Source of the DNA: an uncultured Chitinophaga sp.
GTDB taxonomy: Bacteria; Bacteroidota; Bacteroidia; NS11-12g; UBA955
Assembly: GCA_964438995.1 (NCBI GenBank)
Contig: CAYTMQ010000011.1
Coordinates: 8,416 to 72,415, forward strand
Length of the DNA: 64,000 nucleotides
Reading direction: 5' to 3'
Positions 1 to 64,000 of the stretch are shown here, in pieces (position 1 is the first letter of the stretch; every line of letters starts with the position of its first letter). The notes below the pieces were generated by a model. The model was given only the letters and a program-made list of their open reading frames with translations, was not told where the DNA came from and searched no databases. The position numbers were made by a program, and so were the translations under genes.

Positions 1-3000
1 ACAAAGCTTTTGCTTGTGGGTGAACAACCAATTGTTTGAAAATTGTATCAGCACAGCTTTGATCCGATACTACTATCAATCTTGTGTTGAAAGTATCTTC
101 TATTGCATAACTGTGTTGTGTGTTTTTTAGAGTATCTCCATTGTTATCGGCGAAATCCCAATAGTACTTAGAAATTGTACCACTAGCAATTGTTGAACTC
201 GAATTCAAAGCAAAGTTATTGCCTTTAAAACATTGTTTATCTGAATTCACTGCAATTCCAGCTTTCGGACTGGCATTAACGGTTATCAGTTTTACTGCTG
301 TGTCTCTGCAGTTGTGCTCGGTATTGCTTATCAACAACACATAATACGTACCATGTGTACTATAGGTTTTTAGAGCATCTTTGCTTGTTGCAGAAGTATT
401 ATCACCATATACCCACTTATAGTTTAAAGTACCATATTTAAGTGTTGATTGATTGGTAAATGTGTAACTATTTTGGTTGAGACACTGTGTATCATTATTG
501 ACCACATAAGAGGCTTTTGCTTGCGCAAATGTCACCACATTTTTATAAGCGGTGTCTTTACAACCCAAATTACTTGTTCCAATCAATCTAACAGTGAAAG
601 TATCTTCAGAGGCATATTGGTAATTAGCAACATCATTGGTGGTAAAACTTGCTGAGTTGCCTAGGTTCCAATTATAGGTTGTAATACTACCTTTGTTGAT
701 GGTAGATGTATTGGTAAAGTTAAAACGGTTGTTTCTATAACACTGCGTATCTTGATTGACACCAAATTGAACATTAGGATATTTTCCTAAATAAACCATT
801 CTAGTTTTAGAGGCATTACAACCAACACTTGTAGTAGTTGCAAGTTTCACTGTGTAAGTTGAATCTTTTACATATTGTTTATTCAAAACATTACTATCAG
901 TTGAAGTAGTAGCATCACCTAAGGTCCATGAATAGTTTAAAGACCCACCTGAAAATTTGGTAGAATTCACAAAATTGAAAGCATGTCCGTAGAAACATTG
1001 GGTATCTTTATTAATTGAGAAATCCACGACCGGAGTTTCATTCACAAATAAAGTTTTAATCAAACTATCTCGACAACCTGTTGGAGCACTTACAACTAAT
1101 TTAGCAGTATTATTTCCCTTAGAGGTGAAAGCTTTCTTGAGTGACGAATCTGTGTTGGTGGTATTATCACCCCATGTCCATTTGTAACTTAAAGGTTTGA
1201 TTGCCGATGTTGATGTACTACTAAAACTAATTGAATCTAGTGTGCAATAAATAGCATTTGGATAGGTAAAATCAGCTTTTGGATTTGGCACTACAGTCAC
1301 ATTTTGCTTCATTGTGTCTATACACCCATTCCAGTTTTCATAAATTAGCATGACCTTATAATTTCCTGATGCTGTGTAAGAACGAGGACCAGGATTGCTA
1401 TTGCTTTGGACATAGCCTTCGGTAAAATACCATTTGTATCGACGATGGTCGTTTTTGTTGATGACCGTATTATTTTTTAGTTCAATTCCATTGGTATTGA
1501 AACAAGTATCTTTCTTTGTAAACGTGAAGTTTGCTTTAGGAGAAGGCAACACATCAACTACCATGAAGGTATCGTGGTAACAACCGAATTTGGTTTCGGC
1601 TCTCAACACAATTGGGTACATGTTGGCTTTCTTGAATTTGTGATACACCATAGTGTTGGTGTCTTTGGTATAAATTACTGTATCACCAAAATCCCATCTA
1701 AATTGCTTGATGCTATCTTTAAACGATGAGTGATTGGTGTATTTTACATTGATATTTCTATTCAAACAAAACGAATCGTCAGAAATTTCAAAATTGGCTT
1801 TAGGAATTGATGAATTGGTTATAATCAATGAATCTCTAAACACACATCCATTGCGCTCTTTAACCTCCAGCCAATAAGTCCCAGGATTTTTTACGGCCCT
1901 ATAGTATACATTATGACCATCGTTCCATCGGTATTCGTTATCTATGTTAAACCCTTTTGAAATGACGATAATATTGACTGGTCCGCAGATTGCAGTGTCT
2001 TTATTAAACAGAGATTTTATTTTGGTATCTGCAACATACAAACTTTTTGTGACCGAGTCTTTTGCATTGGTCCGTTTGTGGTAACAATACATTTTAACGG
2101 TGTACCATCCAGTATCTGCGTACTTGCGCTTAACATTTGGACCTGTAGCTGTTCCGCCATCACCAAATGTCCAAGAATAGTTTTGGAAACTATCATTTAA
2201 TATGGCCTTAAAACTTACAGTATCTTTTTTACATTGCGCATTGACAATGACATAATTATTTTGAATTGGCTTGAAATTGGCTGCCGCTGCATAAGCATAA
2301 CCTTCGTACCATCCATATCCATACACATAAGACAAAAAACCTTTGGTACTTCTGATGTAATGAGAGCCAGTGTCAATTTGTACTTGAGCGAAATGATAAC
2401 CAGAAAAATTTGGGGCAGTTTTCCATTGGTTTACCTTAAGTTTTTGGTTGTTCCAAAAAAAGTAAGATGTGTCAGTGGTTTTGGTCATGACATTGATGTA
2501 GTGCTCAGGAGAATTCTGTTGCCACCACCAATTGTTGTTCCACCACCACCAAGGCGTTTGAGATACTGTGTTAACTGTTGCTGAAGTACCAAATTGTTCG
2601 TCAGGAAACAATTGCACTTGTGCTGGATCTCCAATCCACGATTTTGTAGGGTGATTTTGACAAACACCCCCGCTATAACCTCCTCCAAGAGCGAATTGCG
2701 CGACTGAAATCCTATTATTAGACGTAATCCTTACAATGGTGTCATTGTATACTTGATGAACATAAAAATTTCCTTGATTAAGTGTAGTTGTATAAGCTCC
2801 ATTAATATACAATGCTGTTGAATTTTCGGCAGCAACAATTTTTAAAGTATATCCTTTTATATTGTTCTTAAAAGGAACGGCTGTGTAATTTTGACCCCAG
2901 TTAACCGTAGGCATCATTTGCTCGTAGTCGTGGTCCCAACTGCTCCAACAGGTTTGATTATTAATGCTCCTATTGGTGTAAGTTTGTCTATTACCAGCAA

Positions 3001-3693
3001 AGACAGCAAACTTAGAATATATGTATTTGGACCTAATAACTGAGCCTGTTAAATCCATATCGGTGGTCATATATTGGAAGGTCTCACCTTTCTTAAGTGT
3101 AATTTGGAATGGGACTCCTGCGACACTAAATCTCGACGAGGCCCCAGTTGGTACTATTTCTATAACAGAAGAATCTGCAATTCCAACAATTGTAAATTCA
3201 GGTGATTGCAAATTTTTACCATTGCAATACCAACCCCAATTGTAATTGTCTTGGTAGGTGGTTATGAAATATTCTGGAGAATACACAATTGACGTAGTAG
3301 GAATGACTACTGTAGCTCCTTTCGACCACCAATATCTGTTTACTGCGTAAACGTTTATTGCAGTATCAGCAGTTATATGAACACCATTGGTGGTTACAGA
3401 ATCTGAATAACGACAAACAACCTCACGCGGCAATCGAACCATTTTAGTGATATTGGGTTGTAATGTTACCGATGTACTAAAACTTTGCCCCGGAGCAGTA
3501 ATTGACACATTAGCAGCGTATTGAGAAGACAAAAACAGCTCAGCTGTATCGTTGTTGTAATAATAGTTGTTGTAATAACAACCCCAATCTTGAGCCATAA
3601 AAGCAACCCAAAAATCCTTACCTGCAGTACCTTGAGCGCTTAATTTTAAGCCACTTAAACTCAAAAATAGGAAAAATAAGATAATGCGTTTCA
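1..3693 (-). CDS. Giant secreted adhesin-like protein with PKD/Ig-like repeats, partial (the C-terminus lies beyond the window start). Start codon at 3693, N-terminal signal peptide MKRIILFFLFLSLSGLKLSAQG
   Basis: Uninterrupted minus-strand reading frame across 1..3693 that I translated by hand. It contains at least 8 tandem ~80-90 aa modules with the recurring DTQC / W-x-F-G-D PKD-type motif. An ATG with a good signal peptide lies at 3693. The six-frame track omits it because the ORF is open at the window edge. Confidence 0.6.
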
Positions 3694-3802
3694 TGTTTAA
3701 TCTTGAGTTCATATAAGGTTTTTATCTATAAAATCGTTAATTTTGCACAAATTTAAGTATTTTTACTTAATTCCAAAACTATTATTTTAACAATTCGATA
3801 AG

Positions 3803-4381
3803 ATGAAAACTGCCAGTTCGTACGCCAAACAAATATTTTGTATTGAAGGAGATTGGCACCCTGATTTACGTCAGAAAGACACCATCGAGAATGCGTTAAA
3901 ATTTATGGAGACAGCCAGTGGTATGAAAATTAAATACATCCACAGACATTGCAGTACTTCTCACGAATTACAAAACAGAATTGAAGAGTACAGCAAAAGG
4001 CGTTACGACCAGTTTAGCATCTTTTATTTGGCCTTTCATGGCGTTCCGAATGGTTTGAAACTTAGTCAGAAGAACATACTCTCACTTGATGAGTTAGCCG
4101 AAATGGCAGAAAACAAACTCCAAAACAAGATTTTACACCTTGGCAGTTGCGAAACTTTAAACGTTAGCAAACATCAAATAAAAAAATTCTTAAGACAGAC
4201 TGGCGCTTTATGCGTAAGCGGCTTCAAAAAAGAAGTTCCATTCGTGAGTTCAACCATTTTCGACGTTTTGTACTTCGAGATGTGCCAATACTACAAACAA
4301 ATGCACATCATCGAAAAGCATATGAAAAACTACTATGGCAAATTGATGAAAGAGCTTCAATTCGTAATGGTTTACGAGTAA
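3803..4381 (+). CDS. Hypothetical 192 aa protein with a caspase-like (clan CD, peptidase C14-like) His/Cys dyad arrangement
   Basis: Hydrophobic strand + HG (SIFYLAFHG, His79) and hydrophobic strand + SC (KILHLGSCE, Cys116) align with the caspase SHG ... QACRG topology. The N-terminal strand IFCIEGDW resembles the caspase beta1 strand. No signal peptide. Confidence 0.45.
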   Translation: MKTASSYAKQIFCIEGDWHPDLRQKDTIENALKFMETASGMKIKYIHRHCSTSHELQNRIEEYSKRRYDQFSIFYLAFHGVPNGLKLSQKNILSLDELAEMAENKLQNKILHLGSCETLNVSKHQIKKFLRQTGALCVSGFKKEVPFVSSTIFDVLYFEMCQYYKQMHIIEKHMKNYYGKLMKELQFVMVYE

Positions 4382-4394
4382 AAACCCAACTTTC

Positions 4395-4461
4395 AACCTG
4401 TACATTTCAACCTTGTAAGGTTGATTTCCTGAAATTTTCAACCTTGTAAGGTTGACGACCT
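4395..4461. repeat. REP-like palindromic repeat cluster: partial copy plus two copies of CAACCTTGTAAGGTTG at 31 bp spacing, ending GACGACCT
   Basis: Copies at 4408-4423 and 4439-4454, terminal ACGACCT 4455-4461. Lies between convergent gene ends. Confidence 0.6.
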
Positions 4462-4474
4462 CCGATGTTGAAGA

Positions 4475-6673
4475 TTACAAATTGGTTTCTAAATACTTGG
4501 TAATTTTAGTGAACAAATGCAACCTGGTTTTGCCGCCTGCAATACCGTGGTTTTTGTTTGGATAATATTCGGCGTCATAAGCAATGTTCTTATCGTTCAT
4601 AGCTTTTACCATTTCGGCAGCATTCTGGAAATGCACATTGTCGTCGGCCGTTCCATGTATGATCAAATAATTGCCTTTAATTTTGTCGACATGCGACAAT
4701 GGTGAGTTGTTATCGTATCCCAATGGATTTTCATTAGGTGTGCGCATGTAACGTTCAGTATAAATATTGTCGTAAAACCTCCAATTGGTTACTGGTGCCA
4801 CAGCTACGGCAGTTTTAAAATAATCTGCTCCTCTTGTAATACAGTTACTGGCCATAAATCCGCCATAACTCCATCCAAAAATTCCGATTCTCTTACTATC
4901 AACATAAGACTGTGAGCCGAAGTACTTAGCTGCTTCAACATAATCTTTGGTCTCTAAATTTCCCAAATTTAAGTAAGTCATTTTCTTAAACTCCTCTCCT
5001 CTACCACCACTACCTCTATTATCAACGCTAATCACTATATAACCCTTAGCTGCCATGTATTGGTACCACAAATAATTTGCTCCTCCCCACTGATTTTTCA
5101 CAGTTTGGTAACCAGGACCGCCATACACAAAAAACAGCACAGGATATTGTTTGCTCGCATCAAAGTTTGGAGGTAAAATTTTCCAATAATCCAACTTCAC
5201 ATTTTCAGTCGTTGTAAAGCTTCCAAATTCTACCTGACCTAAATTCAATGTTGCTAATTTATCTTTTAAAGCTTTGTTATCTTCCAAAACCCTTATAACC
5301 ATGCCAGCTGCATCTTTTATAGCAAAAACAGCCGGATTGGTTAAAGTACTGTAATTGTCAACAAAAAACTCGAAACTGCTATTAAAACTAATGGTATGCC
5401 AACCTTTCTCAGTGGTAATTTGTTTCATTTCACCAGTTTTTACATTAACCGAAAACAACTGCCTTTCTGAAGGATTGTCTTTACCTGAAGTGAAATAGGC
5501 TAATCCATTGTTGTATCCGTTCACAACATCAATTTCCCAATCTCCTTTTGTTAATTGAGTAACTTTATATCTCGAATTCATGGCATATAAATGCTTATAT
5601 CCACTTGCTTCTGATGTAAACAAGGCTATAACATTGGTATCTTCACCATTGGTGTAAGTCCAATCTTCTATTTCTATGTAGTACTTATTAGTTTCAGTGT
5701 ATATCACTTCAGCTTTGTTGTAGAAATAAGAAAATCTCAATACTTCCAATTTGTTTTGCAATCTATTTAAACGCTGAACTGACAAGAAGTTTTGACTCAT
5801 CCATTTAATTCTTGGTAAATATTGATCGTTTTGCGAACCAGTCTCGCAGTAGACATCTTTTTTCTTTCCAATTTTGTGGATGAAAACATCAACCTTACTA
5901 TTAGGCTCGCCGGCTTTAGGGTACTTCCAAGTTTCTTTTTTGGGATACAAATCGCCATACAAATCCATGCTGAAATACGGCACCTTTGATTCATCAAACT
6001 TATAATAGGCAATAAACTGCCCATCAGGACTCCATTCGAATCCTCTGCTCATGCTAAATTCCTCTTCATATACCCAATCTACAGCTCCATTGATGATGTG
6101 GTTTTTTTCTCCATCTTTAGTAATTTGGATGTCTTTCTTTTTAATGACATCATAATAAAACAAGTTGTTATCACTCACATATGCCACTTTGGTAGCATCC
6201 GGACTTAGAGTCGCATACATGATTTTCTTATTAGAGATTTTCACCAAGTTGCCAGTTCTTATATCGTACAAGTACACATTACTTTTTCCACTGTGACGGT
6301 AAACCGATTCAAAGCCATTGGTGATCAAAACTTTCGTTTCATCTTGACTGAAGGCATACGATTCAATCTGAATTGGCATTGAATCAACCAAAATCTTATC
6401 CGTAGAGAACAACGTACTCAATTTATTACCTGTTTTAAAATCATATCTGTTACAGGCTCTTGATTTATCAGGATTGGCGTCTAATTGACAATATGATTTT
6501 CCATCGTTTAAAGAATTAAATCCAGGAACAAACTTAGAAGCGAATTCTCTGCTGTTCCAAATGTTTTCAAGACTTAATTGAGCCGATGCTTCTCCAATTA
6601 ATAAGCTGAATATGGCAATGATTAACACTCTCATAATCGGCAAAAATACATAAAAATACTTGGGTTCAATCAT
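4475..6673 (-). CDS. S9B family peptidase, dipeptidyl-peptidase IV-like
   Basis: N-terminal signal peptide, long beta-propeller region, catalytic GWSYGG Ser motif, downstream IHGTADDNVHF (Asp/His of the triad). 732 aa. Confidence 0.85.
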   Translation of the reverse strand: MIEPKYFYVFLPIMRVLIIAIFSLLIGEASAQLSLENIWNSREFASKFVPGFNSLNDGKSYCQLDANPDKSRACNRYDFKTGNKLSTLFSTDKILVDSMPIQIESYAFSQDETKVLITNGFESVYRHSGKSNVYLYDIRTGNLVKISNKKIMYATLSPDATKVAYVSDNNLFYYDVIKKKDIQITKDGEKNHIINGAVDWVYEEEFSMSRGFEWSPDGQFIAYYKFDESKVPYFSMDLYGDLYPKKETWKYPKAGEPNSKVDVFIHKIGKKKDVYCETGSQNDQYLPRIKWMSQNFLSVQRLNRLQNKLEVLRFSYFYNKAEVIYTETNKYYIEIEDWTYTNGEDTNVIALFTSEASGYKHLYAMNSRYKVTQLTKGDWEIDVVNGYNNGLAYFTSGKDNPSERQLFSVNVKTGEMKQITTEKGWHTISFNSSFEFFVDNYSTLTNPAVFAIKDAAGMVIRVLEDNKALKDKLATLNLGQVEFGSFTTTENVKLDYWKILPPNFDASKQYPVLFFVYGGPGYQTVKNQWGGANYLWYQYMAAKGYIVISVDNRGSGGRGEEFKKMTYLNLGNLETKDYVEAAKYFGSQSYVDSKRIGIFGWSYGGFMASNCITRGADYFKTAVAVAPVTNWRFYDNIYTERYMRTPNENPLGYDNNSPLSHVDKIKGNYLIIHGTADDNVHFQNAAEMVKAMNDKNIAYDAEYYPNKNHGIAGGKTRLHLFTKITKYLETNL

Positions 6674-6768
6674 CCGTTTTTAAATAGAGATGATTCATTA
6701 CTTTGAACGTATTTTTGCAGAAACGTAACAAATTGAGAAATTTTGCGTTCTAAAAGTAATCAACAAGT

Positions 6769-8406
6769 ATGAAACGCTTAATAGTATTGGTATTGCTCTA
6801 TCCTTTACTCTCTTGGTCACAAACAGAGGATAAGTCTATCTTACCAGAAAATTTCCACAAAATCAGCTCCTCTAAATTGGATATGAAATATTTAGATGGC
6901 AGCTATATAGTGCTTGAAATGGGCTTTAATGGCTCTATTCCCAAAAACAAACTTGAAAAAATTCAGCCGCAAAACATTGAATCCATCACACTTGCTTATT
7001 CTCGCTATCGCTTAAGCGAATCTTTCGACCAAAATGCGCTCAACATGCAGCGTATGCAGAAACTTTATGAGCAAATTCCTGGTATTAAGAAAAACAAAAA
7101 CATCAATTGGTTTTGGGTAGAACAAACTGGTTGCAAAGAAGCAGAAGCTTGTAAAGATTATTTCCATGGCTTCATCATCACCCTAAAAAGCGATGAAATG
7201 CGTTTGTATAAAGAAACAGAAATTGCATTGTTAGATTATTACAGTAGCATTTACGAAGGGATGATTGATCCTAGAAAAATGGACTCATTGATTAGCACTG
7301 GAAAATTACCTTATGTTAAAAAATGTGATACCATGACTTTGAGAACGCCCATTAGAGGCAATAAACTACCAAAGGTAAAGGGATGGGACCGCGAGAACAA
7401 TGATGTATTGGCCAAACTTCTCAAAACCGAACTCGACAATCAAGATACCATCAATTTCCAAGCCTATTTAAACGATGAAGGTGATTTTTTAAGTTACGAG
7501 TCAGAACTTACTTTCATCAAAGAAAAACGCATCACCCGCTTCTTAAAAAACAATTTAAAAGTGAGTCCTGGTAAATATGAAAAACAAAAAGTAGCCTCAA
7601 AAGTGTATGTGACTCTTTTCAAAAATAAATCAGGTTATAAAATCAACTTTAAAGCATTTCCTTATGATGAAAGTGATGGAGAATACGATGTCGACAAATT
7701 CTTATACGTTAGCAAGCTCCAAACTGTATGCGACTATTTAGACACAAGTGCATTAAAAGTTTCAAGCACTTTGTTGTCAAATACACAAGATGTGGTTATT
7801 AAGGTATTTGAAAGGAATAAAGACTGGAAAAATTGTTTGGTAGCTACTGATGTTACCGCAAGTATGTATCCATATTTAGCCCAATTTCAAATGTGGCACA
7901 AACTGCATCTTGATCAGAATGCAGGGAATCACGATTTTATATTTTTCAATGATGGTGATAATTGTCCAGACATTATCAAAGTTGACGGCAATGTGGGCGG
8001 ATTGTATTACATCAATACTTCTAACTTCGAACAATTATCTATTACGATGAAAAAGGCGATGTTAAAAGGCAATGGAGGTGATAGACCAGAAAACAATATT
8101 GAAGCCGTTATTGAAGGACTTAAAAAGAATCCAAATATTAAAGAGGTTATAATGATTGCGGACAACTACGCTACACCTCGTGATATGGAATTATTAAAAC
8201 AAGTTAAAGTGCCAATTCACTTGATTCTTTGTGGTACTCAAAAAGGATTCAATCCAGAATACTTGAACATGATTAAAGTCAATAAAGGGACTCTTCATAC
8301 CATGGATCAAGACTTAACTGATTTATCCAAATTAAGTGAAGGTCAAACCATCAAAATTGACAACAAAATCTACAAAATTGTCAATGGCAAATTTGTTATG
8401 AAATAA
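6769..8406 (+). CDS. Secreted protein with C-terminal vWA-like domain
   Basis: Signal peptide MKRLIVLVLLYPLLSWSQ. MIDAS-like D-x-T-x-S (ATDVTASM) and downstream GGDRPEN / VIMIADN segments typical of the vWA fold. Confidence 0.55.
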   Translation: MKRLIVLVLLYPLLSWSQTEDKSILPENFHKISSSKLDMKYLDGSYIVLEMGFNGSIPKNKLEKIQPQNIESITLAYSRYRLSESFDQNALNMQRMQKLYEQIPGIKKNKNINWFWVEQTGCKEAEACKDYFHGFIITLKSDEMRLYKETEIALLDYYSSIYEGMIDPRKMDSLISTGKLPYVKKCDTMTLRTPIRGNKLPKVKGWDRENNDVLAKLLKTELDNQDTINFQAYLNDEGDFLSYESELTFIKEKRITRFLKNNLKVSPGKYEKQKVASKVYVTLFKNKSGYKINFKAFPYDESDGEYDVDKFLYVSKLQTVCDYLDTSALKVSSTLLSNTQDVVIKVFERNKDWKNCLVATDVTASMYPYLAQFQMWHKLHLDQNAGNHDFIFFNDGDNCPDIIKVDGNVGGLYYINTSNFEQLSITMKKAMLKGNGGDRPENNIEAVIEGLKKNPNIKEVIMIADNYATPRDMELLKQVKVPIHLILCGTQKGFNPEYLNMIKVNKGTLHTMDQDLTDLSKLSEGQTIKIDNKIYKIVNGKFVMK

Positions 8407-11244
8407 TTACTTTTTAGTTTTAAAATTTCTAATTGAATATGTAAAAGTCAACATGTAAAATCTGGTTAAGATTTTGGTTTCTTTATCTTCAATATAATTT
8501 TCAGTTACTGTTCTGCTAATGCTATTGTTCTTTTTCAAAGCATCAAATACTGAGATTTTCAACTCTCCTCTGTTGTCTTTTAAAAATTTGTATCCAACAC
8601 CACCGTTCATAAGCCAAATACTTTGATTAAAACTTGCCCCCAATCCAGTGTATGAACTGTTGGTGATATCTGTATTGATGACCCATTTCGGTTTAGGCAT
8701 ATAGTTTAATTTAGCATTGAAGTTGGCTATCACATAAGAAGAGTTAGCTGTAGTTTGCAATGAATTTTCTACAATGTTATAGTTTAGGTTGTAACTGATT
8801 GTAAAGTCTAATTTCTCACTAAAATTACTAGCAGCCACGACACCTGCACTGGTATTGTAAGTGTTGCTATAATTCAATTGATTGTTGATGAATGCAGGCG
8901 ATTTGGTGTAAGTTTGACCCAAATTAAAATTGAAAGCTGATTTCAGTTTCTTTGATGGAATAGAATAGGTAAAGAACAATCTTGCATTTCTATATCCATT
9001 GATGTTTACTGGTAAATTCAATTGAGTACCTTGTCTTAATGATACAGAATCGCCATTTAACATGAATGTTGTATCAGTTTGAGCCAAAATATTATTATTC
9101 GCAATATAATTCGCAGTTGTTGCGATGTTACCAAATACGAAAAATGATTTACCTTTTAAATTGTAGCTATATCTCATAAACATTCTGTGAGACACTTCTT
9201 GTTCCAAATCAAGGTTACCTGAAGACAGAATCAATGGATTAGCATTATTGATCACATTTTGAAGTTGAGATATGCTAGGAATGTTAGCAGAACTTCTATA
9301 GTAGACCCTTAAATTTTTTGATTTAGAAGGTTGATACGTCAACATAGCATTAGGTAAAATGTTGTCGAATGTTCTATTGACAAGGTTGTTTCTCGGGAAT
9401 GTTTGGTCGCCTTCTAAAGCAACTGATTGTGCATTGGCGCCAATATTAAATGAGAATTTTTCAGATTTATATCGATAAGTTGCTCCAGCTCTTTGAGTAG
9501 TGGTTGTATTATCAAAAGTGTTACTCAATAGGCTATCAACTATACTGAATGTTTCTGTTGCTGTGTCCAATCTTTGAGTATACTTAAGCGACTTACTTCT
9601 GGTGAATTGAGGATTGTAAGTAATTTCTACCGTTGATTTCTTTTTAATTGGATGTGTATATGAAAGATTAGGATTAAAATCGTTGGATTTATTGCTTTGA
9701 TCGGCTTGTTGTTTGAAATTGCTTAAAAAGTAATTGGGCTCGTAATATGAGTTATTAGATTGCAACTCTGTGAGTCCTTCACTTAAACTGAGTGTATGCG
9801 AAAGATTCAATGAAATGGTCTGTCCCGGCTTTTTAAATCTATGTCTTAACAACAAATTGTTACTGATGTTGTATCCATCGCTGTTTGAATTTGTATTGCT
9901 AGATGAATTGTTTATGGTATCGAACAACTGCGTTTTGGTAATCCCATTAAAATATGAATTACTATTTCCATTTTGAAATCTTAACGAAGGCGTATAGATA
10001 ATTGAATTATTACTATCAATATTGTATTCCAATCTGGCGTTAAATCTGTGACTATTGGAGTTAGATTTAGATGTATCGGCTTGTGAATACAATTGATTAT
10101 TGATTGAACTTAAGAAATAGGTTCTATTAAGAAAAGAAGCAGAATTATTAACCCCATTATTGAAGAAATAACTTGCTGTTATCTTCATTTTTTTTATGCC
10201 AATTGCAGAGTAGTTAAAGCCAAATGAATTGGTTGTATTAATTCCTCCTTGTTGATTGACAAGGAAATTTCCCATATCTCCGCCACCGAATCCACCAGGA
10301 CCGCCTCTATTTGGTCCGCCGCCACCTGGACGCCCCATACCTTGCATACCACCTCCAGAAGCACTCTGACCCAGAGCGCCTAAAATATCGCTGCTTGTAA
10401 AATTTTGTTGATTGATGTTGTTGGTCAGACCTATTACAGAAAACCTTGTTTTACCATTGAAATAATTGACATTTCCTCCCCCAGCCCATCGATTGTTGGT
10501 TCCATAACCACCATAAATTTTTCCGAATTGACCGTTGTTCTTTCCAGATTTGGTTACGATGTTCAAGGTCTTTTGAGCATTTCCATCGTCAACACCAGAA
10601 AAAGATGCTTGGTCGCTAGCCCTGTCATACACTTGAATTTTATCGACGATTTCGGCAGGTAAATTTTTCAAAGCAGCTGCGGCATCGCTACCGAAGAATT
10701 CCTGACCATCGACAGTAACTTTTTTGACCTCTTCACCATGTGCTTTTATAGTTCCATTTTCGTTGGTAATACCCGGCATTTTAGTAACTAGATTTTCGGC
10801 AGTAGCGTCAGGATTAACCTTGTAACTGCCAGCGTTAAATTCAACGGTATCATTTTTTTGAGTGGCTTGTTCTTTTCTGAATGTCACGCCAGCACCCTTA
10901 AAATTTTTGATTTCTTCTCCCAGTTGTATTTCTTTTCTAATTACAGCACCTGAATCGATATTCAAATTGAAATACTGTGTTTCAAATTTGTAAGATGACA
11001 CTTTGAGAAGAAAGTTTCCCTTTCCAAAATTGACCATCCTAAACCTACCCATAGAGTCAGAATAAGTCGAACGTGTTATAGACGAATCTGGCAGAGTATA
11101 AAGGGTAAGAGCCACACCTTGAACACCTTTATTGGTAAGATTGATGGTTCGTCCCATGATTGATTGAGCTTTAGTTTGGTTGACAAAAAACACAGAGATG
11201 CCCAAAAGGCAAAAAGTTGAAATTAAATAATTTTTTAAATACAT
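8407..11244 (-). CDS. Outer-membrane beta-barrel (TonB-dependent receptor-like) protein with N-terminal carboxypeptidase-regulatory-like domain and a Gly-rich insert
   Basis: Signal peptide. The N-terminal domain resembles the one in the 26395..28719 paralog. Long run of amphipathic beta strands with Y/F-rich C-terminus ending in F. Internal GGPGGFGGG low-complexity insert. 945 aa. Confidence 0.65.
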   Translation of the reverse strand: MYLKNYLISTFCLLGISVFFVNQTKAQSIMGRTINLTNKGVQGVALTLYTLPDSSITRSTYSDSMGRFRMVNFGKGNFLLKVSSYKFETQYFNLNIDSGAVIRKEIQLGEEIKNFKGAGVTFRKEQATQKNDTVEFNAGSYKVNPDATAENLVTKMPGITNENGTIKAHGEEVKKVTVDGQEFFGSDAAAALKNLPAEIVDKIQVYDRASDQASFSGVDDGNAQKTLNIVTKSGKNNGQFGKIYGGYGTNNRWAGGGNVNYFNGKTRFSVIGLTNNINQQNFTSSDILGALGQSASGGGMQGMGRPGGGGPNRGGPGGFGGGDMGNFLVNQQGGINTTNSFGFNYSAIGIKKMKITASYFFNNGVNNSASFLNRTYFLSSINNQLYSQADTSKSNSNSHRFNARLEYNIDSNNSIIYTPSLRFQNGNSNSYFNGITKTQLFDTINNSSSNTNSNSDGYNISNNLLLRHRFKKPGQTISLNLSHTLSLSEGLTELQSNNSYYEPNYFLSNFKQQADQSNKSNDFNPNLSYTHPIKKKSTVEITYNPQFTRSKSLKYTQRLDTATETFSIVDSLLSNTFDNTTTTQRAGATYRYKSEKFSFNIGANAQSVALEGDQTFPRNNLVNRTFDNILPNAMLTYQPSKSKNLRVYYRSSANIPSISQLQNVINNANPLILSSGNLDLEQEVSHRMFMRYSYNLKGKSFFVFGNIATTANYIANNNILAQTDTTFMLNGDSVSLRQGTQLNLPVNINGYRNARLFFTYSIPSKKLKSAFNFNLGQTYTKSPAFINNQLNYSNTYNTSAGVVAASNFSEKLDFTISYNLNYNIVENSLQTTANSSYVIANFNAKLNYMPKPKWVINTDITNSSYTGLGASFNQSIWLMNGGVGYKFLKDNRGELKISVFDALKKNNSISRTVTENYIEDKETKILTRFYMLTFTYSIRNFKTKK

Positions 11245-11347
11245 GTATGGGCGTTAGACAATGCAAATATAAAAAAGTTTAACGGCATATTTGTTTAAAC
11301 ATCAATTGGGTTAAAAAAGAGGGATGTAAGCAGCCAATGAACGAACT

Positions 11348-11402
11348 CCGACCTTACAAGGTTGGTTTTTCGATTTTTTCAACCTTACAAGGTTGACGAC
11401 CT
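11348..11402. repeat. REP-like palindromic repeat cluster: CGACCTTACAAGGTTGG plus CAACCTTACAAGGTTG-ACGACCT, 31 bp apart
   Basis: Copies at 11349-11365 and 11380-11395, tail 11396-11402. Divergent intergenic region. Confidence 0.6.
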
Positions 11403-11528
11403 ATATCGTTATTGATGGAAAAAATATCTATTTTCTACTTTCTTCATTAAAATTTAGTCTAATATTGCAGCGGTTTTTAAAACAGATAAGAACTTTATTT
11501 TACAACAATCCATTTAACCTTTATAACG

Positions 11529-12782
11529 ATGGCACATCAAGTGGTTATCATTGGCGCAGGATTCGCCGGCATACAATTAGCCAAAAATCTAAATTCTCCT
11601 GAATTTGACATTCTTCTGATAGACAAAATCAATCACCACCAATTTCAACCGCTGTTCTATCAGGTTGCTACCTCTCAAATCGAACCTTCTAGCATCTCCT
11701 TCCCTATCCGAAACATCTTTAAAAATCAAAACAACATTCAGATTAGGTTGGCTGAAGCCCGAAGCATCGACTCATCAAACAAAAAAATCATCACCGATAT
11801 TGGTGAATTTCCTTACGACTCACTGGTTCTAGCCATGGGATGCAAAACCAATTTCTTTGGAAATTCTGAAATAGAAAACAATGCCTTTACCTTGAAATCT
11901 ACTTCAGAGGCTATTAGCATTAGAAACCATGTTTTAACTACATTTGAAAAAATCATTTCAAGCAATCCCGACGAAAAAATGCCCTTGCTAAACTTGGTTA
12001 TAGTAGGCGCCGGACCAACAGGCGTTGAGCTCGCGGGAGCATTTGCCGAAATAAAACATCACATACTTCCAAAAGATTATCCAAAAATTGATTTTTCTAA
12101 ATTTAACATCACCATAGTTGAAGGCAGTAACCACACCTTAAACAACATGAGTGAAAAGTCTAAATTAGACTCAGAAAAATATCTTTTATCAATGGGTATC
12201 AATCTAATCAAATCAACTTTTGTCAAGTCGTACAATGGCCAAGTGCTCACATTAAGCAATGGCGACCAAATACTAACTAAAACAGTAATTTGGGCTGCCG
12301 GCGTTATTCCAAATACAATTGATGGTTTACCCCAAGAAAGTATAACACCTGGAATACGATTAATTGTAGACCGATACAACAAAGTCAACTTAACTGACCA
12401 TATTTACGCTTTAGGGGATATCGCTTATATGTCAACACCACTCTATCCTAAAGGTCACCCCCAAGTGGCGAATGTTGCGATCAATCAAGCCAAAAATCTG
12501 GCACGAAATTTAAAAAATGAACTAAGAGGTAAAACATTAAAGGAATACGAGTACAAAGACTTAGGCTCAATGGCAACAATTGGAAGAAATAAAGCGGTAG
12601 TTGACATTGGTAAATTTCACATCAGAGGCTATTTTGCATGGTTGATTTGGATGTTCTTACATCTGATGTTGATTTTAAGTGTTAAAAACAAACTGATCAT
12701 TTTCATCAACTGGGCTTGGGCTTACTTTACCAAAGATACCTCATTAAGATTGATACTGAAACCAAGCATTAAGAAGTCCTAG
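11529..12782 (+). CDS. ndh: Type II NADH:quinone oxidoreductase (NDH-2)
   Basis: Two Rossmann dinucleotide-binding motifs (VVIIGAGFAG and VIVGAGPTGVELAGA). The length and C-terminal hydrophobic membrane anchor are typical of NDH-2. Confidence 0.8.
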   Translation: MAHQVVIIGAGFAGIQLAKNLNSPEFDILLIDKINHHQFQPLFYQVATSQIEPSSISFPIRNIFKNQNNIQIRLAEARSIDSSNKKIITDIGEFPYDSLVLAMGCKTNFFGNSEIENNAFTLKSTSEAISIRNHVLTTFEKIISSNPDEKMPLLNLVIVGAGPTGVELAGAFAEIKHHILPKDYPKIDFSKFNITIVEGSNHTLNNMSEKSKLDSEKYLLSMGINLIKSTFVKSYNGQVLTLSNGDQILTKTVIWAAGVIPNTIDGLPQESITPGIRLIVDRYNKVNLTDHIYALGDIAYMSTPLYPKGHPQVANVAINQAKNLARNLKNELRGKTLKEYEYKDLGSMATIGRNKAVVDIGKFHIRGYFAWLIWMFLHLMLILSVKNKLIIFINWAWAYFTKDTSLRLILKPSIKKS

Positions 12783-12836
12783 TAATTTTTCGAAACACGT
12801 ATACAACTTTTGCTCTATTTGTTATATTTGTTGTAA

Positions 12837-13376
12837 ATGAAATTTTACATAGAGACAGAGCGATTGATTTTAAGAGATATACTTCCTGAAGACAGAAATG
12901 GCTTATTCGAACTAGATAGTGATCCTTTGGTTCATAAATACCTTGGAGGCAATACCATTTCCAAAATAGAAGAAGCAGATTTTGTGGTAGGTATTATTCG
13001 CGATCAGTACCAAAACAATGGTATTGGAAGGTGGGCTGTCATTGAAAAGGAAACTGGCAATTTCATAGGCTGGAGCGGACTAAAATTCATTACAGAAGAA
13101 GAAAACAAACGCGTAAATTTTTACGATGTTGGATACCGACTTATTCCCAAATACTGGGGCAAAGGCTATGCCACCGAATCGTGTAAAGCAGCATTAAAAT
13201 ATGGCTTTGAAAACATGCAACTCGATCAAATTGTCGGCACTGCAAATGAACTTAACTTAGCATCAAAAAGGGTATTAAGCAAGTGTGGGTTAGTTTACAA
13301 ATCTCAATTTATGTGGCAAGATATTACATGTGATTGGATGGAAATAGACAAAGAAGATTGGCTAAAATTACAATGA
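12837..13376 (+). CDS. GNAT family N-acetyltransferase (RimJ/RimL-like)
   Basis: Acetyltransf_3-like layout with conserved WAVIEKETGNFIGWSGL and GKGYATE acetyl-CoA binding segments. 179 aa. Confidence 0.7.
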   Translation: MKFYIETERLILRDILPEDRNGLFELDSDPLVHKYLGGNTISKIEEADFVVGIIRDQYQNNGIGRWAVIEKETGNFIGWSGLKFITEEENKRVNFYDVGYRLIPKYWGKGYATESCKAALKYGFENMQLDQIVGTANELNLASKRVLSKCGLVYKSQFMWQDITCDWMEIDKEDWLKLQ

Positions 13377-14014
13377 AAAATTTCTTTTTAATTTTCGCCT
13401 TATTATTAACTAAGTGTTCACTTGGTCAAAATCCTTTTTTCAAATTAAATATCCAAAAGACCAATGCTTTTTATTACATCAAGCAACCTAGTTATGGGCA
13501 TTACACCCAAAACTATTTTTTATTGAATGGATTTCTAGATGTCTCATTAGAAAAACGATTTTCAGATGACAACTATATAGGGATTGGCCTCAACTATCAG
13601 GGCAGAATCTATGATCTGAATATTTCAAATTCAGGCGTTAACGAATTATATAAATCCCATTTTACTAGTTCACTATTTTCATATTATCTCAAGTTCAATT
13701 TTCCCATTGATTCAGGTAAACATTCCAATACATACTTAAGCTTTGCGGGCTATATGACTAAAACATATAACGATAAAACAGATTATTACAATGATACTAT
13801 ACCGCCTAATAATTATACATTAAAAAACAGAATGAATGGCGAACAATATACGTCCTTCTCACCAGTTATCGGCATCAACAACGAATATCGATTGGGTAAT
13901 TTTGTCTATTTTAAATCAGGATTAGAGTTTATTCCAGCCTATGGGAATAGCGGATTGTATAAAAACAATTCAAGATTATCATTAAACATTGGCATCCAAT
14001 TAAGGATTTATTAA
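13373..14014 (+). CDS. Hypothetical secreted protein (start refined to MKNFF, which overlaps the upstream stop as ATGA)
   Basis: The track's longest ORF starts at 13334, but the internal Met at 13373 gives a clean signal peptide (MKNFFLIFALLLTKCSLGQ) and the ATGA stop/start overlap with the GNAT gene. Aromatic-rich, ends in Y, so possibly a small beta-barrel. Confidence 0.5.
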   Translation: MKNFFLIFALLLTKCSLGQNPFFKLNIQKTNAFYYIKQPSYGHYTQNYFLLNGFLDVSLEKRFSDDNYIGIGLNYQGRIYDLNISNSGVNELYKSHFTSSLFSYYLKFNFPIDSGKHSNTYLSFAGYMTKTYNDKTDYYNDTIPPNNYTLKNRMNGEQYTSFSPVIGINNEYRLGNFVYFKSGLEFIPAYGNSGLYKNNSRLSLNIGIQLRIY

Positions 14015-14053
14015 AGGTTTAAAAAACTTAGAAGGTTTCCAAACTGTGCATTC

Positions 14054-14172
14054 CAACCTTACAAGGTTGTCGTAACAATCTAAACCAACCTTACAAGGTT
14101 GTCGAAATGATCCAAACCAACCTTACAAGGTTGTCGTAACGATCCAAACCAACCTTACAAGGTTGCCGACCT
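14054..14172. repeat. REP-like tandem array: four copies of CAACCTTACAAGGTTG with 32 bp period and near-identical 16 bp spacers, ending CCGACCT
   Basis: Copies at 14054-14069, 14086-14101, 14118-14133, 14150-14165. Spacers tcgtaacaatctaaac / tcgaaatgatccaaac / tcgtaacgatccaaac. Abuts the LysR stop codon. Confidence 0.65.
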
Positions 14173-15094
14173 AGTACTTTTCGTACCAGTCGAAGTTGGA
14201 TTTTACTATGCGGTTTTTTTCGACGGTGATGTAGTCGATAAAGGATTGGGCTGCTGCTGTGTGTTTTTTACCTTTTAACCAGATTAGACTCCAAGTTGTT
14301 TTAATGGGCAATCCTTTCATTGGAATGATGGACAATTCGTTGTTGTGCAATTCATTTCTAATCCCAATCAATGGCATAATAGAGTATCCTAAACCAGCTA
14401 AAATGGCCTGCTTAACGGCTTCATTGGATGTTAATTCCATTTTGCGATCAATATCGAAACTGCTCTTCTCTATAAACTTCTCCATAACAGTTCGTGTTCC
14501 AGAACCGCGCTCTCTAAAGATAAAAGGCAAACCATTGATCTCTTCTTTGGTTAGTCCAGTTTTCTTAAGCTTGGGATTCATCTTACCAACCATGTACAAT
14601 TTGTTTTGTAACAAGTCGATTTTCTTAATGTTAAAATTGTTGGGCACTATAGATACCAAAGCAAAGTCGACCTCGTTATTCTCAAGACTCTCTACCACCT
14701 TTTGTTTGTTGGTTACATCCATTATCAAATCAATACTCGGATTCTTATTGATAAATCCCGATAAATAATATGGCATGATGTATTGACCAGTCGAGACTAT
14801 AGAAATTTTAAGTTTTCCAAACAACTTGCCTTTGTACTCCAAAGTTCGGTAGTTGATGTTGTATACTTCCTCTAAAATTCTTTCTGCTGATTTGGCTATC
14901 TCTTTACCAAAGTCGGTAATATAAATTTTCCTACCCACAACCTCTGTCAAAGGAATATCAAACTGATCTTGAAAGTTTCTCAACTGAATAGACACTGCAG
15001 GTTGAGTCAAATTAAGCTCTTCTGCAGCCTTAGTAACACTCTCTGTTTGCACTATCTTTAAGAAGATTTGCAACTGATTTAATGTATAATTCAT
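14171..15094 (-). CDS. LysR-family transcriptional regulator
   Basis: N-terminal wHTH (LNQLQIFLKIVQTESVTKAAEELNLTQPAVSIQLRNFQ) plus a substrate-binding domain. Divergent from the efflux operon. Confidence 0.85.
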   Translation of the reverse strand: MNYTLNQLQIFLKIVQTESVTKAAEELNLTQPAVSIQLRNFQDQFDIPLTEVVGRKIYITDFGKEIAKSAERILEEVYNINYRTLEYKGKLFGKLKISIVSTGQYIMPYYLSGFINKNPSIDLIMDVTNKQKVVESLENNEVDFALVSIVPNNFNIKKIDLLQNKLYMVGKMNPKLKKTGLTKEEINGLPFIFRERGSGTRTVMEKFIEKSSFDIDRKMELTSNEAVKQAILAGLGYSIMPLIGIRNELHNNELSIIPMKGLPIKTTWSLIWLKGKKHTAAAQSFIDYITVEKNRIVKSNFDWYEKY

Positions 15095-15564
15095 AAAATA
15101 TATTTATATTATATATAACAATGTTTCATACAAATTAACAACAATGTTGTATGAAATTTGCAGCGTTTAAAATTAAATAATTTAAAAATCGATTGTAACC
15201 TTACTCTAACAATGCTTTACACAATTTTTACTTAAAACCAACTTAAAAAGAACTTAAAAAAAACTTAAGAACAAAATTAACAAAAACAATTCAAATAAAA
15301 AAATAATTTCTATTAAATATTTTAATGTATTATTTTTTTATCATTGAATTAATTAATATATAAAATGCAATATTTTAAAACATCAATATCGACTAATTCA
15401 ACTACATATCTCTAAATAACAACAAATTACAAATAATAAAATAACATTTTCACCAACAATATACAAAATCTAGACAAAATAACTATTTATAAAATCACTC
15501 AAATCAATTGAACTTTTTTAACAAAAAACAACACCAATAACTTAAAAATAAAAAATACGCGGAA
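15095..15564. promoter_or_regulatory. Extremely AT-rich 470 bp divergent intergenic region between the LysR gene and the RND efflux operon, with reiterated AACTTAAAAA / AAYTTAAG motifs
   Basis: Direct reading: aacttaaaaagaacttaaaaaaaacttaagaacaaaattaacaaaaacaattcaaataaaaaaa. No ORF. It is positioned as a shared control region with LysR box-like A/T tracts. Confidence 0.4.
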
Positions 15565-16647
15565 ATGAAACGAATTAATTTTTTGATCATCATTGGGCTA
15601 ATCATCTCTTTAGCCTCTTGTTCATCAAAGCACGAAGAAGACAAAGAAAACATCAAATTCACAGCTACTTCCCCCCTTCTAACTGACACCTCTATCATCA
15701 GAAATTATGTCTGCCAGATTCACGCCATTCAACACATTGATATCAGAGCGTTAGAAAAAGGGTATCTCGAAAAAATATACGTAGACGAAGGTCAACACAT
15801 CAAAAAAGGTCAGTTAATGTTTCAAATCATGCCTTTGATCTACAATGCAGAACTTCAAAAATCACAAGCAGAAGCCGATTTCGTAGAGATAGAATACAAA
15901 AACACCAAATTACTCTATGAAAAAAATGTGGTATCAGCCAACGAACTAGCCCTTGCTAAAGCAAAACTTGAAAAAGCGAAAGCCGAACTTAAACTGGCTC
16001 AAACCCACTTACTATTCACCGAAATTAGAGCGCCTTTTGATGGCATTATGGACCATTTTCAAGTGAGATTGGGTAGCCTAGTAAACGAAGGCGATTTGCT
16101 TACAACACTTTCAGACAACAGTCAGATGTGGGTGTATTTTAATGTTCCTGAAGTTGAATACCTCAATTACAAACTCAACACTACTAAAGAAAATTTTAAC
16201 AATGTACAACTACTAATGGCAAACAATCAACTGTTCAATCATAATGGTAGTGTTAAAACCATAGAAGCCGACTTCAACAATGAAACTGGTAATATCCAAT
16301 TCAGGGCTACTTTCCCTAATCCTGAAGGCTTGCTTAGACATGGAGAAACTGGCAATATTCAAATGGCCATTAACTTGAAAGATGCCATCATCATTCCTCA
16401 AAAATCTACTTTCGAAGTACTAGAGAAACGTTATGTTTTTGTAATTGACAAAGACAATGTTGTACACTCAAAAGAAATCAATGTGGCGGCTGAGATGCCC
16501 GACCTGTACATCATCAAAGATGGCTTATCTAAAGATGATAAAATTATGTTAGAAGGCATCAGAAAAGTAAAAGATGGCGATAAAATTTCTTACACCTTCG
16601 AAAACCCTAAAGATGTAATCCCAAAACTTAAAGTTTACGTAGAGTAA
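15565..16647 (+). CDS. Efflux RND transporter periplasmic adaptor (HlyD/MFP family), lipoprotein
   Basis: Lipobox LASC, coiled-coil hairpin and beta-barrel domains of MFPs. 1 bp gap to the downstream pump gene. Confidence 0.85.
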   Translation: MKRINFLIIIGLIISLASCSSKHEEDKENIKFTATSPLLTDTSIIRNYVCQIHAIQHIDIRALEKGYLEKIYVDEGQHIKKGQLMFQIMPLIYNAELQKSQAEADFVEIEYKNTKLLYEKNVVSANELALAKAKLEKAKAELKLAQTHLLFTEIRAPFDGIMDHFQVRLGSLVNEGDLLTTLSDNSQMWVYFNVPEVEYLNYKLNTTKENFNNVQLLMANNQLFNHNGSVKTIEADFNNETGNIQFRATFPNPEGLLRHGETGNIQMAINLKDAIIIPQKSTFEVLEKRYVFVIDKDNVVHSKEINVAAEMPDLYIIKDGLSKDDKIMLEGIRKVKDGDKISYTFENPKDVIPKLKVYVE

Positions 16648-16648
16648 T

Positions 16649-19600
16649 ATGTTCAGTAAATTCATTCAAAGGCCTGTATTGGCTATTGTTATTTCATTAA
16701 CAATTTTATTCATAGGTGGCTTGGCCATCAAAACTCTTCCAACATCTCAATTCCCAGAGGTTGCCCCTCCAGTGGTGATGGTGAGTGCGTCTTATCCTGG
16801 TGCAAGTGCTAAATCTCTAGCAGAATCTGTTATCATTCCTTTAGAACAATCTATCAATGGTGCTTGGGGTATGAGGTATATGACTTCTGATGCTACAAGT
16901 GCTGGTGAAGCCAATATTCAAGTAGTGTTCGAGCCCGGAACCGACATCAACCAAGCATTGGTTCAGGTGTCTAACAGAGTTCAGCAAGTTACCAACCGTT
17001 TGCCAATACTGGTACAACGTGAAGGTGTCGTTATAACACCAGTTATTCCAAGTATGTTGATGTATGTCAACCTCTATAGTAAAGATAAAAATTCGGACAT
17101 GAAATTTTTATTCAACTATGCTGGTGTTAACATGGTACCTGAGATTCAACGTATCAACGGCGTTGGTCAGGTTAGAATACTCGGAAGTAGACAATACGCA
17201 ATGAGAATTTGGTTGAATCCTGATCGTATGAGGGCTTACAACGTATCTCCTGATGAGGTTATGGAGGCATTAAGCGACCAAAGTATCATTGGCAAACCTG
17301 GTCGTATTGGTAGAGGCGACAGCAAACAAGCCGAAGCATTAGAATATGTATTAACCTATAACGACCGTTACAACGATCCTACTCAATACGACAATGTCAT
17401 CATTAGAGCCAATTCAAACGGAGAAAATCTTCGACTTAAAGACATAGCAACTGTCTCATTGGGCAGTGAATATTATGACATTTACTCTAATATGAACGGA
17501 CACCCTTCTGCTGCGATGGTTATCAAACAAACCTACGGCAGTAATGCAAGCGATGTTATCAAACAAGTAAAAGACAAACTTGAAGTCTTGAAAAAATCCT
17601 TCCCGCCTGGTATGGAATATGAAATATCCTATGATGTATCAAACTTCTTAGATGCTTCTATTGACAACGTCATACACACTTTAAGAGATGCCTTTATATT
17701 GGTGGCTTTAGTGGTATTCATATTTCTTGGCGATTGGCGTTCGACCTTGATTCCAACATTGGCTGTACCAATATCATTAATTGGAGCATTCTTCTTCATA
17801 CAGTTGTTTGGGTTAACCATCAATATGGTGACTCTATTTGCCTTGGTACTTGCCATCGGTATTGTTGTAGATGACGCCATTGTTGTTGTTGAAGCAGTGC
17901 ATGCAAAAATGGAAGAAGAGCACCTCTCTCCATACAATGCGGTTAGAAAAGTTATTGGAGAAATTAGTGGCGCAGTAATAGCCATTACTTTGTTGATGGT
18001 ATCTGTGTTTATTCCAGTATCGTTCATGACTGGTCCGGTTGGTACCTTCTACCGACAATTCTCCATCACTATGGCTTCATCTATCGTACTATCTGGTATC
18101 GTGGCATTAACTGTTACACCTGTTTTATGTGCCATGATATTAAAGAACAACCATGGAAAGCCAAGAAAGAAAACGTGGATGAATAGGTTCCTTGATAAAT
18201 TCAATCACCTTTTCGAACGCTTAACAGGAAAATATGTGTGGTTATTGAAACTGATTGCACACAGAAGAATTATCACTGTAGCCATGTTTACCATCTTTAG
18301 CTTAGGCATATTAGGCGTTAGCAAGATGTTGCCTTCAGGATTCATTCCAAGTGAAGACCAAGGAATGTTATATGCCATTATTCAAACACCTCCAGGTTCA
18401 ACATTAGAGCGCACAAACGATTTATCGAACAAACTTGTAGAAGTGATAAGAAAAGTAGATGGCGTAAAATCAGTATCATCTATCGCAGGATATGAAGTAC
18501 TAACTGAAGGTAGAGGTTCTAATGCAGGCACATGTCTAATCAATTTAAAACCTTGGTCGGAGCGCGATAAAGATATCACAGAAATTATTGAAGAACTTGA
18601 AGAAAAAGCTAAGGAAATTCCTGGTGCTACCATCGAGTTCTTTGACCCTCCGGCTGTACCAGGATTTGGTGCTGCAGGTGGATTTGCATTACAGCTTCTA
18701 GACAAAACAAATACGGGTGACTTGATGGAACTTGAAAAAGTGAAAAACGAATTCATGAGAGAGTTAGAAAAACGCAAAGAACTTACAGGATTATTTACAT
18801 TCTTTAGCGCCAACTATCCTCAATATGAAATTGAAATAGACAATCAAGCGGCCATGCAAAAAGGTGTAACTATAGGTAACGCCATGAATACATTATCCAT
18901 TTTTGTTGGTAGCACATATGAGCTAGGTTTCATCAAATACCAAAGATTCTTTAAAGTGTTTGTGCAAGCTTCACCAGAATTCAGAAAACTGCCAACTGAT
19001 ATCATGAATCTTTATGTTAAAAACAACAAAGATGAGATGGTTCCATTTTCAGCCTTTATGAGAATTAAAAAGAAACAAGGGGCTAATGAAATTAATCGTT
19101 ATAACATGTACAATACAGCAGCCATAAGAGGTGGACCCGCCAATGGATATAGCAGTGGTGAAGCCATAGATGCTGTTAAAGAAGTTGCTGCAAAGACATT
19201 GCCACACGGTTACGATATCGACTGGGCTGCGTTGTCGTATGACGAGACAAGAAGAGGCAACGAAGCTATTTACATTTTCATCATCGTATTGATTTTTGTA
19301 TACTTTGTTCTTGCTGCTCAATACGAAAGTTTCATCATTCCATTAGCGGTAGTATTATCACTTCCAGCAGGTGTATTTGGATCTTTCTTAATGATTAAAG
19401 GTATGGGATTGGCCAACGACATCTACGCCCAAGTTGGTTTGGTGATGCTGGTTGGATTATTAGGAAAAAATGCTGTATTGATTGTAGAGTTTGCCGTACA
19501 AAAACACCATCAAGGCGCTACAATTTTAGAAGCGGCAATTGAAGGAGCAAAAGTGAGATTCAGACCAATCTTAATGACATCATTTGCTTTCATTGCTGGA

Positions 19601-19861
19601 TTGATACCATTGGTTATTTCGCATGGAGCAGGAGCAATAGGTAATAAAACAATTGGTTCATCTGCCTTAGGAGGTATGTTATTCGGTACCATATTCGGTG
19701 TCATCATTGTACCTGGCTTGTATTACATCTTTGGCACTTGGGCTCAAGGTCGTAAGCTCATCAAAAATGAAGACGAAAATTCACTAACTGAAGATTTGGT
19801 TCACCAAATGGACAAATTCCCACAATCAACCGATTCTAGTCATGATTCAACAAACATTTAA
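16649..19861 (+). CDS. RND efflux permease (AcrB/MexB-like, HAE1 family)
   Basis: 1070 aa, 12-TM architecture with two large periplasmic loops, and conserved N-terminal MFSKFIQRPVLA and TM4 VVDDAIVVVE motifs. Confidence 0.9.
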   Translation: MFSKFIQRPVLAIVISLTILFIGGLAIKTLPTSQFPEVAPPVVMVSASYPGASAKSLAESVIIPLEQSINGAWGMRYMTSDATSAGEANIQVVFEPGTDINQALVQVSNRVQQVTNRLPILVQREGVVITPVIPSMLMYVNLYSKDKNSDMKFLFNYAGVNMVPEIQRINGVGQVRILGSRQYAMRIWLNPDRMRAYNVSPDEVMEALSDQSIIGKPGRIGRGDSKQAEALEYVLTYNDRYNDPTQYDNVIIRANSNGENLRLKDIATVSLGSEYYDIYSNMNGHPSAAMVIKQTYGSNASDVIKQVKDKLEVLKKSFPPGMEYEISYDVSNFLDASIDNVIHTLRDAFILVALVVFIFLGDWRSTLIPTLAVPISLIGAFFFIQLFGLTINMVTLFALVLAIGIVVDDAIVVVEAVHAKMEEEHLSPYNAVRKVIGEISGAVIAITLLMVSVFIPVSFMTGPVGTFYRQFSITMASSIVLSGIVALTVTPVLCAMILKNNHGKPRKKTWMNRFLDKFNHLFERLTGKYVWLLKLIAHRRIITVAMFTIFSLGILGVSKMLPSGFIPSEDQGMLYAIIQTPPGSTLERTNDLSNKLVEVIRKVDGVKSVSSIAGYEVLTEGRGSNAGTCLINLKPWSERDKDITEIIEELEEKAKEIPGATIEFFDPPAVPGFGAAGGFALQLLDKTNTGDLMELEKVKNEFMRELEKRKELTGLFTFFSANYPQYEIEIDNQAAMQKGVTIGNAMNTLSIFVGSTYELGFIKYQRFFKVFVQASPEFRKLPTDIMNLYVKNNKDEMVPFSAFMRIKKKQGANEINRYNMYNTAAIRGGPANGYSSGEAIDAVKEVAAKTLPHGYDIDWAALSYDETRRGNEAIYIFIIVLIFVYFVLAAQYESFIIPLAVVLSLPAGVFGSFLMIKGMGLANDIYAQVGLVMLVGLLGKNAVLIVEFAVQKHHQGATILEAAIEGAKVRFRPILMTSFAFIAGLIPLVISHGAGAIGNKTIGSSALGGMLFGTIFGVIIVPGLYYIFGTWAQGRKLIKNEDENSLTEDLVHQMDKFPQSTDSSHDSTNI

Positions 19862-21278
19862 AACATACATCACAATATTCACTGCCGTTTTTATTATAGC
19901 ATCTTGCGGCAGTTCTGTAAAAGTTGCACAAAAGAACGAGAACAGAAATGTGCCAGCTACATACAACAATGTCGCTGACACAAGCAATAGCGCTATGCTG
20001 CGTTGGAAAGAATTCTTTAAAGACTCTAACCTTATCGTATTAATAGATTCGGCTCTATCAAGAAATCAGGAATTGAACATCATGCTTCAAGAAATCAATA
20101 TTGCAAAGAACGACATCAAAGCAAGAAAAGGTGCTTACTTACCTTATGTTGATTTGGGTGGAGGAATTGGTGTTGAAAAGGTTGGCAGGTATACGTCAAA
20201 AGGCGCAAGTGATGCTACCAATCAAGTAGCTCCGGGTATAAAATTTCCTGAACCACTGGCAGATTTCTATGCTACACCTCGATTAAATTGGGAGATAGAT
20301 ATATGGAAGAAACTTCGCAACTCAAGGAAAATGGCCATTAACAAATATTTATCATCTATTGAAGGAAGAAGGTATATGGTCACAAATTTGATTTCAGAGA
20401 TTGCCGATTCTTATTATGATTTACAAGTACTGGATTTACAATTAGACATCATCAGACAGAACATCGACATTCAAACCAATGCCTTGGAGTTGATTAAAAT
20501 TGAAAAGAATTCTGCAAAGGTGACAGAACTTGCTGTTAAAAAGTTCGAAGCCGAAGTGTTAAAAAACAAGAGTCTACAATATGCGCTTTTACAACAAGTG
20601 AGAATAGCCGAAAATAGAATCAATTTCTTAGTTGGTAGATTCCCTCAACCTGTAGTACGCACAAAAATGGCTATGGACTCATTTGCAATTGATTCAATTC
20701 ATGCTGGAGTGCCTTCACAATTGTTAAGCAATAGACCAGACATCAGACAATCTGAATACGAATTGATGGCTGCTAAACTAGATGTCAAAATAGCCAGAGC
20801 TGAGTTTTATCCCAATGTACGAATTACTGCTGGTACTGGCTTTCAAGCCTTCAATCCAAGTTACTTACTGAAAACACCTGAGTCACTGTTGTACAGTATT
20901 GCTGGAGATATTGCAGGACCATTGATCAATAGAAATGCCATCAAGGCCAATTTAATGTCGGCAAACGCTAGACAAATACAAGCAGCATACAAATACGAAC
21001 AAACACTATTGAATGCATTTATAGAAGTATCCAACCAATTGTCAAACATTGATAACTTAAAAAACAGTTACGATTTAAAAAGCAAGCAGGTTGATGCTTT
21101 AAATAGCTCTATTGAAATATCCATACTATTATTCAAATCGGCTAGAGCAGATTATATGGAAGTATTGATGACACAAAGAGATGCTTTAGAATCTAAAATG
21201 GAAATGGTAGAATTGAAAAAACAGCTGCTTAATGCCAATATCAATTTATATAAAGCATTAGGCGGTGGAACAAGATAG
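19842..21278 (+). CDS. TolC-family outer-membrane efflux protein (OMF), lipoprotein
   Basis: Lipobox IASCGSS, two internal OEP repeats, overlaps the pump gene end by 20 nt. 478 aa. Confidence 0.85.
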   Translation: MIQQTFKTYITIFTAVFIIASCGSSVKVAQKNENRNVPATYNNVADTSNSAMLRWKEFFKDSNLIVLIDSALSRNQELNIMLQEINIAKNDIKARKGAYLPYVDLGGGIGVEKVGRYTSKGASDATNQVAPGIKFPEPLADFYATPRLNWEIDIWKKLRNSRKMAINKYLSSIEGRRYMVTNLISEIADSYYDLQVLDLQLDIIRQNIDIQTNALELIKIEKNSAKVTELAVKKFEAEVLKNKSLQYALLQQVRIAENRINFLVGRFPQPVVRTKMAMDSFAIDSIHAGVPSQLLSNRPDIRQSEYELMAAKLDVKIARAEFYPNVRITAGTGFQAFNPSYLLKTPESLLYSIAGDIAGPLINRNAIKANLMSANARQIQAAYKYEQTLLNAFIEVSNQLSNIDNLKNSYDLKSKQVDALNSSIEISILLFKSARADYMEVLMTQRDALESKMEMVELKKQLLNANINLYKALGGGTR

Positions 21279-21633
21279 TAGTGAGGATGATTAAGTTCAG
21301 AAATATTTATTCAATCGGACTGTTGGTCATATTTATTATGCTGTTTGCACTGGCATCCAGAATACACACAGTTAATCAATCTGCCTATGTCATCACCAAC
21401 TGTAGTTTAACAGTTTTAGCGGTGGCAATGTTCGATTGGATATTTATTTCTAAGAAAAAACAATGATTTCAGACCTCTAATTGTTTAATTTTACGTAATT
21501 TGAATTAATAAACAAACATTTATATATAAAATATAATATATAAATAAAAATATATATTCTAAAAGTGTGATTTTTGCGGCCGTAAATTTTCAAACAAGGA
21601 ACATTTACAAATGAATGAGCACTTTAACAATAT

Positions 21634-22599
21634 ATGAATTATAGTCTATTAATTGAAAATTTAACCAATCCAGCTTTATTATTTTTCGTTTTAGGTATTG
21701 TAGCCGTTTCTTTAAAAAGCGATTTAGAAATACCACCCAACTCATCAAAATTTATTTCTATTTACCTATTGTTTTCTATAGGATTCAAAGGTGGACAAGA
21801 ACTTTCTCATGAGACATTCGATTTGGATATATCGTTGTCTATGTTATTCGGAATCATCATTTCTTTATCTATTCCACTCTACACATTTTTCATACTCAAA
21901 CGTCGATTGAGCATTTATGATGCTGGTGCAATTGCCGCTGCTTATGGCTCTGTCAGTGCTGTTACGTTTGTAACTGCAGTATCGTATTTAGAATCACATC
22001 AAATGCACATGAAAGGTCACATGGTTGCTGTAATGGCCTTAATGGAATCTCCAGCAATCATCATGGGATTGATACTGATTTCAATCTTCGATAAAGACAA
22101 TGCAAAACAGAGCATCAACAAACTAGATGTATTAAAGCATTCATTAACCAACGGAAGTGTGCTGTTAATTCTTGGCAGTTTGATTATTGGCTATTTAGCC
22201 AGTGCCAAACAGGCTGAGGGTATTAAGCCATTTACGACCGATATTTTCAAAGGATTTCTAGCGATTTTCTTATTAGACATGGGCATCAACAGTGGTAAGA
22301 AATTGAAATCATTTTTCTCTTACGGTTGGTTTCCAGTGATGTTTGCAGTCATCATTCCAATTCTCAACGGTTGTTTGTTTGGATATGTTAGCGGATTTTT
22401 TGTTCAAGACATCAGCAGTAGATTTGTATTTGCAATTTTGGCGGCCAGTGCATCATACATTGCCGTACCAGCTGCGATGAAAATAACAGTACCCAAATCA
22501 GATCCTGGATTATACTTACCAATGGCACTGGCTGTAACATTTCCAGTCAATATTACTTTAGGTATGCCTCTGTTTTACAATATTGTTCAATGTCACTAA
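21634..22599 (+). CDS. SbtA/DUF897-family permease (putative Na+-dependent anion transporter)
   Basis: Multi-TM protein. The N-terminal LTNPALLFFVLGIVAVSL..LEIP and DAGAIAAAYGSVSAVTFVTA segments parallel the SbtA bicarbonate-transporter family. No adjacent PII-like sbtB was seen. Confidence 0.6.
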   Translation: MNYSLLIENLTNPALLFFVLGIVAVSLKSDLEIPPNSSKFISIYLLFSIGFKGGQELSHETFDLDISLSMLFGIIISLSIPLYTFFILKRRLSIYDAGAIAAAYGSVSAVTFVTAVSYLESHQMHMKGHMVAVMALMESPAIIMGLILISIFDKDNAKQSINKLDVLKHSLTNGSVLLILGSLIIGYLASAKQAEGIKPFTTDIFKGFLAIFLLDMGINSGKKLKSFFSYGWFPVMFAVIIPILNGCLFGYVSGFFVQDISSRFVFAILAASASYIAVPAAMKITVPKSDPGLYLPMALAVTFPVNITLGMPLFYNIVQCH

Positions 22600-23876
22600 T
22601 TGATTACTACAACTTTTATTGAACGGCCTTTCTTTCCAGAAAACCCATTAAATCCTGAATCACCGCTGTCTCCTGAACTTGCATTAGAACGACTGCTAGA
22701 GTCTCTTGACTTGTTGTATCCTTTGCTACCAGAAGAGCCTGCACTACCTCCTTTTCCGCCTAAACCACCTTCGTTATTGAGATGTATTTTGGATATGTAC
22801 TTTTGAGACATGGCATCGGTATAAATTGTTAAGTGACCGCCATCTCCACCATTGCCACCGTGTCCTCCATTTCCGCCATTGCCACCATGACCAATTTCAT
22901 TTGGTATTGATGAGTCGTAACCAGACCCACCATAACCTCCGCTTCCTCCATTACCGCCCCTTCCTCCTTTCAGTTGAATATCCACTTCAGAGCCAGATTC
23001 AAATTCCAGGAAAAAAGTATCACTTTGATAAAAATCGCTTTTTACAATCAGTCTTGTAATTGTTGAATCCATGTTTGTGAGATACAATTCCATATCTGCC
23101 GCATCTCCACCATAACTACCAGAAGAGCCATTGTCACCATTACCTCCATTTGGGGTTCTTTCACAACCACTAGAGCCACTGCGTCCATCGCGACCATCAA
23201 CGCCATTTGGCCCATTGTCCAACAATTGTATTACTTGATTGTATTTGACGTTAGAAGAGAGTTCAGTTTTAATATCAGATTGATATCTAATAAAGAACTC
23301 CATTTCAAACGATTTTATCACTTTTCGGCTATTAAAGGTCATTATAGCATCTTCAATATTCAATCCTTCTGGCAAGCTATCGAACCCAATTAAATGCAAT
23401 AAATTTGGATACTTTTTGGTTGACACTTTTTGTTGATTGTCAAAAGTGACAATAAAATTCAGTGGATATTTTTCAGAAACCTTAATGGTGCGATATGAAT
23501 CTTCAAGTGCAATATGGATTGGGCGAGGAATATGCAAAAAAAGTGTGTCAACATATTTACCATCATTTTTTTTAGCAATGATATACGGATCAATCTTTTT
23601 ACTGTATAAATCTTCCCTATCATAAGTAAATTTACCTTCAAAATTGACCGCGCAGTTAACACCAATAAATTCGATGTAACTTATCATCAAACCACCACCC
23701 ATATTATCGGATGTTCTTAGTTTCTTTTTCTTTTTAAAGGTAGCGCCAAGTTCGCCTTTGCTGCTATAAAGATAATTAGAGTCAAGCGGAAAAATGGTCA
23801 GTTGAGCTTTGAGAGAAAAGGCTTCAAAAATGAGTGCAAAAAATAGAAAGTACTTGGTTTTAGTCATTCTATTCAA
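22596..23876 (-). CDS. Secreted protein with C-terminal glycine-rich collagen-like (GGX / G-X-Y) low-complexity repeats
   Basis: Signal peptide MNRMTKTKYFLFFALIFEAFSLKAQ, a ~230 aa globular N-domain, then GPNGVDGRDGRSGSSG, GGRGGNGGSGGYGGSG, GHGGNGGNGGHGGNGGDGG and GGLGGKGGSAGSSGSKG blocks. 36 bp downstream of hipA on the same strand. Confidence 0.55.
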   Translation of the reverse strand: MNRMTKTKYFLFFALIFEAFSLKAQLTIFPLDSNYLYSSKGELGATFKKKKKLRTSDNMGGGLMISYIEFIGVNCAVNFEGKFTYDREDLYSKKIDPYIIAKKNDGKYVDTLFLHIPRPIHIALEDSYRTIKVSEKYPLNFIVTFDNQQKVSTKKYPNLLHLIGFDSLPEGLNIEDAIMTFNSRKVIKSFEMEFFIRYQSDIKTELSSNVKYNQVIQLLDNGPNGVDGRDGRSGSSGCERTPNGGNGDNGSSGSYGGDAADMELYLTNMDSTITRLIVKSDFYQSDTFFLEFESGSEVDIQLKGGRGGNGGSGGYGGSGYDSSIPNEIGHGGNGGNGGHGGNGGDGGHLTIYTDAMSQKYISKIHLNNEGGLGGKGGSAGSSGSKGYNKSRDSSSRSNASSGDSGDSGFNGFSGKKGRSIKVVVIN

Positions 23877-23912
23877 ACATCAAAAAAAATGCCAGTTTAA
23901 ATTCTTTATGCA

Positions 23913-25223
23913 TCACAACTTCAACAAAGTTGATTCAATTTCCTTTCTCAAACTAGACTTAACTTTGACCTCGTTTGCAAAGTGCGACCAATGGTTGATT
24001 GCGTACTGAATATCATCAATAATCTTATCAGCTTGTTTACAACGAATGGTTTCTCCTAGCACCAACAAATCTTCTTTTGAAATTCCAGTTCGTTTGCCAT
24101 TGATGCTTAAGGCATGCTGACTTACCCATTGACTTCCTGGTTTATAAGCATGACAAATATCGTAAGCTGGCGCTAGCGACCATTTGTCGCCTTGTTTTAA
24201 ACGAAATGAAAAATTCTTGGTATGATCATCGCAATTGCGTGCTATCACATTAAATACCATTCTTCTAAACATTTGTTCTGCTGAAGGATAATCAAGTTTC
24301 AATTGTCGCATCAATTGAAAGAGCTGTTCGTAACTAAAACTATTGACTTCGTTGTAATCAAAGTGGTTGAGCGCACAAAATGTTTGTATGTGGTGCTTGG
24401 TGTCGATTCCTTCACGGTCAAATCGCATGGTCATAAAGTGGGCTCTTCCATTCTCTTCTAAAAGACGAGAAGGCATCATCTCTATACCAACGCTTGTAGC
24501 CATTTTATAATAAGCCATTTCTACCCTGCCGTATCCTGAACTTGAGCCCAATTGAACATTGCTAACACCGTCGAGTTTGATGAGCCAATGCTCGAATCCT
24601 TTAGGCGTATTTGTCTGTCCAGAACGCACCTCTCCTGTTTTTTCATTGAACGCAATAACAGCTTTTGGTCGCGCACCTCCAGCAGAAGTTCCAATTTTAA
24701 GAATGTCTTTTACTGCTGTTTCGTCTTCTTTGTTGATTTTAGTTGAGAACTTTTGTTTGTTTGACAGCATTCTACTGGCAATGTCAACCATGTTGTCTAT
24801 CTCTATTCTAAATGTTCTGCTATGATGAGGCATAGAAAAAGGCTCAAACTCTAACGCCCCCATTCCTCTATTTCCTATAAAGCACAACATCTCAACTGGA
24901 TTCATACTATTAGGAGCTCTTCCTAACATTGCCAACCATTGATTGATCAATTGATTGCCATACCTATCTGGCAATACATCGGCTAACAATCCAGGCAATC
25001 CTTTGAATGTATTGAAATCTGAATATGGATTGCCTTTCAACTCCGGGAAACTAAAATATTTCTGAGTGGAGCTTAGTGGCATTTTGATTGGAGACAATTC
25101 AATACCAGATGATTTAAAATTAGCATCGTACTCAAAACCTGCAACGCCTGTTTGAGAATTCCAAGCCACTGCACCAGCTACAGTATTCCATATTTTAACA
25201 AATGCTGTTTCCATTATTACCAA
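23913..25223 (-). CDS. hipA: Type II toxin-antitoxin system HipA-family Ser/Thr kinase toxin
   Basis: HipA N- and C-domains with the catalytic VIARNCDDHTKNFSF (D-x-H-x-K-N) and P-loop-like SAGGARPKA motifs. Overlaps the upstream HTH gene by 7 nt. Confidence 0.85.
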   Translation of the reverse strand: MVIMETAFVKIWNTVAGAVAWNSQTGVAGFEYDANFKSSGIELSPIKMPLSSTQKYFSFPELKGNPYSDFNTFKGLPGLLADVLPDRYGNQLINQWLAMLGRAPNSMNPVEMLCFIGNRGMGALEFEPFSMPHHSRTFRIEIDNMVDIASRMLSNKQKFSTKINKEDETAVKDILKIGTSAGGARPKAVIAFNEKTGEVRSGQTNTPKGFEHWLIKLDGVSNVQLGSSSGYGRVEMAYYKMATSVGIEMMPSRLLEENGRAHFMTMRFDREGIDTKHHIQTFCALNHFDYNEVNSFSYEQLFQLMRQLKLDYPSAEQMFRRMVFNVIARNCDDHTKNFSFRLKQGDKWSLAPAYDICHAYKPGSQWVSQHALSINGKRTGISKEDLLVLGETIRCKQADKIIDDIQYAINHWSHFANEVKVKSSLRKEIESTLLKL

Positions 25224-25582
25224 TCAAAGGTGTCATCCTTTTTAGATCTAGACTTATAAGCCCTTTGCCTTTCTTCTGCTTGCATCTTTGCCAATTGCAT
25301 CGGACTGTAGGTAGGCTCTATGACAAATGATTGAAACACATTCAATCGATCTAAAACCCTAAGCACTTGTATCAAAGTTGCAAGCGTAATTGAATCTCCT
25401 CTTTCAAGAAGACTAAGAGTAGACCTGCTAATTCCGGCGGCTTTTGCTATATCAGATTGAGAGCGGTTTTGTTCAATCCTAGTTTTTTTAATGAAATGAC
25501 CAATAAGCTCTGATATGGCTTTATCCGACAAACTTGCATCAATACTGTATGATTTATCATTCATTATAAGGCAAATATACAT
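25217..25582 (-). CDS. hipB: XRE-family HTH antitoxin (HipB-like)
   Basis: HTH_3 (QNRSQSDIAKAAGISRSTLSLLERGD). Lies immediately upstream of and overlapping hipA. Confidence 0.75.
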   Translation of the reverse strand: MYICLIMNDKSYSIDASLSDKAISELIGHFIKKTRIEQNRSQSDIAKAAGISRSTLSLLERGDSITLATLIQVLRVLDRLNVFQSFVIEPTYSPMQLAKMQAEERQRAYKSRSKKDDTFDW

Positions 25583-25697
25583 CTTTTGTATGAATTATCA
25601 TACTTTTTTTAAAAGATTTTTTAATGAAATACACAAATATTGATTTAAAATGAAAATCGCACTATATTCGTTCAATTAAACATTAAACAATTGGAGG

Positions 25698-26258
25698 ATG
25701 GATCAAATTAATTCATGCGTAACTATCCACATGGTATCAAGTATTGATGGCTACATTGCCAATCAAGATAACACCATAGATTGGTTTGAGGCTAGTTGCG
25801 ATTATCCTCGAGGTATTGAATTTGAAGACCCTGAAACGTTTCTAAAGTCAATTGATTGTTATGTGATGGGCGCCAAAACATACGAATATGCTCTTGAATT
25901 ATCAAAAGACCATGGCTGGGCTTATGGCACAACACCAACTGTGGTTTTAAGCAAAAGAAAATTTGAATCCAGCAGAAGTCATATTCAATTTTATTCAGGC
26001 GAAATCGAAACTCTAGTCAATGATGTGCTAAAACCTCAATATAAAAATATATGGGTTGTTGGTGGATCAACATTAGTTCAATCCATTTTAAATAAACGAC
26101 TTGCTGATAAAATCATCATCAGTATTCTACCAATTGTTTTGGGGAATGGACTGCCATTTTTCAAACCTTTAAATCAAAAACATTCACTTCAACTTAGCGA
26201 CTCAAAGGCATACAAAAACGGGATGGTAGAATTGACATATAACATCATCCATCAATAG
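25698..26258 (+). CDS. Dihydrofolate reductase family protein (RibD C-terminal domain-like)
   Basis: YVMGAKTYEYAL ... IWVVGGSTLVQSIL ... LPIVLGNGLPFF pattern of RibD_C/DHFR-like reductases. 186 aa. Confidence 0.75.
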   Translation: MDQINSCVTIHMVSSIDGYIANQDNTIDWFEASCDYPRGIEFEDPETFLKSIDCYVMGAKTYEYALELSKDHGWAYGTTPTVVLSKRKFESSRSHIQFYSGEIETLVNDVLKPQYKNIWVVGGSTLVQSILNKRLADKIIISILPIVLGNGLPFFKPLNQKHSLQLSDSKAYKNGMVELTYNIIHQ

Positions 26259-26394
26259 ATCACTTTCACTTTTAAAAATACTAATGCCAATTCAAAAGAT
26301 ATTTTCATCGAATTTATACCACTTGGTAAGTCGCGGTATAGATTTTTAAAGTATATTTCAAGTCCATTTAAAACAAAAAATCAAAGAGATACGA

Positions 26395-28719
26395 GTGAAC
26401 TTAAATCGACTATTCTTACTACTGATTGTGCTTCTTACTTATCAAGCTAAAGCCCAAAACCATGTGTTACAATTTCGTATCGTAGACAGTTTAAACTCTC
26501 AAAACATTCACGGCAGTGCCACTCTTCTTATGCCTACCGATTCTAGCTTTATCAGAATTGCTGCGTTCGACAATGGCATGGGAAAATTTGAAGGATTATC
26601 TAAAAACACTTATACATTAAAACTACAACTTATAGGTTATAAAGATTCAATGCTCCTTGTTAAACTGGACAGCAGTATGAATTTGGATATTCCATTATTC
26701 CGCCGAACAACTACGTTTAGTAATGTTAAAATATCAACCTCTAAAAACACATTTACTTTTACTGAAGGCAATATCAAAACCAATATAGAAAATTCTGTTT
26801 TAAACACCTTACCTGATGCAATTGAAGTATTGTCTAAAATCCCAACAGTTCAAGTAAGCAATGATAGAGAATCCATCACGGTAATTGGCAAAGGCAGTCC
26901 GCTACTATATTTAGGCAATCAAAGAATTACCTTGAATGATTTAAGCTTAATTTCTGTAAACGACATCAAATCCATTGAAGTGATATTAAATCCTTCTTCA
27001 AAATACGAATCAGATGGTCGTGCGGTGATATTAATTACACGGAAAATCAGTAAAGGCAACAGTTCGAAATTGGACATCAATGAAACTGCGGCGCAGAAAC
27101 GTTTGTTTGAAAATCGGTTCAGCATCAATGGCAATTTCAAAAGCAATAAGAATGAATGGCGAACCAACTTACAAATCTATCATATCAATAGATGGGAAGG
27201 TTTAGATGGTAAGTTGATATCTGATGCTCGAAACTATAACAGTGGATTTGATGGGACCTCTATTGGCTTGCGCAGACAATTGGTTGGTGGTTTAGGCTAC
27301 TATAGACAAATCAACGACAACGATTACTTCTCCTTCAATGTATCTGGAAGATTACAAGATGAAGTTCCCTACATACAAACCAATAGCTTTGAACAACAAC
27401 ATTTAAATTACACCACTTATCAAACCAAAGCAGACAATTTTCAAGTTCGACCATACATCAATTCAACGCTCAATTACGAGAAAAAACTCAAACACAATGC
27501 GGGCAAAATATTCTTCGGTTCGCAAGCCTCCTATTACGCCAGAGAATTCACCAACGACATTTACAACAACATCCAAAACACAGGCTTTAATTTAAGTGAA
27601 AACAGACACCAAAAATTTGGCATCAATGTGTACAGTGCTAGATTAGATTATGAAACCAATATTAGAAAACATCTAAAACTTGAAGTTGGACTAATGGGCA
27701 ATTACGCCACTTCATTTACAGATTTCAAAATCGATTCTAGCAACATTATAAACAAACTTAACGCCCGTTATCATTACGAAGAATGGAATCAAGCCGCATA
27801 TACCCAAGCTTCAGGAAAGTTTAAAAAAGTCAAATGGTCGGCAGGTGTCAGATTCGAAAACACCGATTTAAATGGAGGAGAAACTTACTCAAACATCGAA
27901 CTTCTCAAAAGACAATTTAGCAATTTGATGCCCAGAGCGAATATCAGCTTTCCAATAGATAGTTTAAAAACTCTGACCATCAATTATGCCAACTATTTGG
28001 TAAGACCAGATTACTCCAATTTGAATCAAACGACCAATTACATCACCCCATTTTTAGATAGAGCGAATAATTTGTTCATCAATCCAAGTAAAATTCAAGA
28101 AGTCGCATTTGTTTACCAATATAAAACTTACAATCTAACTGCAAGTTTCAATTACACAAAAGACCCTGTTTTTTACATCACAGATACATTTCAAAGCAAT
28201 GGCACCATTCGTATCATCAACCGAAATTTATCGCAAACAAGAGGCGCTAACATCGGTATAAACATTCCATTGGATTACAAAAAATACAGCTCGGTAAATA
28301 CCATAAGCACGATATACAATCAGATACAAGATAATAGATACAAAGAATTAAAAACCGCTCCTTACTTGTATGTACAGAGCAACAACCAATTCAAGTTAAA
28401 ACGCAATTGGACAATAGCCATTGTTGCATGGTATACCTCTAAAAAATATGAGGGATTATTTGAGCACAATTCGCAATATGCAGTGGATGTCATTGTGTCA
28501 AAAAAAATCAAAAACAAGCTAAGCATTACATTGAATGCATTGGATATATTTAGGTCATTAAACTACAGAGAGACTTTTAACATCAATGGCATTTATTCTG
28601 ATATCACCTATTTTGAAAATGTGAGAGAATTGTCATTATCACTTAGATACAGCATTGGCAACTTGAGTGCCTTAAAATTTAAGAACAGAGATGTGATAGA
28701 AGGCAGGCGAATCAATTAG
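26395..28719 (+). CDS. Outer-membrane beta-barrel (TonB-dependent receptor-like) protein with carboxypeptidase-regulatory-like N-domain
   Basis: Signal peptide and N-terminal domain resembling the 8407..11244 paralog. Alternating beta-strand pattern with aromatic C-terminal region. Confidence 0.7.
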   Translation: MNLNRLFLLLIVLLTYQAKAQNHVLQFRIVDSLNSQNIHGSATLLMPTDSSFIRIAAFDNGMGKFEGLSKNTYTLKLQLIGYKDSMLLVKLDSSMNLDIPLFRRTTTFSNVKISTSKNTFTFTEGNIKTNIENSVLNTLPDAIEVLSKIPTVQVSNDRESITVIGKGSPLLYLGNQRITLNDLSLISVNDIKSIEVILNPSSKYESDGRAVILITRKISKGNSSKLDINETAAQKRLFENRFSINGNFKSNKNEWRTNLQIYHINRWEGLDGKLISDARNYNSGFDGTSIGLRRQLVGGLGYYRQINDNDYFSFNVSGRLQDEVPYIQTNSFEQQHLNYTTYQTKADNFQVRPYINSTLNYEKKLKHNAGKIFFGSQASYYAREFTNDIYNNIQNTGFNLSENRHQKFGINVYSARLDYETNIRKHLKLEVGLMGNYATSFTDFKIDSSNIINKLNARYHYEEWNQAAYTQASGKFKKVKWSAGVRFENTDLNGGETYSNIELLKRQFSNLMPRANISFPIDSLKTLTINYANYLVRPDYSNLNQTTNYITPFLDRANNLFINPSKIQEVAFVYQYKTYNLTASFNYTKDPVFYITDTFQSNGTIRIINRNLSQTRGANIGINIPLDYKKYSSVNTISTIYNQIQDNRYKELKTAPYLYVQSNNQFKLKRNWTIAIVAWYTSKKYEGLFEHNSQYAVDVIVSKKIKNKLSITLNALDIFRSLNYRETFNINGIYSDITYFENVRELSLSLRYSIGNLSALKFKNRDVIEGRRIN

Positions 28720-28744
28720 AAATTGAGATCATTAAAATTTACTT

Positions 28745-28990
28745 TCTTACTCGAACCTCTGGTCGGTTGCGCTTAAGACAGCGACTAAAGGATTGCAACC
28801 TCCGTTACAGTCAACCGCACTCCGCACCCACTCTCCCTCACTTCTTCCGGCCTCCGAATCGGCATCAGAGTCTCGAGGACTCGACTCGAAACTAGGCAAG
28901 CGTTGTAACCTCCGGTCGGTAGCCTCACGCCTAAGGCGGACTTGCTCCGGCTGCGCCAAAGGGACCTCCGACGTTACACAGACAAATACA
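28745..28990. ncRNA. Candidate structured non-coding RNA or GC-rich structured element of unknown family, built from two tandem ~80 nt units
   Basis: ~57% GC island in a ~33% GC genome, between two convergent CDS ends. Two similar units each contain AACCTCYGGTCGGT ... CTAAGG-type hairpin ... ACCTCCG(AC)GTTACA and can be folded into nested stems. The nominal ORFs here (28747..28959 -, 28793..29020 +) are GC artefacts. I could not match tmRNA, RNase P or SRP motifs. Confidence 0.35.
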
Positions 28991-28995
28991 AATTC

Positions 28996-30039
28996 CTACT
29001 TATACTCTACCCACCAGTAATTGGTGCTCGAACCTATTGTAAACACTTCTCCAATTGAAGGCACAAAGAATGGTATATTGTTCTTTTGTGCATGTTGAAT
29101 GAAATGTTCTACTGGCTCGTACCAAGCATGTTGATACGACAATTTAAATCCACCCCAATGCACTGGCATAGCCACTTTGACATTCGCATCAGATGCCGCT
29201 TGTATACATTCTTCGGGAAACATGTGTATTTGAGGCCAGTCAACACAGTATTGACCGCATTCAACAAATCCAATATCAAATGGGCCTAACCTCTTCCCTA
29301 TTTCTTTAAAATGCTCGGCATATCCACCATCTCCGCTGAACCAAATGTTGTGTTGCTTACTTTTAATCGCCCAACCACCCCACAAACATTTGCCAATAGA
29401 AGAAATACCTCTTCCTGAAAAATGCCTTGTTGGCGTAAAAGTGATGTCCAAATCGTGGATGTTTATACTGTCCCACCAATCAAATTCTTCTATTTGGTTT
29501 GCATCATATCCCCATTGTATCAAATGTCTTTTCACACCCAAGGCAACAAAAGTTTTCTTGATTTTAGAATTCAATTTTAACATACTATCCAAATCCAAGT
29601 GGTCATAATGATCGTGGGTTATCAGCATGATGTCTATTTCTGGTAATGCATCAATAATAGACAAAGTATTCTCAGAGAATCTGCGGGTTTTTGTTGGAGC
29701 AATTGGAGAAGCATCACTCCCATACATTGGGTCGATTAGGATGTTAACTTGATTGATTCTCATCAACAAAACAGAATGTCCATACCAAATACATTTGGGT
29801 TCATTAGATGCCTCTAAAAAAGATGAGTCATCAAACGTTTTAATGGCAATAGGTTTGGATGGTTCACCTTCTTTATGACCTTTAATTTGTTTGCGGATGA
29901 TACCAGGCAACTGCCTCCAGTTAATAGCAGTTTGAGTATCCACTAAATTTTTAAAGCTACCATCCCTCCAATTTGAAGATGTTTCATATTTTTCTTTCCA
30001 GTGCTTTGAGATTTTACCCCCAAATTGTTTTGTTGACAT
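28996..30039 (-). CDS. MBL-fold metallo-hydrolase
   Basis: H-x-H-x-D-H motif (ITHDHYDHLD) plus downstream His/Asp ligands. 347 aa. Confidence 0.85.
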   Translation of the reverse strand: MSTKQFGGKISKHWKEKYETSSNWRDGSFKNLVDTQTAINWRQLPGIIRKQIKGHKEGEPSKPIAIKTFDDSSFLEASNEPKCIWYGHSVLLMRINQVNILIDPMYGSDASPIAPTKTRRFSENTLSIIDALPEIDIMLITHDHYDHLDLDSMLKLNSKIKKTFVALGVKRHLIQWGYDANQIEEFDWWDSINIHDLDITFTPTRHFSGRGISSIGKCLWGGWAIKSKQHNIWFSGDGGYAEHFKEIGKRLGPFDIGFVECGQYCVDWPQIHMFPEECIQAASDANVKVAMPVHWGGFKLSYQHAWYEPVEHFIQHAQKNNIPFFVPSIGEVFTIGSSTNYWWVEYK

Positions 30040-30189
30040 AAACTTGCAACAATTCTAGCATTTTTAAAAGACAATCATGAAAGTAATTCGACAAACAACA
30101 GAGGGCGACGATGTTGGTGAGACTGTATTTTGATAACTAAAAAAAAAGCGTCTACTGTCGTATTGTATTTAAAGGATGTTTCAAGTAAT

Positions 30190-30575
30190 AGGTGGATTTT
30201 TTCTTGAGGAGAGAGAGGGATTATTATATGATCCCATTATGGGTAGGCTACAATTCAAAGGATAATCCAAATTGAAATCAATTTGGATTTTATGACTCTA
30301 ACTTATCACTTGAACCCTTGCGGGATTCAGATGAAAGTTTGAGCCATAAAAAAAGTCCAAGCTTTAGCTTGGACTATCATTTGAATTGCGGAGAGAGAGG
30401 GATTGGCTTCGCCGGTCTCGCCAAAACAGCCAATGTATTTCTTCCAATTAGTTTTTCACAATTGGCTGTTTTGGACTCGGCTCGAACCCCGGGGGTTCTC
30501 ATCCCTTTCTCTCTCCTATGCAAAAAAAAATCCAAGCATTAAGCTTGGATTTTTTCTTGCGGAGAGAGAGGGACA
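30190..30575. repeat. Complex repeat region upstream of the integrase: three degenerate ~175 bp tandem units. Each unit has an A-run/hairpin/T-run (tccaa..ttgga stems) and a GGAGAGAGAGGGA motif. Unit 2 forms a ~130 bp palindrome. Candidate attL with arm-type sites, or a MITE-like insertion.
   Basis: GGAGAGAGAGGGA direct at 30208-30220, 30390-30402, 30561-30573 and inverted at 30502-30516. Hairpins at 30262-30285, 30352-30383, 30530-30550. Perfect 12 bp inverted repeat AAAACAGCCAAT / ATTGGCTGTTTT at 30421-30432 and 30461-30472. The ORFs 30318..30542 and 30403..30600 are spurious. Confidence 0.5.
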
Positions 30576-30657
30576 CTCCGCTATACTCATATTTAATTGA
30601 TTTACAGACATTTATTTTATATAGTGTCATTTCAGTGCCAAATATTATATTTGTCCT

Positions 30658-31791
30658 ATGAAAAATTATCGGCTTTGTAAAATTTACAAGGGTGCTAAAA
30701 AAGGTATGCGCCCAACTCTAAACAATTGGTATGTTTACTACTACTTCTTTGATGGTGTCGAATGGAAACGATTCAGACTGAAAGAAGACATCAATACTGC
30801 TAAAACAATCACTGAAAGAACCCACAGAGCAAATGCGCTCAAAGAAGCAATGGATGAATTATTAATGGCCGGTTATAATCCGTTTAGGGATGACAATCGA
30901 ATAATCTTAAAGCAGTTTACCATGAAAGAAGGGATTGATTGGGCAATGTCAAGAAAGAAATTTGCGCACAAAACTCAACTTGATTTTAATTCAATTGTTA
31001 AGCACTTTCATGAAACTTCAGCAAAACTTGGTTATGGTAGTTTAGAATTAAAGAAAGTTACCAGGATAATTATTAGAGAGATCATTGAAAAAATGGTTGA
31101 ATCTAGAAATTTAGGTAATCATGCTTATTTGAAGTACAAAAACAATCTGGGCAATCTATTTGAAGAGCTTGTAAGTTGGGAGAAAATTGATTTTAATCCA
31201 TGTAGGTTTAAGACTACCATCAGAAAACCGAAGCCAAAGACAAAGATTCTATTAAGTGAGGACCAAAGAATGCTGATAAAAAATACTTTGCTTGAAAAAA
31301 ATCCAAACTTTTTCAATTATCTGATGTTTATTAATCTGACTGCATTAAGGCCAGTTGAAATACTTCGCTTAAAAGTCGAGGATATTGATTTAAAGAATTC
31401 TCGAATTATTATAAGGTCAGAAATCACAAAAGATAGCGAAGATAGGATAACCATCATTCCAAAAGCATTAGAACCTTATATCGATATTGATGCGCCAAAG
31501 CACTATTACTTATTTGGCCACGATTTTAAACCTCAAGAACGTAAAAAACCATTGTCTAGAGATAAGGCCACCCACTTATGGCAAGAATTAATCATTAAAG
31601 GACTAGGCATTGATTCTAAAATGTACTGGCTGAAACATCTCGGTTTAACTTCTATGAGACAACAAGGTATTGATCCCGAAATTGTTCAGTACCATGCAGG
31701 GCATTCTACCTATGAAATGACACAAGTTTACGTTTCAAGTGATAGGCCAGAAGTAGTAAAAGCAATTCGAGAAAGAAAAGGGGATTTCTAG
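30658..31791 (+). CDS. Tyrosine-type site-specific integrase (phage integrase family)
   Basis: C-terminal catalytic region with R...HxxR-like LGLTSMRQQG and YHAGHSTYEMTQVY (catalytic Tyr). N-terminal SAM-like DNA-binding part. A Bacteroidetes -7 promoter motif TAtaTTTG lies at 30646-30653. Confidence 0.85.
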   Translation: MKNYRLCKIYKGAKKGMRPTLNNWYVYYYFFDGVEWKRFRLKEDINTAKTITERTHRANALKEAMDELLMAGYNPFRDDNRIILKQFTMKEGIDWAMSRKKFAHKTQLDFNSIVKHFHETSAKLGYGSLELKKVTRIIIREIIEKMVESRNLGNHAYLKYKNNLGNLFEELVSWEKIDFNPCRFKTTIRKPKPKTKILLSEDQRMLIKNTLLEKNPNFFNYLMFINLTALRPVEILRLKVEDIDLKNSRIIIRSEITKDSEDRITIIPKALEPYIDIDAPKHYYLFGHDFKPQERKKPLSRDKATHLWQELIIKGLGIDSKMYWLKHLGLTSMRQQGIDPEIVQYHAGHSTYEMTQVYVSSDRPEVVKAIRERKGDF

Positions 31792-31912
31792 GTAAAGCAA
31801 AATGGACCATAAAATATGGTCCATTCTAACATGAAAAATTACCAACTTGTGTCAATAGTGAATACAAACATAGTTGATAGATTTTTAATTTAATTGCCAA
31901 TTTTATGACACT

Positions 31913-31950
31913 AAAAAAAGCCTATCAAATTAATGATAGGCTTTTAATTT
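31913..31950. terminator. Bidirectional intrinsic terminator-like hairpin (A-run, GCCTATCA-loop-TGATAGGC, T-run) between int and the tRNA
   Basis: aaaaaaagcctatcaaattaatgataggcttttaatttt read directly. Confidence 0.5.
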
Positions 31951-32133
31951 TGACCTACAAGGATTGGTCGGTTTCGTTGTTCTTTTAGGAGATGTTATCA
32001 TTAGTATCGCCCTTTGTAGTTTTCCATTGGCTAACCTTGCATTTACCACATCGAATCAATATTGAGAGGGACGCACAATATAGATTACAGCACTAACCAC
32101 TAATTAAACATTTTGTTCTCCACTTCAAATGTG

Positions 32134-32209
32134 TGGTTGCGAATATCGGACTCGAACCGATGAACTTCTGGTTATGAGCCAGACGAGATACCAACTTCTC
32201 TAATTCGCA
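32134..32209 (-). tRNA. tRNA with CAU anticodon (elongator tRNA-Met, or tRNA-Ile2 if lysidine-modified), 76 nt with encoded CCA
   Basis: Hand-folded cloverleaf: acceptor TGCGAAT/ATTCGCA 7 bp, D-arm GAGA-AGTTGGTA-TCTC, anticodon arm TCTGG-CTCATAA-CCAGA, variable AGTTC, T-arm ATCGG-TTCGAGT-CCGAT, discriminator A, CCA. U1-A72 is paired, so it is not an initiator. Confidence 0.85.
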
Positions 32210-32270
32210 CTACAAATATAAAAAAATGCGAGATTATTTCCAAACCTCGCTTTTTAAACATCAACAATTA

Positions 32271-34391
32271 CTATATCCCACTTATCTCAAAATATTGTAA
32301 AGCTCCACTATGTTCACAATTGTTCCAGAAGTAATACTTGCCATTAACAAATACAACTCCGCCACCATTGGCGTTTCCTGCTGCTTCTTCGCCTGCAATG
32401 GTATTCCAATTGGTTTTACCTCCTCTAAATAGAAGTTTTCCAGTTTGATCATATACAAAGAATAAATTTGTCTGACCTCCTGCACCCCCAAAGAACTCTC
32501 CAATGTACTTAACGAAAACTTTGCCTTTGCATGTCCAAACATTGTCAGCTCCTGCATACTGCATTATTTCGGATGTAGCAAAGAAGTCACCATCTGGATA
32601 AACTCTGCTTTCTCCAACTGCCTTGCTAGGCATTCCATTGTAAATGAATTTACCACTAACAACAAAAGTCAAATGGTATCCTTGATGAGATTTATGTGGC
32701 TGAAACGCAACCAAAGTATCTCCCATCATAGAGAATGTTACCGCTTTGTCAGTAGCGAATGCAGTTGTATTATCTGGTTTAAATTGACTATGCACTACCT
32801 CATTTTTAAACAAGGTGTACTGAAAGTCTTTAAGGGCATCAGAGTAATCTAAACTCAATCTCCAAACAACACCTTTGGTATCAATGTGAAGATTGGCATT
32901 CACTGGATATTCCTTAACTAACTCTGCTTTAGTGGTTAATTTAAAGAGTGTTGGGTATTCATAACCACCTAAGAACTTATTGATTGTGCAATATGTGACA
33001 CCATTAACAGTGACTAAATTTCTCAAAAGGTTTTTACCTTGATTGTATGGCTTAAACTCCTTTGGTAATCCATACGCCCAATTTTTTACAAGTGTATAAG
33101 ACTTGTTTTTGTAGTCATATTTGAACTCTAAAAATCCTGCTGTAACTCTGCTTGGGTCATTCCTATCAACAGAGCATGAATAGGTCATAGGTAAATAATG
33201 GATGTCGTATAAATAAACCCCATTGCTATCGTACACCAATACTCTGCAATTACCATTGTCGCAAACATAGATACGATTAGATTTGTCGATGTAAACACTG
33301 CCAATGTTCTCGTGCGTGTTGTAATCCTCCGAAAAGAAGGTATAATTATCAACTAATGCGCTTGACTGACCTTTACAAATAACTTTGCCGTTATAGGTAA
33401 CATCATTTGCCATTACAACACTACTAGCGCCCCTTGTAAAACTTATTTGAGGTGTGAATGTTGAAGTGCTTAAAAATTTACCATTTAAGTCGTATTTAGA
33501 AAGTGTTTTATCAGTATGGTAAAGGTTTATAGTCCCATTTACAACTTCAATCTTTGTAGGTCGTTTATTTGGATTGCTTTTATAAATACCAATTACTGAT
33601 TTGTAAGGATTGCTTTTATCTTGGTATGTGCACCTGGTTGATACACCACTTGAAAAAATTACTTCATTGTCTGACTTGTCAATAGCGATGACCATACAAT
33701 CTAAATTTGAAGAGTATCCACCATCATCATCTGTTGCAAAAGGATCATATCCTGCCCAAAATAAATAATTGTCAGTTTCAGCGAATGCAGTCACTTCCAT
33801 TACAAAGCCATTTGCAGGTGGTGGCATCACTTCATTTCGTTCCTTTGGATTGTTTATTGGAGATTTAATGACTGGACTTTTACCTTCTGGATAACCAACG
33901 GACATATAAAGGAATCCATTAAATTCTGCTACACATCTAATCGAGCGCAAACCTTTGAATTTCTTTGCACCATAATGCAACCCACTCGAATTATAGACAT
34001 TCCCAGTCCAATTATAGGAAGGTGTTGTAGGAAGTGGATTTGTAGGAATATTAATTATTCTCGGACCAACATAAACAACTGCTTCTTTTAATCCGCATTC
34101 CAATGTTTCATAAATAATCCATCTGTCCAAATAATCAGACTTGCTTGGTTGTAGAGTACCAGTTCCATCACTTTTAAACAATACTTTCCCAATACCACTT
34201 ATTGTTGTAGGAGTTATGGTAGTGGTTGCAGAAGTAGTACGCCTTACACAACTGATGTAGTGAAAGGATACCTTTTTTTTAAGGTTGAAAGTAACCTTGT
34301 TGGTGCCGTTGGTAAATATCGAATCTTGACAATGTAAACTAAAAGGCAAGATAGTTGCTATTATAGCAAAGATGTAAACTAATTTTTTCAT
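32271..34391 (-). CDS. Secreted NHL-repeat / beta-propeller protein (706 aa), a prophage cargo gene ('moron') candidate
   Basis: Signal peptide MKKLVYIFAIIATILPFSLHCQ. NHL-like repeats (IYVCDNGNCRVLVYDSNGVYLYD). Lies between the endolysin and the tRNA. Overlaps the endolysin stop by 4 nt, and a hairpin terminator follows at 32221-32256. Confidence 0.55.
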   Translation of the reverse strand: MKKLVYIFAIIATILPFSLHCQDSIFTNGTNKVTFNLKKKVSFHYISCVRRTTSATTTITPTTISGIGKVLFKSDGTGTLQPSKSDYLDRWIIYETLECGLKEAVVYVGPRIINIPTNPLPTTPSYNWTGNVYNSSGLHYGAKKFKGLRSIRCVAEFNGFLYMSVGYPEGKSPVIKSPINNPKERNEVMPPPANGFVMEVTAFAETDNYLFWAGYDPFATDDDGGYSSNLDCMVIAIDKSDNEVIFSSGVSTRCTYQDKSNPYKSVIGIYKSNPNKRPTKIEVVNGTINLYHTDKTLSKYDLNGKFLSTSTFTPQISFTRGASSVVMANDVTYNGKVICKGQSSALVDNYTFFSEDYNTHENIGSVYIDKSNRIYVCDNGNCRVLVYDSNGVYLYDIHYLPMTYSCSVDRNDPSRVTAGFLEFKYDYKNKSYTLVKNWAYGLPKEFKPYNQGKNLLRNLVTVNGVTYCTINKFLGGYEYPTLFKLTTKAELVKEYPVNANLHIDTKGVVWRLSLDYSDALKDFQYTLFKNEVVHSQFKPDNTTAFATDKAVTFSMMGDTLVAFQPHKSHQGYHLTFVVSGKFIYNGMPSKAVGESRVYPDGDFFATSEIMQYAGADNVWTCKGKVFVKYIGEFFGGAGGQTNLFFVYDQTGKLLFRGGKTNWNTIAGEEAAGNANGGGVVFVNGKYYFWNNCEHSGALQYFEISGI

Positions 34392-34864
34392 AATATTGGG
34401 TATGTGCTTTTAATTTTTGGGAGTGCGTTAAGTTCTTTGGTTGTATAACCAAATGTTTTCTGAAAGTGAGGATAGTCTTTTAATGTTTTGAAGTCTCCAC
34501 CCCATTCCCAACCAAACTCTTTAAATACTTTTACCACTTCCATCCAGTCGGGTATTTTATCTCCATCGAAATCTTCACCTCTGGACCAAACTGCTTTACC
34601 ACTAAAAATAATTGTGATATCAATGGCAAGTCCATAATTGTGATATGATTCACCGGCTCTTGCATTGGTTACAATTTGTCCTGGCATTTGTCTTCCTTTT
34701 GCATACAGATCATTCTGTTCTTTAAAACTTCTGAATGTATGAGTAAATCTACAATATGCAGGACCATTTAATCTCTTGCATATTTCTTCGTAGATTTTAG
34801 TTGCTTCTTCTTGAACTGAAGGATGAAGCAAACTAATTCTTGTTAATGTTACTTGATCGCTCAT
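34388..34864 (-). CDS. Endolysin, peptidase M15 family (L-alanyl-D-glutamate / VanY-like zinc peptidase)
   Basis: Zinc-binding SYHNYGLAIDI (H-x-x-G-x-A-x-D) and downstream DYPHFQ His motif. 158 aa. Adjacent to the holin-like gene. Confidence 0.8.
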   Translation of the reverse strand: MSDQVTLTRISLLHPSVQEEATKIYEEICKRLNGPAYCRFTHTFRSFKEQNDLYAKGRQMPGQIVTNARAGESYHNYGLAIDITIIFSGKAVWSRGEDFDGDKIPDWMEVVKVFKEFGWEWGGDFKTLKDYPHFQKTFGYTTKELNALPKIKSTYPIL

Positions 34865-35106
34865 TTTTTTAAATCTTTATTTTCAACTGGAAATTTACTT
34901 GGAGCTTCTGGTGCATATCCGTAAGCATCACAAACAATCTGTATAGCGTGTCCGCCAATTGTATAGAATATCATAATTAACAACATATCGTGTTCAGATA
35001 TGCCCCAATTACCTATTAATGCGGTTGATAACCCGCTAATGCCTATATAGGCGTATAATCGTCTGAAAATAGACAACCATTTTGGTGTTTTTGTTTTTCG
35101 TGCCAT
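34861..35106 (-). CDS. Holin-like small membrane protein (two predicted TM helices)
   Basis: 81 aa. TM segments LYAYIGISGLSTALIGNWGI and MLLIMIFYTIGGHAIQIVC, charged C-terminus. Immediately upstream of the endolysin with a 4-nt overlap. Confidence 0.5.
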   Translation of the reverse strand: MARKTKTPKWLSIFRRLYAYIGISGLSTALIGNWGISEHDMLLIMIFYTIGGHAIQIVCDAYGYAPEAPSKFPVENKDLKK

Positions 35107-35399
35107 TATTTTGATTTTAAATTAAATTCGTAGAGAGCTTTAGTGTTGTCTTTGATTACCTCATTCTGCATTTGCCACATCATCTGCTGCATTGCATCAA
35201 CTTTTCGATTGAGGTTAAAATTCTGATACGTTAAGACTGCAACCCATGCAACCAGTATCATGACCGCCAATCCTTTTGCGATTATTTCTTTTAAGATTAG
35301 CTTTTTTTCGTCGCTTGTTATTCCTATCATTGCTTTATAAGTACAAATACAAATCTTTGTCCGAGCATTCGGCCACAATTCTATACCCTCTTTTATCAC
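35106..35399 (-). CDS. Small single-TM protein of the lysis cassette (possible spanin/antiholin)
   Basis: 97 aa with one TM helix (GLAVMILVAWVAVLTY). Its position is the only other support. Confidence 0.35.
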   Translation of the reverse strand: MIKEGIELWPNARTKICICTYKAMIGITSDEKKLILKEIIAKGLAVMILVAWVAVLTYQNFNLNRKVDAMQQMMWQMQNEVIKDNTKALYEFNLKSK

Positions 35400-35847
35400 A
35401 TTGATTTTTAAATTCAGTTGGTGTCATTCTATACCAATTCTCCATGTTAAGAACTCTTGCAACAAACTCATAACATGTTGGATAATTCTTACATTTGGTT
35501 TTGTTGCCTATGAAAATACCTCTACCTAATAGCCATTTAGTGAAGTACCAAATGAGCATGAATAGCAAGTCTTCAAATCCGTAACGGACTTTTTTGAATA
35601 CCATCTTGTCAAACTCCTCTTTATTAAAATTGTCATCAGAAACATCAATCACTTGACATTGATAGTCATCTGGCCATAAATAAACCAGTGTTGAGATTAC
35701 TCCCTTAAAATCTGATTCATAAACATATCTCTTGTCCGCAATAGCTACATGGTGCCATCTATCTCCAGTTACTTGTCTGATGATGTGCGATACAATTCTT
35801 AATGGTTTCTTCCATGTGAATGGCTTATATACTCTTACGATTTTCAT
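35335..35847 (-). CDS. Hypothetical phage protein, possibly a permuted papain-like (His then Cys) hydrolase
   Basis: 170 aa. RWHHVAI ... NYPTCYEFV residue order. Weak inference only. Confidence 0.35.
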   Translation of the reverse strand: MKIVRVYKPFTWKKPLRIVSHIIRQVTGDRWHHVAIADKRYVYESDFKGVISTLVYLWPDDYQCQVIDVSDDNFNKEEFDKMVFKKVRYGFEDLLFMLIWYFTKWLLGRGIFIGNKTKCKNYPTCYEFVARVLNMENWYRMTPTEFKNQCDKRGYRIVAECSDKDLYLYL

Positions 35848-36407
35848 AATTGTACTAATTCATTGTTCATTGCTTTTGTTTTCAAGTCTTCCCAAACTTT
35901 AGGCAACTCGTTTTTTACTGTTTCATGTATTGGTTTATCCTGCTCATCTCTGAATGCTTGCCATAAGATATACGCTAAATCAACAGCCAATCCCCCGTTA
36001 TAATCAGTCAATGGCACGACAAAACCACCTAATTTAAATTGTTTAGCATCCCAAAATCCAAATACATCGTATTTAGAATCAATCACAACTCCTACTCCCA
36101 TAGGTGTTGGAGGTGTTGTATCTGGTTTGGTTAAGGTTGATATTTCAATTAAAGGCAAATCTTCAAGCCATGTGAAAATACTTTTAGCCTGGTTGATTTC
36201 TTCTTCACTTATAAAGAAGTCTCCAGAAACGTCTGCTCTTGGTCCTAATAATGTTCCGTCTGGCAATTCATAAAGGTATAACTGCCTAAATTGTTCTATT
36301 GTTAATAATGCTATTCTACTCATCTTCCTAATTGTGTTTCTAATGTATCTATTGCTGCATCTAATAAAGCTACTTGACTGTCTGATGCGCCATGAAAGTG
36401 AATCCAA
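35844..36407 (-). CDS. Hypothetical phage tail-associated protein
   Basis: 187 aa ORF co-oriented with and overlapping its neighbours in the distal tail/lysis region. Confidence 0.4.
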   Translation of the reverse strand: MDSLSWRIRQSSSFIRCSNRYIRNTIRKMSRIALLTIEQFRQLYLYELPDGTLLGPRADVSGDFFISEEEINQAKSIFTWLEDLPLIEISTLTKPDTTPPTPMGVGVVIDSKYDVFGFWDAKQFKLGGFVVPLTDYNGGLAVDLAYILWQAFRDEQDKPIHETVKNELPKVWEDLKTKAMNNELVQL

Positions 36408-37168
36408 ATACTTCTCTTTCTATCACTAAATTGAATGGCAGTACCTCCGTTGTTAACCGCACCTTCAATCAATATTTTAGGTGTCGTGTTTGTAAAAGTG
36501 TTACTTGCTTGAGTAACAGTATTGAATGGAGAACCATTTTTATATTGTTTATAGTTAGCGCTTGAATTTCTACTTATAAAGTATCTTCCAGTTGAATTGG
36601 TGTTGGTGCCAGTATTATTGGTTTGATCTACTAATCTTGATGTGAAATTTGAACCATTACGAGTGTACTGAAGCACGTTAGCAAATCCACCATCAATAAC
36701 CCCGAAATCCGCTTTAACGCCTGATGTATCAGTTTTTAACACGATACCGAATGACTGCGCATTTTGTTGGAAGGTATTACCGTCATAACCGAAAATAGTG
36801 GTCATATATCCAGTTGTTCCGTTAGGTAATGAACCAGTTCCGTCATGTGTCCATCCACCAACATAAGTTCCATCTGGATTGCCAGTTACTGCATTGTATC
36901 TGTGATATGTAGCAGTTCCACCAACTCTAAAGAATGCAAACTCCGAAACAGTTCCTAAATTATCTGCTCCTAAAGTTAATCCATAAATGTCTTTTACTGC
37001 AACAATAAAGGCATCGATATACTCCCATAACTGCTGACCAGTTCTTTCTTGTGCAGAACCAGTATTATATGTAGTAGAATCGTATGCAATACCTTTGTTA
37101 GTGAACAACCTTTTTGTTTCTGGTTGCCATCTTGATTTGCTGCCGTATATGTTAATTATTCTAGTCAC
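36320..37168 (-). CDS. Tail fibre/receptor-binding-like protein (Gly/Thr/Asn-rich)
   Basis: 282 aa, low-complexity T/N/G-rich beta-rich sequence typical of distal tail fibres. Confidence 0.4.
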   Translation of the reverse strand: MTRIINIYGSKSRWQPETKRLFTNKGIAYDSTTYNTGSAQERTGQQLWEYIDAFIVAVKDIYGLTLGADNLGTVSEFAFFRVGGTATYHRYNAVTGNPDGTYVGGWTHDGTGSLPNGTTGYMTTIFGYDGNTFQQNAQSFGIVLKTDTSGVKADFGVIDGGFANVLQYTRNGSNFTSRLVDQTNNTGTNTNSTGRYFISRNSSANYKQYKNGSPFNTVTQASNTFTNTTPKILIEGAVNNGGTAIQFSDRKRSIWIHFHGASDSQVALLDAAIDTLETQLGR

Positions 37169-38378
37169 GAATTCCGTTTAATTTTACAAATCCTGCACTT
37201 GTGCTTATAGTTCTTTTTACAACGATTGTGTCTGTATCTTCCAAAACCAATGGATTGGAGAATGCAGTAAATGAACCCCCATTTTTTGACAATGTAATTG
37301 TACCACTTAAACCATCATCTTCTATTGAGGTATATGTTCCGGCACTATCAGTGTCAATCGTAAATGATTCCATCTCCAATTCATCTTGTGAGAAGTGGAA
37401 TTTTAAAATGATGGTTTTATCAATGACATACTTTGTCTCAACTGCAGTCATTGGAGTTATACCCCAGTCACCATCAATATTTCTTTTAATAATGTTGTCC
37501 TGCTTTTCTTTAAATTCATAAGTAAAATTGGACTTCTTACTCAATGAATGATTGGTTACATCTTTGATATTACTTGGATAAACATTAAATCTTCTGAATA
37601 GATGTTGATTCAGTAAATTGTAATCAGTGATGTAAATATCGTTACCCAATATTCCATCCTCATTGATCACATCAAAAATGTATGCAGGTAAAAGCTCGGT
37701 TTCAAGAGTGTAAGTATTTTCAATTTTAGATTGAATTTGCTTAACCACACGATTTGAATCTTGATAGTTATCAATTACAAGTGTTGGTGTTTTATCTCCA
37801 AACTTACCTTTGATTCGTAGTGATTGATACCATCCAAGTCCAGTGTAATCAAAACCATTCATTATTGAACCGCTTTGATACCATTCAATTCTGATGGTGC
37901 CGTCTGCTCTTTCTGCATTGTATTCAACTACATGGAATTTATGTGATTCATACACTAGTGTAGTGCCTAATGATGTATGAGTAGTTTTGATGGTGTAATA
38001 ACCATATCCAAATGCTTGTTGAACTAAATCCCAATCAATCACAAATCCTTTATAATCGCTGTTTTCAAGTGAACCGAAATCGTAAAATGTACCATAGGTG
38101 TTAGAATTTAAAACTGCTACTTGAACTCCATCTTTTAGCAAAGTGTAGACAATTGTATCGCTTGATACAACTTTGGCTCTAATGAAAGACTTTGTGTCAT
38201 TTTGCCACCATGAACCACCATTTTTCACATATGCTTCTTCGATAAAATCACAACCATTGCATGCGCAAACCTCAAAACCTGGCGATTGACTTATTGCAGA
38301 AATCAATGTTGCAGATTGTGAAGATGCTATACCTAGTAAAGGCATCGGAAAAGCATTATACCATTGTGTTGTTATCAT
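37161..38378 (-). CDS. Tail/baseplate-associated protein
   Basis: 405 aa, downstream of the Tal-like giant protein, overlapping stops and starts. Confidence 0.4.
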   Translation of the reverse strand: MITTQWYNAFPMPLLGIASSQSATLISAISQSPGFEVCACNGCDFIEEAYVKNGGSWWQNDTKSFIRAKVVSSDTIVYTLLKDGVQVAVLNSNTYGTFYDFGSLENSDYKGFVIDWDLVQQAFGYGYYTIKTTHTSLGTTLVYESHKFHVVEYNAERADGTIRIEWYQSGSIMNGFDYTGLGWYQSLRIKGKFGDKTPTLVIDNYQDSNRVVKQIQSKIENTYTLETELLPAYIFDVINEDGILGNDIYITDYNLLNQHLFRRFNVYPSNIKDVTNHSLSKKSNFTYEFKEKQDNIIKRNIDGDWGITPMTAVETKYVIDKTIILKFHFSQDELEMESFTIDTDSAGTYTSIEDDGLSGTITLSKNGGSFTAFSNPLVLEDTDTIVVKRTISTSAGFVKLNGIRD

Positions 38379-41300
38379 TTTAAAATATTTCCAGTTGTAA
38401 AGTTGAATGTTGGGTCATTTGGAGTAAATACAAACCAATCATTATTGTTTTCTCCTGACCAATCGTTAATTATAAATTTTACCCAATAAGGTTTGATGTG
38501 ACCTAGCACAAATTCATTATCTCCAACTACAAATGCATGACATTGATTCTTTCTTTGTAGTGGACTTGATGAAAATCCTAATCCTGCTTTTCCATTTAGT
38601 TTCTCAACTCCTCCATACAATAGATTAGTTGCAATCATTGGAGTTTGTATAGTCCAATCATCAGATGAATTTGGACTTGCAACAGTTGAATAAACTCTAC
38701 TAATATGCCTTGCTCCGTCAGTTCCTAATGAAACATCATGGACCACTAAAAACACTGGATTTGAATCATCATCTATTGTAAGAATCTCAAATCCAACTGC
38801 AGCTAATAAATCAGCATCATTACCTGGTCCATCTTGATTTTCTGTATCACCTGAATTTCTGTAAACGTTGTATGAATTAGTATAATTAGCGAAGTTTGCT
38901 CTATCTGCAGGAGTTGTTACGCTTCCAGACGTTTGAGAATAAACCGCAATTTTGCCTTGTTCCCATTGGTTTGAATTTGGAGGTAAATCAAGATTCATTA
39001 CATAGATATTACCACCATAGAAATTTACATCAATTGGATATCTGCATTGAGAGTTTGCAGGAGAACCACTATCATAACACTTCCAGTCTAGTGTTGTCCA
39101 AGATGCTCCGTTGTAATAAAGGTGTTTGAACCCTCTTTGACCACCAATACTAGCTTGTGAATTGCCTATCCAGAAGTATGGTTTGCCATTTACTTGTCCC
39201 ATTTCTGGGTCAATTCTTATGCATGTGTATGTACCACCACCCAAGTTTGCTGAATAGATTCTTGTTTGCAAGTATGTAGAACCATTGTAGATGAATTCAT
39301 GGACCTCTGTTGCTGAACCAGTATAAGTAATTGCATAGAAATTAGGTTTTCCATTGGTCACAACATCAGAAACTACCATTTTGAAGTTCTGATAGGTGTA
39401 TAATGCACTTAAACTAATTGCTACTTCATTATCGATAAATCCATCAACTATTTCAGCTAATCGAAGTGAATTACTTACTGCAACTCCATTATCTGGACAA
39501 TTGAATAACAATACTTCGCTTTCACTTAATGTCTTAATGTCTCTTGCAATCCCATATCTAGGATATGAAGGTGTTCTTGACAATCTTGCTGAAATATTAT
39601 AGTTGCCCGAAATTTTGGTATAATCGATTAATGATTCAGTTATTATCTCGGTGCCAGTATTAGTGATCTTGGTGTAAGTTTCACCATTTATTGGTTTCAA
39701 AGGACTGTTTTTTGCCTTATCTCTGAATGAAGAAAGCTCTATAATTCCATAGCCTGATGAAAGCAGTTTGTCAAGTCTATGAACAACCCACTCGTCAGTA
39801 AATCCACTTGAATCTCCACTTTGAGGAGTAAATGTTATTACAAGTTTGGTGTCACCAGTCTTTAATATTGCACCTCCTAAATCGTTGTCATCAATATCAA
39901 AAGTTTGAATTAATGTTGACCATTCAGCAGGGTCATTACCATCTAAATCCCATCCATAAACTTTCAGTTGCGGAGAATAGTTAACGTATTTCGTTAACTT
40001 TTCTGTCAATTGTTTTACATCTGCATCAATAGCAAGTCGAATTTCATAGTTATTGCCTTCGTACCTCGATGCATCTTTACCCAATCCGTTTGAATCTAAT
40101 GAGGTATTGTAGAAAATTGTGTCTGCACCTGGCAACTTTATCCAACTTTGCCAGTCAAATTTCATTGAAAGAATAAGCTCAACTTCTTGGTAATCTCCAA
40201 CTGGGTCTTTGAAATTTACATAAATGCTATTGAATTGGTCGCCTGATGCCAATCTAAATTCTCTTTCAACATCTAATGTCAGTTTTTGATATGTACCTAT
40301 CTCAACTATGTTTGATAAATCGAATGAATACTCTTGCAATGAGAACTCCTCACCACTTACAGTATTATATGCAATCAATCGAGCTTTTAATGCATGCAGA
40401 TTCGCATTCAAGAACTTATTAAGGACCAAAGTACATGCATAGTTGAATCCATCTTGTTTCCAACCTTTATAGTCTGAATACCCTCCATTAGAGATATCCA
40501 TACCATGGTCATAGAATCTTTGGTTATAGAAATCTACTAGTCCTGCAACATCATTATTGATAACAAATTGATTCCAATCTGCTTGTAAAATAACTTTGTT
40601 GGATGTATCGGTGGCATTGTTATTACCAACTTGTACTCCTATGAAGTATTTATCTGAAACAACATCAAGTAAATCAGGATTGATCATCTCTTGTTCGGAT
40701 GATGAAATCTCGATATCGAACTCAAAATTTACTCTTGTTGCATCAACATAGTCAAATTTCACTCTTTTTATTCTCTCTGAACCGGTAGCTGAAATTGTAC
40801 CGCTCGACATGGTTGCTAGTAAAGAATCCCACAAGAAAGTAGATTGAAAACTATCTTTGTTTGATGAGTAAACAGAAAATGGCGCACCCCACCAGAAATA
40901 AACACCTAATTGATTGGTATTTGTTAATCCAGTTCCAGTAATATATCCGCTTACTTTCGTTTTTTTACCTAATTGAAGCCTATTAACCGCATCTCCAGTT
41001 TCAGTATCGGTGTAACTGCTTAAAGTTACAGAGTAGATGTTCTCAAATCCATTGAAATTTTCGTTAATCCATCCAACTGAACCCAACATTTCTTCATCTT
41101 GAAGCCTAACAGTAGTGTTAGGATTATTCATTGCTGAACGGAATTCGAATGTGCAAACGTGTTTTACTGATTTATCTCCTTCAAACTCTTCTGGACTTGT
41201 GCCAGAATTAAGCGCATTCAAGTATGATTCCAAGAACACTGGACTAATAACGAACTCTTGAGTTATCTCGTATTCATGAACATAATTAGTCGCAATTCCT

Positions 41301-41920
41301 AATGGATTGGATGATGATTTATACTCAACTGTGGCACCGCCCGACTTCCATGATTTTGAACCACTCATATTCTTCATGGTATGGACAGTTGGGGTTGTAG
41401 TGTCTATTGTTGAATAGTAAAAGCCTTGAATATCGTTAGTGTATGGACTTCTTACATCTAAAGCTCCGTCATTTGGCACAATAGCAGAGTTGTAAAGTAA
41501 TGCAGGGAACTTCGAAGCACATACTAGCGCATGGTCAGATTTATAGCCAACAGCACCAATTGCTGAACTAAATTGAATTTCAGTATCGTTAATTGCTAAA
41601 ATAGTATCAGTCCATTCAACTGATGCAGCATTGCTAGTATTTAAACCAGTATAATCACGAATAAAAGCGCATGATTGACCAACTGCGAAGCCTTCATCAA
41701 TCCATGAACCTGATTGTCTTCTTAATACATTCCCATTAAGAACCTCAAATTGATTGGCTGTATCAGCAATTGAAATCAATGCAGCTTGAACGCGAATAAC
41801 GGCCTTTACTTTCTCTCCAATAGAACCTTTTAGATGTGTTCCAAAATCGCTTGTATTGGATGAGAATGAAGTACCATTACCCCACTCGGAGAAATATTTT
41901 CTAGTTAATACTTGTATCAT
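38375..41920 (-). CDS. Large tail tip protein (Tal-like, tail-associated), 1181 aa
   Basis: Its position (third gene after the tape measure protein) and size match siphovirus Tal/tip proteins. No enzymatic motif was identified by eye. Confidence 0.5.
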   Translation of the reverse strand: MIQVLTRKYFSEWGNGTSFSSNTSDFGTHLKGSIGEKVKAVIRVQAALISIADTANQFEVLNGNVLRRQSGSWIDEGFAVGQSCAFIRDYTGLNTSNAASVEWTDTILAINDTEIQFSSAIGAVGYKSDHALVCASKFPALLYNSAIVPNDGALDVRSPYTNDIQGFYYSTIDTTTPTVHTMKNMSGSKSWKSGGATVEYKSSSNPLGIATNYVHEYEITQEFVISPVFLESYLNALNSGTSPEEFEGDKSVKHVCTFEFRSAMNNPNTTVRLQDEEMLGSVGWINENFNGFENIYSVTLSSYTDTETGDAVNRLQLGKKTKVSGYITGTGLTNTNQLGVYFWWGAPFSVYSSNKDSFQSTFLWDSLLATMSSGTISATGSERIKRVKFDYVDATRVNFEFDIEISSSEQEMINPDLLDVVSDKYFIGVQVGNNNATDTSNKVILQADWNQFVINNDVAGLVDFYNQRFYDHGMDISNGGYSDYKGWKQDGFNYACTLVLNKFLNANLHALKARLIAYNTVSGEEFSLQEYSFDLSNIVEIGTYQKLTLDVEREFRLASGDQFNSIYVNFKDPVGDYQEVELILSMKFDWQSWIKLPGADTIFYNTSLDSNGLGKDASRYEGNNYEIRLAIDADVKQLTEKLTKYVNYSPQLKVYGWDLDGNDPAEWSTLIQTFDIDDNDLGGAILKTGDTKLVITFTPQSGDSSGFTDEWVVHRLDKLLSSGYGIIELSSFRDKAKNSPLKPINGETYTKITNTGTEIITESLIDYTKISGNYNISARLSRTPSYPRYGIARDIKTLSESEVLLFNCPDNGVAVSNSLRLAEIVDGFIDNEVAISLSALYTYQNFKMVVSDVVTNGKPNFYAITYTGSATEVHEFIYNGSTYLQTRIYSANLGGGTYTCIRIDPEMGQVNGKPYFWIGNSQASIGGQRGFKHLYYNGASWTTLDWKCYDSGSPANSQCRYPIDVNFYGGNIYVMNLDLPPNSNQWEQGKIAVYSQTSGSVTTPADRANFANYTNSYNVYRNSGDTENQDGPGNDADLLAAVGFEILTIDDDSNPVFLVVHDVSLGTDGARHISRVYSTVASPNSSDDWTIQTPMIATNLLYGGVEKLNGKAGLGFSSSPLQRKNQCHAFVVGDNEFVLGHIKPYWVKFIINDWSGENNNDWFVFTPNDPTFNFTTGNILK

Positions 41921-42089
41921 TGAGTTTCTTAATTGTGGCCATTATTTTATCCATATCTGCATCAGCAATTGACTTTTCAATGTTGTCAATTTCATTCAAT
42001 ATCAATTCTCTGTTTGGACTAGATAAACTTTTTGCGCTTTTTCTAGTTTCATCGAGTTGTGTTTTTATCATTTTTGCAAAATCTTCCAT
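41901..42089 (-). CDS. Small hypothetical phage protein (62 aa)
   Basis: ORF between the Dit-like and Tal-like genes. It overlaps the Tal start by 20 nt and could alternatively be a misplaced start region. Confidence 0.25.
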   Translation of the reverse strand: MEDFAKMIKTQLDETRKSAKSLSSPNRELILNEIDNIEKSIADADMDKIMATIKKLNDTSIN

Positions 42090-43867
42090 TAGTTCTCTAT
42101 GATTGTTTCAGTAAAATTATCAGTGTATTTTTCGAATATCTTATACGATACAATCGCATAGTCATCACTCATTTTCCAGTTAAGTTTTAAGAATTGGCCA
42201 TCTTTACCATCAGATGTTTTGAAGTAAGATGACTTATTGGTTTTCAAGTAATCCAAAAAGGAGAATGGTATTTTTACATTCTCATAAACTCTTGCTTGTG
42301 TATATTCTGGATTGGTTTTGAAGGACCTCCAATAATGGTAATTGTTGTAAAGTGCTTTAGCCGACATCAAATCTCTATGGTTTTGAGGTATCAATCCGTT
42401 TTGTAGCACAATCAATTTAGGTATATTGAAAGAGTTTTGAGATATGATCAATCGGCCTTTACCTTCATTGATTTTTTCAGCAAATGTTTTACCTCCAAAC
42501 AATTTAATTACCAAATCAACTAGAGAGGTTAAAACCTTTAAAGTTTGTTCAGCAACGCTTAAATTATTTCTTCTATTACCAAGCGACATTGGTATTCTTA
42601 CCTCTTCAAAATTCTTCAGCAAATCAAATTGAGGGTCTTCTTCAAGTCTGTTAGCAACTCTAGTGATTACCTCATAACTAACACCTCGCTCATATCTATC
42701 TTTCTCTTCATCCTTTTTCTTTGAATCAAATGGAGTATTTCTTGCATTTGGCATTGTGTACTCATCAGATGGATCATATTGAAACGTCAGCAAGAAATTT
42801 GCTTTCATTTCATTAGTATTTAAAGTGTATTCTTCTGCAAGTACATCTGGTAGAACAAATGTGCTTAAATCTCTGATATTCTTTTCCGCTTTGATTATCA
42901 GTTTTTTTGCGCCTAAATCATTTGTTTGCATCACTGGTTTCGCTCTAAATAACTTTAGAACCAATTCAAACATTTCAGATACTTGATATCCGTAATCAGA
43001 TGAATTTGGAATGCCCTCATCTTTGCGATTCTTTCTTATTTTATCATCAACTTTTGACGGCAAGTAAACGCAATAATCAAGCTCTGGGATATCAGATTCT
43101 AGTGGAATATTGTAGTAATCCAATGCTCTTTCAAGTGCTGTTCTTAATTTAATACCCTTGTAAATTGTTGGTTTTGGGAATAAATTGTCAAATAATGTTT
43201 TAGTCAATCTTATAATTGCCACAAGCATTGCAGCATAGTAGGCAATGATTAACAGAGAATAAGCCAACATCTTAAAAAATTCAGCAGGCTTTTGAAGTGG
43301 AGCTGACAATGCAGTTACTATTGCATCTATTTTCTTTTGAGTAAATGTTTTAGAGAATTCAGTTACTTGTTGAGTTATTAGAAAAATTGAAATAGCTGCC
43401 ATTGCAGTTTCAGTGGTATCAAATTTCTTTCTAATGACAACTGGAACATCTGTATAATGCTCTTGGTCAATAAATCCTTTTGGACCACTTTGTTCTGCTA
43501 AAAATCCATAAGAAATTGCTTTAAGTTGTGAATCAATTAAATCTAATCCCTCATCAGGTTTGATTTTAACAGCAATCTCTACTGGACTGATTACTCTTAA
43601 TCCATCACATAAATCAAGTTTACAATTCCATATCTTATATTCACCTTTTGATGAAATGCCTATTGTGAACAATATCGCTTGGAATGGACCATATAATTCA
43701 ATGAAATCAAAAATGATTTTTGCTTCACGATTTACGAAAACAAACTCATCAACATCTAATTCTGGTTGAACATCATTACCAAATGAGGATTCAAATTTAA
43801 TGTCCATCCAGTTTTTAGGAGGGTCACATTGAATGCGATTTAATTCAAAGTATAATTCGTACTTCAT
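42089..43867 (-). CDS. Distal tail protein (Dit-like), 592 aa
   Basis: Immediately downstream of the tape measure gene with a 4-nt overlap, the canonical Dit position. Confidence 0.45.
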   Translation of the reverse strand: MKYELYFELNRIQCDPPKNWMDIKFESSFGNDVQPELDVDEFVFVNREAKIIFDFIELYGPFQAILFTIGISSKGEYKIWNCKLDLCDGLRVISPVEIAVKIKPDEGLDLIDSQLKAISYGFLAEQSGPKGFIDQEHYTDVPVVIRKKFDTTETAMAAISIFLITQQVTEFSKTFTQKKIDAIVTALSAPLQKPAEFFKMLAYSLLIIAYYAAMLVAIIRLTKTLFDNLFPKPTIYKGIKLRTALERALDYYNIPLESDIPELDYCVYLPSKVDDKIRKNRKDEGIPNSSDYGYQVSEMFELVLKLFRAKPVMQTNDLGAKKLIIKAEKNIRDLSTFVLPDVLAEEYTLNTNEMKANFLLTFQYDPSDEYTMPNARNTPFDSKKKDEEKDRYERGVSYEVITRVANRLEEDPQFDLLKNFEEVRIPMSLGNRRNNLSVAEQTLKVLTSLVDLVIKLFGGKTFAEKINEGKGRLIISQNSFNIPKLIVLQNGLIPQNHRDLMSAKALYNNYHYWRSFKTNPEYTQARVYENVKIPFSFLDYLKTNKSSYFKTSDGKDGQFLKLNWKMSDDYAIVSYKIFEKYTDNFTETIIEN

Positions 43868-46215
43868 AGAATCCTCCGTTTAGTTGTTTCCTTTTTAAAT
43901 TTCGTTTCACTAATGATGCTAACTAATTTGGTTACCTCGTCCACTTGAAAATCTTTAACTGGTCTGTTCTCGATAACGTTCTTTAAATCTTTGATTTCGT
44001 TCTTAACATCATCAAGTTTTTTGACTTGTCTGTCATCATCGTAATGCATAACCATTGGTAAATTAGGTGCAATTGATTTGCTTCCTAAAATTGCAAGGTC
44101 GATTAATTGTTCGTTCGTTACATTGCCTATTTCGTCTGCTATTTTTCTGTTGCCTTTTGGATTTACGATTCTTTCGTCACCATCTACTCTAACAATATAT
44201 CCATCCTTGCCGGGCAAATGTGGTTTACCAAGTGATTCAGCTACATTTTCAGTACCTTCAATAAAACCTGGAATAGCAGCTAATGCAGAAGATAAAACTG
44301 TTATGTCTTTTAACGTTGTACTTAAAGCAGTTTGAGGGTTCTTTTCTACATTTGATGAGTAGGCTTTCAAACCTGCAAACAATAATTCTTGACGTTTTTG
44401 AGATTTCAAGGCTCTTAATCTTTTAGATTCAAGTTCGGCTTGTCTTCTCTCTTCGAATGCAAGTGATTTACCTGCATCAAGTGAACCTCTTACCGCTAAC
44501 TGCCTTAATTCATCTTGTCTGCGCTTACTTTGGTCAATTTCAACATCAATTCTCTTTTGCCTTGCTTGTTGTTCGTTTTTGGCAAGTTTGTCTAGAGTAG
44601 AGATGCTGTCATTGATGCGTTTGGTGTTTTCTTTTTTTCTATCCTCATCCTCTTTTAGTCTATCCTTTTTGCCCATTTCAACCAAAGCCTTGCGCATTTT
44701 TTTATATGATTCAGTAGCATCGACATATTGAGATTTGTTGTTCTCTTCAGCTTGCTTCATATTTTCCTTAATCAACTCCATTTTGAGTTGCCAGTATTTT
44801 TTCTCGGCTTCATCAAGTAGTTTTAATTCATCTTCAAGCAGTTTCAATCTTCTGTCTCTGGCCTTCTTGTCTCTTTCTTCATTCTCTTTTTGTCGATTTA
44901 ACTCAAATTGTTGTTGAGAAAGTACCTTTTCTTGAGATAGTTGATTTAATTTATCTTTTGCTGCTTCTCTGGCATTGTAGACATTTTTTTCAGCCTGGAT
45001 AGCGTTATTAACTGCAGTTTTTAGATTCTCATCATCCTTGTTTTTATTAAATTCATTTTCAAGGGTCATTCTACGAGACAATGCTTCACCTAATTGATTT
45101 TCTAATGCATCAAGTTGATCTTGTGACTTAACAATTGCATTATCTCTCTGCTGCTGCTCGAAATCAAATATCTCTTTTGCAGATGCACCACGTTTTTTCA
45201 TGGCAATTATGTAAGCCTTTGTAGTAAAATCTAATGAATTGATTTGCTCTTTATTCAATTGGGTAATGTTTTCAATGGTTATATCCAATTGCTTTGCAAA
45301 TTCCTCTTGTGCATCGGCTGCCTTTTTTGTAGCATCTTCATATCCAATCAAACCTTTAATACCTTCGTATATTTCTTTCGAAAACACTGTCAGTAAAGTG
45401 ATACCAATGCTTAAAGCAGTTTGCCAACTAACAATACCACTAACCAATTGTCTCCATGCAGGGACAGTTTGTTCGCCTTGTGCCTTTAGTTCTTTGTTGG
45501 CTTTTATCAGGTTATTGTACTGATCTACTAACATTGGGATATTGTTAGAGATAGCCATAAATCCAGTTTGAACTGAATTTGTGAATGCAGGAAGCTCCCT
45601 AGTTACTTGATTAATGGAATTTTGAAGTCCACTAAACCCACTTGCATAGTTTCCAACACTTCTTTGATGTTGCCCTGCTGCTGCATCAATCTTTTTCAAG
45701 GTAGCATCCAACTGATCTAACTCTTTTTTTAGATTTTTTGCTTCAACAGTGTTTTCTTTATTGACAATCGCTAGGTCTTTCCAAGTATTTCTCAACTTGA
45801 TTAGTCTTAACGATGCCTTTTCGTATTCACTTGATGTAATTGATTGTTCTTTGGCTTGTTTTTTATTCTCTGCATTAACTCTTTCAATCTCTAATCTCAA
45901 TCTTGACAATTCTTGAGATTCTAAAGAGATAGATTCAGTCAATTTAGCTTCTGCTAACTTAATATCCTTGAGTGTTTTTTGCCTTAAATCAAGAACTTTA
46001 TTGGCTTCTTCATAGGCTCTTGTAGATTTTCGAATGTTTTCGCTTGAATCTGCAGTAGTAGAAGATAATGTAACCTTTAAGTCTTTTGCTAGGCGCACAA
46101 CTTGGGCATCAACGTCAATTAGGACCTTGTATAATGCAAGAAATTCATCGGTTAGAGGTTTGACCGCCCCCGATTCTGCAATATCACTCTGTTTTATTAT
46201 ATCGTTATCAGCCAT
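43864..46215 (-). CDS. Tail tape measure protein
   Basis: 783 aa, highly charged E/K/Q/L coiled-coil over most of its length with a hydrophobic segment (ALSIGITLLTVF) in the N-terminal third (~res 270). Located after the chaperone pair. Confidence 0.7.
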   Translation of the reverse strand: MADNDIIKQSDIAESGAVKPLTDEFLALYKVLIDVDAQVVRLAKDLKVTLSSTTADSSENIRKSTRAYEEANKVLDLRQKTLKDIKLAEAKLTESISLESQELSRLRLEIERVNAENKKQAKEQSITSSEYEKASLRLIKLRNTWKDLAIVNKENTVEAKNLKKELDQLDATLKKIDAAAGQHQRSVGNYASGFSGLQNSINQVTRELPAFTNSVQTGFMAISNNIPMLVDQYNNLIKANKELKAQGEQTVPAWRQLVSGIVSWQTALSIGITLLTVFSKEIYEGIKGLIGYEDATKKAADAQEEFAKQLDITIENITQLNKEQINSLDFTTKAYIIAMKKRGASAKEIFDFEQQQRDNAIVKSQDQLDALENQLGEALSRRMTLENEFNKNKDDENLKTAVNNAIQAEKNVYNAREAAKDKLNQLSQEKVLSQQQFELNRQKENEERDKKARDRRLKLLEDELKLLDEAEKKYWQLKMELIKENMKQAEENNKSQYVDATESYKKMRKALVEMGKKDRLKEDEDRKKENTKRINDSISTLDKLAKNEQQARQKRIDVEIDQSKRRQDELRQLAVRGSLDAGKSLAFEERRQAELESKRLRALKSQKRQELLFAGLKAYSSNVEKNPQTALSTTLKDITVLSSALAAIPGFIEGTENVAESLGKPHLPGKDGYIVRVDGDERIVNPKGNRKIADEIGNVTNEQLIDLAILGSKSIAPNLPMVMHYDDDRQVKKLDDVKNEIKDLKNVIENRPVKDFQVDEVTKLVSIISETKFKKETTKRRIL

Positions 46216-46771
46216 TTATGTATGAATAAAATTCAAGGACAGTCACTTCTTTTGGATTGATTCTGTATCCTTGAGATTTTGATATTTTCGCAATTATTTT
46301 GTTGTATTCAGTTTGTTTTAGTTCTCCTTTTTTCTCTAGTTTTTTCAGTTCTATTTCTAAATGTGTAAGATTTATTGATGATGATTCTATTGCACATTCC
46401 AATTTTAAAAATGCAATGCGTTTAGTCATGTTCAGAAAGTCCAAGTATTCTTTATTTAGGCCAATGCGCTCTATAAACTCATCATATATCATGTCATAGA
46501 TGATAACTATTACCCTATCCTCTAAAAATGCGTAGACTATGCCTAATAATGAGAAAACTACCCCTAACCATACATTGACATAAAACATAGGTATTAAGGA
46601 TAGATAATAAATTGCTGCTATAGCTAATCTATTCCTGGTCAATTGTTTCTTATCATTAGTTCTATGAAGTTCAAACCAATTACCAATTGGCAAGGTTGAA
46701 ATACTCATATAGTATTTAAGACTTAATATACTTTTTAAGATTCGATATGAGCTTTGTTTTAACTTCATCAA
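46208..46771 (-). CDS. Membrane protein encoded between the tail chaperone and TMP. Either a moron (HK97 gp15-like superinfection exclusion candidate) or the +1-frame T extension of a G/GT chaperone pair.
   Basis: Two clear TM helices (LAIAAIYYLSLIPMFYVNVWLGVVFSLLGIVYAFL). Overlaps the upstream ORF by 56 nt in the +1 frame. An alternative start MSIS at 46708 avoids the overlap. Confidence 0.4.
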   Translation of the reverse strand: MMKLKQSSYRILKSILSLKYYMSISTLPIGNWFELHRTNDKKQLTRNRLAIAAIYYLSLIPMFYVNVWLGVVFSLLGIVYAFLEDRVIVIIYDMIYDEFIERIGLNKEYLDFLNMTKRIAFLKLECAIESSSINLTHLEIELKKLEKKGELKQTEYNKIIAKISKSQGYRINPKEVTVLEFYSYING

Positions 46772-47183
46772 TTAACCATTGTGTGTTTTGTCTATTTAAT
46801 CCGATTACATGACCGCCCCATTCAGTGTTGATGTCTTTACCATCTTTAATTGGATTGGCAACAATCATGATGTAATCCGCTCCAATTGGTGCAACTACTT
46901 TAAATGAATCGTAGAATGCTCCAGTTTGCTTTAGAGTTACTCTATCATAAGGAAGTCCATTAGGTATTTTGTAAAATTCAATCGTGTAGAATGAATAATC
47001 TCCTCCGACATCACTTAACCTTCTACCTAATTTATCTTCGCCTTTTTCAAATAACTGATCTTGAGTATTGAGATAGATAATTTGCTCTTGAATCTCCGTA
47101 CTACGCAATATGTCCTGAATCATCTCTGATTGGTTAATCTTTGACAATCGCAGGACCTTATTGCGCAATCGGGTAAGTGGCAT
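46716..47183 (-). CDS. Tail assembly chaperone candidate (G-like)
   Basis: 155 aa acidic protein directly upstream of TMP-region genes. Its start overlaps the preceding small ORF stop (TAATG). Confidence 0.4.
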   Translation of the reverse strand: MPLTRLRNKVLRLSKINQSEMIQDILRSTEIQEQIIYLNTQDQLFEKGEDKLGRRLSDVGGDYSFYTIEFYKIPNGLPYDRVTLKQTGAFYDSFKVVAPIGADYIMIVANPIKDGKDINTEWGGHVIGLNRQNTQWLIDEVKTKLISNLKKYIKS

Positions 47184-47353
47184 TACTGCTTCTTGCTCTT
47201 TTTAGAACCTTCAGCAGCGCCCACTTCTTTTTCAATGGACTCCCAAAGTGTTTTTAGGTCCCCATTGAATTTGCCTTTCATGGCTTCAAAGAATTTATCT
47301 TTGCCCATTTTATAGGCTTCGTGTGCGTTTCCGCTAAAATTACCTACTCTCAT
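47183..47353 (-). CDS. Small Lys-rich ORF (56 aa) not in the supplied track, between the major tail and chaperone genes
   Basis: Hand translation MRVGNFSGNAHEAYKMGKDKFFEAMKGKFNGDLKTLWESIEKEVGAAEGSKKSKKQ. Start 3 nt after the major-tail stop, stop overlapping the next ATG. Confidence 0.3.
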   Translation of the reverse strand: MRVGNFSGNAHEAYKMGKDKFFEAMKGKFNGDLKTLWESIEKEVGAAEGSKKSKKQ

Positions 47354-47355
47354 AC

Positions 47356-48294
47356 TTATTGTAGTACAATTTCAACATCAGCCCAAGTTGCATCATCGTA
47401 TGGTTTAGCTGCATCGGTTGAAGCTAATGACAAACGCAATTTATCTGTGTTGGTTTGAGCTGTGAATGTGAATGCATAAGTACCATCAGGACTTTCGGTA
47501 ACAGTTGAGATTGTTACTGCAGCAGAATCAGTCACATTATATAGAGAGAAGTCAGCAGCAACCAAGTTTTTAACTGGTAACATGTCAACTGCATCGCCAT
47601 AATCATGTGTGATTTTTACAGAGAAAGTAGTGGTTGATTTAGTCCCAACTTGCTCGATGTTAGCATCTAATTTACCCTTGAATTGAGTAAATAAATCAAT
47701 GCCAGTGATTTTAGAGTAAGGAATTATTGCTAATTCTTTGTCCTCTACATCTTGCGCCCACTGCATCATAATGATTGCCATTTGTGCTTCAGCATCATTT
47801 TGCAATGACAACATAGCATCAATAGTTTCTGGTGCAATAGCGATTGGGTGTAATTTTCCTGCTTCTTTTCTTACTCCTAAAATACCAATGGTAGTAAAGA
47901 AGTATGCTGCTTGTTTAGTACAACCTCTTGCGTTAATCTTACCAATGAAAGCAGCAGGAGCTAAAGGGTATTTAGCAGTGAAATCTCTGAATCCTTGACG
48001 GATTTTTACTTTTCTTCCTGATGCGAATGATTGATAAACAGTTTCGCCTTTTGGTGTTTCAACTTCTTCCAGGTCTTCCGGTAAAGGATAGATTCTGATT
48101 GAAGTATCTGTATTGTATTGAAGAGCATCAAAAAACGCTTTATTCAATGTAACAGTGGTATCGATGTAGTTTTCGGTACCATCATCTTTATAGCGATTAG
48201 TCAAATTTAATCGCAAAATTTTTCCTATTTGTGGTGGGCAGTTTACAGAACCTAAATTCCCTGCGTTAACACCACAAGTGCAATCGTTACTCAT
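47356..48294 (-). CDS. Major tail protein candidate with C-terminal Ig-like domain
   Basis: 312 aa. Position upstream of the chaperones. C-terminal beta-sandwich-like segment (SVKITHDYGDAV ... TFTFTAQ). Confidence 0.45.
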   Translation of the reverse strand: MSNDCTCGVNAGNLGSVNCPPQIGKILRLNLTNRYKDDGTENYIDTTVTLNKAFFDALQYNTDTSIRIYPLPEDLEEVETPKGETVYQSFASGRKVKIRQGFRDFTAKYPLAPAAFIGKINARGCTKQAAYFFTTIGILGVRKEAGKLHPIAIAPETIDAMLSLQNDAEAQMAIIMMQWAQDVEDKELAIIPYSKITGIDLFTQFKGKLDANIEQVGTKSTTTFSVKITHDYGDAVDMLPVKNLVAADFSLYNVTDSAAVTISTVTESPDGTYAFTFTAQTNTDKLRLSLASTDAAKPYDDATWADVEIVLQ

Positions 48295-49003
48295 TACAAT
48301 ATTGTTTAAAAATTCTTACTGAAAATCTTACTTCTACTCCTCCAGTTTTCTCATTCAAAATTTGATGTATTTTGCCTGCTTCTCCCTCTCTCCCAAAAAT
48401 TGCATGCCTGACAACTCTTTTATTGGTTACTTTACCGAATGTGCTGCGCATGTTCTGTATTTCTTCAAAAAAAGCATCCACTAACTCATCCATTGGTTGG
48501 ACCACTTTTGAATACCTATCAGGTGTCTCCCAATCATTATTGTTGATGTTATCAAGGAATAACACAACTAAATCGGGTTCTGATGCAATTGCACTCAATC
48601 TGTCCTCATTCTCAATGGCTGTAAATGGTTCTACTAACCAAACAAAAGGACAAATGGTGAATGAATTCTTATTTGTGCGCTTCTTTTGTGTTGAATATTG
48701 AGTTCCATTAATGTAATACGGAGCTGCAATACTCAAGGTTGTAGTTTCTGACAAATCATCTGTTGAAGTAACAGTTATCGAGGTATTGTAAACAACTGCA
48801 TCAACATCGTATTGAGTTGAACCAATTGTCACCTTTGTTGCAAGTGATTGTTGCGATTTTGGACGTGTCCACAAGGTTTTGTTTACATTGAACGTGTAAA
48901 CATTGCCAACTTGAGATACAGATTCAACATCAATATCTCTTGCCATCGCACTTACAACATCGGAGAATATGTCTACAATGTTTCTCAAAATGCACCTCCC
49001 CAA
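48287..49003 (-). CDS. Head-tail joining / tail completion protein candidate
   Basis: 238 aa. Its position between the capsid module and the major tail is the only support. Confidence 0.35.
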   Translation of the reverse strand: MGRCILRNIVDIFSDVVSAMARDIDVESVSQVGNVYTFNVNKTLWTRPKSQQSLATKVTIGSTQYDVDAVVYNTSITVTSTDDLSETTTLSIAAPYYINGTQYSTQKKRTNKNSFTICPFVWLVEPFTAIENEDRLSAIASEPDLVVLFLDNINNNDWETPDRYSKVVQPMDELVDAFFEEIQNMRSTFGKVTNKRVVRHAIFGREGEAGKIHQILNEKTGGVEVRFSVRIFKQYCNE

Positions 49004-49560
49004 TATGAAGTATCTTTGTCTATGCCTTTATATTCTGGGTAATCGGATAAATGATCTAAAATGTACCTTCTTATTACTTGAAAAGATTTGATTGCTCTGT
49101 TATAACGAGATTCTATCAGAGAGACATGTTTACCACCTGGTGCAGGGGTTGAGTTTTCATCATTATTAATAACGACACCAGTTTGAGATACTGATATGCC
49201 GTACTCGTTAACAAATTCAAAGTAAATAAAGCCTTTAAGCATTTCTTTGATGCCTTCAGAGAATGTAGGCTGAACTCTCTCATCTCGGTTATCATCGAAG
49301 CATCTAGATTTATGTGCTCCGTATGGAATCCATACCTCTTCAGCACCTTCAATATTCAACGCATTAAAAATGGTTTCGAATCTTGAAGATTGAGGTACAT
49401 TATTTTCTAAATCATCAATTAACAATTGATACAATTCATACCCAAGCAACTCCACAAGATACTGGCGCATGTATAACGTGATGTAATCCGTCAACTTTGC
49501 TTGGGTACTTGGGTCCTGCGCTATTGCGTAGTATCCTATGAAGTCGCTTGAAGTGATCAT
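48985..49560 (-). CDS. Head-tail connector/adaptor candidate
   Basis: 191 aa. Called on position alone. Confidence 0.35.
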   Translation of the reverse strand: MITSSDFIGYYAIAQDPSTQAKLTDYITLYMRQYLVELLGYELYQLLIDDLENNVPQSSRFETIFNALNIEGAEEVWIPYGAHKSRCFDDNRDERVQPTFSEGIKEMLKGFIYFEFVNEYGISVSQTGVVINNDENSTPAPGGKHVSLIESRYNRAIKSFQVIRRYILDHLSDYPEYKGIDKDTSYWGGAF

Positions 49561-49796
49561 TATTTTTTAGCAGGCTTAACTGGTTTACCTTCTTTTGTTT
49601 GAGGTGGCTCTACTACTTTTGTTTTAGCAGGCTTAACTGGTTCTACTGGTTCGATGGTGCGTTTTGTTACTTGCTGACCAACTTGAACGGCAACACCTAA
49701 ATTAATAAGCTCTCTACCTAATTGATGAGAAAATACCTTTTTGTCACCTTTTTTGTGAACTGCGTAGTCTTGAGTAAATTGAAGTTCGATTTTCAT
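49560..49796 (-). CDS. Small phage protein with Pro/Lys-rich C-terminal tail
   Basis: 78 aa. PVKPAKTKVVEPPQTKEGKPVKPAKK basic tail. Confidence 0.35.
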   Translation of the reverse strand: MKIELQFTQDYAVHKKGDKKVFSHQLGRELINLGVAVQVGQQVTKRTIEPVEPVKPAKTKVVEPPQTKEGKPVKPAKK

Positions 49797-49800
49797 GGGT

Positions 49801-50220
49801 TTAATCCTTTCTAATCATTTCTCCTGCGTTTATTTTAATTGCAGCCGTACCCCTGCCAACTACCTTTACCCTAAAATAGGATGTAGGTGCCGATGTAATG
49901 TACCAAATGTGTGTACTAGATGTAACATTAGACACATGAAAGGTATCATTAGAATTGATAGGTTCATAGTTAACTCCATCAAGAGAAAACTCAACAGTTG
50001 CCACGCCATTAGGAGTGCCAGAGATTTTAGTACAAACCAATTGGATAGCTAATTTATTAGCACCTGCTTCGAATCCATAAAGGTATTCAGTTTCAGTATT
50101 GGTTACAGTATCAAGAGTAACAGTACCATTGGTAACTGTTTTTAAGGTTTTATAACCTTGAGCAGAAGCGCCTACCATCATCCCGATGGTAAAAAGCGCC
50201 AAAAATATTAACTTTTTCAT
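49801..50220 (-). CDS. Small secreted protein (Sec signal peptide) encoded 11 bp after the capsid gene
   Basis: MKKLIFLALFTIGMMVGASAQ signal peptide followed by a ~115 aa T/V/N-rich beta domain. Unusual inside a head module. Confidence 0.45.
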   Translation of the reverse strand: MKKLIFLALFTIGMMVGASAQGYKTLKTVTNGTVTLDTVTNTETEYLYGFEAGANKLAIQLVCTKISGTPNGVATVEFSLDGVNYEPINSNDTFHVSNVTSSTHIWYITSAPTSYFRVKVVGRGTAAIKINAGEMIRKD

Positions 50221-50231
50221 TTTAGTGTTGA

Positions 50232-51638
50232 TTAGCTAGCTAAAGTGGTTAATGCTGCAGTGATGTCGGTAACTTTTCTGAAACCACCTTTGTCTGCAGC
50301 TCTGATCAAGAATGCTAAACGTGTTCTCACTTTCAAGGTCATTTCATCCTCTGTGAATTGAGTACCTACATAACCTTTTTCAATGCTCATTCCTGGCATT
50401 TCATAGATACGTCCGAAACGTCTGTCACCTACAACCATAGTGTTTGCAGTAACGATGTTTGATTCAATCACAACCATACCATCTACGTTTTGGCCATCTC
50501 TAGACACAAACGGAGGCATGATATAATTATCATTATTGTCCTTCTTCAACTTCATTTTGTTGATGTCGGCAATGTTTAAGATAACCACATCTGGAGTGTA
50601 TTTAGAACCACCAACAGAAGTGATTGCTTCTTTAACTTTAACAATTAAATCGTAGATTGAAGCATCTTGAATCGCAGAAGCAGCAGGAGAGTATGCATCG
50701 ATTGAAGCAAATAAACCAGTCAAGTTATTACCGGTACCATCGCCATTGGCAATTTGGTCATCAACTTTTAATTCAACGTTAGTTCGTAAGAACAAACCTA
50801 ATTCAGCAGCAAACATGGCTTCATCTTCGAAGAACTCTTCAGTTACTGGAATAGTGTCACCAACTTTTTGAAGTACAATTGTGCCACGTTTCCATTTAGC
50901 TTCTGATTCTGGGAATGCAGCACCTTCAGCTACCATTGCAGCAGCTCTACTGATTGTTGCTTCATCCCAATCGTAATAACGAATAACGCCATTATGATTA
51001 CCTTTGCTTAATCTCATTTTAGGGAAAATGTCATACATTGACAATTTTCTTGTAGCAAGTTGGCCGATGTCTGGTAAATCAAATGCATTAGAGTTATTAG
51101 TGATTTGAGAACGTAAGGTTAAGGCTTTAACTTCGATTTCTTTTGAACCCTCACCTTTGGCAAGTTTCTTCAAGTCTTCGTTTTTCTCTTTCAACTCATC
51201 AGTCAAAGATTTCTCTTTACCTTGTGCGCCAGAAGTTTTTAATGCAGTGATTTCTTCACCTTGTTTTACATTAGCAGCTTTAACCTCTTCGATTACTCCT
51301 TCTAATGCTTTGATTTCAGCAGATTTCTTTTCATCTCTCAAGATGTCAACTTCAAGTTTCAACTTTTCGATTTCAGATTTTTCTGCTTTAGATTCTAATG
51401 CAGCCTTAATCTCTTCTTGTTTTTTCTTGATTTCTGCTTTGATTTCTTCAGGTGTTTTCACTTCTGGATTAGGATTACCTTCACCAAATGCGCCCAAAGG
51501 CATTCTCATGTATTTGCTTACCAAATACTTTAATGTGCCGAATACGAAGCCTAACGGCAGGCTTCCTGTAATGGCTGCGATAAACGAGCCAAACAACGCT
51601 GCATACAGCAACGAGGTCAGGTTTTTGATTTGTTTCAT
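50232..51638 (-). CDS. Major capsid protein, HK97 fold, with N-terminal coiled-coil delta/scaffold-like region
   Basis: 468 aa. N-terminal ~170 aa E/K-rich coiled coil. C-terminal domain with the HK97-family signature region (IRYYDWDEATISRAAAMVAEGAAFPES) and typical C-terminus. Follows the protease gene with a 4-nt overlap. Confidence 0.8.
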   Translation of the reverse strand: MKQIKNLTSLLYAALFGSFIAAITGSLPLGFVFGTLKYLVSKYMRMPLGAFGEGNPNPEVKTPEEIKAEIKKKQEEIKAALESKAEKSEIEKLKLEVDILRDEKKSAEIKALEGVIEEVKAANVKQGEEITALKTSGAQGKEKSLTDELKEKNEDLKKLAKGEGSKEIEVKALTLRSQITNNSNAFDLPDIGQLATRKLSMYDIFPKMRLSKGNHNGVIRYYDWDEATISRAAAMVAEGAAFPESEAKWKRGTIVLQKVGDTIPVTEEFFEDEAMFAAELGLFLRTNVELKVDDQIANGDGTGNNLTGLFASIDAYSPAASAIQDASIYDLIVKVKEAITSVGGSKYTPDVVILNIADINKMKLKKDNNDNYIMPPFVSRDGQNVDGMVVIESNIVTANTMVVGDRRFGRIYEMPGMSIEKGYVGTQFTEDEMTLKVRTRLAFLIRAADKGGFRKVTDITAALTTLAS

Positions 51639-52348
51639 GATATGATATTTAATAATTCATTCAACTCTTTCTGCTCGTTCATCGGCTTATGAGTGATTTG
51701 CACCGGCTCGATAAGTGATTTATAGGCTTCGTGAAGTTTAGTCAATTCAAGTTCTGCAGATTCAAGTGTTTCATCAGATAATCCACCAATTTTCAGAGCA
51801 GATATGCATTTTTGCATACGTTTTTCAAGCTCTGCTATTCTTGATACTTTATCATCTGACTTGAATCCAGTGAATGGTGTTTGAGAGTTAGCGCCCCATG
51901 TAACAGTGCTACCCTCCCATAGTTTGAGTTCAGTTAGTTTATAGCAAACAAAGTTTTCGTTTTCATCCTCAACTCTCTCTTCTTTTACAACTCTGTATCC
52001 GATTGAGTGTTCGTTGTAAATACCCTCCGCATATTGAAGTAAAACATCTTGCCCTTTTTGGGTTTTAGACATTTGACTTTCGAAGTACAAACCAAATTTG
52101 TCTTCTTTCAATACAAGTATTTTACCGATTGGTGACCATGAATCATGCTGAAACAAATGTTTAATCTGATCTGTTCCTTGTGGTCCTCTCTCTTGGATGG
52201 TTTTTAAAAACGCACCCTTTACAATCATGTCCTGATAAGAATCGATATTATCGAATTTTGCGAAGTAACCGCAAACAACACCTGATTTGGTGTCTACTTC
52301 CTTAACGGACATGTCAAGAGATTTATATTCAAACGCTTGTCGTGTCAT
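51635..52348 (-). CDS. Prohead protease (HK97 family, peptidase S78)
   Basis: GVVCGYFAKFDNIDSYQDMIVKGAF matches the S78 G-Y-A-S-x-F ... GAF core. Sits between the portal and capsid genes. Confidence 0.75.
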   Translation of the reverse strand: MTRQAFEYKSLDMSVKEVDTKSGVVCGYFAKFDNIDSYQDMIVKGAFLKTIQERGPQGTDQIKHLFQHDSWSPIGKILVLKEDKFGLYFESQMSKTQKGQDVLLQYAEGIYNEHSIGYRVVKEERVEDENENFVCYKLTELKLWEGSTVTWGANSQTPFTGFKSDDKVSRIAELEKRMQKCISALKIGGLSDETLESAELELTKLHEAYKSLIEPVQITHKPMNEQKELNELLNIIS

Positions 52349-53699
52349 CTTGTTGTACTGGTTTTTTGTTGCCTATGTATAATTTATCAGCAGCAGGGTC
52401 TTTAACTGGTTCTAAACCTCTGACCTCTCTTGCTTCATTAGGAGTGCGAATACCACTCTCAATTTCTATTTTTAGAACATCAACTATTTCTTTGTCGTTA
52501 CGTTTAAGAGCATCGATTGATGTAATGTCGTAGTCAATGTATAAGTCTTTGCCTGATTTAGCTGCATAAGGTTTGATTAACCATCTATTCAGAGCATCAC
52601 GTCTTCTTGATAGCAATGGCAATCTTGCATCCATCCAGGCTATTTTTTGCGCTTCAACTAAATTGTTGTAAGTAGCAGCATCATTCTTTACCAATGCAAG
52701 TGGAATTTCATACACTCTTGCAATTGTTTCAAGGTCCGCTTTATCTGAATCAATCAACTGCATGTCAGCAGTAGTTAGTCCCATTGATATCCAATTTAGT
52801 TTTAGTGATGTGATTAAAACATCATTGATATTGTTTGAACCTTGATATGTACCTCTGAATTTACGCTTTAAATCTTTTGCTGCAGTATCATCAAATCCTC
52901 TTTCTGCTTCATTAGATAGAATACCAACTGGATGACCATTTTGAAGTATTCTCATTTGAGCAATTGCAGAATCATTAGACTTCTTTACTACTTTACATAA
53001 AGCAGACATAGGAGATAAACCCCTAACCTCACTTTGATAACCATCGTACTCTGGATTCATCAACTTGATGTGCAATACCTTTTCTGGGTCAATTGTCTCT
53101 GACATGAAGCCAAAGTAGTCAATCTTGTATCCTTTAATCGGTTTGCGCCAATCTCCCATTTCAATAGTGGTAACTTGAGAAGGCATGTTGAATAATTGAG
53201 TTGGATTAGAATATCCACTAGGTATTAATCCATAGATAAACTCCTCACCAGTTATCATGTGAAATCCCATGCCTTGTTCGCACCATTCCTGCCATGATTG
53301 ATTGTCATTTGGGTTTTCTAAAATCTTATCAATCTCTTTGATGGAAACTTTTTTGAGCGCTTTAGAATGGTAGAACTCTGCTCTTTCGTAATCTCCTGAC
53401 TTTACGGCCAACTTGTATTGTTTGACTTTCTTTTCATCATCCTTCCACTCATAGAGATAATGTGGAATAGCAGATGCAGGACGAATGATTTTGTTGATTA
53501 CAGTGTAAACGTGCGGATTGATTAGATACCCTTGTTTGACATACTCTTTAATCTCGTATGGAAGTAATTCGAGTTGAATCCCAAGTTTAGAATAGAGCTG
53601 TTTTATTAGCTCATTATTAGGGTCAGTAACCCCAGTGGGTTTATTAAACAACCCGATGCCCTTTTCGAGCAATCTGTCGAGTTTACCGAAGAGTTCCAA
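52329..53699 (-). CDS. Portal protein
   Basis: 456 aa, between TerL and the protease, overlaps the protease start by 20 nt. The size and position are canonical. Confidence 0.65.
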   Translation of the reverse strand: MELFGKLDRLLEKGIGLFNKPTGVTDPNNELIKQLYSKLGIQLELLPYEIKEYVKQGYLINPHVYTVINKIIRPASAIPHYLYEWKDDEKKVKQYKLAVKSGDYERAEFYHSKALKKVSIKEIDKILENPNDNQSWQEWCEQGMGFHMITGEEFIYGLIPSGYSNPTQLFNMPSQVTTIEMGDWRKPIKGYKIDYFGFMSETIDPEKVLHIKLMNPEYDGYQSEVRGLSPMSALCKVVKKSNDSAIAQMRILQNGHPVGILSNEAERGFDDTAAKDLKRKFRGTYQGSNNINDVLITSLKLNWISMGLTTADMQLIDSDKADLETIARVYEIPLALVKNDAATYNNLVEAQKIAWMDARLPLLSRRRDALNRWLIKPYAAKSGKDLYIDYDITSIDALKRNDKEIVDVLKIEIESGIRTPNEAREVRGLEPVKDPAADKLYIGNKKPVQQDDTTSV

Positions 53700-53763
53700 T
53701 GTACTACAAAGTACATAAGATTAATTTGTTTTAAAATGCCAAATTCATGCCAAGTAACTGCCA

Positions 53764-55065
53764 TTAATACGTCGCATGTTTGATTCTATGCCTATAATCG
53801 GTGCAAATATATCGAGATGCATCAATAGCATGATCTTGTTGACCTTCATCTGGAATATTCATGTAACCTCCGAATTTGTTCTTCTTGTTCTTGTATGATT
53901 CAAGTTCTCGGATTAGGTTTTTACTTCGCTTGGTGACATAGATTTTCAAATCTTTCATGATATCAATACCATATGCGATTGTCTTTTCTCCCTCCGCTGC
54001 CCAAGTATTATTGTAACCTAAATCAATTATCTCATCAATGTATAATGGTGCCGACCTATCAGCAACAATTAAATCTTGATTAAGTACGCCTTTATGCTTG
54101 AACTCTCGAATCAACCCACTTGGTCTTAAATCAGTCTGATAGATTTTCTCATCAAGTAAAACTCCGTCGAGATATTCATAAAGAGATACTAATGCAGTTG
54201 GATCATTGGTGTAACCAAAATCTAAACCATGCCCGAACAACTTTGCAATCGGACCAAATTTATCCATTGGCACATCTACTGTCTTCCATCCGCTAAATAC
54301 CAATCCTTCGATTTCACCTTTCTCACCACGTCCGTAAACATCCCACTTGTATTGATTAGCAGTTCCATTTTTTTCATTGTTCCAGGCGTTCTGAAATTTC
54401 TTTGGAACTTTGTTCAGAGGTAACTCAAGCAACCTCATTGCTTCAATCTTCTGTTCTTCAGTTTCTCTCGGCAATGGTTCATAAGACAATATTTTCTTTC
54501 TACTCTCTTCTGGACAGAATGGATTGTCCAAGAATGTTGAATGAATAACTAATGCTCTTGGATGCTTCATTAAGTCTTCAACCCAATGGTCTTCTTTTGG
54601 ATTGTAGTCAATGAATATAAAATCAGAAGTACGTTGGTCAATTTGGTCAAAGTCATCCTTGCTTACAGAGTAAGGCTCATTGAACCAAGCACAATCTTGA
54701 GTTAATCCGAACACGCTCTCTTCTTCCAGTCCAAGAAATTCAATTATTGAATCAGTGGAATAACTATACTTGGATTCTGTTTTGTTGTAACTTGCTCTTT
54801 CAAATCTATCAGTTGTTTTTAAACGCTTGATAAAATCGTTCATGACTGTCTCCTTACAGTCTTTTTTGGTTGAACGAAAAGCAGTTAATCTTTTGTAGTG
54901 ATATTTTCGAGCATACAGATCATAGCAATCAATCAATGAGAATGTTTTGGATGACCTCGATGAACCTTTGTTGATGATGTACTTATACTTTCGTGTTCCA
55001 TCTTCATTAAGAGCATGGATGGCATCCCAATTCTTTTCAAATACTATGGTACATTGTACTTTCAC
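53764..55065 (-). CDS. Terminase large subunit
   Basis: 433 aa. N-terminal deviant Walker A GSSRSSKT (G-x-x-R-x-x-K-T), ATPase then nuclease-like acidic residues. Positioned before the portal. Confidence 0.75.
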   Translation of the reverse strand: MKVQCTIVFEKNWDAIHALNEDGTRKYKYIINKGSSRSSKTFSLIDCYDLYARKYHYKRLTAFRSTKKDCKETVMNDFIKRLKTTDRFERASYNKTESKYSYSTDSIIEFLGLEEESVFGLTQDCAWFNEPYSVSKDDFDQIDQRTSDFIFIDYNPKEDHWVEDLMKHPRALVIHSTFLDNPFCPEESRKKILSYEPLPRETEEQKIEAMRLLELPLNKVPKKFQNAWNNEKNGTANQYKWDVYGRGEKGEIEGLVFSGWKTVDVPMDKFGPIAKLFGHGLDFGYTNDPTALVSLYEYLDGVLLDEKIYQTDLRPSGLIREFKHKGVLNQDLIVADRSAPLYIDEIIDLGYNNTWAAEGEKTIAYGIDIMKDLKIYVTKRSKNLIRELESYKNKKNKFGGYMNIPDEGQQDHAIDASRYICTDYRHRIKHATY

Positions 55066-55149
55066 TTTATAGTAGTATTTGCTATCAATGTATCAAGTCC
55101 TTTCATTATTCTTTTATGAGCAGATGAACATCGAAATGAGTTGACATTC

Positions 55150-55356
55150 TTATACCCAAATGCTTTTGCTATATCTCGGTGCGTTAAGTTGGCTTTTTTG
55201 ATGTTCGGATAATTCATTGTACTTTCTTTGATATAACTCTTCTAATATAATTTCTAAATGAAAACTAAATTGAAATGGGCATTTTTTAAGTATCCTATAT
55301 TTATTATAGGTTACAATCCAAATTTCATATCTCTTTTTAAGGTTATGGCATTTCAT
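55150..55356 (-). CDS. Small hypothetical protein between TerS and TerL
   Basis: 68 aa ORF, co-oriented. Confidence 0.3.
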   Translation of the reverse strand: MKCHNLKKRYEIWIVTYNKYRILKKCPFQFSFHLEIILEELYQRKYNELSEHQKSQLNAPRYSKSIWV

Positions 55357-55382
55357 ACTTTGGTAGTATATACTACTATGTT

Positions 55383-55877
55383 TTAACTTTTCTTTGGTCT
55401 GATAATCTCAACCTCGATGGTCTGATTGATTGGTTTATTATCAGTGGTGATGTCGAGTTTATCTCCATACTTTTTAGGTGCAAGTTTAGAAAGTAGCCAT
55501 TTACGAGCATCAACCCTCAATCTATCTCTTTGAATAACATTGTGGTTAACAATTTCATTGCCCTCTGAATCTTTGATAATATCGTTTTCAGTTGCATCGC
55601 ATATTTCTAAAATCTCTTCTGCTATTTTATCAGCTCTATCTTCACACGCGCGCGCGTAGTTGCGTTGAAAGTTTTCATCCTCTAATAGCCAATTATCAAC
55701 TAACCTAGCATTCGGGAAACCCTCTAATTTGCAAACCTTTGCCCTTGATAAACCATTGATACTTATTTCATTAAGTATTTTTGTTTTATATTCAGCAATT
55801 ATCTCAGGTGTCCATTTCAAAGGCCTACCTAGTTTTTTTGCAATTGGTTTCTTTTTACGCTTTTTTGGTGCCGGCAT
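55383..55877 (-). CDS. Terminase small subunit (Terminase_2-like)
   Basis: N-terminal basic HTH region and the characteristic RKWLLSKLAPKKYGDK motif. Confidence 0.7.
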   Translation of the reverse strand: MPAPKKRKKKPIAKKLGRPLKWTPEIIAEYKTKILNEISINGLSRAKVCKLEGFPNARLVDNWLLEDENFQRNYARACEDRADKIAEEILEICDATENDIIKDSEGNEIVNHNVIQRDRLRVDARKWLLSKLAPKKYGDKLDITTDNKPINQTIEVEIIRPKKS

Positions 55878-55879
55878 AA

Positions 55880-56068
55880 CTATTCAATTACTTTATATCT
55901 TTTCCTACCATTGTGCATTGTCTCATTGAGTAATCCAGTTGATTCTCTGAATAAGGCAACCTTTTTTAATTGTCTATCGAAACAGACAATGAAGGTTTCT
56001 TTAAATCCGTTTTGCAGTCTGATCAATGAATCAATTCCTGCATTTAATTGGTCATTAGTTGGTAACAT
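55880..56068 (-). CDS. Small hypothetical phage protein
   Basis: 62 aa co-oriented ORF, 2 bp from the TerS start. Confidence 0.3.
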   Translation of the reverse strand: MLPTNDQLNAGIDSLIRLQNGFKETFIVCFDRQLKKVALFRESTGLLNETMHNGRKRYKVIE

Positions 56069-56070
56069 AC

Positions 56071-56298
56071 TTAATTTAATATTTTAGATGCTAATTTGCC
56101 AAAATCCCTTTCGTGCTTTTTCAATTCTTTCAATTCAATAATCTTTTCGAGATAAATCAGTTCTTTTCTTAATTGAATATATTCGTCAACTCTATTTTCT
56201 TTTTCCATTCTAAATAAAACCTGATTGAATATCTTAAACTGTTGTTTTAAGTTATCAATGTGATAATTAGGTTTTGGATTTGTCCATTTATTTGCCAT
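56071..56298 (-). CDS. Small hypothetical phage protein (coiled-coil)
   Basis: 75 aa. Confidence 0.3.
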   Translation of the reverse strand: MANKWTNPKPNYHIDNLKQQFKIFNQVLFRMEKENRVDEYIQLRKELIYLEKIIELKELKKHERDFGKLASKILN

Positions 56299-56301
56299 AC
56301 T

Positions 56302-56868
56302 CTAAAAAAATAATAACATATTACTGTCTGAACTTGGGGCAGGAGCGCTCTGTGGTAAATACCTCAATGAAATTACTACCTCCAATGAACTTTGTCCGTT
56401 AACTGTTGGTGGGTTTGGTGTTGTTGGCCAATTTGTATAATCTTCAGTAAACTCTGTAAATTGGTTACTTCCTCCTGCTATTGTGTAAATCGTTGTCCAA
56501 TCGTCTGCTACAACTCCAAGATGTAAAACTCCTGCTGAGAAGTTAAATGGAGTTGATAGTGTTTTTACAACTGGCGTTGTGTTATGTGTATCTGATGCGC
56601 TTTCATATAATAATGCTCCTGGCGCTCCGCTTCCATTATCTGCCCAAACACAAAATTTGTAGTTTCCTGGTCCAGTCATATTGAAATAAGCGCTCATGTC
56701 TATTGCAGTACCATCAATTGGTGCCGTTACTTTACATGACCACCATTTTAGAACAGTTCCGCCTGATGTTCCTACTGTATCCGTCCTACCAAGTGTTGAT
56801 ATTGCACTTGATGGAGAACCAATCTGACTATCTCCAATTTGACCTTCACCTAAATAAAAATCAGGCAT
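56302..56868 (-). CDS. Tail-fibre-cluster protein (hypothetical structural protein)
   Basis: 188 aa, T/G/N-rich. 1 bp after the upstream gene. Confidence 0.35.
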   Translation of the reverse strand: MPDFYLGEGQIGDSQIGSPSSAISTLGRTDTVGTSGGTVLKWWSCKVTAPIDGTAIDMSAYFNMTGPGNYKFCVWADNGSGAPGALLYESASDTHNTTPVVKTLSTPFNFSAGVLHLGVVADDWTTIYTIAGGSNQFTEFTEDYTNWPTTPNPPTVNGQSSLEVVISLRYLPQSAPAPSSDSNMLLFF

Positions 56869-56869
56869 A

Positions 56870-57838
56870 TTAAATTAGCTCTAGTGTAGCAAATTCTGTA
56901 ACAATCTCGTTTGATGCATTACTCACTGACATGGTTAATGTTACTTGCAATACTCTATCTGCTGCATCTGAATCAACCGCTGCTGCTCCTTGTATTGCTG
57001 AAGTATTTGCAGCCGTTGACCAAGCATCGCCTATTCCAGTTGTAGGGTTTGTTTTTGCTGCAATGATACCCATAGTTGCAACACCGCTTAAATTTTGGTC
57101 ATTATTCGCTTGTGCCGTAATTGTGAAATCTATGTACCAAGCGTTTCTGTCTGCATCTAAAACTGATGCTCCAGAAATATCACTAAACATTGTAGTCCCA
57201 CCATAAGAAATTATTAGCCTAACTGTTGGAGTTGTGTTGTTTAGCAACATATTACCACCTATACGACATCTTAATTGCCTTCCTGCTAAAAACAATCCAT
57301 TTGGGATTGTTACGCCCGAACCTGCGTTGTTTAAAACATGTATTGGGCTTGATGATGTGTTAGTGGTTTCAACTGTTGTAGTTTTGTAAATTACGATTGG
57401 TCCTTGATCTCTCTGAACTCTTAAATCAATTAACTGATTAGCTGCTAAATTGGTATCAGATGCAGGGACATAAACACAATACAGCAATACATCATTGGTT
57501 GACCTTGCAGGAGGTTTTGGATTAGCTGCCGGTGTTCCGGTTCTTACTTGAAATGCACCAGTAGAATCAACTACGATTAAATCCAATCTTGGGTTTGTTG
57601 AATCTGCAGTTGTAATTGTTACAGTTGCATTCGCTGCAACCGCTTTTAAAACTCCGTTGGTTAATACTGAACCTTTTGCTATTGCATAGGTCATATTTGA
57701 GTTTGATGTTGCTCCAAATCCTGACAAAACGCAGTTTTTACCGCTTATTCCGTCAATCATTGCATCCAAGTATTCTTGAAAGAAAATACTCATTACATCA
57801 TTGACTGCTTCTCCTTTATCTGATATTGTAAATGGCAT
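56870..57838 (-). CDS. Tail-fibre-cluster structural protein
   Basis: 322 aa, T/A/N-rich beta-rich sequence. 1 bp downstream of the tail fibre gene. Confidence 0.35.
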   Translation of the reverse strand: MPFTISDKGEAVNDVMSIFFQEYLDAMIDGISGKNCVLSGFGATSNSNMTYAIAKGSVLTNGVLKAVAANATVTITTADSTNPRLDLIVVDSTGAFQVRTGTPAANPKPPARSTNDVLLYCVYVPASDTNLAANQLIDLRVQRDQGPIVIYKTTTVETTNTSSSPIHVLNNAGSGVTIPNGLFLAGRQLRCRIGGNMLLNNTTPTVRLIISYGGTTMFSDISGASVLDADRNAWYIDFTITAQANNDQNLSGVATMGIIAAKTNPTTGIGDAWSTAANTSAIQGAAAVDSDAADRVLQVTLTMSVSNASNEIVTEFATLELI

Positions 57839-57839
57839 A

Positions 57840-59516
57840 CTATGCTTCTGTTACGGATGCAATACAACCCCACTTGGTGCCGTTGTATATGAATCCTACT
57901 GTTAATTGTTTGTTTGCTGTGGTTGTGGTTGGGAGTGCTACTCCTTTGGCTTCAAATGATGAACCCCAAGTGATTGCTCTCGGAGTTCCATTGTCTTCAA
58001 TTCTGTAAAGTAATTTATCTCCGTTTACTGGTGTTCCACTTAAATTGGTAGTCATTGAAGTGATATCTGCTGCTTGAGCTGTGATTTCAACTTGGTCACA
58101 ATTATCGGTGTTGACTGTTGGAGTTGCATTACTTGTAATGGTAGTTACTCTTTGAGTGATACGTTTGTTTGTAAGTGTTGCAATAGCACTATTTTTGCTT
58201 GAATCCGATGTATTGTCAACGTTTGATAAACCAACATCTGACTTTGTAAGAGATAAATCGGTTTTCAATTGCAACATTGTTCTGTTTACCCAAGAACCTG
58301 ACTTTCTTTGAAGGATATCATCATCAGTTGGTGTTAATGCAGCAATTTGAGTTAATGCAGTAGCTAATGGTTGATAAAGCGTATCAAAGTAAGTTTTTAA
58401 TGTTGCTTTGAAGTTTGCCCAAGTAACTTTTTTGGATGCGTTTGAGCTTGCTGAATCACTTAATGGTAAAGAATCTCCATCAACTGGAGTTGTTTTGCCA
58501 GTTAGTCCAACTATAACCGCTCCGAGTGTAACAGCTCCAGTGCTTCCATCTAATGATAAAAACTGGTCTGTATAGTCGGCCTTAAACCAATTTGATGCAA
58601 ATGTAGAAGTTGATGCATTGTCTAAAATGGCTATAATTCTGTCATTGATATTGAATGATTGGCCGTCTACTGTTCCTGCAACCGATACGATATAACTCCA
58701 TCCTGCTTGAGCAGTTCCAGAACCTGGAAATGAACCACTTGATGCATCCCAAGAACCTTTTAAAATTACTGCCGCATCTAAATCATTAACTCTAGATTCA
58801 ATAGCATCTAAATCTACTGCTTGAGTTACTGATATGTAAGATAACTTGGTTTTTTCTGCTGCTGTTGCAAACTTTTTGGTACTACCTTCTGTTATATCAT
58901 CCGTATCATCAGTTGACTTCATAAATGCCCCTGCTGCTGCCACGTTAGCTGCATCAGTAACATCTGCTCCTGCTTCTATACCACCTAATTTTGAACGCTC
59001 GGATGTAGTTAAAAACAAATTTGTTGCACCTTCAGTGATATCATCCGAATCTGTGATGGCATCTTGTTTGGCATCTAATGCTGCTTGAAGGTCTGTTTGG
59101 TCCGATAATGTTCCAGATATTGAACCCCAAGATGCACCACCTCCACCCCCTGCTGCAGTTTGTACCTTTAGTTTACCATCGGTTGTAAATACTGCGTATC
59201 CTTTGCCGTTAACGTATGTGAATATTTCGCCTGCTGCTAGGGTAAATTTAACCAATGTAGGATTATCAGTGCCGTCATCCTTTTTTAGAGTGATGGTGTT
59301 TGATGTTGAACCATGATTATTTTTAATGCTCAACATTTCGATAACCACTTTTCCATCCTGATCCAAATAAACATCATGAACTGCTATTGATGAATATTGG
59401 TAGTATTTATTGAACGGCTCTAATTGGTTGAATAGATTGTAAGTAATTACAACATCGACATCTGCAGTTGATGATGTTTGAATCTGAAGTTTATCGGATG
59501 TGTTTTGGTGTATCAT
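57840..59516 (-). CDS. Tail fibre protein
   Basis: 558 aa with tandem tail-fibre repeat motifs (DSDDITEGATNLFLTTSERSKL and DTDDITEGSTKKFATAAEKTKL), a poly-Gly linker, and a C-terminal beta-rich receptor-binding-like region. Confidence 0.55.
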   Translation of the reverse strand: MIHQNTSDKLQIQTSSTADVDVVITYNLFNQLEPFNKYYQYSSIAVHDVYLDQDGKVVIEMLSIKNNHGSTSNTITLKKDDGTDNPTLVKFTLAAGEIFTYVNGKGYAVFTTDGKLKVQTAAGGGGGASWGSISGTLSDQTDLQAALDAKQDAITDSDDITEGATNLFLTTSERSKLGGIEAGADVTDAANVAAAGAFMKSTDDTDDITEGSTKKFATAAEKTKLSYISVTQAVDLDAIESRVNDLDAAVILKGSWDASSGSFPGSGTAQAGWSYIVSVAGTVDGQSFNINDRIIAILDNASTSTFASNWFKADYTDQFLSLDGSTGAVTLGAVIVGLTGKTTPVDGDSLPLSDSASSNASKKVTWANFKATLKTYFDTLYQPLATALTQIAALTPTDDDILQRKSGSWVNRTMLQLKTDLSLTKSDVGLSNVDNTSDSSKNSAIATLTNKRITQRVTTITSNATPTVNTDNCDQVEITAQAADITSMTTNLSGTPVNGDKLLYRIEDNGTPRAITWGSSFEAKGVALPTTTTANKQLTVGFIYNGTKWGCIASVTEA

Positions 59517-59854
59517 ATTCTCGGTTTACGACTGTTTAAATCAACCAATAATTTGAAATGTTCTGCACCAATTCCCGCAACTTCATCGATGTACTTCTGC
59601 GCTCTATTTGTATGACCTTGTTCGCACAATCTTTTCAATTGTTTAAAATGGTTAACCTTAACTCCACCCTCGATTGAATGGCTGTATTTTTTGTCATGGA
59701 TAACGGCTTTTTTATCAATAGTGGTAATACCTCTTGCTATTAGTTGATGACCATAAAGAAATTGAACTGTCTTTTGATTATCTGCAGTGTAACAGATAGG
59801 AAGTCTATTAGCAATATCCTTTAAGTGCGCTATGTCAGATTTAGACAACTTCAT
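59513..59854 (-). CDS. Hypothetical phage protein
   Basis: 113 aa. Confidence 0.3.
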   Translation of the reverse strand: MKLSKSDIAHLKDIANRLPICYTADNQKTVQFLYGHQLIARGITTIDKKAVIHDKKYSHSIEGGVKVNHFKQLKRLCEQGHTNRAQKYIDEVAGIGAEHFKLLVDLNSRKPRI

Positions 59855-59883
59855 AATACAAAATTACTAGAATTAAAAGCCAT

Positions 59884-60171
59884 CTAACTGCCAACTTTAT
59901 GACAACGAAGTAGATTGTTTACAATGCTTTCAAACTTCTTATTTGAGAAGCAAGAATCTCTAGCTGCTTCAACTAAATTCTTTGTGCTGTTGTGCGATGA
60001 ACGGCCATACCATTTAGCTATTTGGCTGTGATTCGTCGTTACACATTCGTATGTAACTAAAAACAATGCTTGTCTAGCAAGTGCTAACATGCCTTGTCTG
60101 TTTTTAGATAGTAAATCTTTTTTACTAACTGAAAACTCTTTGCAAACTGATTTGATTATCTCTTCTGTCAT
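59884..60171 (-). CDS. Stand-alone DnaA C-terminal (domain IV) helix-turn-helix DNA-binding protein
   Basis: KNRQGMLALARQALFLVTYECV...SQIAKWYGRSSHNSTKNLVEAA parallels the DnaA domain IV consensus (R.iA.pRQiaMYL.re.t..S...IG..fggRdHtTV.ha). 95 aa. Confidence 0.55.
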   Translation of the reverse strand: MTEEIIKSVCKEFSVSKKDLLSKNRQGMLALARQALFLVTYECVTTNHSQIAKWYGRSSHNSTKNLVEAARDSCFSNKKFESIVNNLLRCHKVGS

Positions 60172-60190
60172 TGGTAGTTGATTTTTGTAT

Positions 60191-60475
60191 TTATTGGTCT
60201 TCCCTATTGGCGTTTCTGAATAAGTTGTGTTGGATTTGTAGTCTTTGGATTTCTGCTTTCAATCGTTCTATTTCAGATTGAAGTTCCTTTGTTTGTCGCT
60301 CGTGTTCGCTTTCGAGGATGAACCCTACTTCTTTATCGTGCAATTTTTCTGCATACGCCCCAACAAATTTTGAACCATCTGTTAAGGCTTGATAGGTTTC
60401 CGCTGTTAAGTAAATTTTAATTGGTGATTTATTGCTCATAGGTTTCTTTAAAATATTGTTCTCCGTTTGCTTCAT
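60191..60475 (-). CDS. Hypothetical phage protein with C-terminal coiled coil
   Basis: 94 aa. Confidence 0.3.
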   Translation of the reverse strand: MKQTENNILKKPMSNKSPIKIYLTAETYQALTDGSKFVGAYAEKLHDKEVGFILESEHERQTKELQSEIERLKAEIQRLQIQHNLFRNANREDQ

Positions 60476-60641
60476 TATTATGTTGGTACTGCCAAACTAT
60501 ATCGCCACCTTTTTCGTGTGCTTCTATAATCTGTTCCTTTTCCATTGCTTTGGCTTTTTGGATTAAGTCTACTGGTAATAATCCTAAAAAATCTTCAACT
60601 TGGTCTATTAGCCATTCGACGGCGGTTTTATTATTGCTCAT
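60429..60641 (-). CDS. Small acidic hypothetical phage protein
   Basis: 70 aa. Overlaps the downstream ORF by 47 nt, so its start is uncertain. Confidence 0.25.
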   Translation of the reverse strand: MSNNKTAVEWLIDQVEDFLGLLPVDLIQKAKAMEKEQIIEAHEKGGDIVWQYQHNNEANGEQYFKETYEQ

Positions 60642-60653
60642 TGGGTTTATTGG

Positions 60654-60884
60654 TTAATGTGTTATTTTATCAGTTTGATAAATGATTTTAGCTTCAAAAT
60701 CTTCATTGTGATTATCAACTTCAAAGCATTCTACTTCACACACATATTTACCACCCCTGTAAAGGTTATGTGCATCGGCTCTCTTAATCGCTTGTGCTTT
60801 CTTTTTATAAACACCTAATACATAAGAATGGTTATTTCTATTACCAAATCTGTATGCACTTACAACGTATATTTCTGCTTTCAT
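60654..60884 (-). CDS. Small hypothetical phage protein
   Basis: 76 aa. Confidence 0.3.
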   Translation of the reverse strand: MKAEIYVVSAYRFGNRNNHSYVLGVYKKKAQAIKRADAHNLYRGGKYVCEVECFEVDNHNEDFEAKIIYQTDKITH

Positions 60885-61330
60885 TTTATATAAGTTAATT
60901 TATTTGCTAATTTTACCATTAAAACACAGAACATAAATGTAAATACTATCCATGCCCACCAATATTCTTGATACCATTTTAATTTGGCTTTAATCTCTAT
61001 CGGTTTAGTATTAGTAATAACCTTACTTTCAACTATTGTGTCTAATTCCCTTTTTGTTTGCTTTATAACACGCTCTCGCCAACTTACGATAGTAATTATA
61101 CTATCCTTACCATTTGACATTATTAGTGTGTCTGTATTGCTAAATGAATCAAATTGTACAATAGTATCATAAGCCCACCCTTTGATTGTATCCCGCAAAA
61201 TGACGGTATCGCTCGTTTCCTTTAAGAATCCGTGTTTTTTAAGCCATTCAGTCTTATTGGTCGCTCTTTGTTGCTTTATTGCAGAGCAACTTGATAAAAC
61301 TATTATTGATACTATTAGTATTTTTTTCAT
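60881..61330 (-). CDS. Phage-encoded lipoprotein with C-terminal TM helix
   Basis: Lipobox MKKILIVSIIVLSSCS. C-terminal hydrophobic helix WWAWIVFTFMFCVLMV. Confidence 0.4.
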   Translation of the reverse strand: MKKILIVSIIVLSSCSAIKQQRATNKTEWLKKHGFLKETSDTVILRDTIKGWAYDTIVQFDSFSNTDTLIMSNGKDSIITIVSWRERVIKQTKRELDTIVESKVITNTKPIEIKAKLKWYQEYWWAWIVFTFMFCVLMVKLANKLTYIK

Positions 61331-61551
61331 CTATTTAATGGTTTTGAAAATGCTGCTTTATATTTGTTTTTATAACCTATTCTAAAATTTCGGTCATAGT
61401 TTGTCATTTTTCTAACAATACCATCCTTTTTAATAAACTCTACCCAAGAACCATCTTGCATAAATACACCCCATTCAAGATAATAAATAAATAATATTGA
61501 ATCTGCTATAATCCAAAATGTAAGTTGTATAAGTGTTGCTATGTGTTTCAT
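61327..61551 (-). CDS. Small membrane protein
   Basis: 74 aa, N-terminal TM helix. Confidence 0.3.
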   Translation of the reverse strand: MKHIATLIQLTFWIIADSILFIYYLEWGVFMQDGSWVEFIKKDGIVRKMTNYDRNFRIGYKNKYKAAFSKPLNR

Positions 61552-61591
61552 ATTTTACTTGATAATAAGATAAGTAGTATGATTAAGTTTC

Positions 61592-61993
61592 TCATTTTAA
61601 AAGTTCTGGGTTTTCGTAAAGGTTGCCAATGACTTCTAAATATTTAGGGGCATTAAAATTAATTAATGAGTTTTCGCATATTGCCACGCCAACTATAAAC
61701 GAGCCTTCAAAAAAACTAATTTGTCCTTTAACATTTCCCTTATATCTGTGAACTACAATATCACCCTCATATATCTCAACTCCATTTTTATCTTTTAGTC
61801 CAGTGTATTGCCTACGAATAATTTTGCCTAAAAAACCATCACCTAAGTCTGAAGAATTGAATACTCCGTGTACGAATCGTGGAAAATAATAACTATGCAC
61901 CCATTCGCCATCTTCTATCCACTCGCTAAATTTGGCAAATTTTTTACCATCGTTGCCTAATATTAGGACTTCAAATTTTATCTCTCTATTCAT
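61592..61993 (-). CDS. YopX-family phage protein
   Basis: IYEGDIV ... GSFIVG ... YLEVIGNLYENPELL C-terminal signature of the YopX family. Confidence 0.7.
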   Translation of the reverse strand: MNREIKFEVLILGNDGKKFAKFSEWIEDGEWVHSYYFPRFVHGVFNSSDLGDGFLGKIIRRQYTGLKDKNGVEIYEGDIVVHRYKGNVKGQISFFEGSFIVGVAICENSLINFNAPKYLEVIGNLYENPELLK

Positions 61994-62043
61994 ATTTTAC
62001 TGCTTAATAGGATAACTAATATAATTAGGTTTTTCATTCTGAT

Positions 62044-62229
62044 TTAAAGGTTTGGTAATGTATTATTCAATTCGTGCTGTTTCAATTCTTCTCTTGAGAA
62101 TTCTGCTATTCGCTTGTTTCCAGAGAAGAAAACTATAGTCTTCATTTTTCTATTCAGTGATACTTTTTGATGCTTCTCTGATAGAATGGAAACTATTTTG
62201 TCTGTAATGTTTTGAACGTCTAAAATCAT
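62044..62229 (-). CDS. Small hypothetical phage protein
   Basis: 61 aa. Confidence 0.25.
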   Translation of the reverse strand: MILDVQNITDKIVSILSEKHQKVSLNRKMKTIVFFSGNKRIAEFSREELKQHELNNTLPNL

Positions 62230-62305
62230 AATAAAATCAATATTGTGATGATGGCGTAAAACACTATTACGGCAATGCCTAAATCCGATTCAAAGTCTCT
62301 ATTTT

Positions 62306-62530
62306 TCATTTGTATTCAAAGTTTAATGCTTGTAAATGCGCTTGCTTTTCACATTCGATAATCGTTTCGATTGCTGTTTTCGGATTAGTGAACATGATTT
62401 TACCCTCGTGGGTTTGATGCCTATAACCTTTGATGTCGATTTTAAGCATTCTTACAATCTCTTCAACTGACATATTCAGTTTGAAATGAGCTTGCACTAC
62501 TTCGATGTATAGTTGTTCGTTGTAACTCAT
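62306..62530 (-). CDS. Small hypothetical phage protein
   Basis: 74 aa. 4-nt overlap with the ATPase gene. Confidence 0.3.
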   Translation of the reverse strand: MSYNEQLYIEVVQAHFKLNMSVEEIVRMLKIDIKGYRHQTHEGKIMFTNPKTAIETIIECEKQAHLQALNFEYK

Positions 62531-63231
62531 TTTCTTTTACTTTCTCCTTCGAATGGCAACCAAATACACATTTCTCTCAATCTGTCATAGATTCTTTCTC
62601 CATACTTTTTGTAGATTTCTTCTTTGGTTAGATTGGATGTGAAGTGTGTGATGAGTAAATTATCTCGCATTGATCTGTATCGGGCATTGATTACTTCAAT
62701 GATTGGATTGGATTTAGTCCCATAATCGTTAATCTCTTCATTTTCTCCTCCTCCAAATTCATCTATTACAAGGTTTCTAACGGATGATAATCGTTTAATG
62801 TAGTCTTCACCTAATGACTTCGCTCCTTTTTTAATCTCGTCAACGTGAGCTACCATAAAAGTGTCGTTGTTGATGTAGGACAAAGGCGAAAATTTTCGTC
62901 CACCAACTTCAGGAGAAAGTTTAGTGTAAATCATTTCATAGATTTTGAAATTAAATGTTTTGCCAGTTCCAGTGTTACCGAACACGAATAAACCTTTGAG
63001 TTTATTTTCTTTGTGTTCTGGATAATACTCATCAGATGTTGAGCAAAAGTGTTCAATGTACTTCTGTGCTAACGAATCTGTTTCGTACTGCCCATGTCGG
63101 AGTTGAATTTGACCAACTGTTGACCAGTAGGTTTCTAGTAACTCCTTTTTGAAACGCCTGATTTTCTTGTCCTCGATTGGACCGATCAGTTGTTTTTTTA
63201 CTTCTGCGATTTTATTGTCTATTGATTCCAT
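62527..63231 (-). CDS. DnaC/IstB-like AAA+ ATPase (replicative helicase loader)
   Basis: Walker A GNTGTGKTF, Walker B LVIDEFGG, sensor THFTSNL. 234 aa. Confidence 0.75.
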   Translation of the reverse strand: MESIDNKIAEVKKQLIGPIEDKKIRRFKKELLETYWSTVGQIQLRHGQYETDSLAQKYIEHFCSTSDEYYPEHKENKLKGLFVFGNTGTGKTFNFKIYEMIYTKLSPEVGGRKFSPLSYINNDTFMVAHVDEIKKGAKSLGEDYIKRLSSVRNLVIDEFGGGENEEINDYGTKSNPIIEVINARYRSMRDNLLITHFTSNLTKEEIYKKYGERIYDRLREMCIWLPFEGESKRK

Positions 63232-63877
63232 TTGTTGGTTCCCATGTGTTATCGTATTTTTTACCTCGTGTTGTGAATACAGTCTCTGTTGGTGTTTGCT
63301 TCAGAGGGAAGACATCTTGCCAACCTCTAGTGATTGATTGCTGAAGGATTAATATTTTTTCTTGCTCATTACCTGGAGCAAGATTTTCTAATTTGTCGAG
63401 AATTAGTTTTTTAGCGTAATCGGTTAATGGTTTTTTGATTTTGATTCTAAATTTTTCAAATTCATCAAATGTTTTTTCGAACTCACTTTTATTATTAATT
63501 ATATATATATTTTCATCTCTATTTTCATCTTCCATGTGTTTAACTAGTGTTTTTGACTTCTTTTTCACTTGTTTTTTAGTGTCCTTTATCTTACCTAGTC
63601 TATTCTTTGCTCTTGATTCACTAAATGATTTTCTCTTGTTTATTTCATTTTCAAGGCGCAAATTGTAGTAAAAACCATCTTCATCTATTTCGAATTTTTG
63701 CAACACTTCATTGTCTTTTGTTTTACATATGAATAACACTTGTTTTTCACTTAACCTACCATGTTGATGTTGAGCACATAACAGACGAATATAGATGCCA
63801 ACTTCTTCGTTACTCATGAATTGAGTACCACTAATAAAGTCGTTTGTATAAAACATGAATGCGGGGTCTTTTGCCAT
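63212..63877 (-). CDS. Replisome-organiser / replication-initiation protein candidate (DUF1376/Phage_rep_org_N-like N-terminus)
   Basis: N-terminal MAKDPAFMFYTNDFISGTQFMSNEEVGIYIRLLCAQ pattern, basic middle region. Directly upstream of the DnaC-like gene, overlapping it by 20 nt. Confidence 0.45.
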   Translation of the reverse strand: MAKDPAFMFYTNDFISGTQFMSNEEVGIYIRLLCAQHQHGRLSEKQVLFICKTKDNEVLQKFEIDEDGFYYNLRLENEINKRKSFSESRAKNRLGKIKDTKKQVKKKSKTLVKHMEDENRDENIYIINNKSEFEKTFDEFEKFRIKIKKPLTDYAKKLILDKLENLAPGNEQEKILILQQSITRGWQDVFPLKQTPTETVFTTRGKKYDNTWEPTNGINRQ

Positions 63878-64000
63878 ATTAAAATAAAGTGAGTTGATTT
63901 GATTGTTGATTGTTAGTTTTAAAAATTCTTTTGTCGGAATTAAATGGTATTCCAGGTACGCAATTTCTACAGTATAAAGTTAATCTGCCATTTAAGTAAG

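What the first reader, a model, noticed from the sequence alone, without database searches (positions are those of the whole stretch)
30658..34864. Non-canonical junction: integrase (+), tRNA-CAU (-) with its 3' end facing int, then directly the lysis cassette. The tRNA may be phage-borne rather than the integration target.
Phages that integrate at a tRNA regenerate the tRNA 3' end with prophage DNA lying downstream of that 3' end. Here the 3' end of the tRNA points left toward int, while the ≥30 kb of phage genes lie on its 5' side. Int and the lysis genes, which should sit at opposite ends of a prophage integrated at a site between them, are adjacent. The simplest reading is that attL is the repeat region left of int. 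On that reading the tRNA (which could be a lysidine-type tRNA-Ile2 or elongator Met) is a phage cargo gene, flanked by two bidirectional terminators, and attP in the free phage lies between int and the early region. A tandem/composite island at a tRNA hotspot is the alternative.
Basis: inference. Interest (0 to 1): 0.5.

Follow-up and report, generated by a model that had tools for sequence, protein, structure and literature searches.

The report
Prophage carrying its own initiator-like tRNA
This is an ordinary 43-kb temperate phage of a Bacteroidota bacterium, inserted at a serine tRNA gene that lies beyond the window; the methionine tRNA next to its integrase is phage cargo, not the insertion site, and its only unusual feature is that it looks like a modified "start" (initiator) tRNA of a type seen in many other phages.

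Summary
The order is int (30658-31791, +), tRNA-CAU (32134-32209, -), a 706-aa secreted protein, then the M15 endolysin. About 30 kb of late and early phage genes follow on the minus strand.

- attL is a 17-bp core (30557-30573) identical to the 3' end of a tRNA-Ser.
- Logan contigs that are 100% identical to the window extend it. They show the same core inside a tRNA-Ser 3' end about 43.1 kb to the right (attR), with phage DNA downstream of that tRNA.
- Seven contigs with 38-61% identical integrases run uninterrupted: repressor module, tRNA-Ser-like core, int, then lysis and tail genes.
- So attP lies just upstream of int, and the int-lysis adjacency is the native phage order.
- None of the seven carries a tRNA, and the tRNA-Met 3' end is not repeated anywhere. 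It is variable cargo.

The tRNA is neither Ile2-like nor elongator-like. It is initiator-like (G2C3G4, A11:U24, G30:C40, G31:C39), but it has U1:A72 and U29:A41. This variant recurs in 56 viral contigs.

Verdict: a new member of a known kind, of low interest. The phage-type initiator-like tRNA is a modest side lead.

The parts
30206..30220 (.). Relic att-core copy 1 (GAGGAGAGAGAGGGA, 1 mismatch). It has the same 14-nt left flank as the true attL.
30386..30515 (-). Relic att-core copy 2 (30388-30402), forming one end of a 127-nt near-perfect hairpin. The hairpin begins GGAGAGAGAAAGGGA and ends TCCCTCTCTCTCCGCAA. Its function is unknown.
   Evidence: no Rfam match
30557..30573 (-). attL core TTGCGGAGAGAGAGGGA, the reverse complement of the tRNA-Ser 3' end TCCCTCTCTCTCCGCAA. 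It is identical to the core at attR (Logan contig L002, positions 15-31).
30574..30657 (+). int-proximal arm of attP (P' arm) with GTGTCA/GTGCCAAA arm-type repeats. It aligns with the same stretch in relatives.
30658..31791 (+). Tyrosine integrase, 377 aa, full length compared with homologues.
31916..31945 (.). Terminator-like hairpin between int and the tRNA, with an A-run before it and a T-run after it.
32134..32209 (-). Phage-borne tRNA with a CAU anticodon, of initiator-like type. It has U1:A72, G2C3G4, A11:U24, U29:A41, G30:C40, G31:C39, A73 and an encoded CCA.
32213..32220 (-). TATATTTG, 3 nt upstream of tRNA position 1. It fits the Bacteroidota -7 promoter box TAnnTTTG, with a TTTG 21 nt further upstream. 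This is an inferred promoter, not a tested one.
   Evidence: Sequence; a weak sigma-70-type match at the same place; the consensus is quoted from my own knowledge.
32228..32250 (-). Terminator-like hairpin ending the late operon, just upstream of the tRNA.
32271..34391 (-). Last gene of the late operon: a 706-aa protein with an N-terminal signal peptide and an NHL repeat. Counterparts of similar length (727 and at least 716 aa) sit in the same position in relatives L088 and L092; homology was not tested.
34388..34864 (-). Endolysin (Peptidase_M15_4 / VanY).
34861..35330 (-). Two small proteins (81 aa and 74 aa), each with one strongly hydrophobic segment. They are holin or spanin candidates.
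35335..64000 (-). Rest of the prophage inside the window: tail genes, tape measure, major capsid (50232-51638), protease, portal, TerL (53764-55065), TerS (55383-55877) and early genes including a DnaC-like loader. The prophage continues to about 73,700 in window-equivalent coordinates.

Best explanation
A 43.1-kb temperate tailed phage is integrated at the 3' end of a host tRNA-Ser gene, probably Ser-UGA. That gene lies on the minus strand about 9.7 kb beyond the right edge of the window.

Integration. The phage tyrosine integrase recombines an attP site about 85 nt upstream of its own gene with the tRNA. The shared core is 17 bp (TCCCTCTCTCTCCGCAA). It covers the 3' strand of the T-stem, the acceptor stem, the discriminator base and 3 nt beyond. 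The tRNA-Ser is therefore rebuilt at attR, and the displaced 3' fragment with the host terminator is left at attL (30557-30573).

Gene order. In the free phage the order is: early genes, S24 repressor and small ORFs, attP, int, then (convergent) lysis, tail, head and packaging genes. Cutting this circle at attP puts int at the tRNA-distal end of the prophage, directly next to the end of the late operon.

The tRNA. The tRNA-CAU occupies the variable cargo slot between the late-operon terminator and int. It has its own putative promoter and a downstream terminator. It derives from an initiator tRNA but has a U1:A72 pair instead of the C1xA72 mismatch, and U29:A41 instead of the first of the three G:C pairs.

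What is shown and what is inferred. Shown: the att cores, the prophage continuity, the conserved attP position, the absence of the tRNA in relatives, and the sequence features of the tRNA. Inferred: that the tRNA supplies methionine or formyl-methionine for phage translation, most likely at initiation; that it is expressed from the TAnnTTTG box; and that integration uncouples int from transcription of the repressor module.
For: Integration site and prophage boundaries
- The core occurs 3 times left of int against 0 expected by chance.
- Logan contigs L001 and L002 are 100% identical to the window over 4201 and 1269 nt of overlap.
- L002 starts with GTCCGGGGGTTCGAATCCCTCTCTCTCCGCAA, followed by phage DNA, a terminator hairpin, small ORFs and an S24 repressor.
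- One 44,862-nt Logan contig runs from the host MBL-fold gene to that tRNA.
- All 76 complete tRNAs in IMG/VR that end in this 24-mer are tRNA-Ser. The 3 that contain the 30-mer are Ser-UGA.

Position of attP
- Seven contigs with 38-61% identical integrases have uninterrupted phage DNA on both sides of a tRNA-Ser-like core 50-95 nt upstream of int. In each, int is convergent with the lysis and tail genes.
- A reconstructed attP (attR phage side + core + attL phage side) aligns colinearly with these contigs, including the arm-type repeats.

The tRNA as cargo
- None of the seven relatives has a tRNA.
- The 3' 23 nt of the tRNA-Met has no second copy in the window or at the far end of the prophage, even allowing 3 mismatches.

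tRNA type
- The best E. coli match is metY, the initiator gene upstream of rimP-nusA-infB.
- Identity is 87% to the tRNA-Met of crAss-like phage cr125_1, 73-75% to canonical initiators, and 65-68% to elongator/Ile2-type CAU tRNAs.
- G2:C71, C3:G70 and A11:U24 are formylation determinants (PMC7949028).
- The same variant occurs in 56 IMG/VR contigs and only 81 of 241 million metagenome records.
- In 12 loci it sits beside a separate elongator-type CAU tRNA, and about half of the members have a U1xU72 mismatch.
Against: - The 5' two-thirds of the target tRNA-Ser and the host DNA beyond it were never seen, because all contigs break at the tRNA.
- No empty attB site was found in relatives or metagenomes.
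- The related contigs are metagenome assemblies, not isolated phages.
- The tRNA lacks two hallmark initiator features: the 1x72 mismatch and the full set of three G:C pairs. It could therefore act as an elongator, or not be used as an initiator at all.
- No isotype-specific covariance model (tRNAscan-SE) could be run.
- The promoter assignment is a consensus match only.
Confidence: 0.88

Rival explanations
1. Composite island. The integrase belongs to a separate, degenerate element sitting at a tRNA-Ser hotspot. The phage to its right is a different element that has lost, or never had, this integrase.
For: - There are three att-core copies at about 175-nt spacing left of int, two of them relics.
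- The tRNA-Ser 3' end is a common attachment sequence: 44 tRNA-less copies occur in IMG/VR contigs.
Against: - In seven related contigs the homologous integrase lies in the same place, between the repressor module (with its core) and the lysis/tail genes of a matching phage.
- The core-to-int distance is 84 nt here and 84-88 nt in the closest relatives.
- No other integrase was identified in the phage region: none among the window ORFs screened or the Pfam marks on the genes called in L001/L002.
Confidence: 0.04
2. The tRNA-CAU is the integration target (attB) of this phage or of an int-bearing element, arranged unconventionally.
For: The tRNA lies next to an integrase.
Against: - Its 3' segment is not repeated anywhere in the window or at the far end of the prophage.
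- The phage lies on its 5' side.
- The att core is of tRNA-Ser type, here and in the relatives.
- Relatives keep the int-lysis junction without any tRNA.
Confidence: 0.01
3. The cargo tRNA works as an elongator tRNA-Met, or as a lysidine-modified tRNA-Ile2, rather than in initiation.
For: - The U1:A72 Watson-Crick pair removes the mismatch that keeps initiators off EF-Tu. A single C1-to-U change was reported to let the E. coli initiator elongate in vitro (Seong and RajBhandary 1987, quoted from memory).
- Only 2 of the 3 G:C pairs are present, and substitutions in these pairs impair initiation in E. coli (PMC3017606).
Against: - The D-arm (A11:U24), G2C3G4 and overall similarity are of initiator type. 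The elongator/Ile2-type CAU tRNAs at hand are only 65-68% identical and have Y11:R24.
- In 12 viral or metagenomic loci this variant co-occurs with a separate elongator-type CAU tRNA.
- About half of the class has a U1xU72 mismatch.
Confidence: 0.2
4. tRNA-dependent lysogeny. Integration destroys the host tRNA, and the phage tRNA replaces it.
For: The phage is temperate, integrates at a tRNA gene and carries one tRNA gene. The phenomenon is described in PMC10865867.
Against: - The 17-bp core reaches past the tRNA 3' end, and the 30 nt visible at attR match intact tRNA-Ser genes exactly.
- The cargo tRNA reads AUG, not a serine codon, so it is a different isotype.
Confidence: 0.01

Closest known systems
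Temperate phages and islands that integrate into tRNA 3' ends through tyrosine integrases (for example P4, P22, HP1, mycobacteriophage L5)
   Same: - The att core equals the 3' part of a tRNA gene.
- The tRNA is rebuilt at one junction, with prophage DNA downstream of it.
- attP lies next to int.
- The phage supplies a terminator after the rebuilt tRNA.
   Different: - int ends up at the junction far from the intact tRNA.
- attP lies between the repressor module and int rather than between int and the late genes, so int and the lysis genes stay adjacent in the prophage.
- One relative (L088) has the core in the opposite orientation.
Phage-encoded tRNA cargo genes (for example in T4, T5, lambdoid 933W, crAss-like phages, mycobacteriophages)
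   Same: A single tRNA gene sits in an accessory slot of a phage genome with its own terminator. Its closest relative is the tRNA-Met of crAss-like phage cr125_1 (87% identity).
   Different: Here it is the only tRNA of a small temperate phage, and it lies in the int-late junction, where relatives carry small unrelated ORFs.
Bacterial initiator tRNA-fMet
   Same: CAU anticodon, CUCAUAA loop, G2:C71, C3:G70, G4:C69, A11:U24, G30:C40, G31:C39 and A73. The D-loop and T-loop are identical to a Bacteroidota (Chryseotalea) initiator.
   Different: U1:A72 Watson-Crick pair instead of a 1x72 mismatch, U29:A41 instead of G29:C41, and A13:U22 in the D-stem.
tRNA-dependent lysogeny (Guerrero-Bustamante and Hatfull 2024, PMC10865867)
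   Same: A temperate phage with a tyrosine integrase, an attB site in a tRNA gene and a phage tRNA gene.
   Different: The host tRNA is reconstructed, and the phage tRNA is of a different isotype.

Membership tests
tRNA-integrating tyrosine-integrase prophage | Encodes a tyrosine recombinase. | tested here: met
   PF00589 with E 7e-17 and phrog_1 with E 5e-33. The protein is full length compared with 7 homologues.
tRNA-integrating tyrosine-integrase prophage | Identical direct repeats (the core) at both prophage ends that match a tRNA 3' end. | tested here: met
   The 17-bp core is at 30557-30573 and at L002 15-31. The 24-mer around it occurs only in tRNA-Ser genes.
tRNA-integrating tyrosine-integrase prophage | An intact tRNA at one junction, with prophage DNA downstream of its 3' end. 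| tested here: inconclusive
   Only the last 30 nt of the tRNA are on the contigs. They match tRNA-Ser(UGA) genes exactly, and phage DNA follows. The 5' part was not seen.
tRNA-integrating tyrosine-integrase prophage | The unintegrated form carries the core (attP) next to int. | tested here: met
   This holds in 7 of 7 related contigs.
tRNA-integrating tyrosine-integrase prophage | An empty attB site in genomes without the prophage. | tested here: inconclusive
   No close host relative is in the genome collection (best 66% identity, no synteny). There were no exact attB or attR matches in JGI metagenomes, and the short Logan contigs break in the repeats.
Bacterial initiator tRNA-fMet | Mismatch at positions 1x72. 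| tested here: not met
   The tRNA has a U1:A72 Watson-Crick pair. About half of the same phage class has U1xU72.
Bacterial initiator tRNA-fMet | Three consecutive G:C pairs at 29:41, 30:40 and 31:39. | tested here: not met
   U29:A41, G30:C40 and G31:C39, so two of the three are present.
Bacterial initiator tRNA-fMet | G2:C71, C3:G70 and A11:U24, the formylation determinants (PMC7949028). | tested here: met
   All three are present.
tRNA-Ile2 (lysidine, CAU) | Isotype-specific sequence signature and TilS recognition. | not testable with these tools
   tRNAscan-SE isotype models are not available here. Indirectly, identity to elongator/Ile2-type CAU tRNAs is only 65-68%, and the D-arm is of initiator type.
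tRNA-dependent lysogeny | A short core, so that the host tRNA is not rebuilt. | tested here: not met
   The 17-bp core spans the whole 3' end, and the attR junction matches intact tRNA-Ser genes.
tRNA-dependent lysogeny | [quoted passage not shown] | tested here: not met
   The phage tRNA has a CAU anticodon and the target is tRNA-Ser.

The most novel reading that the evidence does not exclude
The cargo tRNA belongs to a phage- and mobile-element-specific family of variant initiator tRNAs. Members have U1 pairing with A72 or mismatching U72, A13:U22, and U29:A41 replacing the first of the otherwise near-universal three G:C pairs.

- The family occurs in at least 56 IMG/VR contigs, from small temperate phages to crAss-like and jumbo phages.
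- It is almost absent from bulk metagenome contigs.
- The one chromosome-sized hit lies between a tRNA-Thr gene and a serine recombinase.

Such tRNAs might let phages initiate translation when the host initiator is cleaved or depleted (for example by VapC-type nucleases). They might also relax IF3 proofreading, or serve in both initiation and elongation.
Probability: 0.25. Interest if true: 0.55.

Novelty: new member of a known kind. Interest (0 to 1): 0.25.

Why it matters
For annotation, a tRNA next to an integrase is not necessarily the attachment site. Here the real att site is a 17-bp tRNA-Ser fragment that no tRNA finder reports, and the true target lies 43 kb away. The locus also gives a well-defined attP/attL/attR set for an uncultured family of Bacteroidota temperate phages. 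The only point of wider interest is the tRNA itself. If the U1 / U29:A41 initiator-like tRNAs really are phage-specific initiators, they would be a natural exception to the three-G:C rule. They would also be a candidate counter-measure against host attack on initiator tRNA.

Tried and rejected
- Close relatives in IMG/VR: none found for the integrase or for the 706-aa protein. The exact 39-mer of the tRNA also gave no match.
- GenBank phages: only short hits to the endolysin and the tRNA.
- Empty site, attempt 1: a genome-collection scan with the neighbouring MBL-fold protein found at best 66% identity, with no tRNA in synteny.
- Empty site, attempt 2: an exact degenerate attB/attR 39-mer in JGI metagenomes gave 0 hits.
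- Empty site, attempt 3: Logan contigs carrying the MBL gene either contain the prophage or break inside the att repeats at 30490 and 30520.
- The NCBI contig of 116,772 nt that holds the identical integrase could not be fetched.
- Rfam gave nothing for the 30040-30660 repeat region or for the 127-nt hairpin. The hairpin is unique in the window and in all loci. The interiors of the three approximately 175-nt units are not detectably homologous, at about 50% identity.
- tRNA-dependent lysogeny was considered and rejected.
- The tRNA-Met as an att site was rejected.
- A literature search for natural U1:A72 initiators found nothing specific.

Full report
**1. What is in the window**

ARAGORN and Rfam find one tRNA in the 64 kb: tRNA-CAU at 32134-32209 on the minus strand, scoring 67 bits.

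To its left, on the plus strand, is a 377-aa tyrosine integrase at 30658-31791 (PF00589 and phrog_1).

To its right, all on the minus strand, lie these genes:
- a 706-aa protein with a signal peptide and an NHL repeat (32271-34391);
- an M15 endolysin (34388-34864);
- two small membrane proteins;
- tail genes and a tape-measure-like protein;
- major capsid, protease, portal, TerL and TerS;
- early genes up to the window edge.

Left of about 30040 the genes are chromosomal: an MBL-fold hydrolase, a TonB-dependent receptor, HipBA and an RND efflux pump. The closest genomes are Bacteroidota/Saprospiraceae MAGs, at only 66% identity.

The one caveat is that the gene touching the tRNA is not itself a lysis gene.

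**2. The real attachment site**

Between the host MBL gene and int there are three copies of GCGGAGAGAGAGGGA, at 30206 (one mismatch), 30388 and 30559. None is expected by chance. Read on the minus strand, this is TCCCTCTCTCTCCGC, the 3' end of a tRNA, and each copy is followed by a terminator hairpin.

Exact-protein look-ups returned Logan contigs that overlap the window at 100% identity (4201/4201 and 1269/1269 nt). These contigs extend the window by 9.7 kb. The extension carries:
- RecT, an SMC-like ATPase, NinB and HNH genes;
- a divergent S24 repressor followed by three small ORFs;
- at its very end, GTCCGGGGGTTCGAATCCCTCTCTCTCCGCAA.

One Logan contig of 44,862 nt runs from the MBL gene to exactly that point.

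The two ends share a 17-bp identity block, TCCCTCTCTCTCCGCAA. A scan of IMG/VR for the 24-mer around it returned more than 120 contigs. All 76 complete tRNAs containing it are tRNA-Ser, and the 3 that contain the 30-mer seen here are tRNA-Ser(UGA). A further 44 copies are tRNA-less fragments, that is att-type copies.

The conclusions are:
- The prophage spans 43.1 kb, from 30574 to about 73,685 in window-equivalent coordinates.
- Its target is a tRNA-Ser on the minus strand, outside the window.
- Prophage DNA lies downstream of that tRNA's 3' end, as the classical rule requires.
- The phage supplies a terminator hairpin 43 nt after the rebuilt tRNA.

**3. Where attP lies, and whether int belongs to the phage**

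The integrase has no close relative in IMG/VR. A protein search found homologues at 38-61% identity. I fetched seven of their contigs: L088, L089, L090, L091, L092, L278 and L279.

In the five long contigs (L088, L089, L090, L278, L279) the DNA is uninterrupted phage sequence in this order:
- early genes (minus strand);
- S24 or HTH repressor and small ORFs (plus strand);
- a gap;
- int (plus strand);
- lysis and tail genes (minus strand).

The two short contigs (L091, L092) show the central part of this order, with small ORFs, the gap and int, then minus-strand ORFs.

Each gap contains a tRNA-Ser-3'-end-like core 50-95 nt upstream of int:

| Contig | Core sequence |
|---|---|
| L089 | GCGGAGAGAGAGGGATT |
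| L091, L092 | GCGGAGAAAGAGGGA |
| L090, L279 | GCGGAGAGTGAGAGA |
| L278 | GCGGAGAGGGAGGGA |
| L088 | TTCGAATCCCTAGCTCTCCGCA (opposite orientation) |

I joined the phage side of attR, the core and the phage side of attL into a reconstructed attP. It aligns colinearly with these gaps, including repeated GTGCCAAA / GGGTCAAAA motifs on both arms that look like arm-type integrase sites. The distance from core to int start is 84 nt for core 3 and 84-88 nt in the closest relatives. Core 3 is therefore the working attL, and cores 1 and 2 are relics on the host side.

It also shows that int is an integral part of this phage lineage. The int-lysis adjacency is simply the native gene order, kept intact because the circle is cut on the other side of int.

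**4. The tRNA is cargo**

- None of the seven related contigs has any tRNA gene.
- In the relatives, the slot between int and the late operon holds nothing (L089) or small unrelated ORFs (L088, L090, L092).
- The 3' 23 nt of the tRNA has no second copy in the window or in the far-end contig, even with 3 mismatches.
- No other long direct repeat brackets the phage.
- The tRNA lies between a terminator-like hairpin that ends the late operon (32228-32250) and another at 31916-31945.
- TATATTTG, 3 nt upstream of tRNA position 1, fits the Bacteroidota -7 promoter box TAnnTTTG, with a TTTG 21 nt further upstream. The consensus is from my own knowledge, so this is an inference.

**5. What kind of CAU tRNA it is**

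The cloverleaf reads: UGCGAAU-UA-GAGA-AGUUGGUA-UCUC-G-UCUGG-CUCAUAA-CCAGA-AGUUC-AUCGG-UUCGAGU-CCGAU-AUUCGCA-A-CCA.

Against all complete E. coli genomes, the best Met-type matches are the four initiator genes. The hit I inspected is metY, upstream of rimP-nusA-infB.

Pairwise identities:

| Compared with | Identity |
|---|---|
| tRNA-Met of crAss-like phage cr125_1 | 87% |
| Xanthomonas phage Elanor tRNA | 79% |
| Canonical initiators (E. coli, Chryseotalea, two phages) | 73-75% |
| Elongator/Ile2-type CAU tRNAs | 65-68% |

The tRNA has G2:C71, C3:G70 and A11:U24, which are formylation determinants (PMC7949028). It also has G30:C40, G31:C39 and A73.

It lacks two hallmark features. Positions 1:72 form a U:A pair rather than a mismatch, and 29:41 is U:A rather than G:C. 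The three G:C pairs are described as conserved in all domains of life, barring a few mycoplasmas (PMC3017606). I therefore do not file it as a canonical initiator. It is initiator-derived.

A strict pattern for this variant matched 56 IMG/VR contigs, but only 81 of 241 million metagenome records. Several of those records are the same viral contigs. The single chromosome-sized hit lies between a tRNA-Thr gene and a serine recombinase, which is a mobile-element context. In 12 loci the variant sits beside a separate elongator-type CAU tRNA. About half of the members have a U1xU72 mismatch. Both points favour an initiation role for the class.

Ile2 or elongator function for this particular tRNA cannot be excluded without isotype models or experiments.

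**6. Known systems considered**

[quoted passage not shown] Both conditions fail here.

The idea that phage tRNAs replace host tRNAs attacked by anticodon nucleases (PMC10264068) is a possible rationale for a phage initiator. That paper reports that phages generally avoid encoding tRNA-fMet where VapC cuts in the anticodon. Nothing in this window tests the idea.

**7. Verdict**

This is a normal tRNA-Ser-integrating temperate phage with a single cargo tRNA. Its 'non-canonical' label and its guess at the tRNA type are not.

Remaining gaps:
- the body of the tRNA-Ser and an empty attB site were not seen;
- the function of the tRNA is inferred only.

Noticed in passing
window 30386-30515 (minus strand): A 127-nt near-perfect hairpin (MFE -57 kcal/mol). 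Its two ends are the two strands of a tRNA-Ser acceptor/T-stem (GGAGAGAGAAAGGGA ... TCCCTCTCTCTCCGCAA). It lies between two terminator hairpins, is unique in the window and in all fetched loci, and has no Rfam match. It could be a relic of an older att recombination, a small inserted element, or a small RNA.
   Followed up: partly
L088 9903-9924 (relative with a 58% identical integrase): The tRNA-Ser-like attP core is on the same strand as int. In the window and the six other relatives it is on the opposite strand. This predicts the opposite prophage orientation relative to the tRNA within one integrase family.
   Followed up: no
window 32271-34391 (-); L088 13196-15379; L092 4232-6382: The last gene of the late operon, after the endolysin, encodes a protein of about 710 aa with a signal peptide and an NHL repeat. 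It has no PHROG match. Genes of similar length sit in the same position in some relatives (homology not tested). It could be a secreted lysogenic-conversion or host-recognition protein.
   Followed up: no
IMG/VR loci L222-L277; metagenome loci L280-L359: Initiator-like CAU tRNAs with U1, A13:U22 and U29:A41 recur in viral contigs of 5-365 kb, often inside tRNA arrays and sometimes next to suppressor-type (CUA) tRNAs. They are rare in bulk metagenome contigs.
   Followed up: partly
L287 7678-9694 (2.8-Mb metagenome contig): The only chromosome-sized contig with this tRNA variant has it between a tRNA-Thr gene and a resolvase-type serine recombinase, next to flagellar genes. This is probably another integrated element.
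   Followed up: partly
window 23913-25582 (-): A HipA kinase with an HTH (HipB-like) partner sits in the host DNA about 5 kb left of the prophage. It is a toxin-antitoxin pair.
   Followed up: no
window 61547-61596 and 61989-62038: A 50-nt direct repeat (82% identity) lies at two gene boundaries in the phage early region. It may be a repeated regulatory site.
   Followed up: no
L001 5819-7394 (window-equivalent about 64,470-66,040): Three consecutive HNH/NUMOD4 homing-endonuclease-like genes lie in the early region of the prophage, just outside the window.
   Followed up: no
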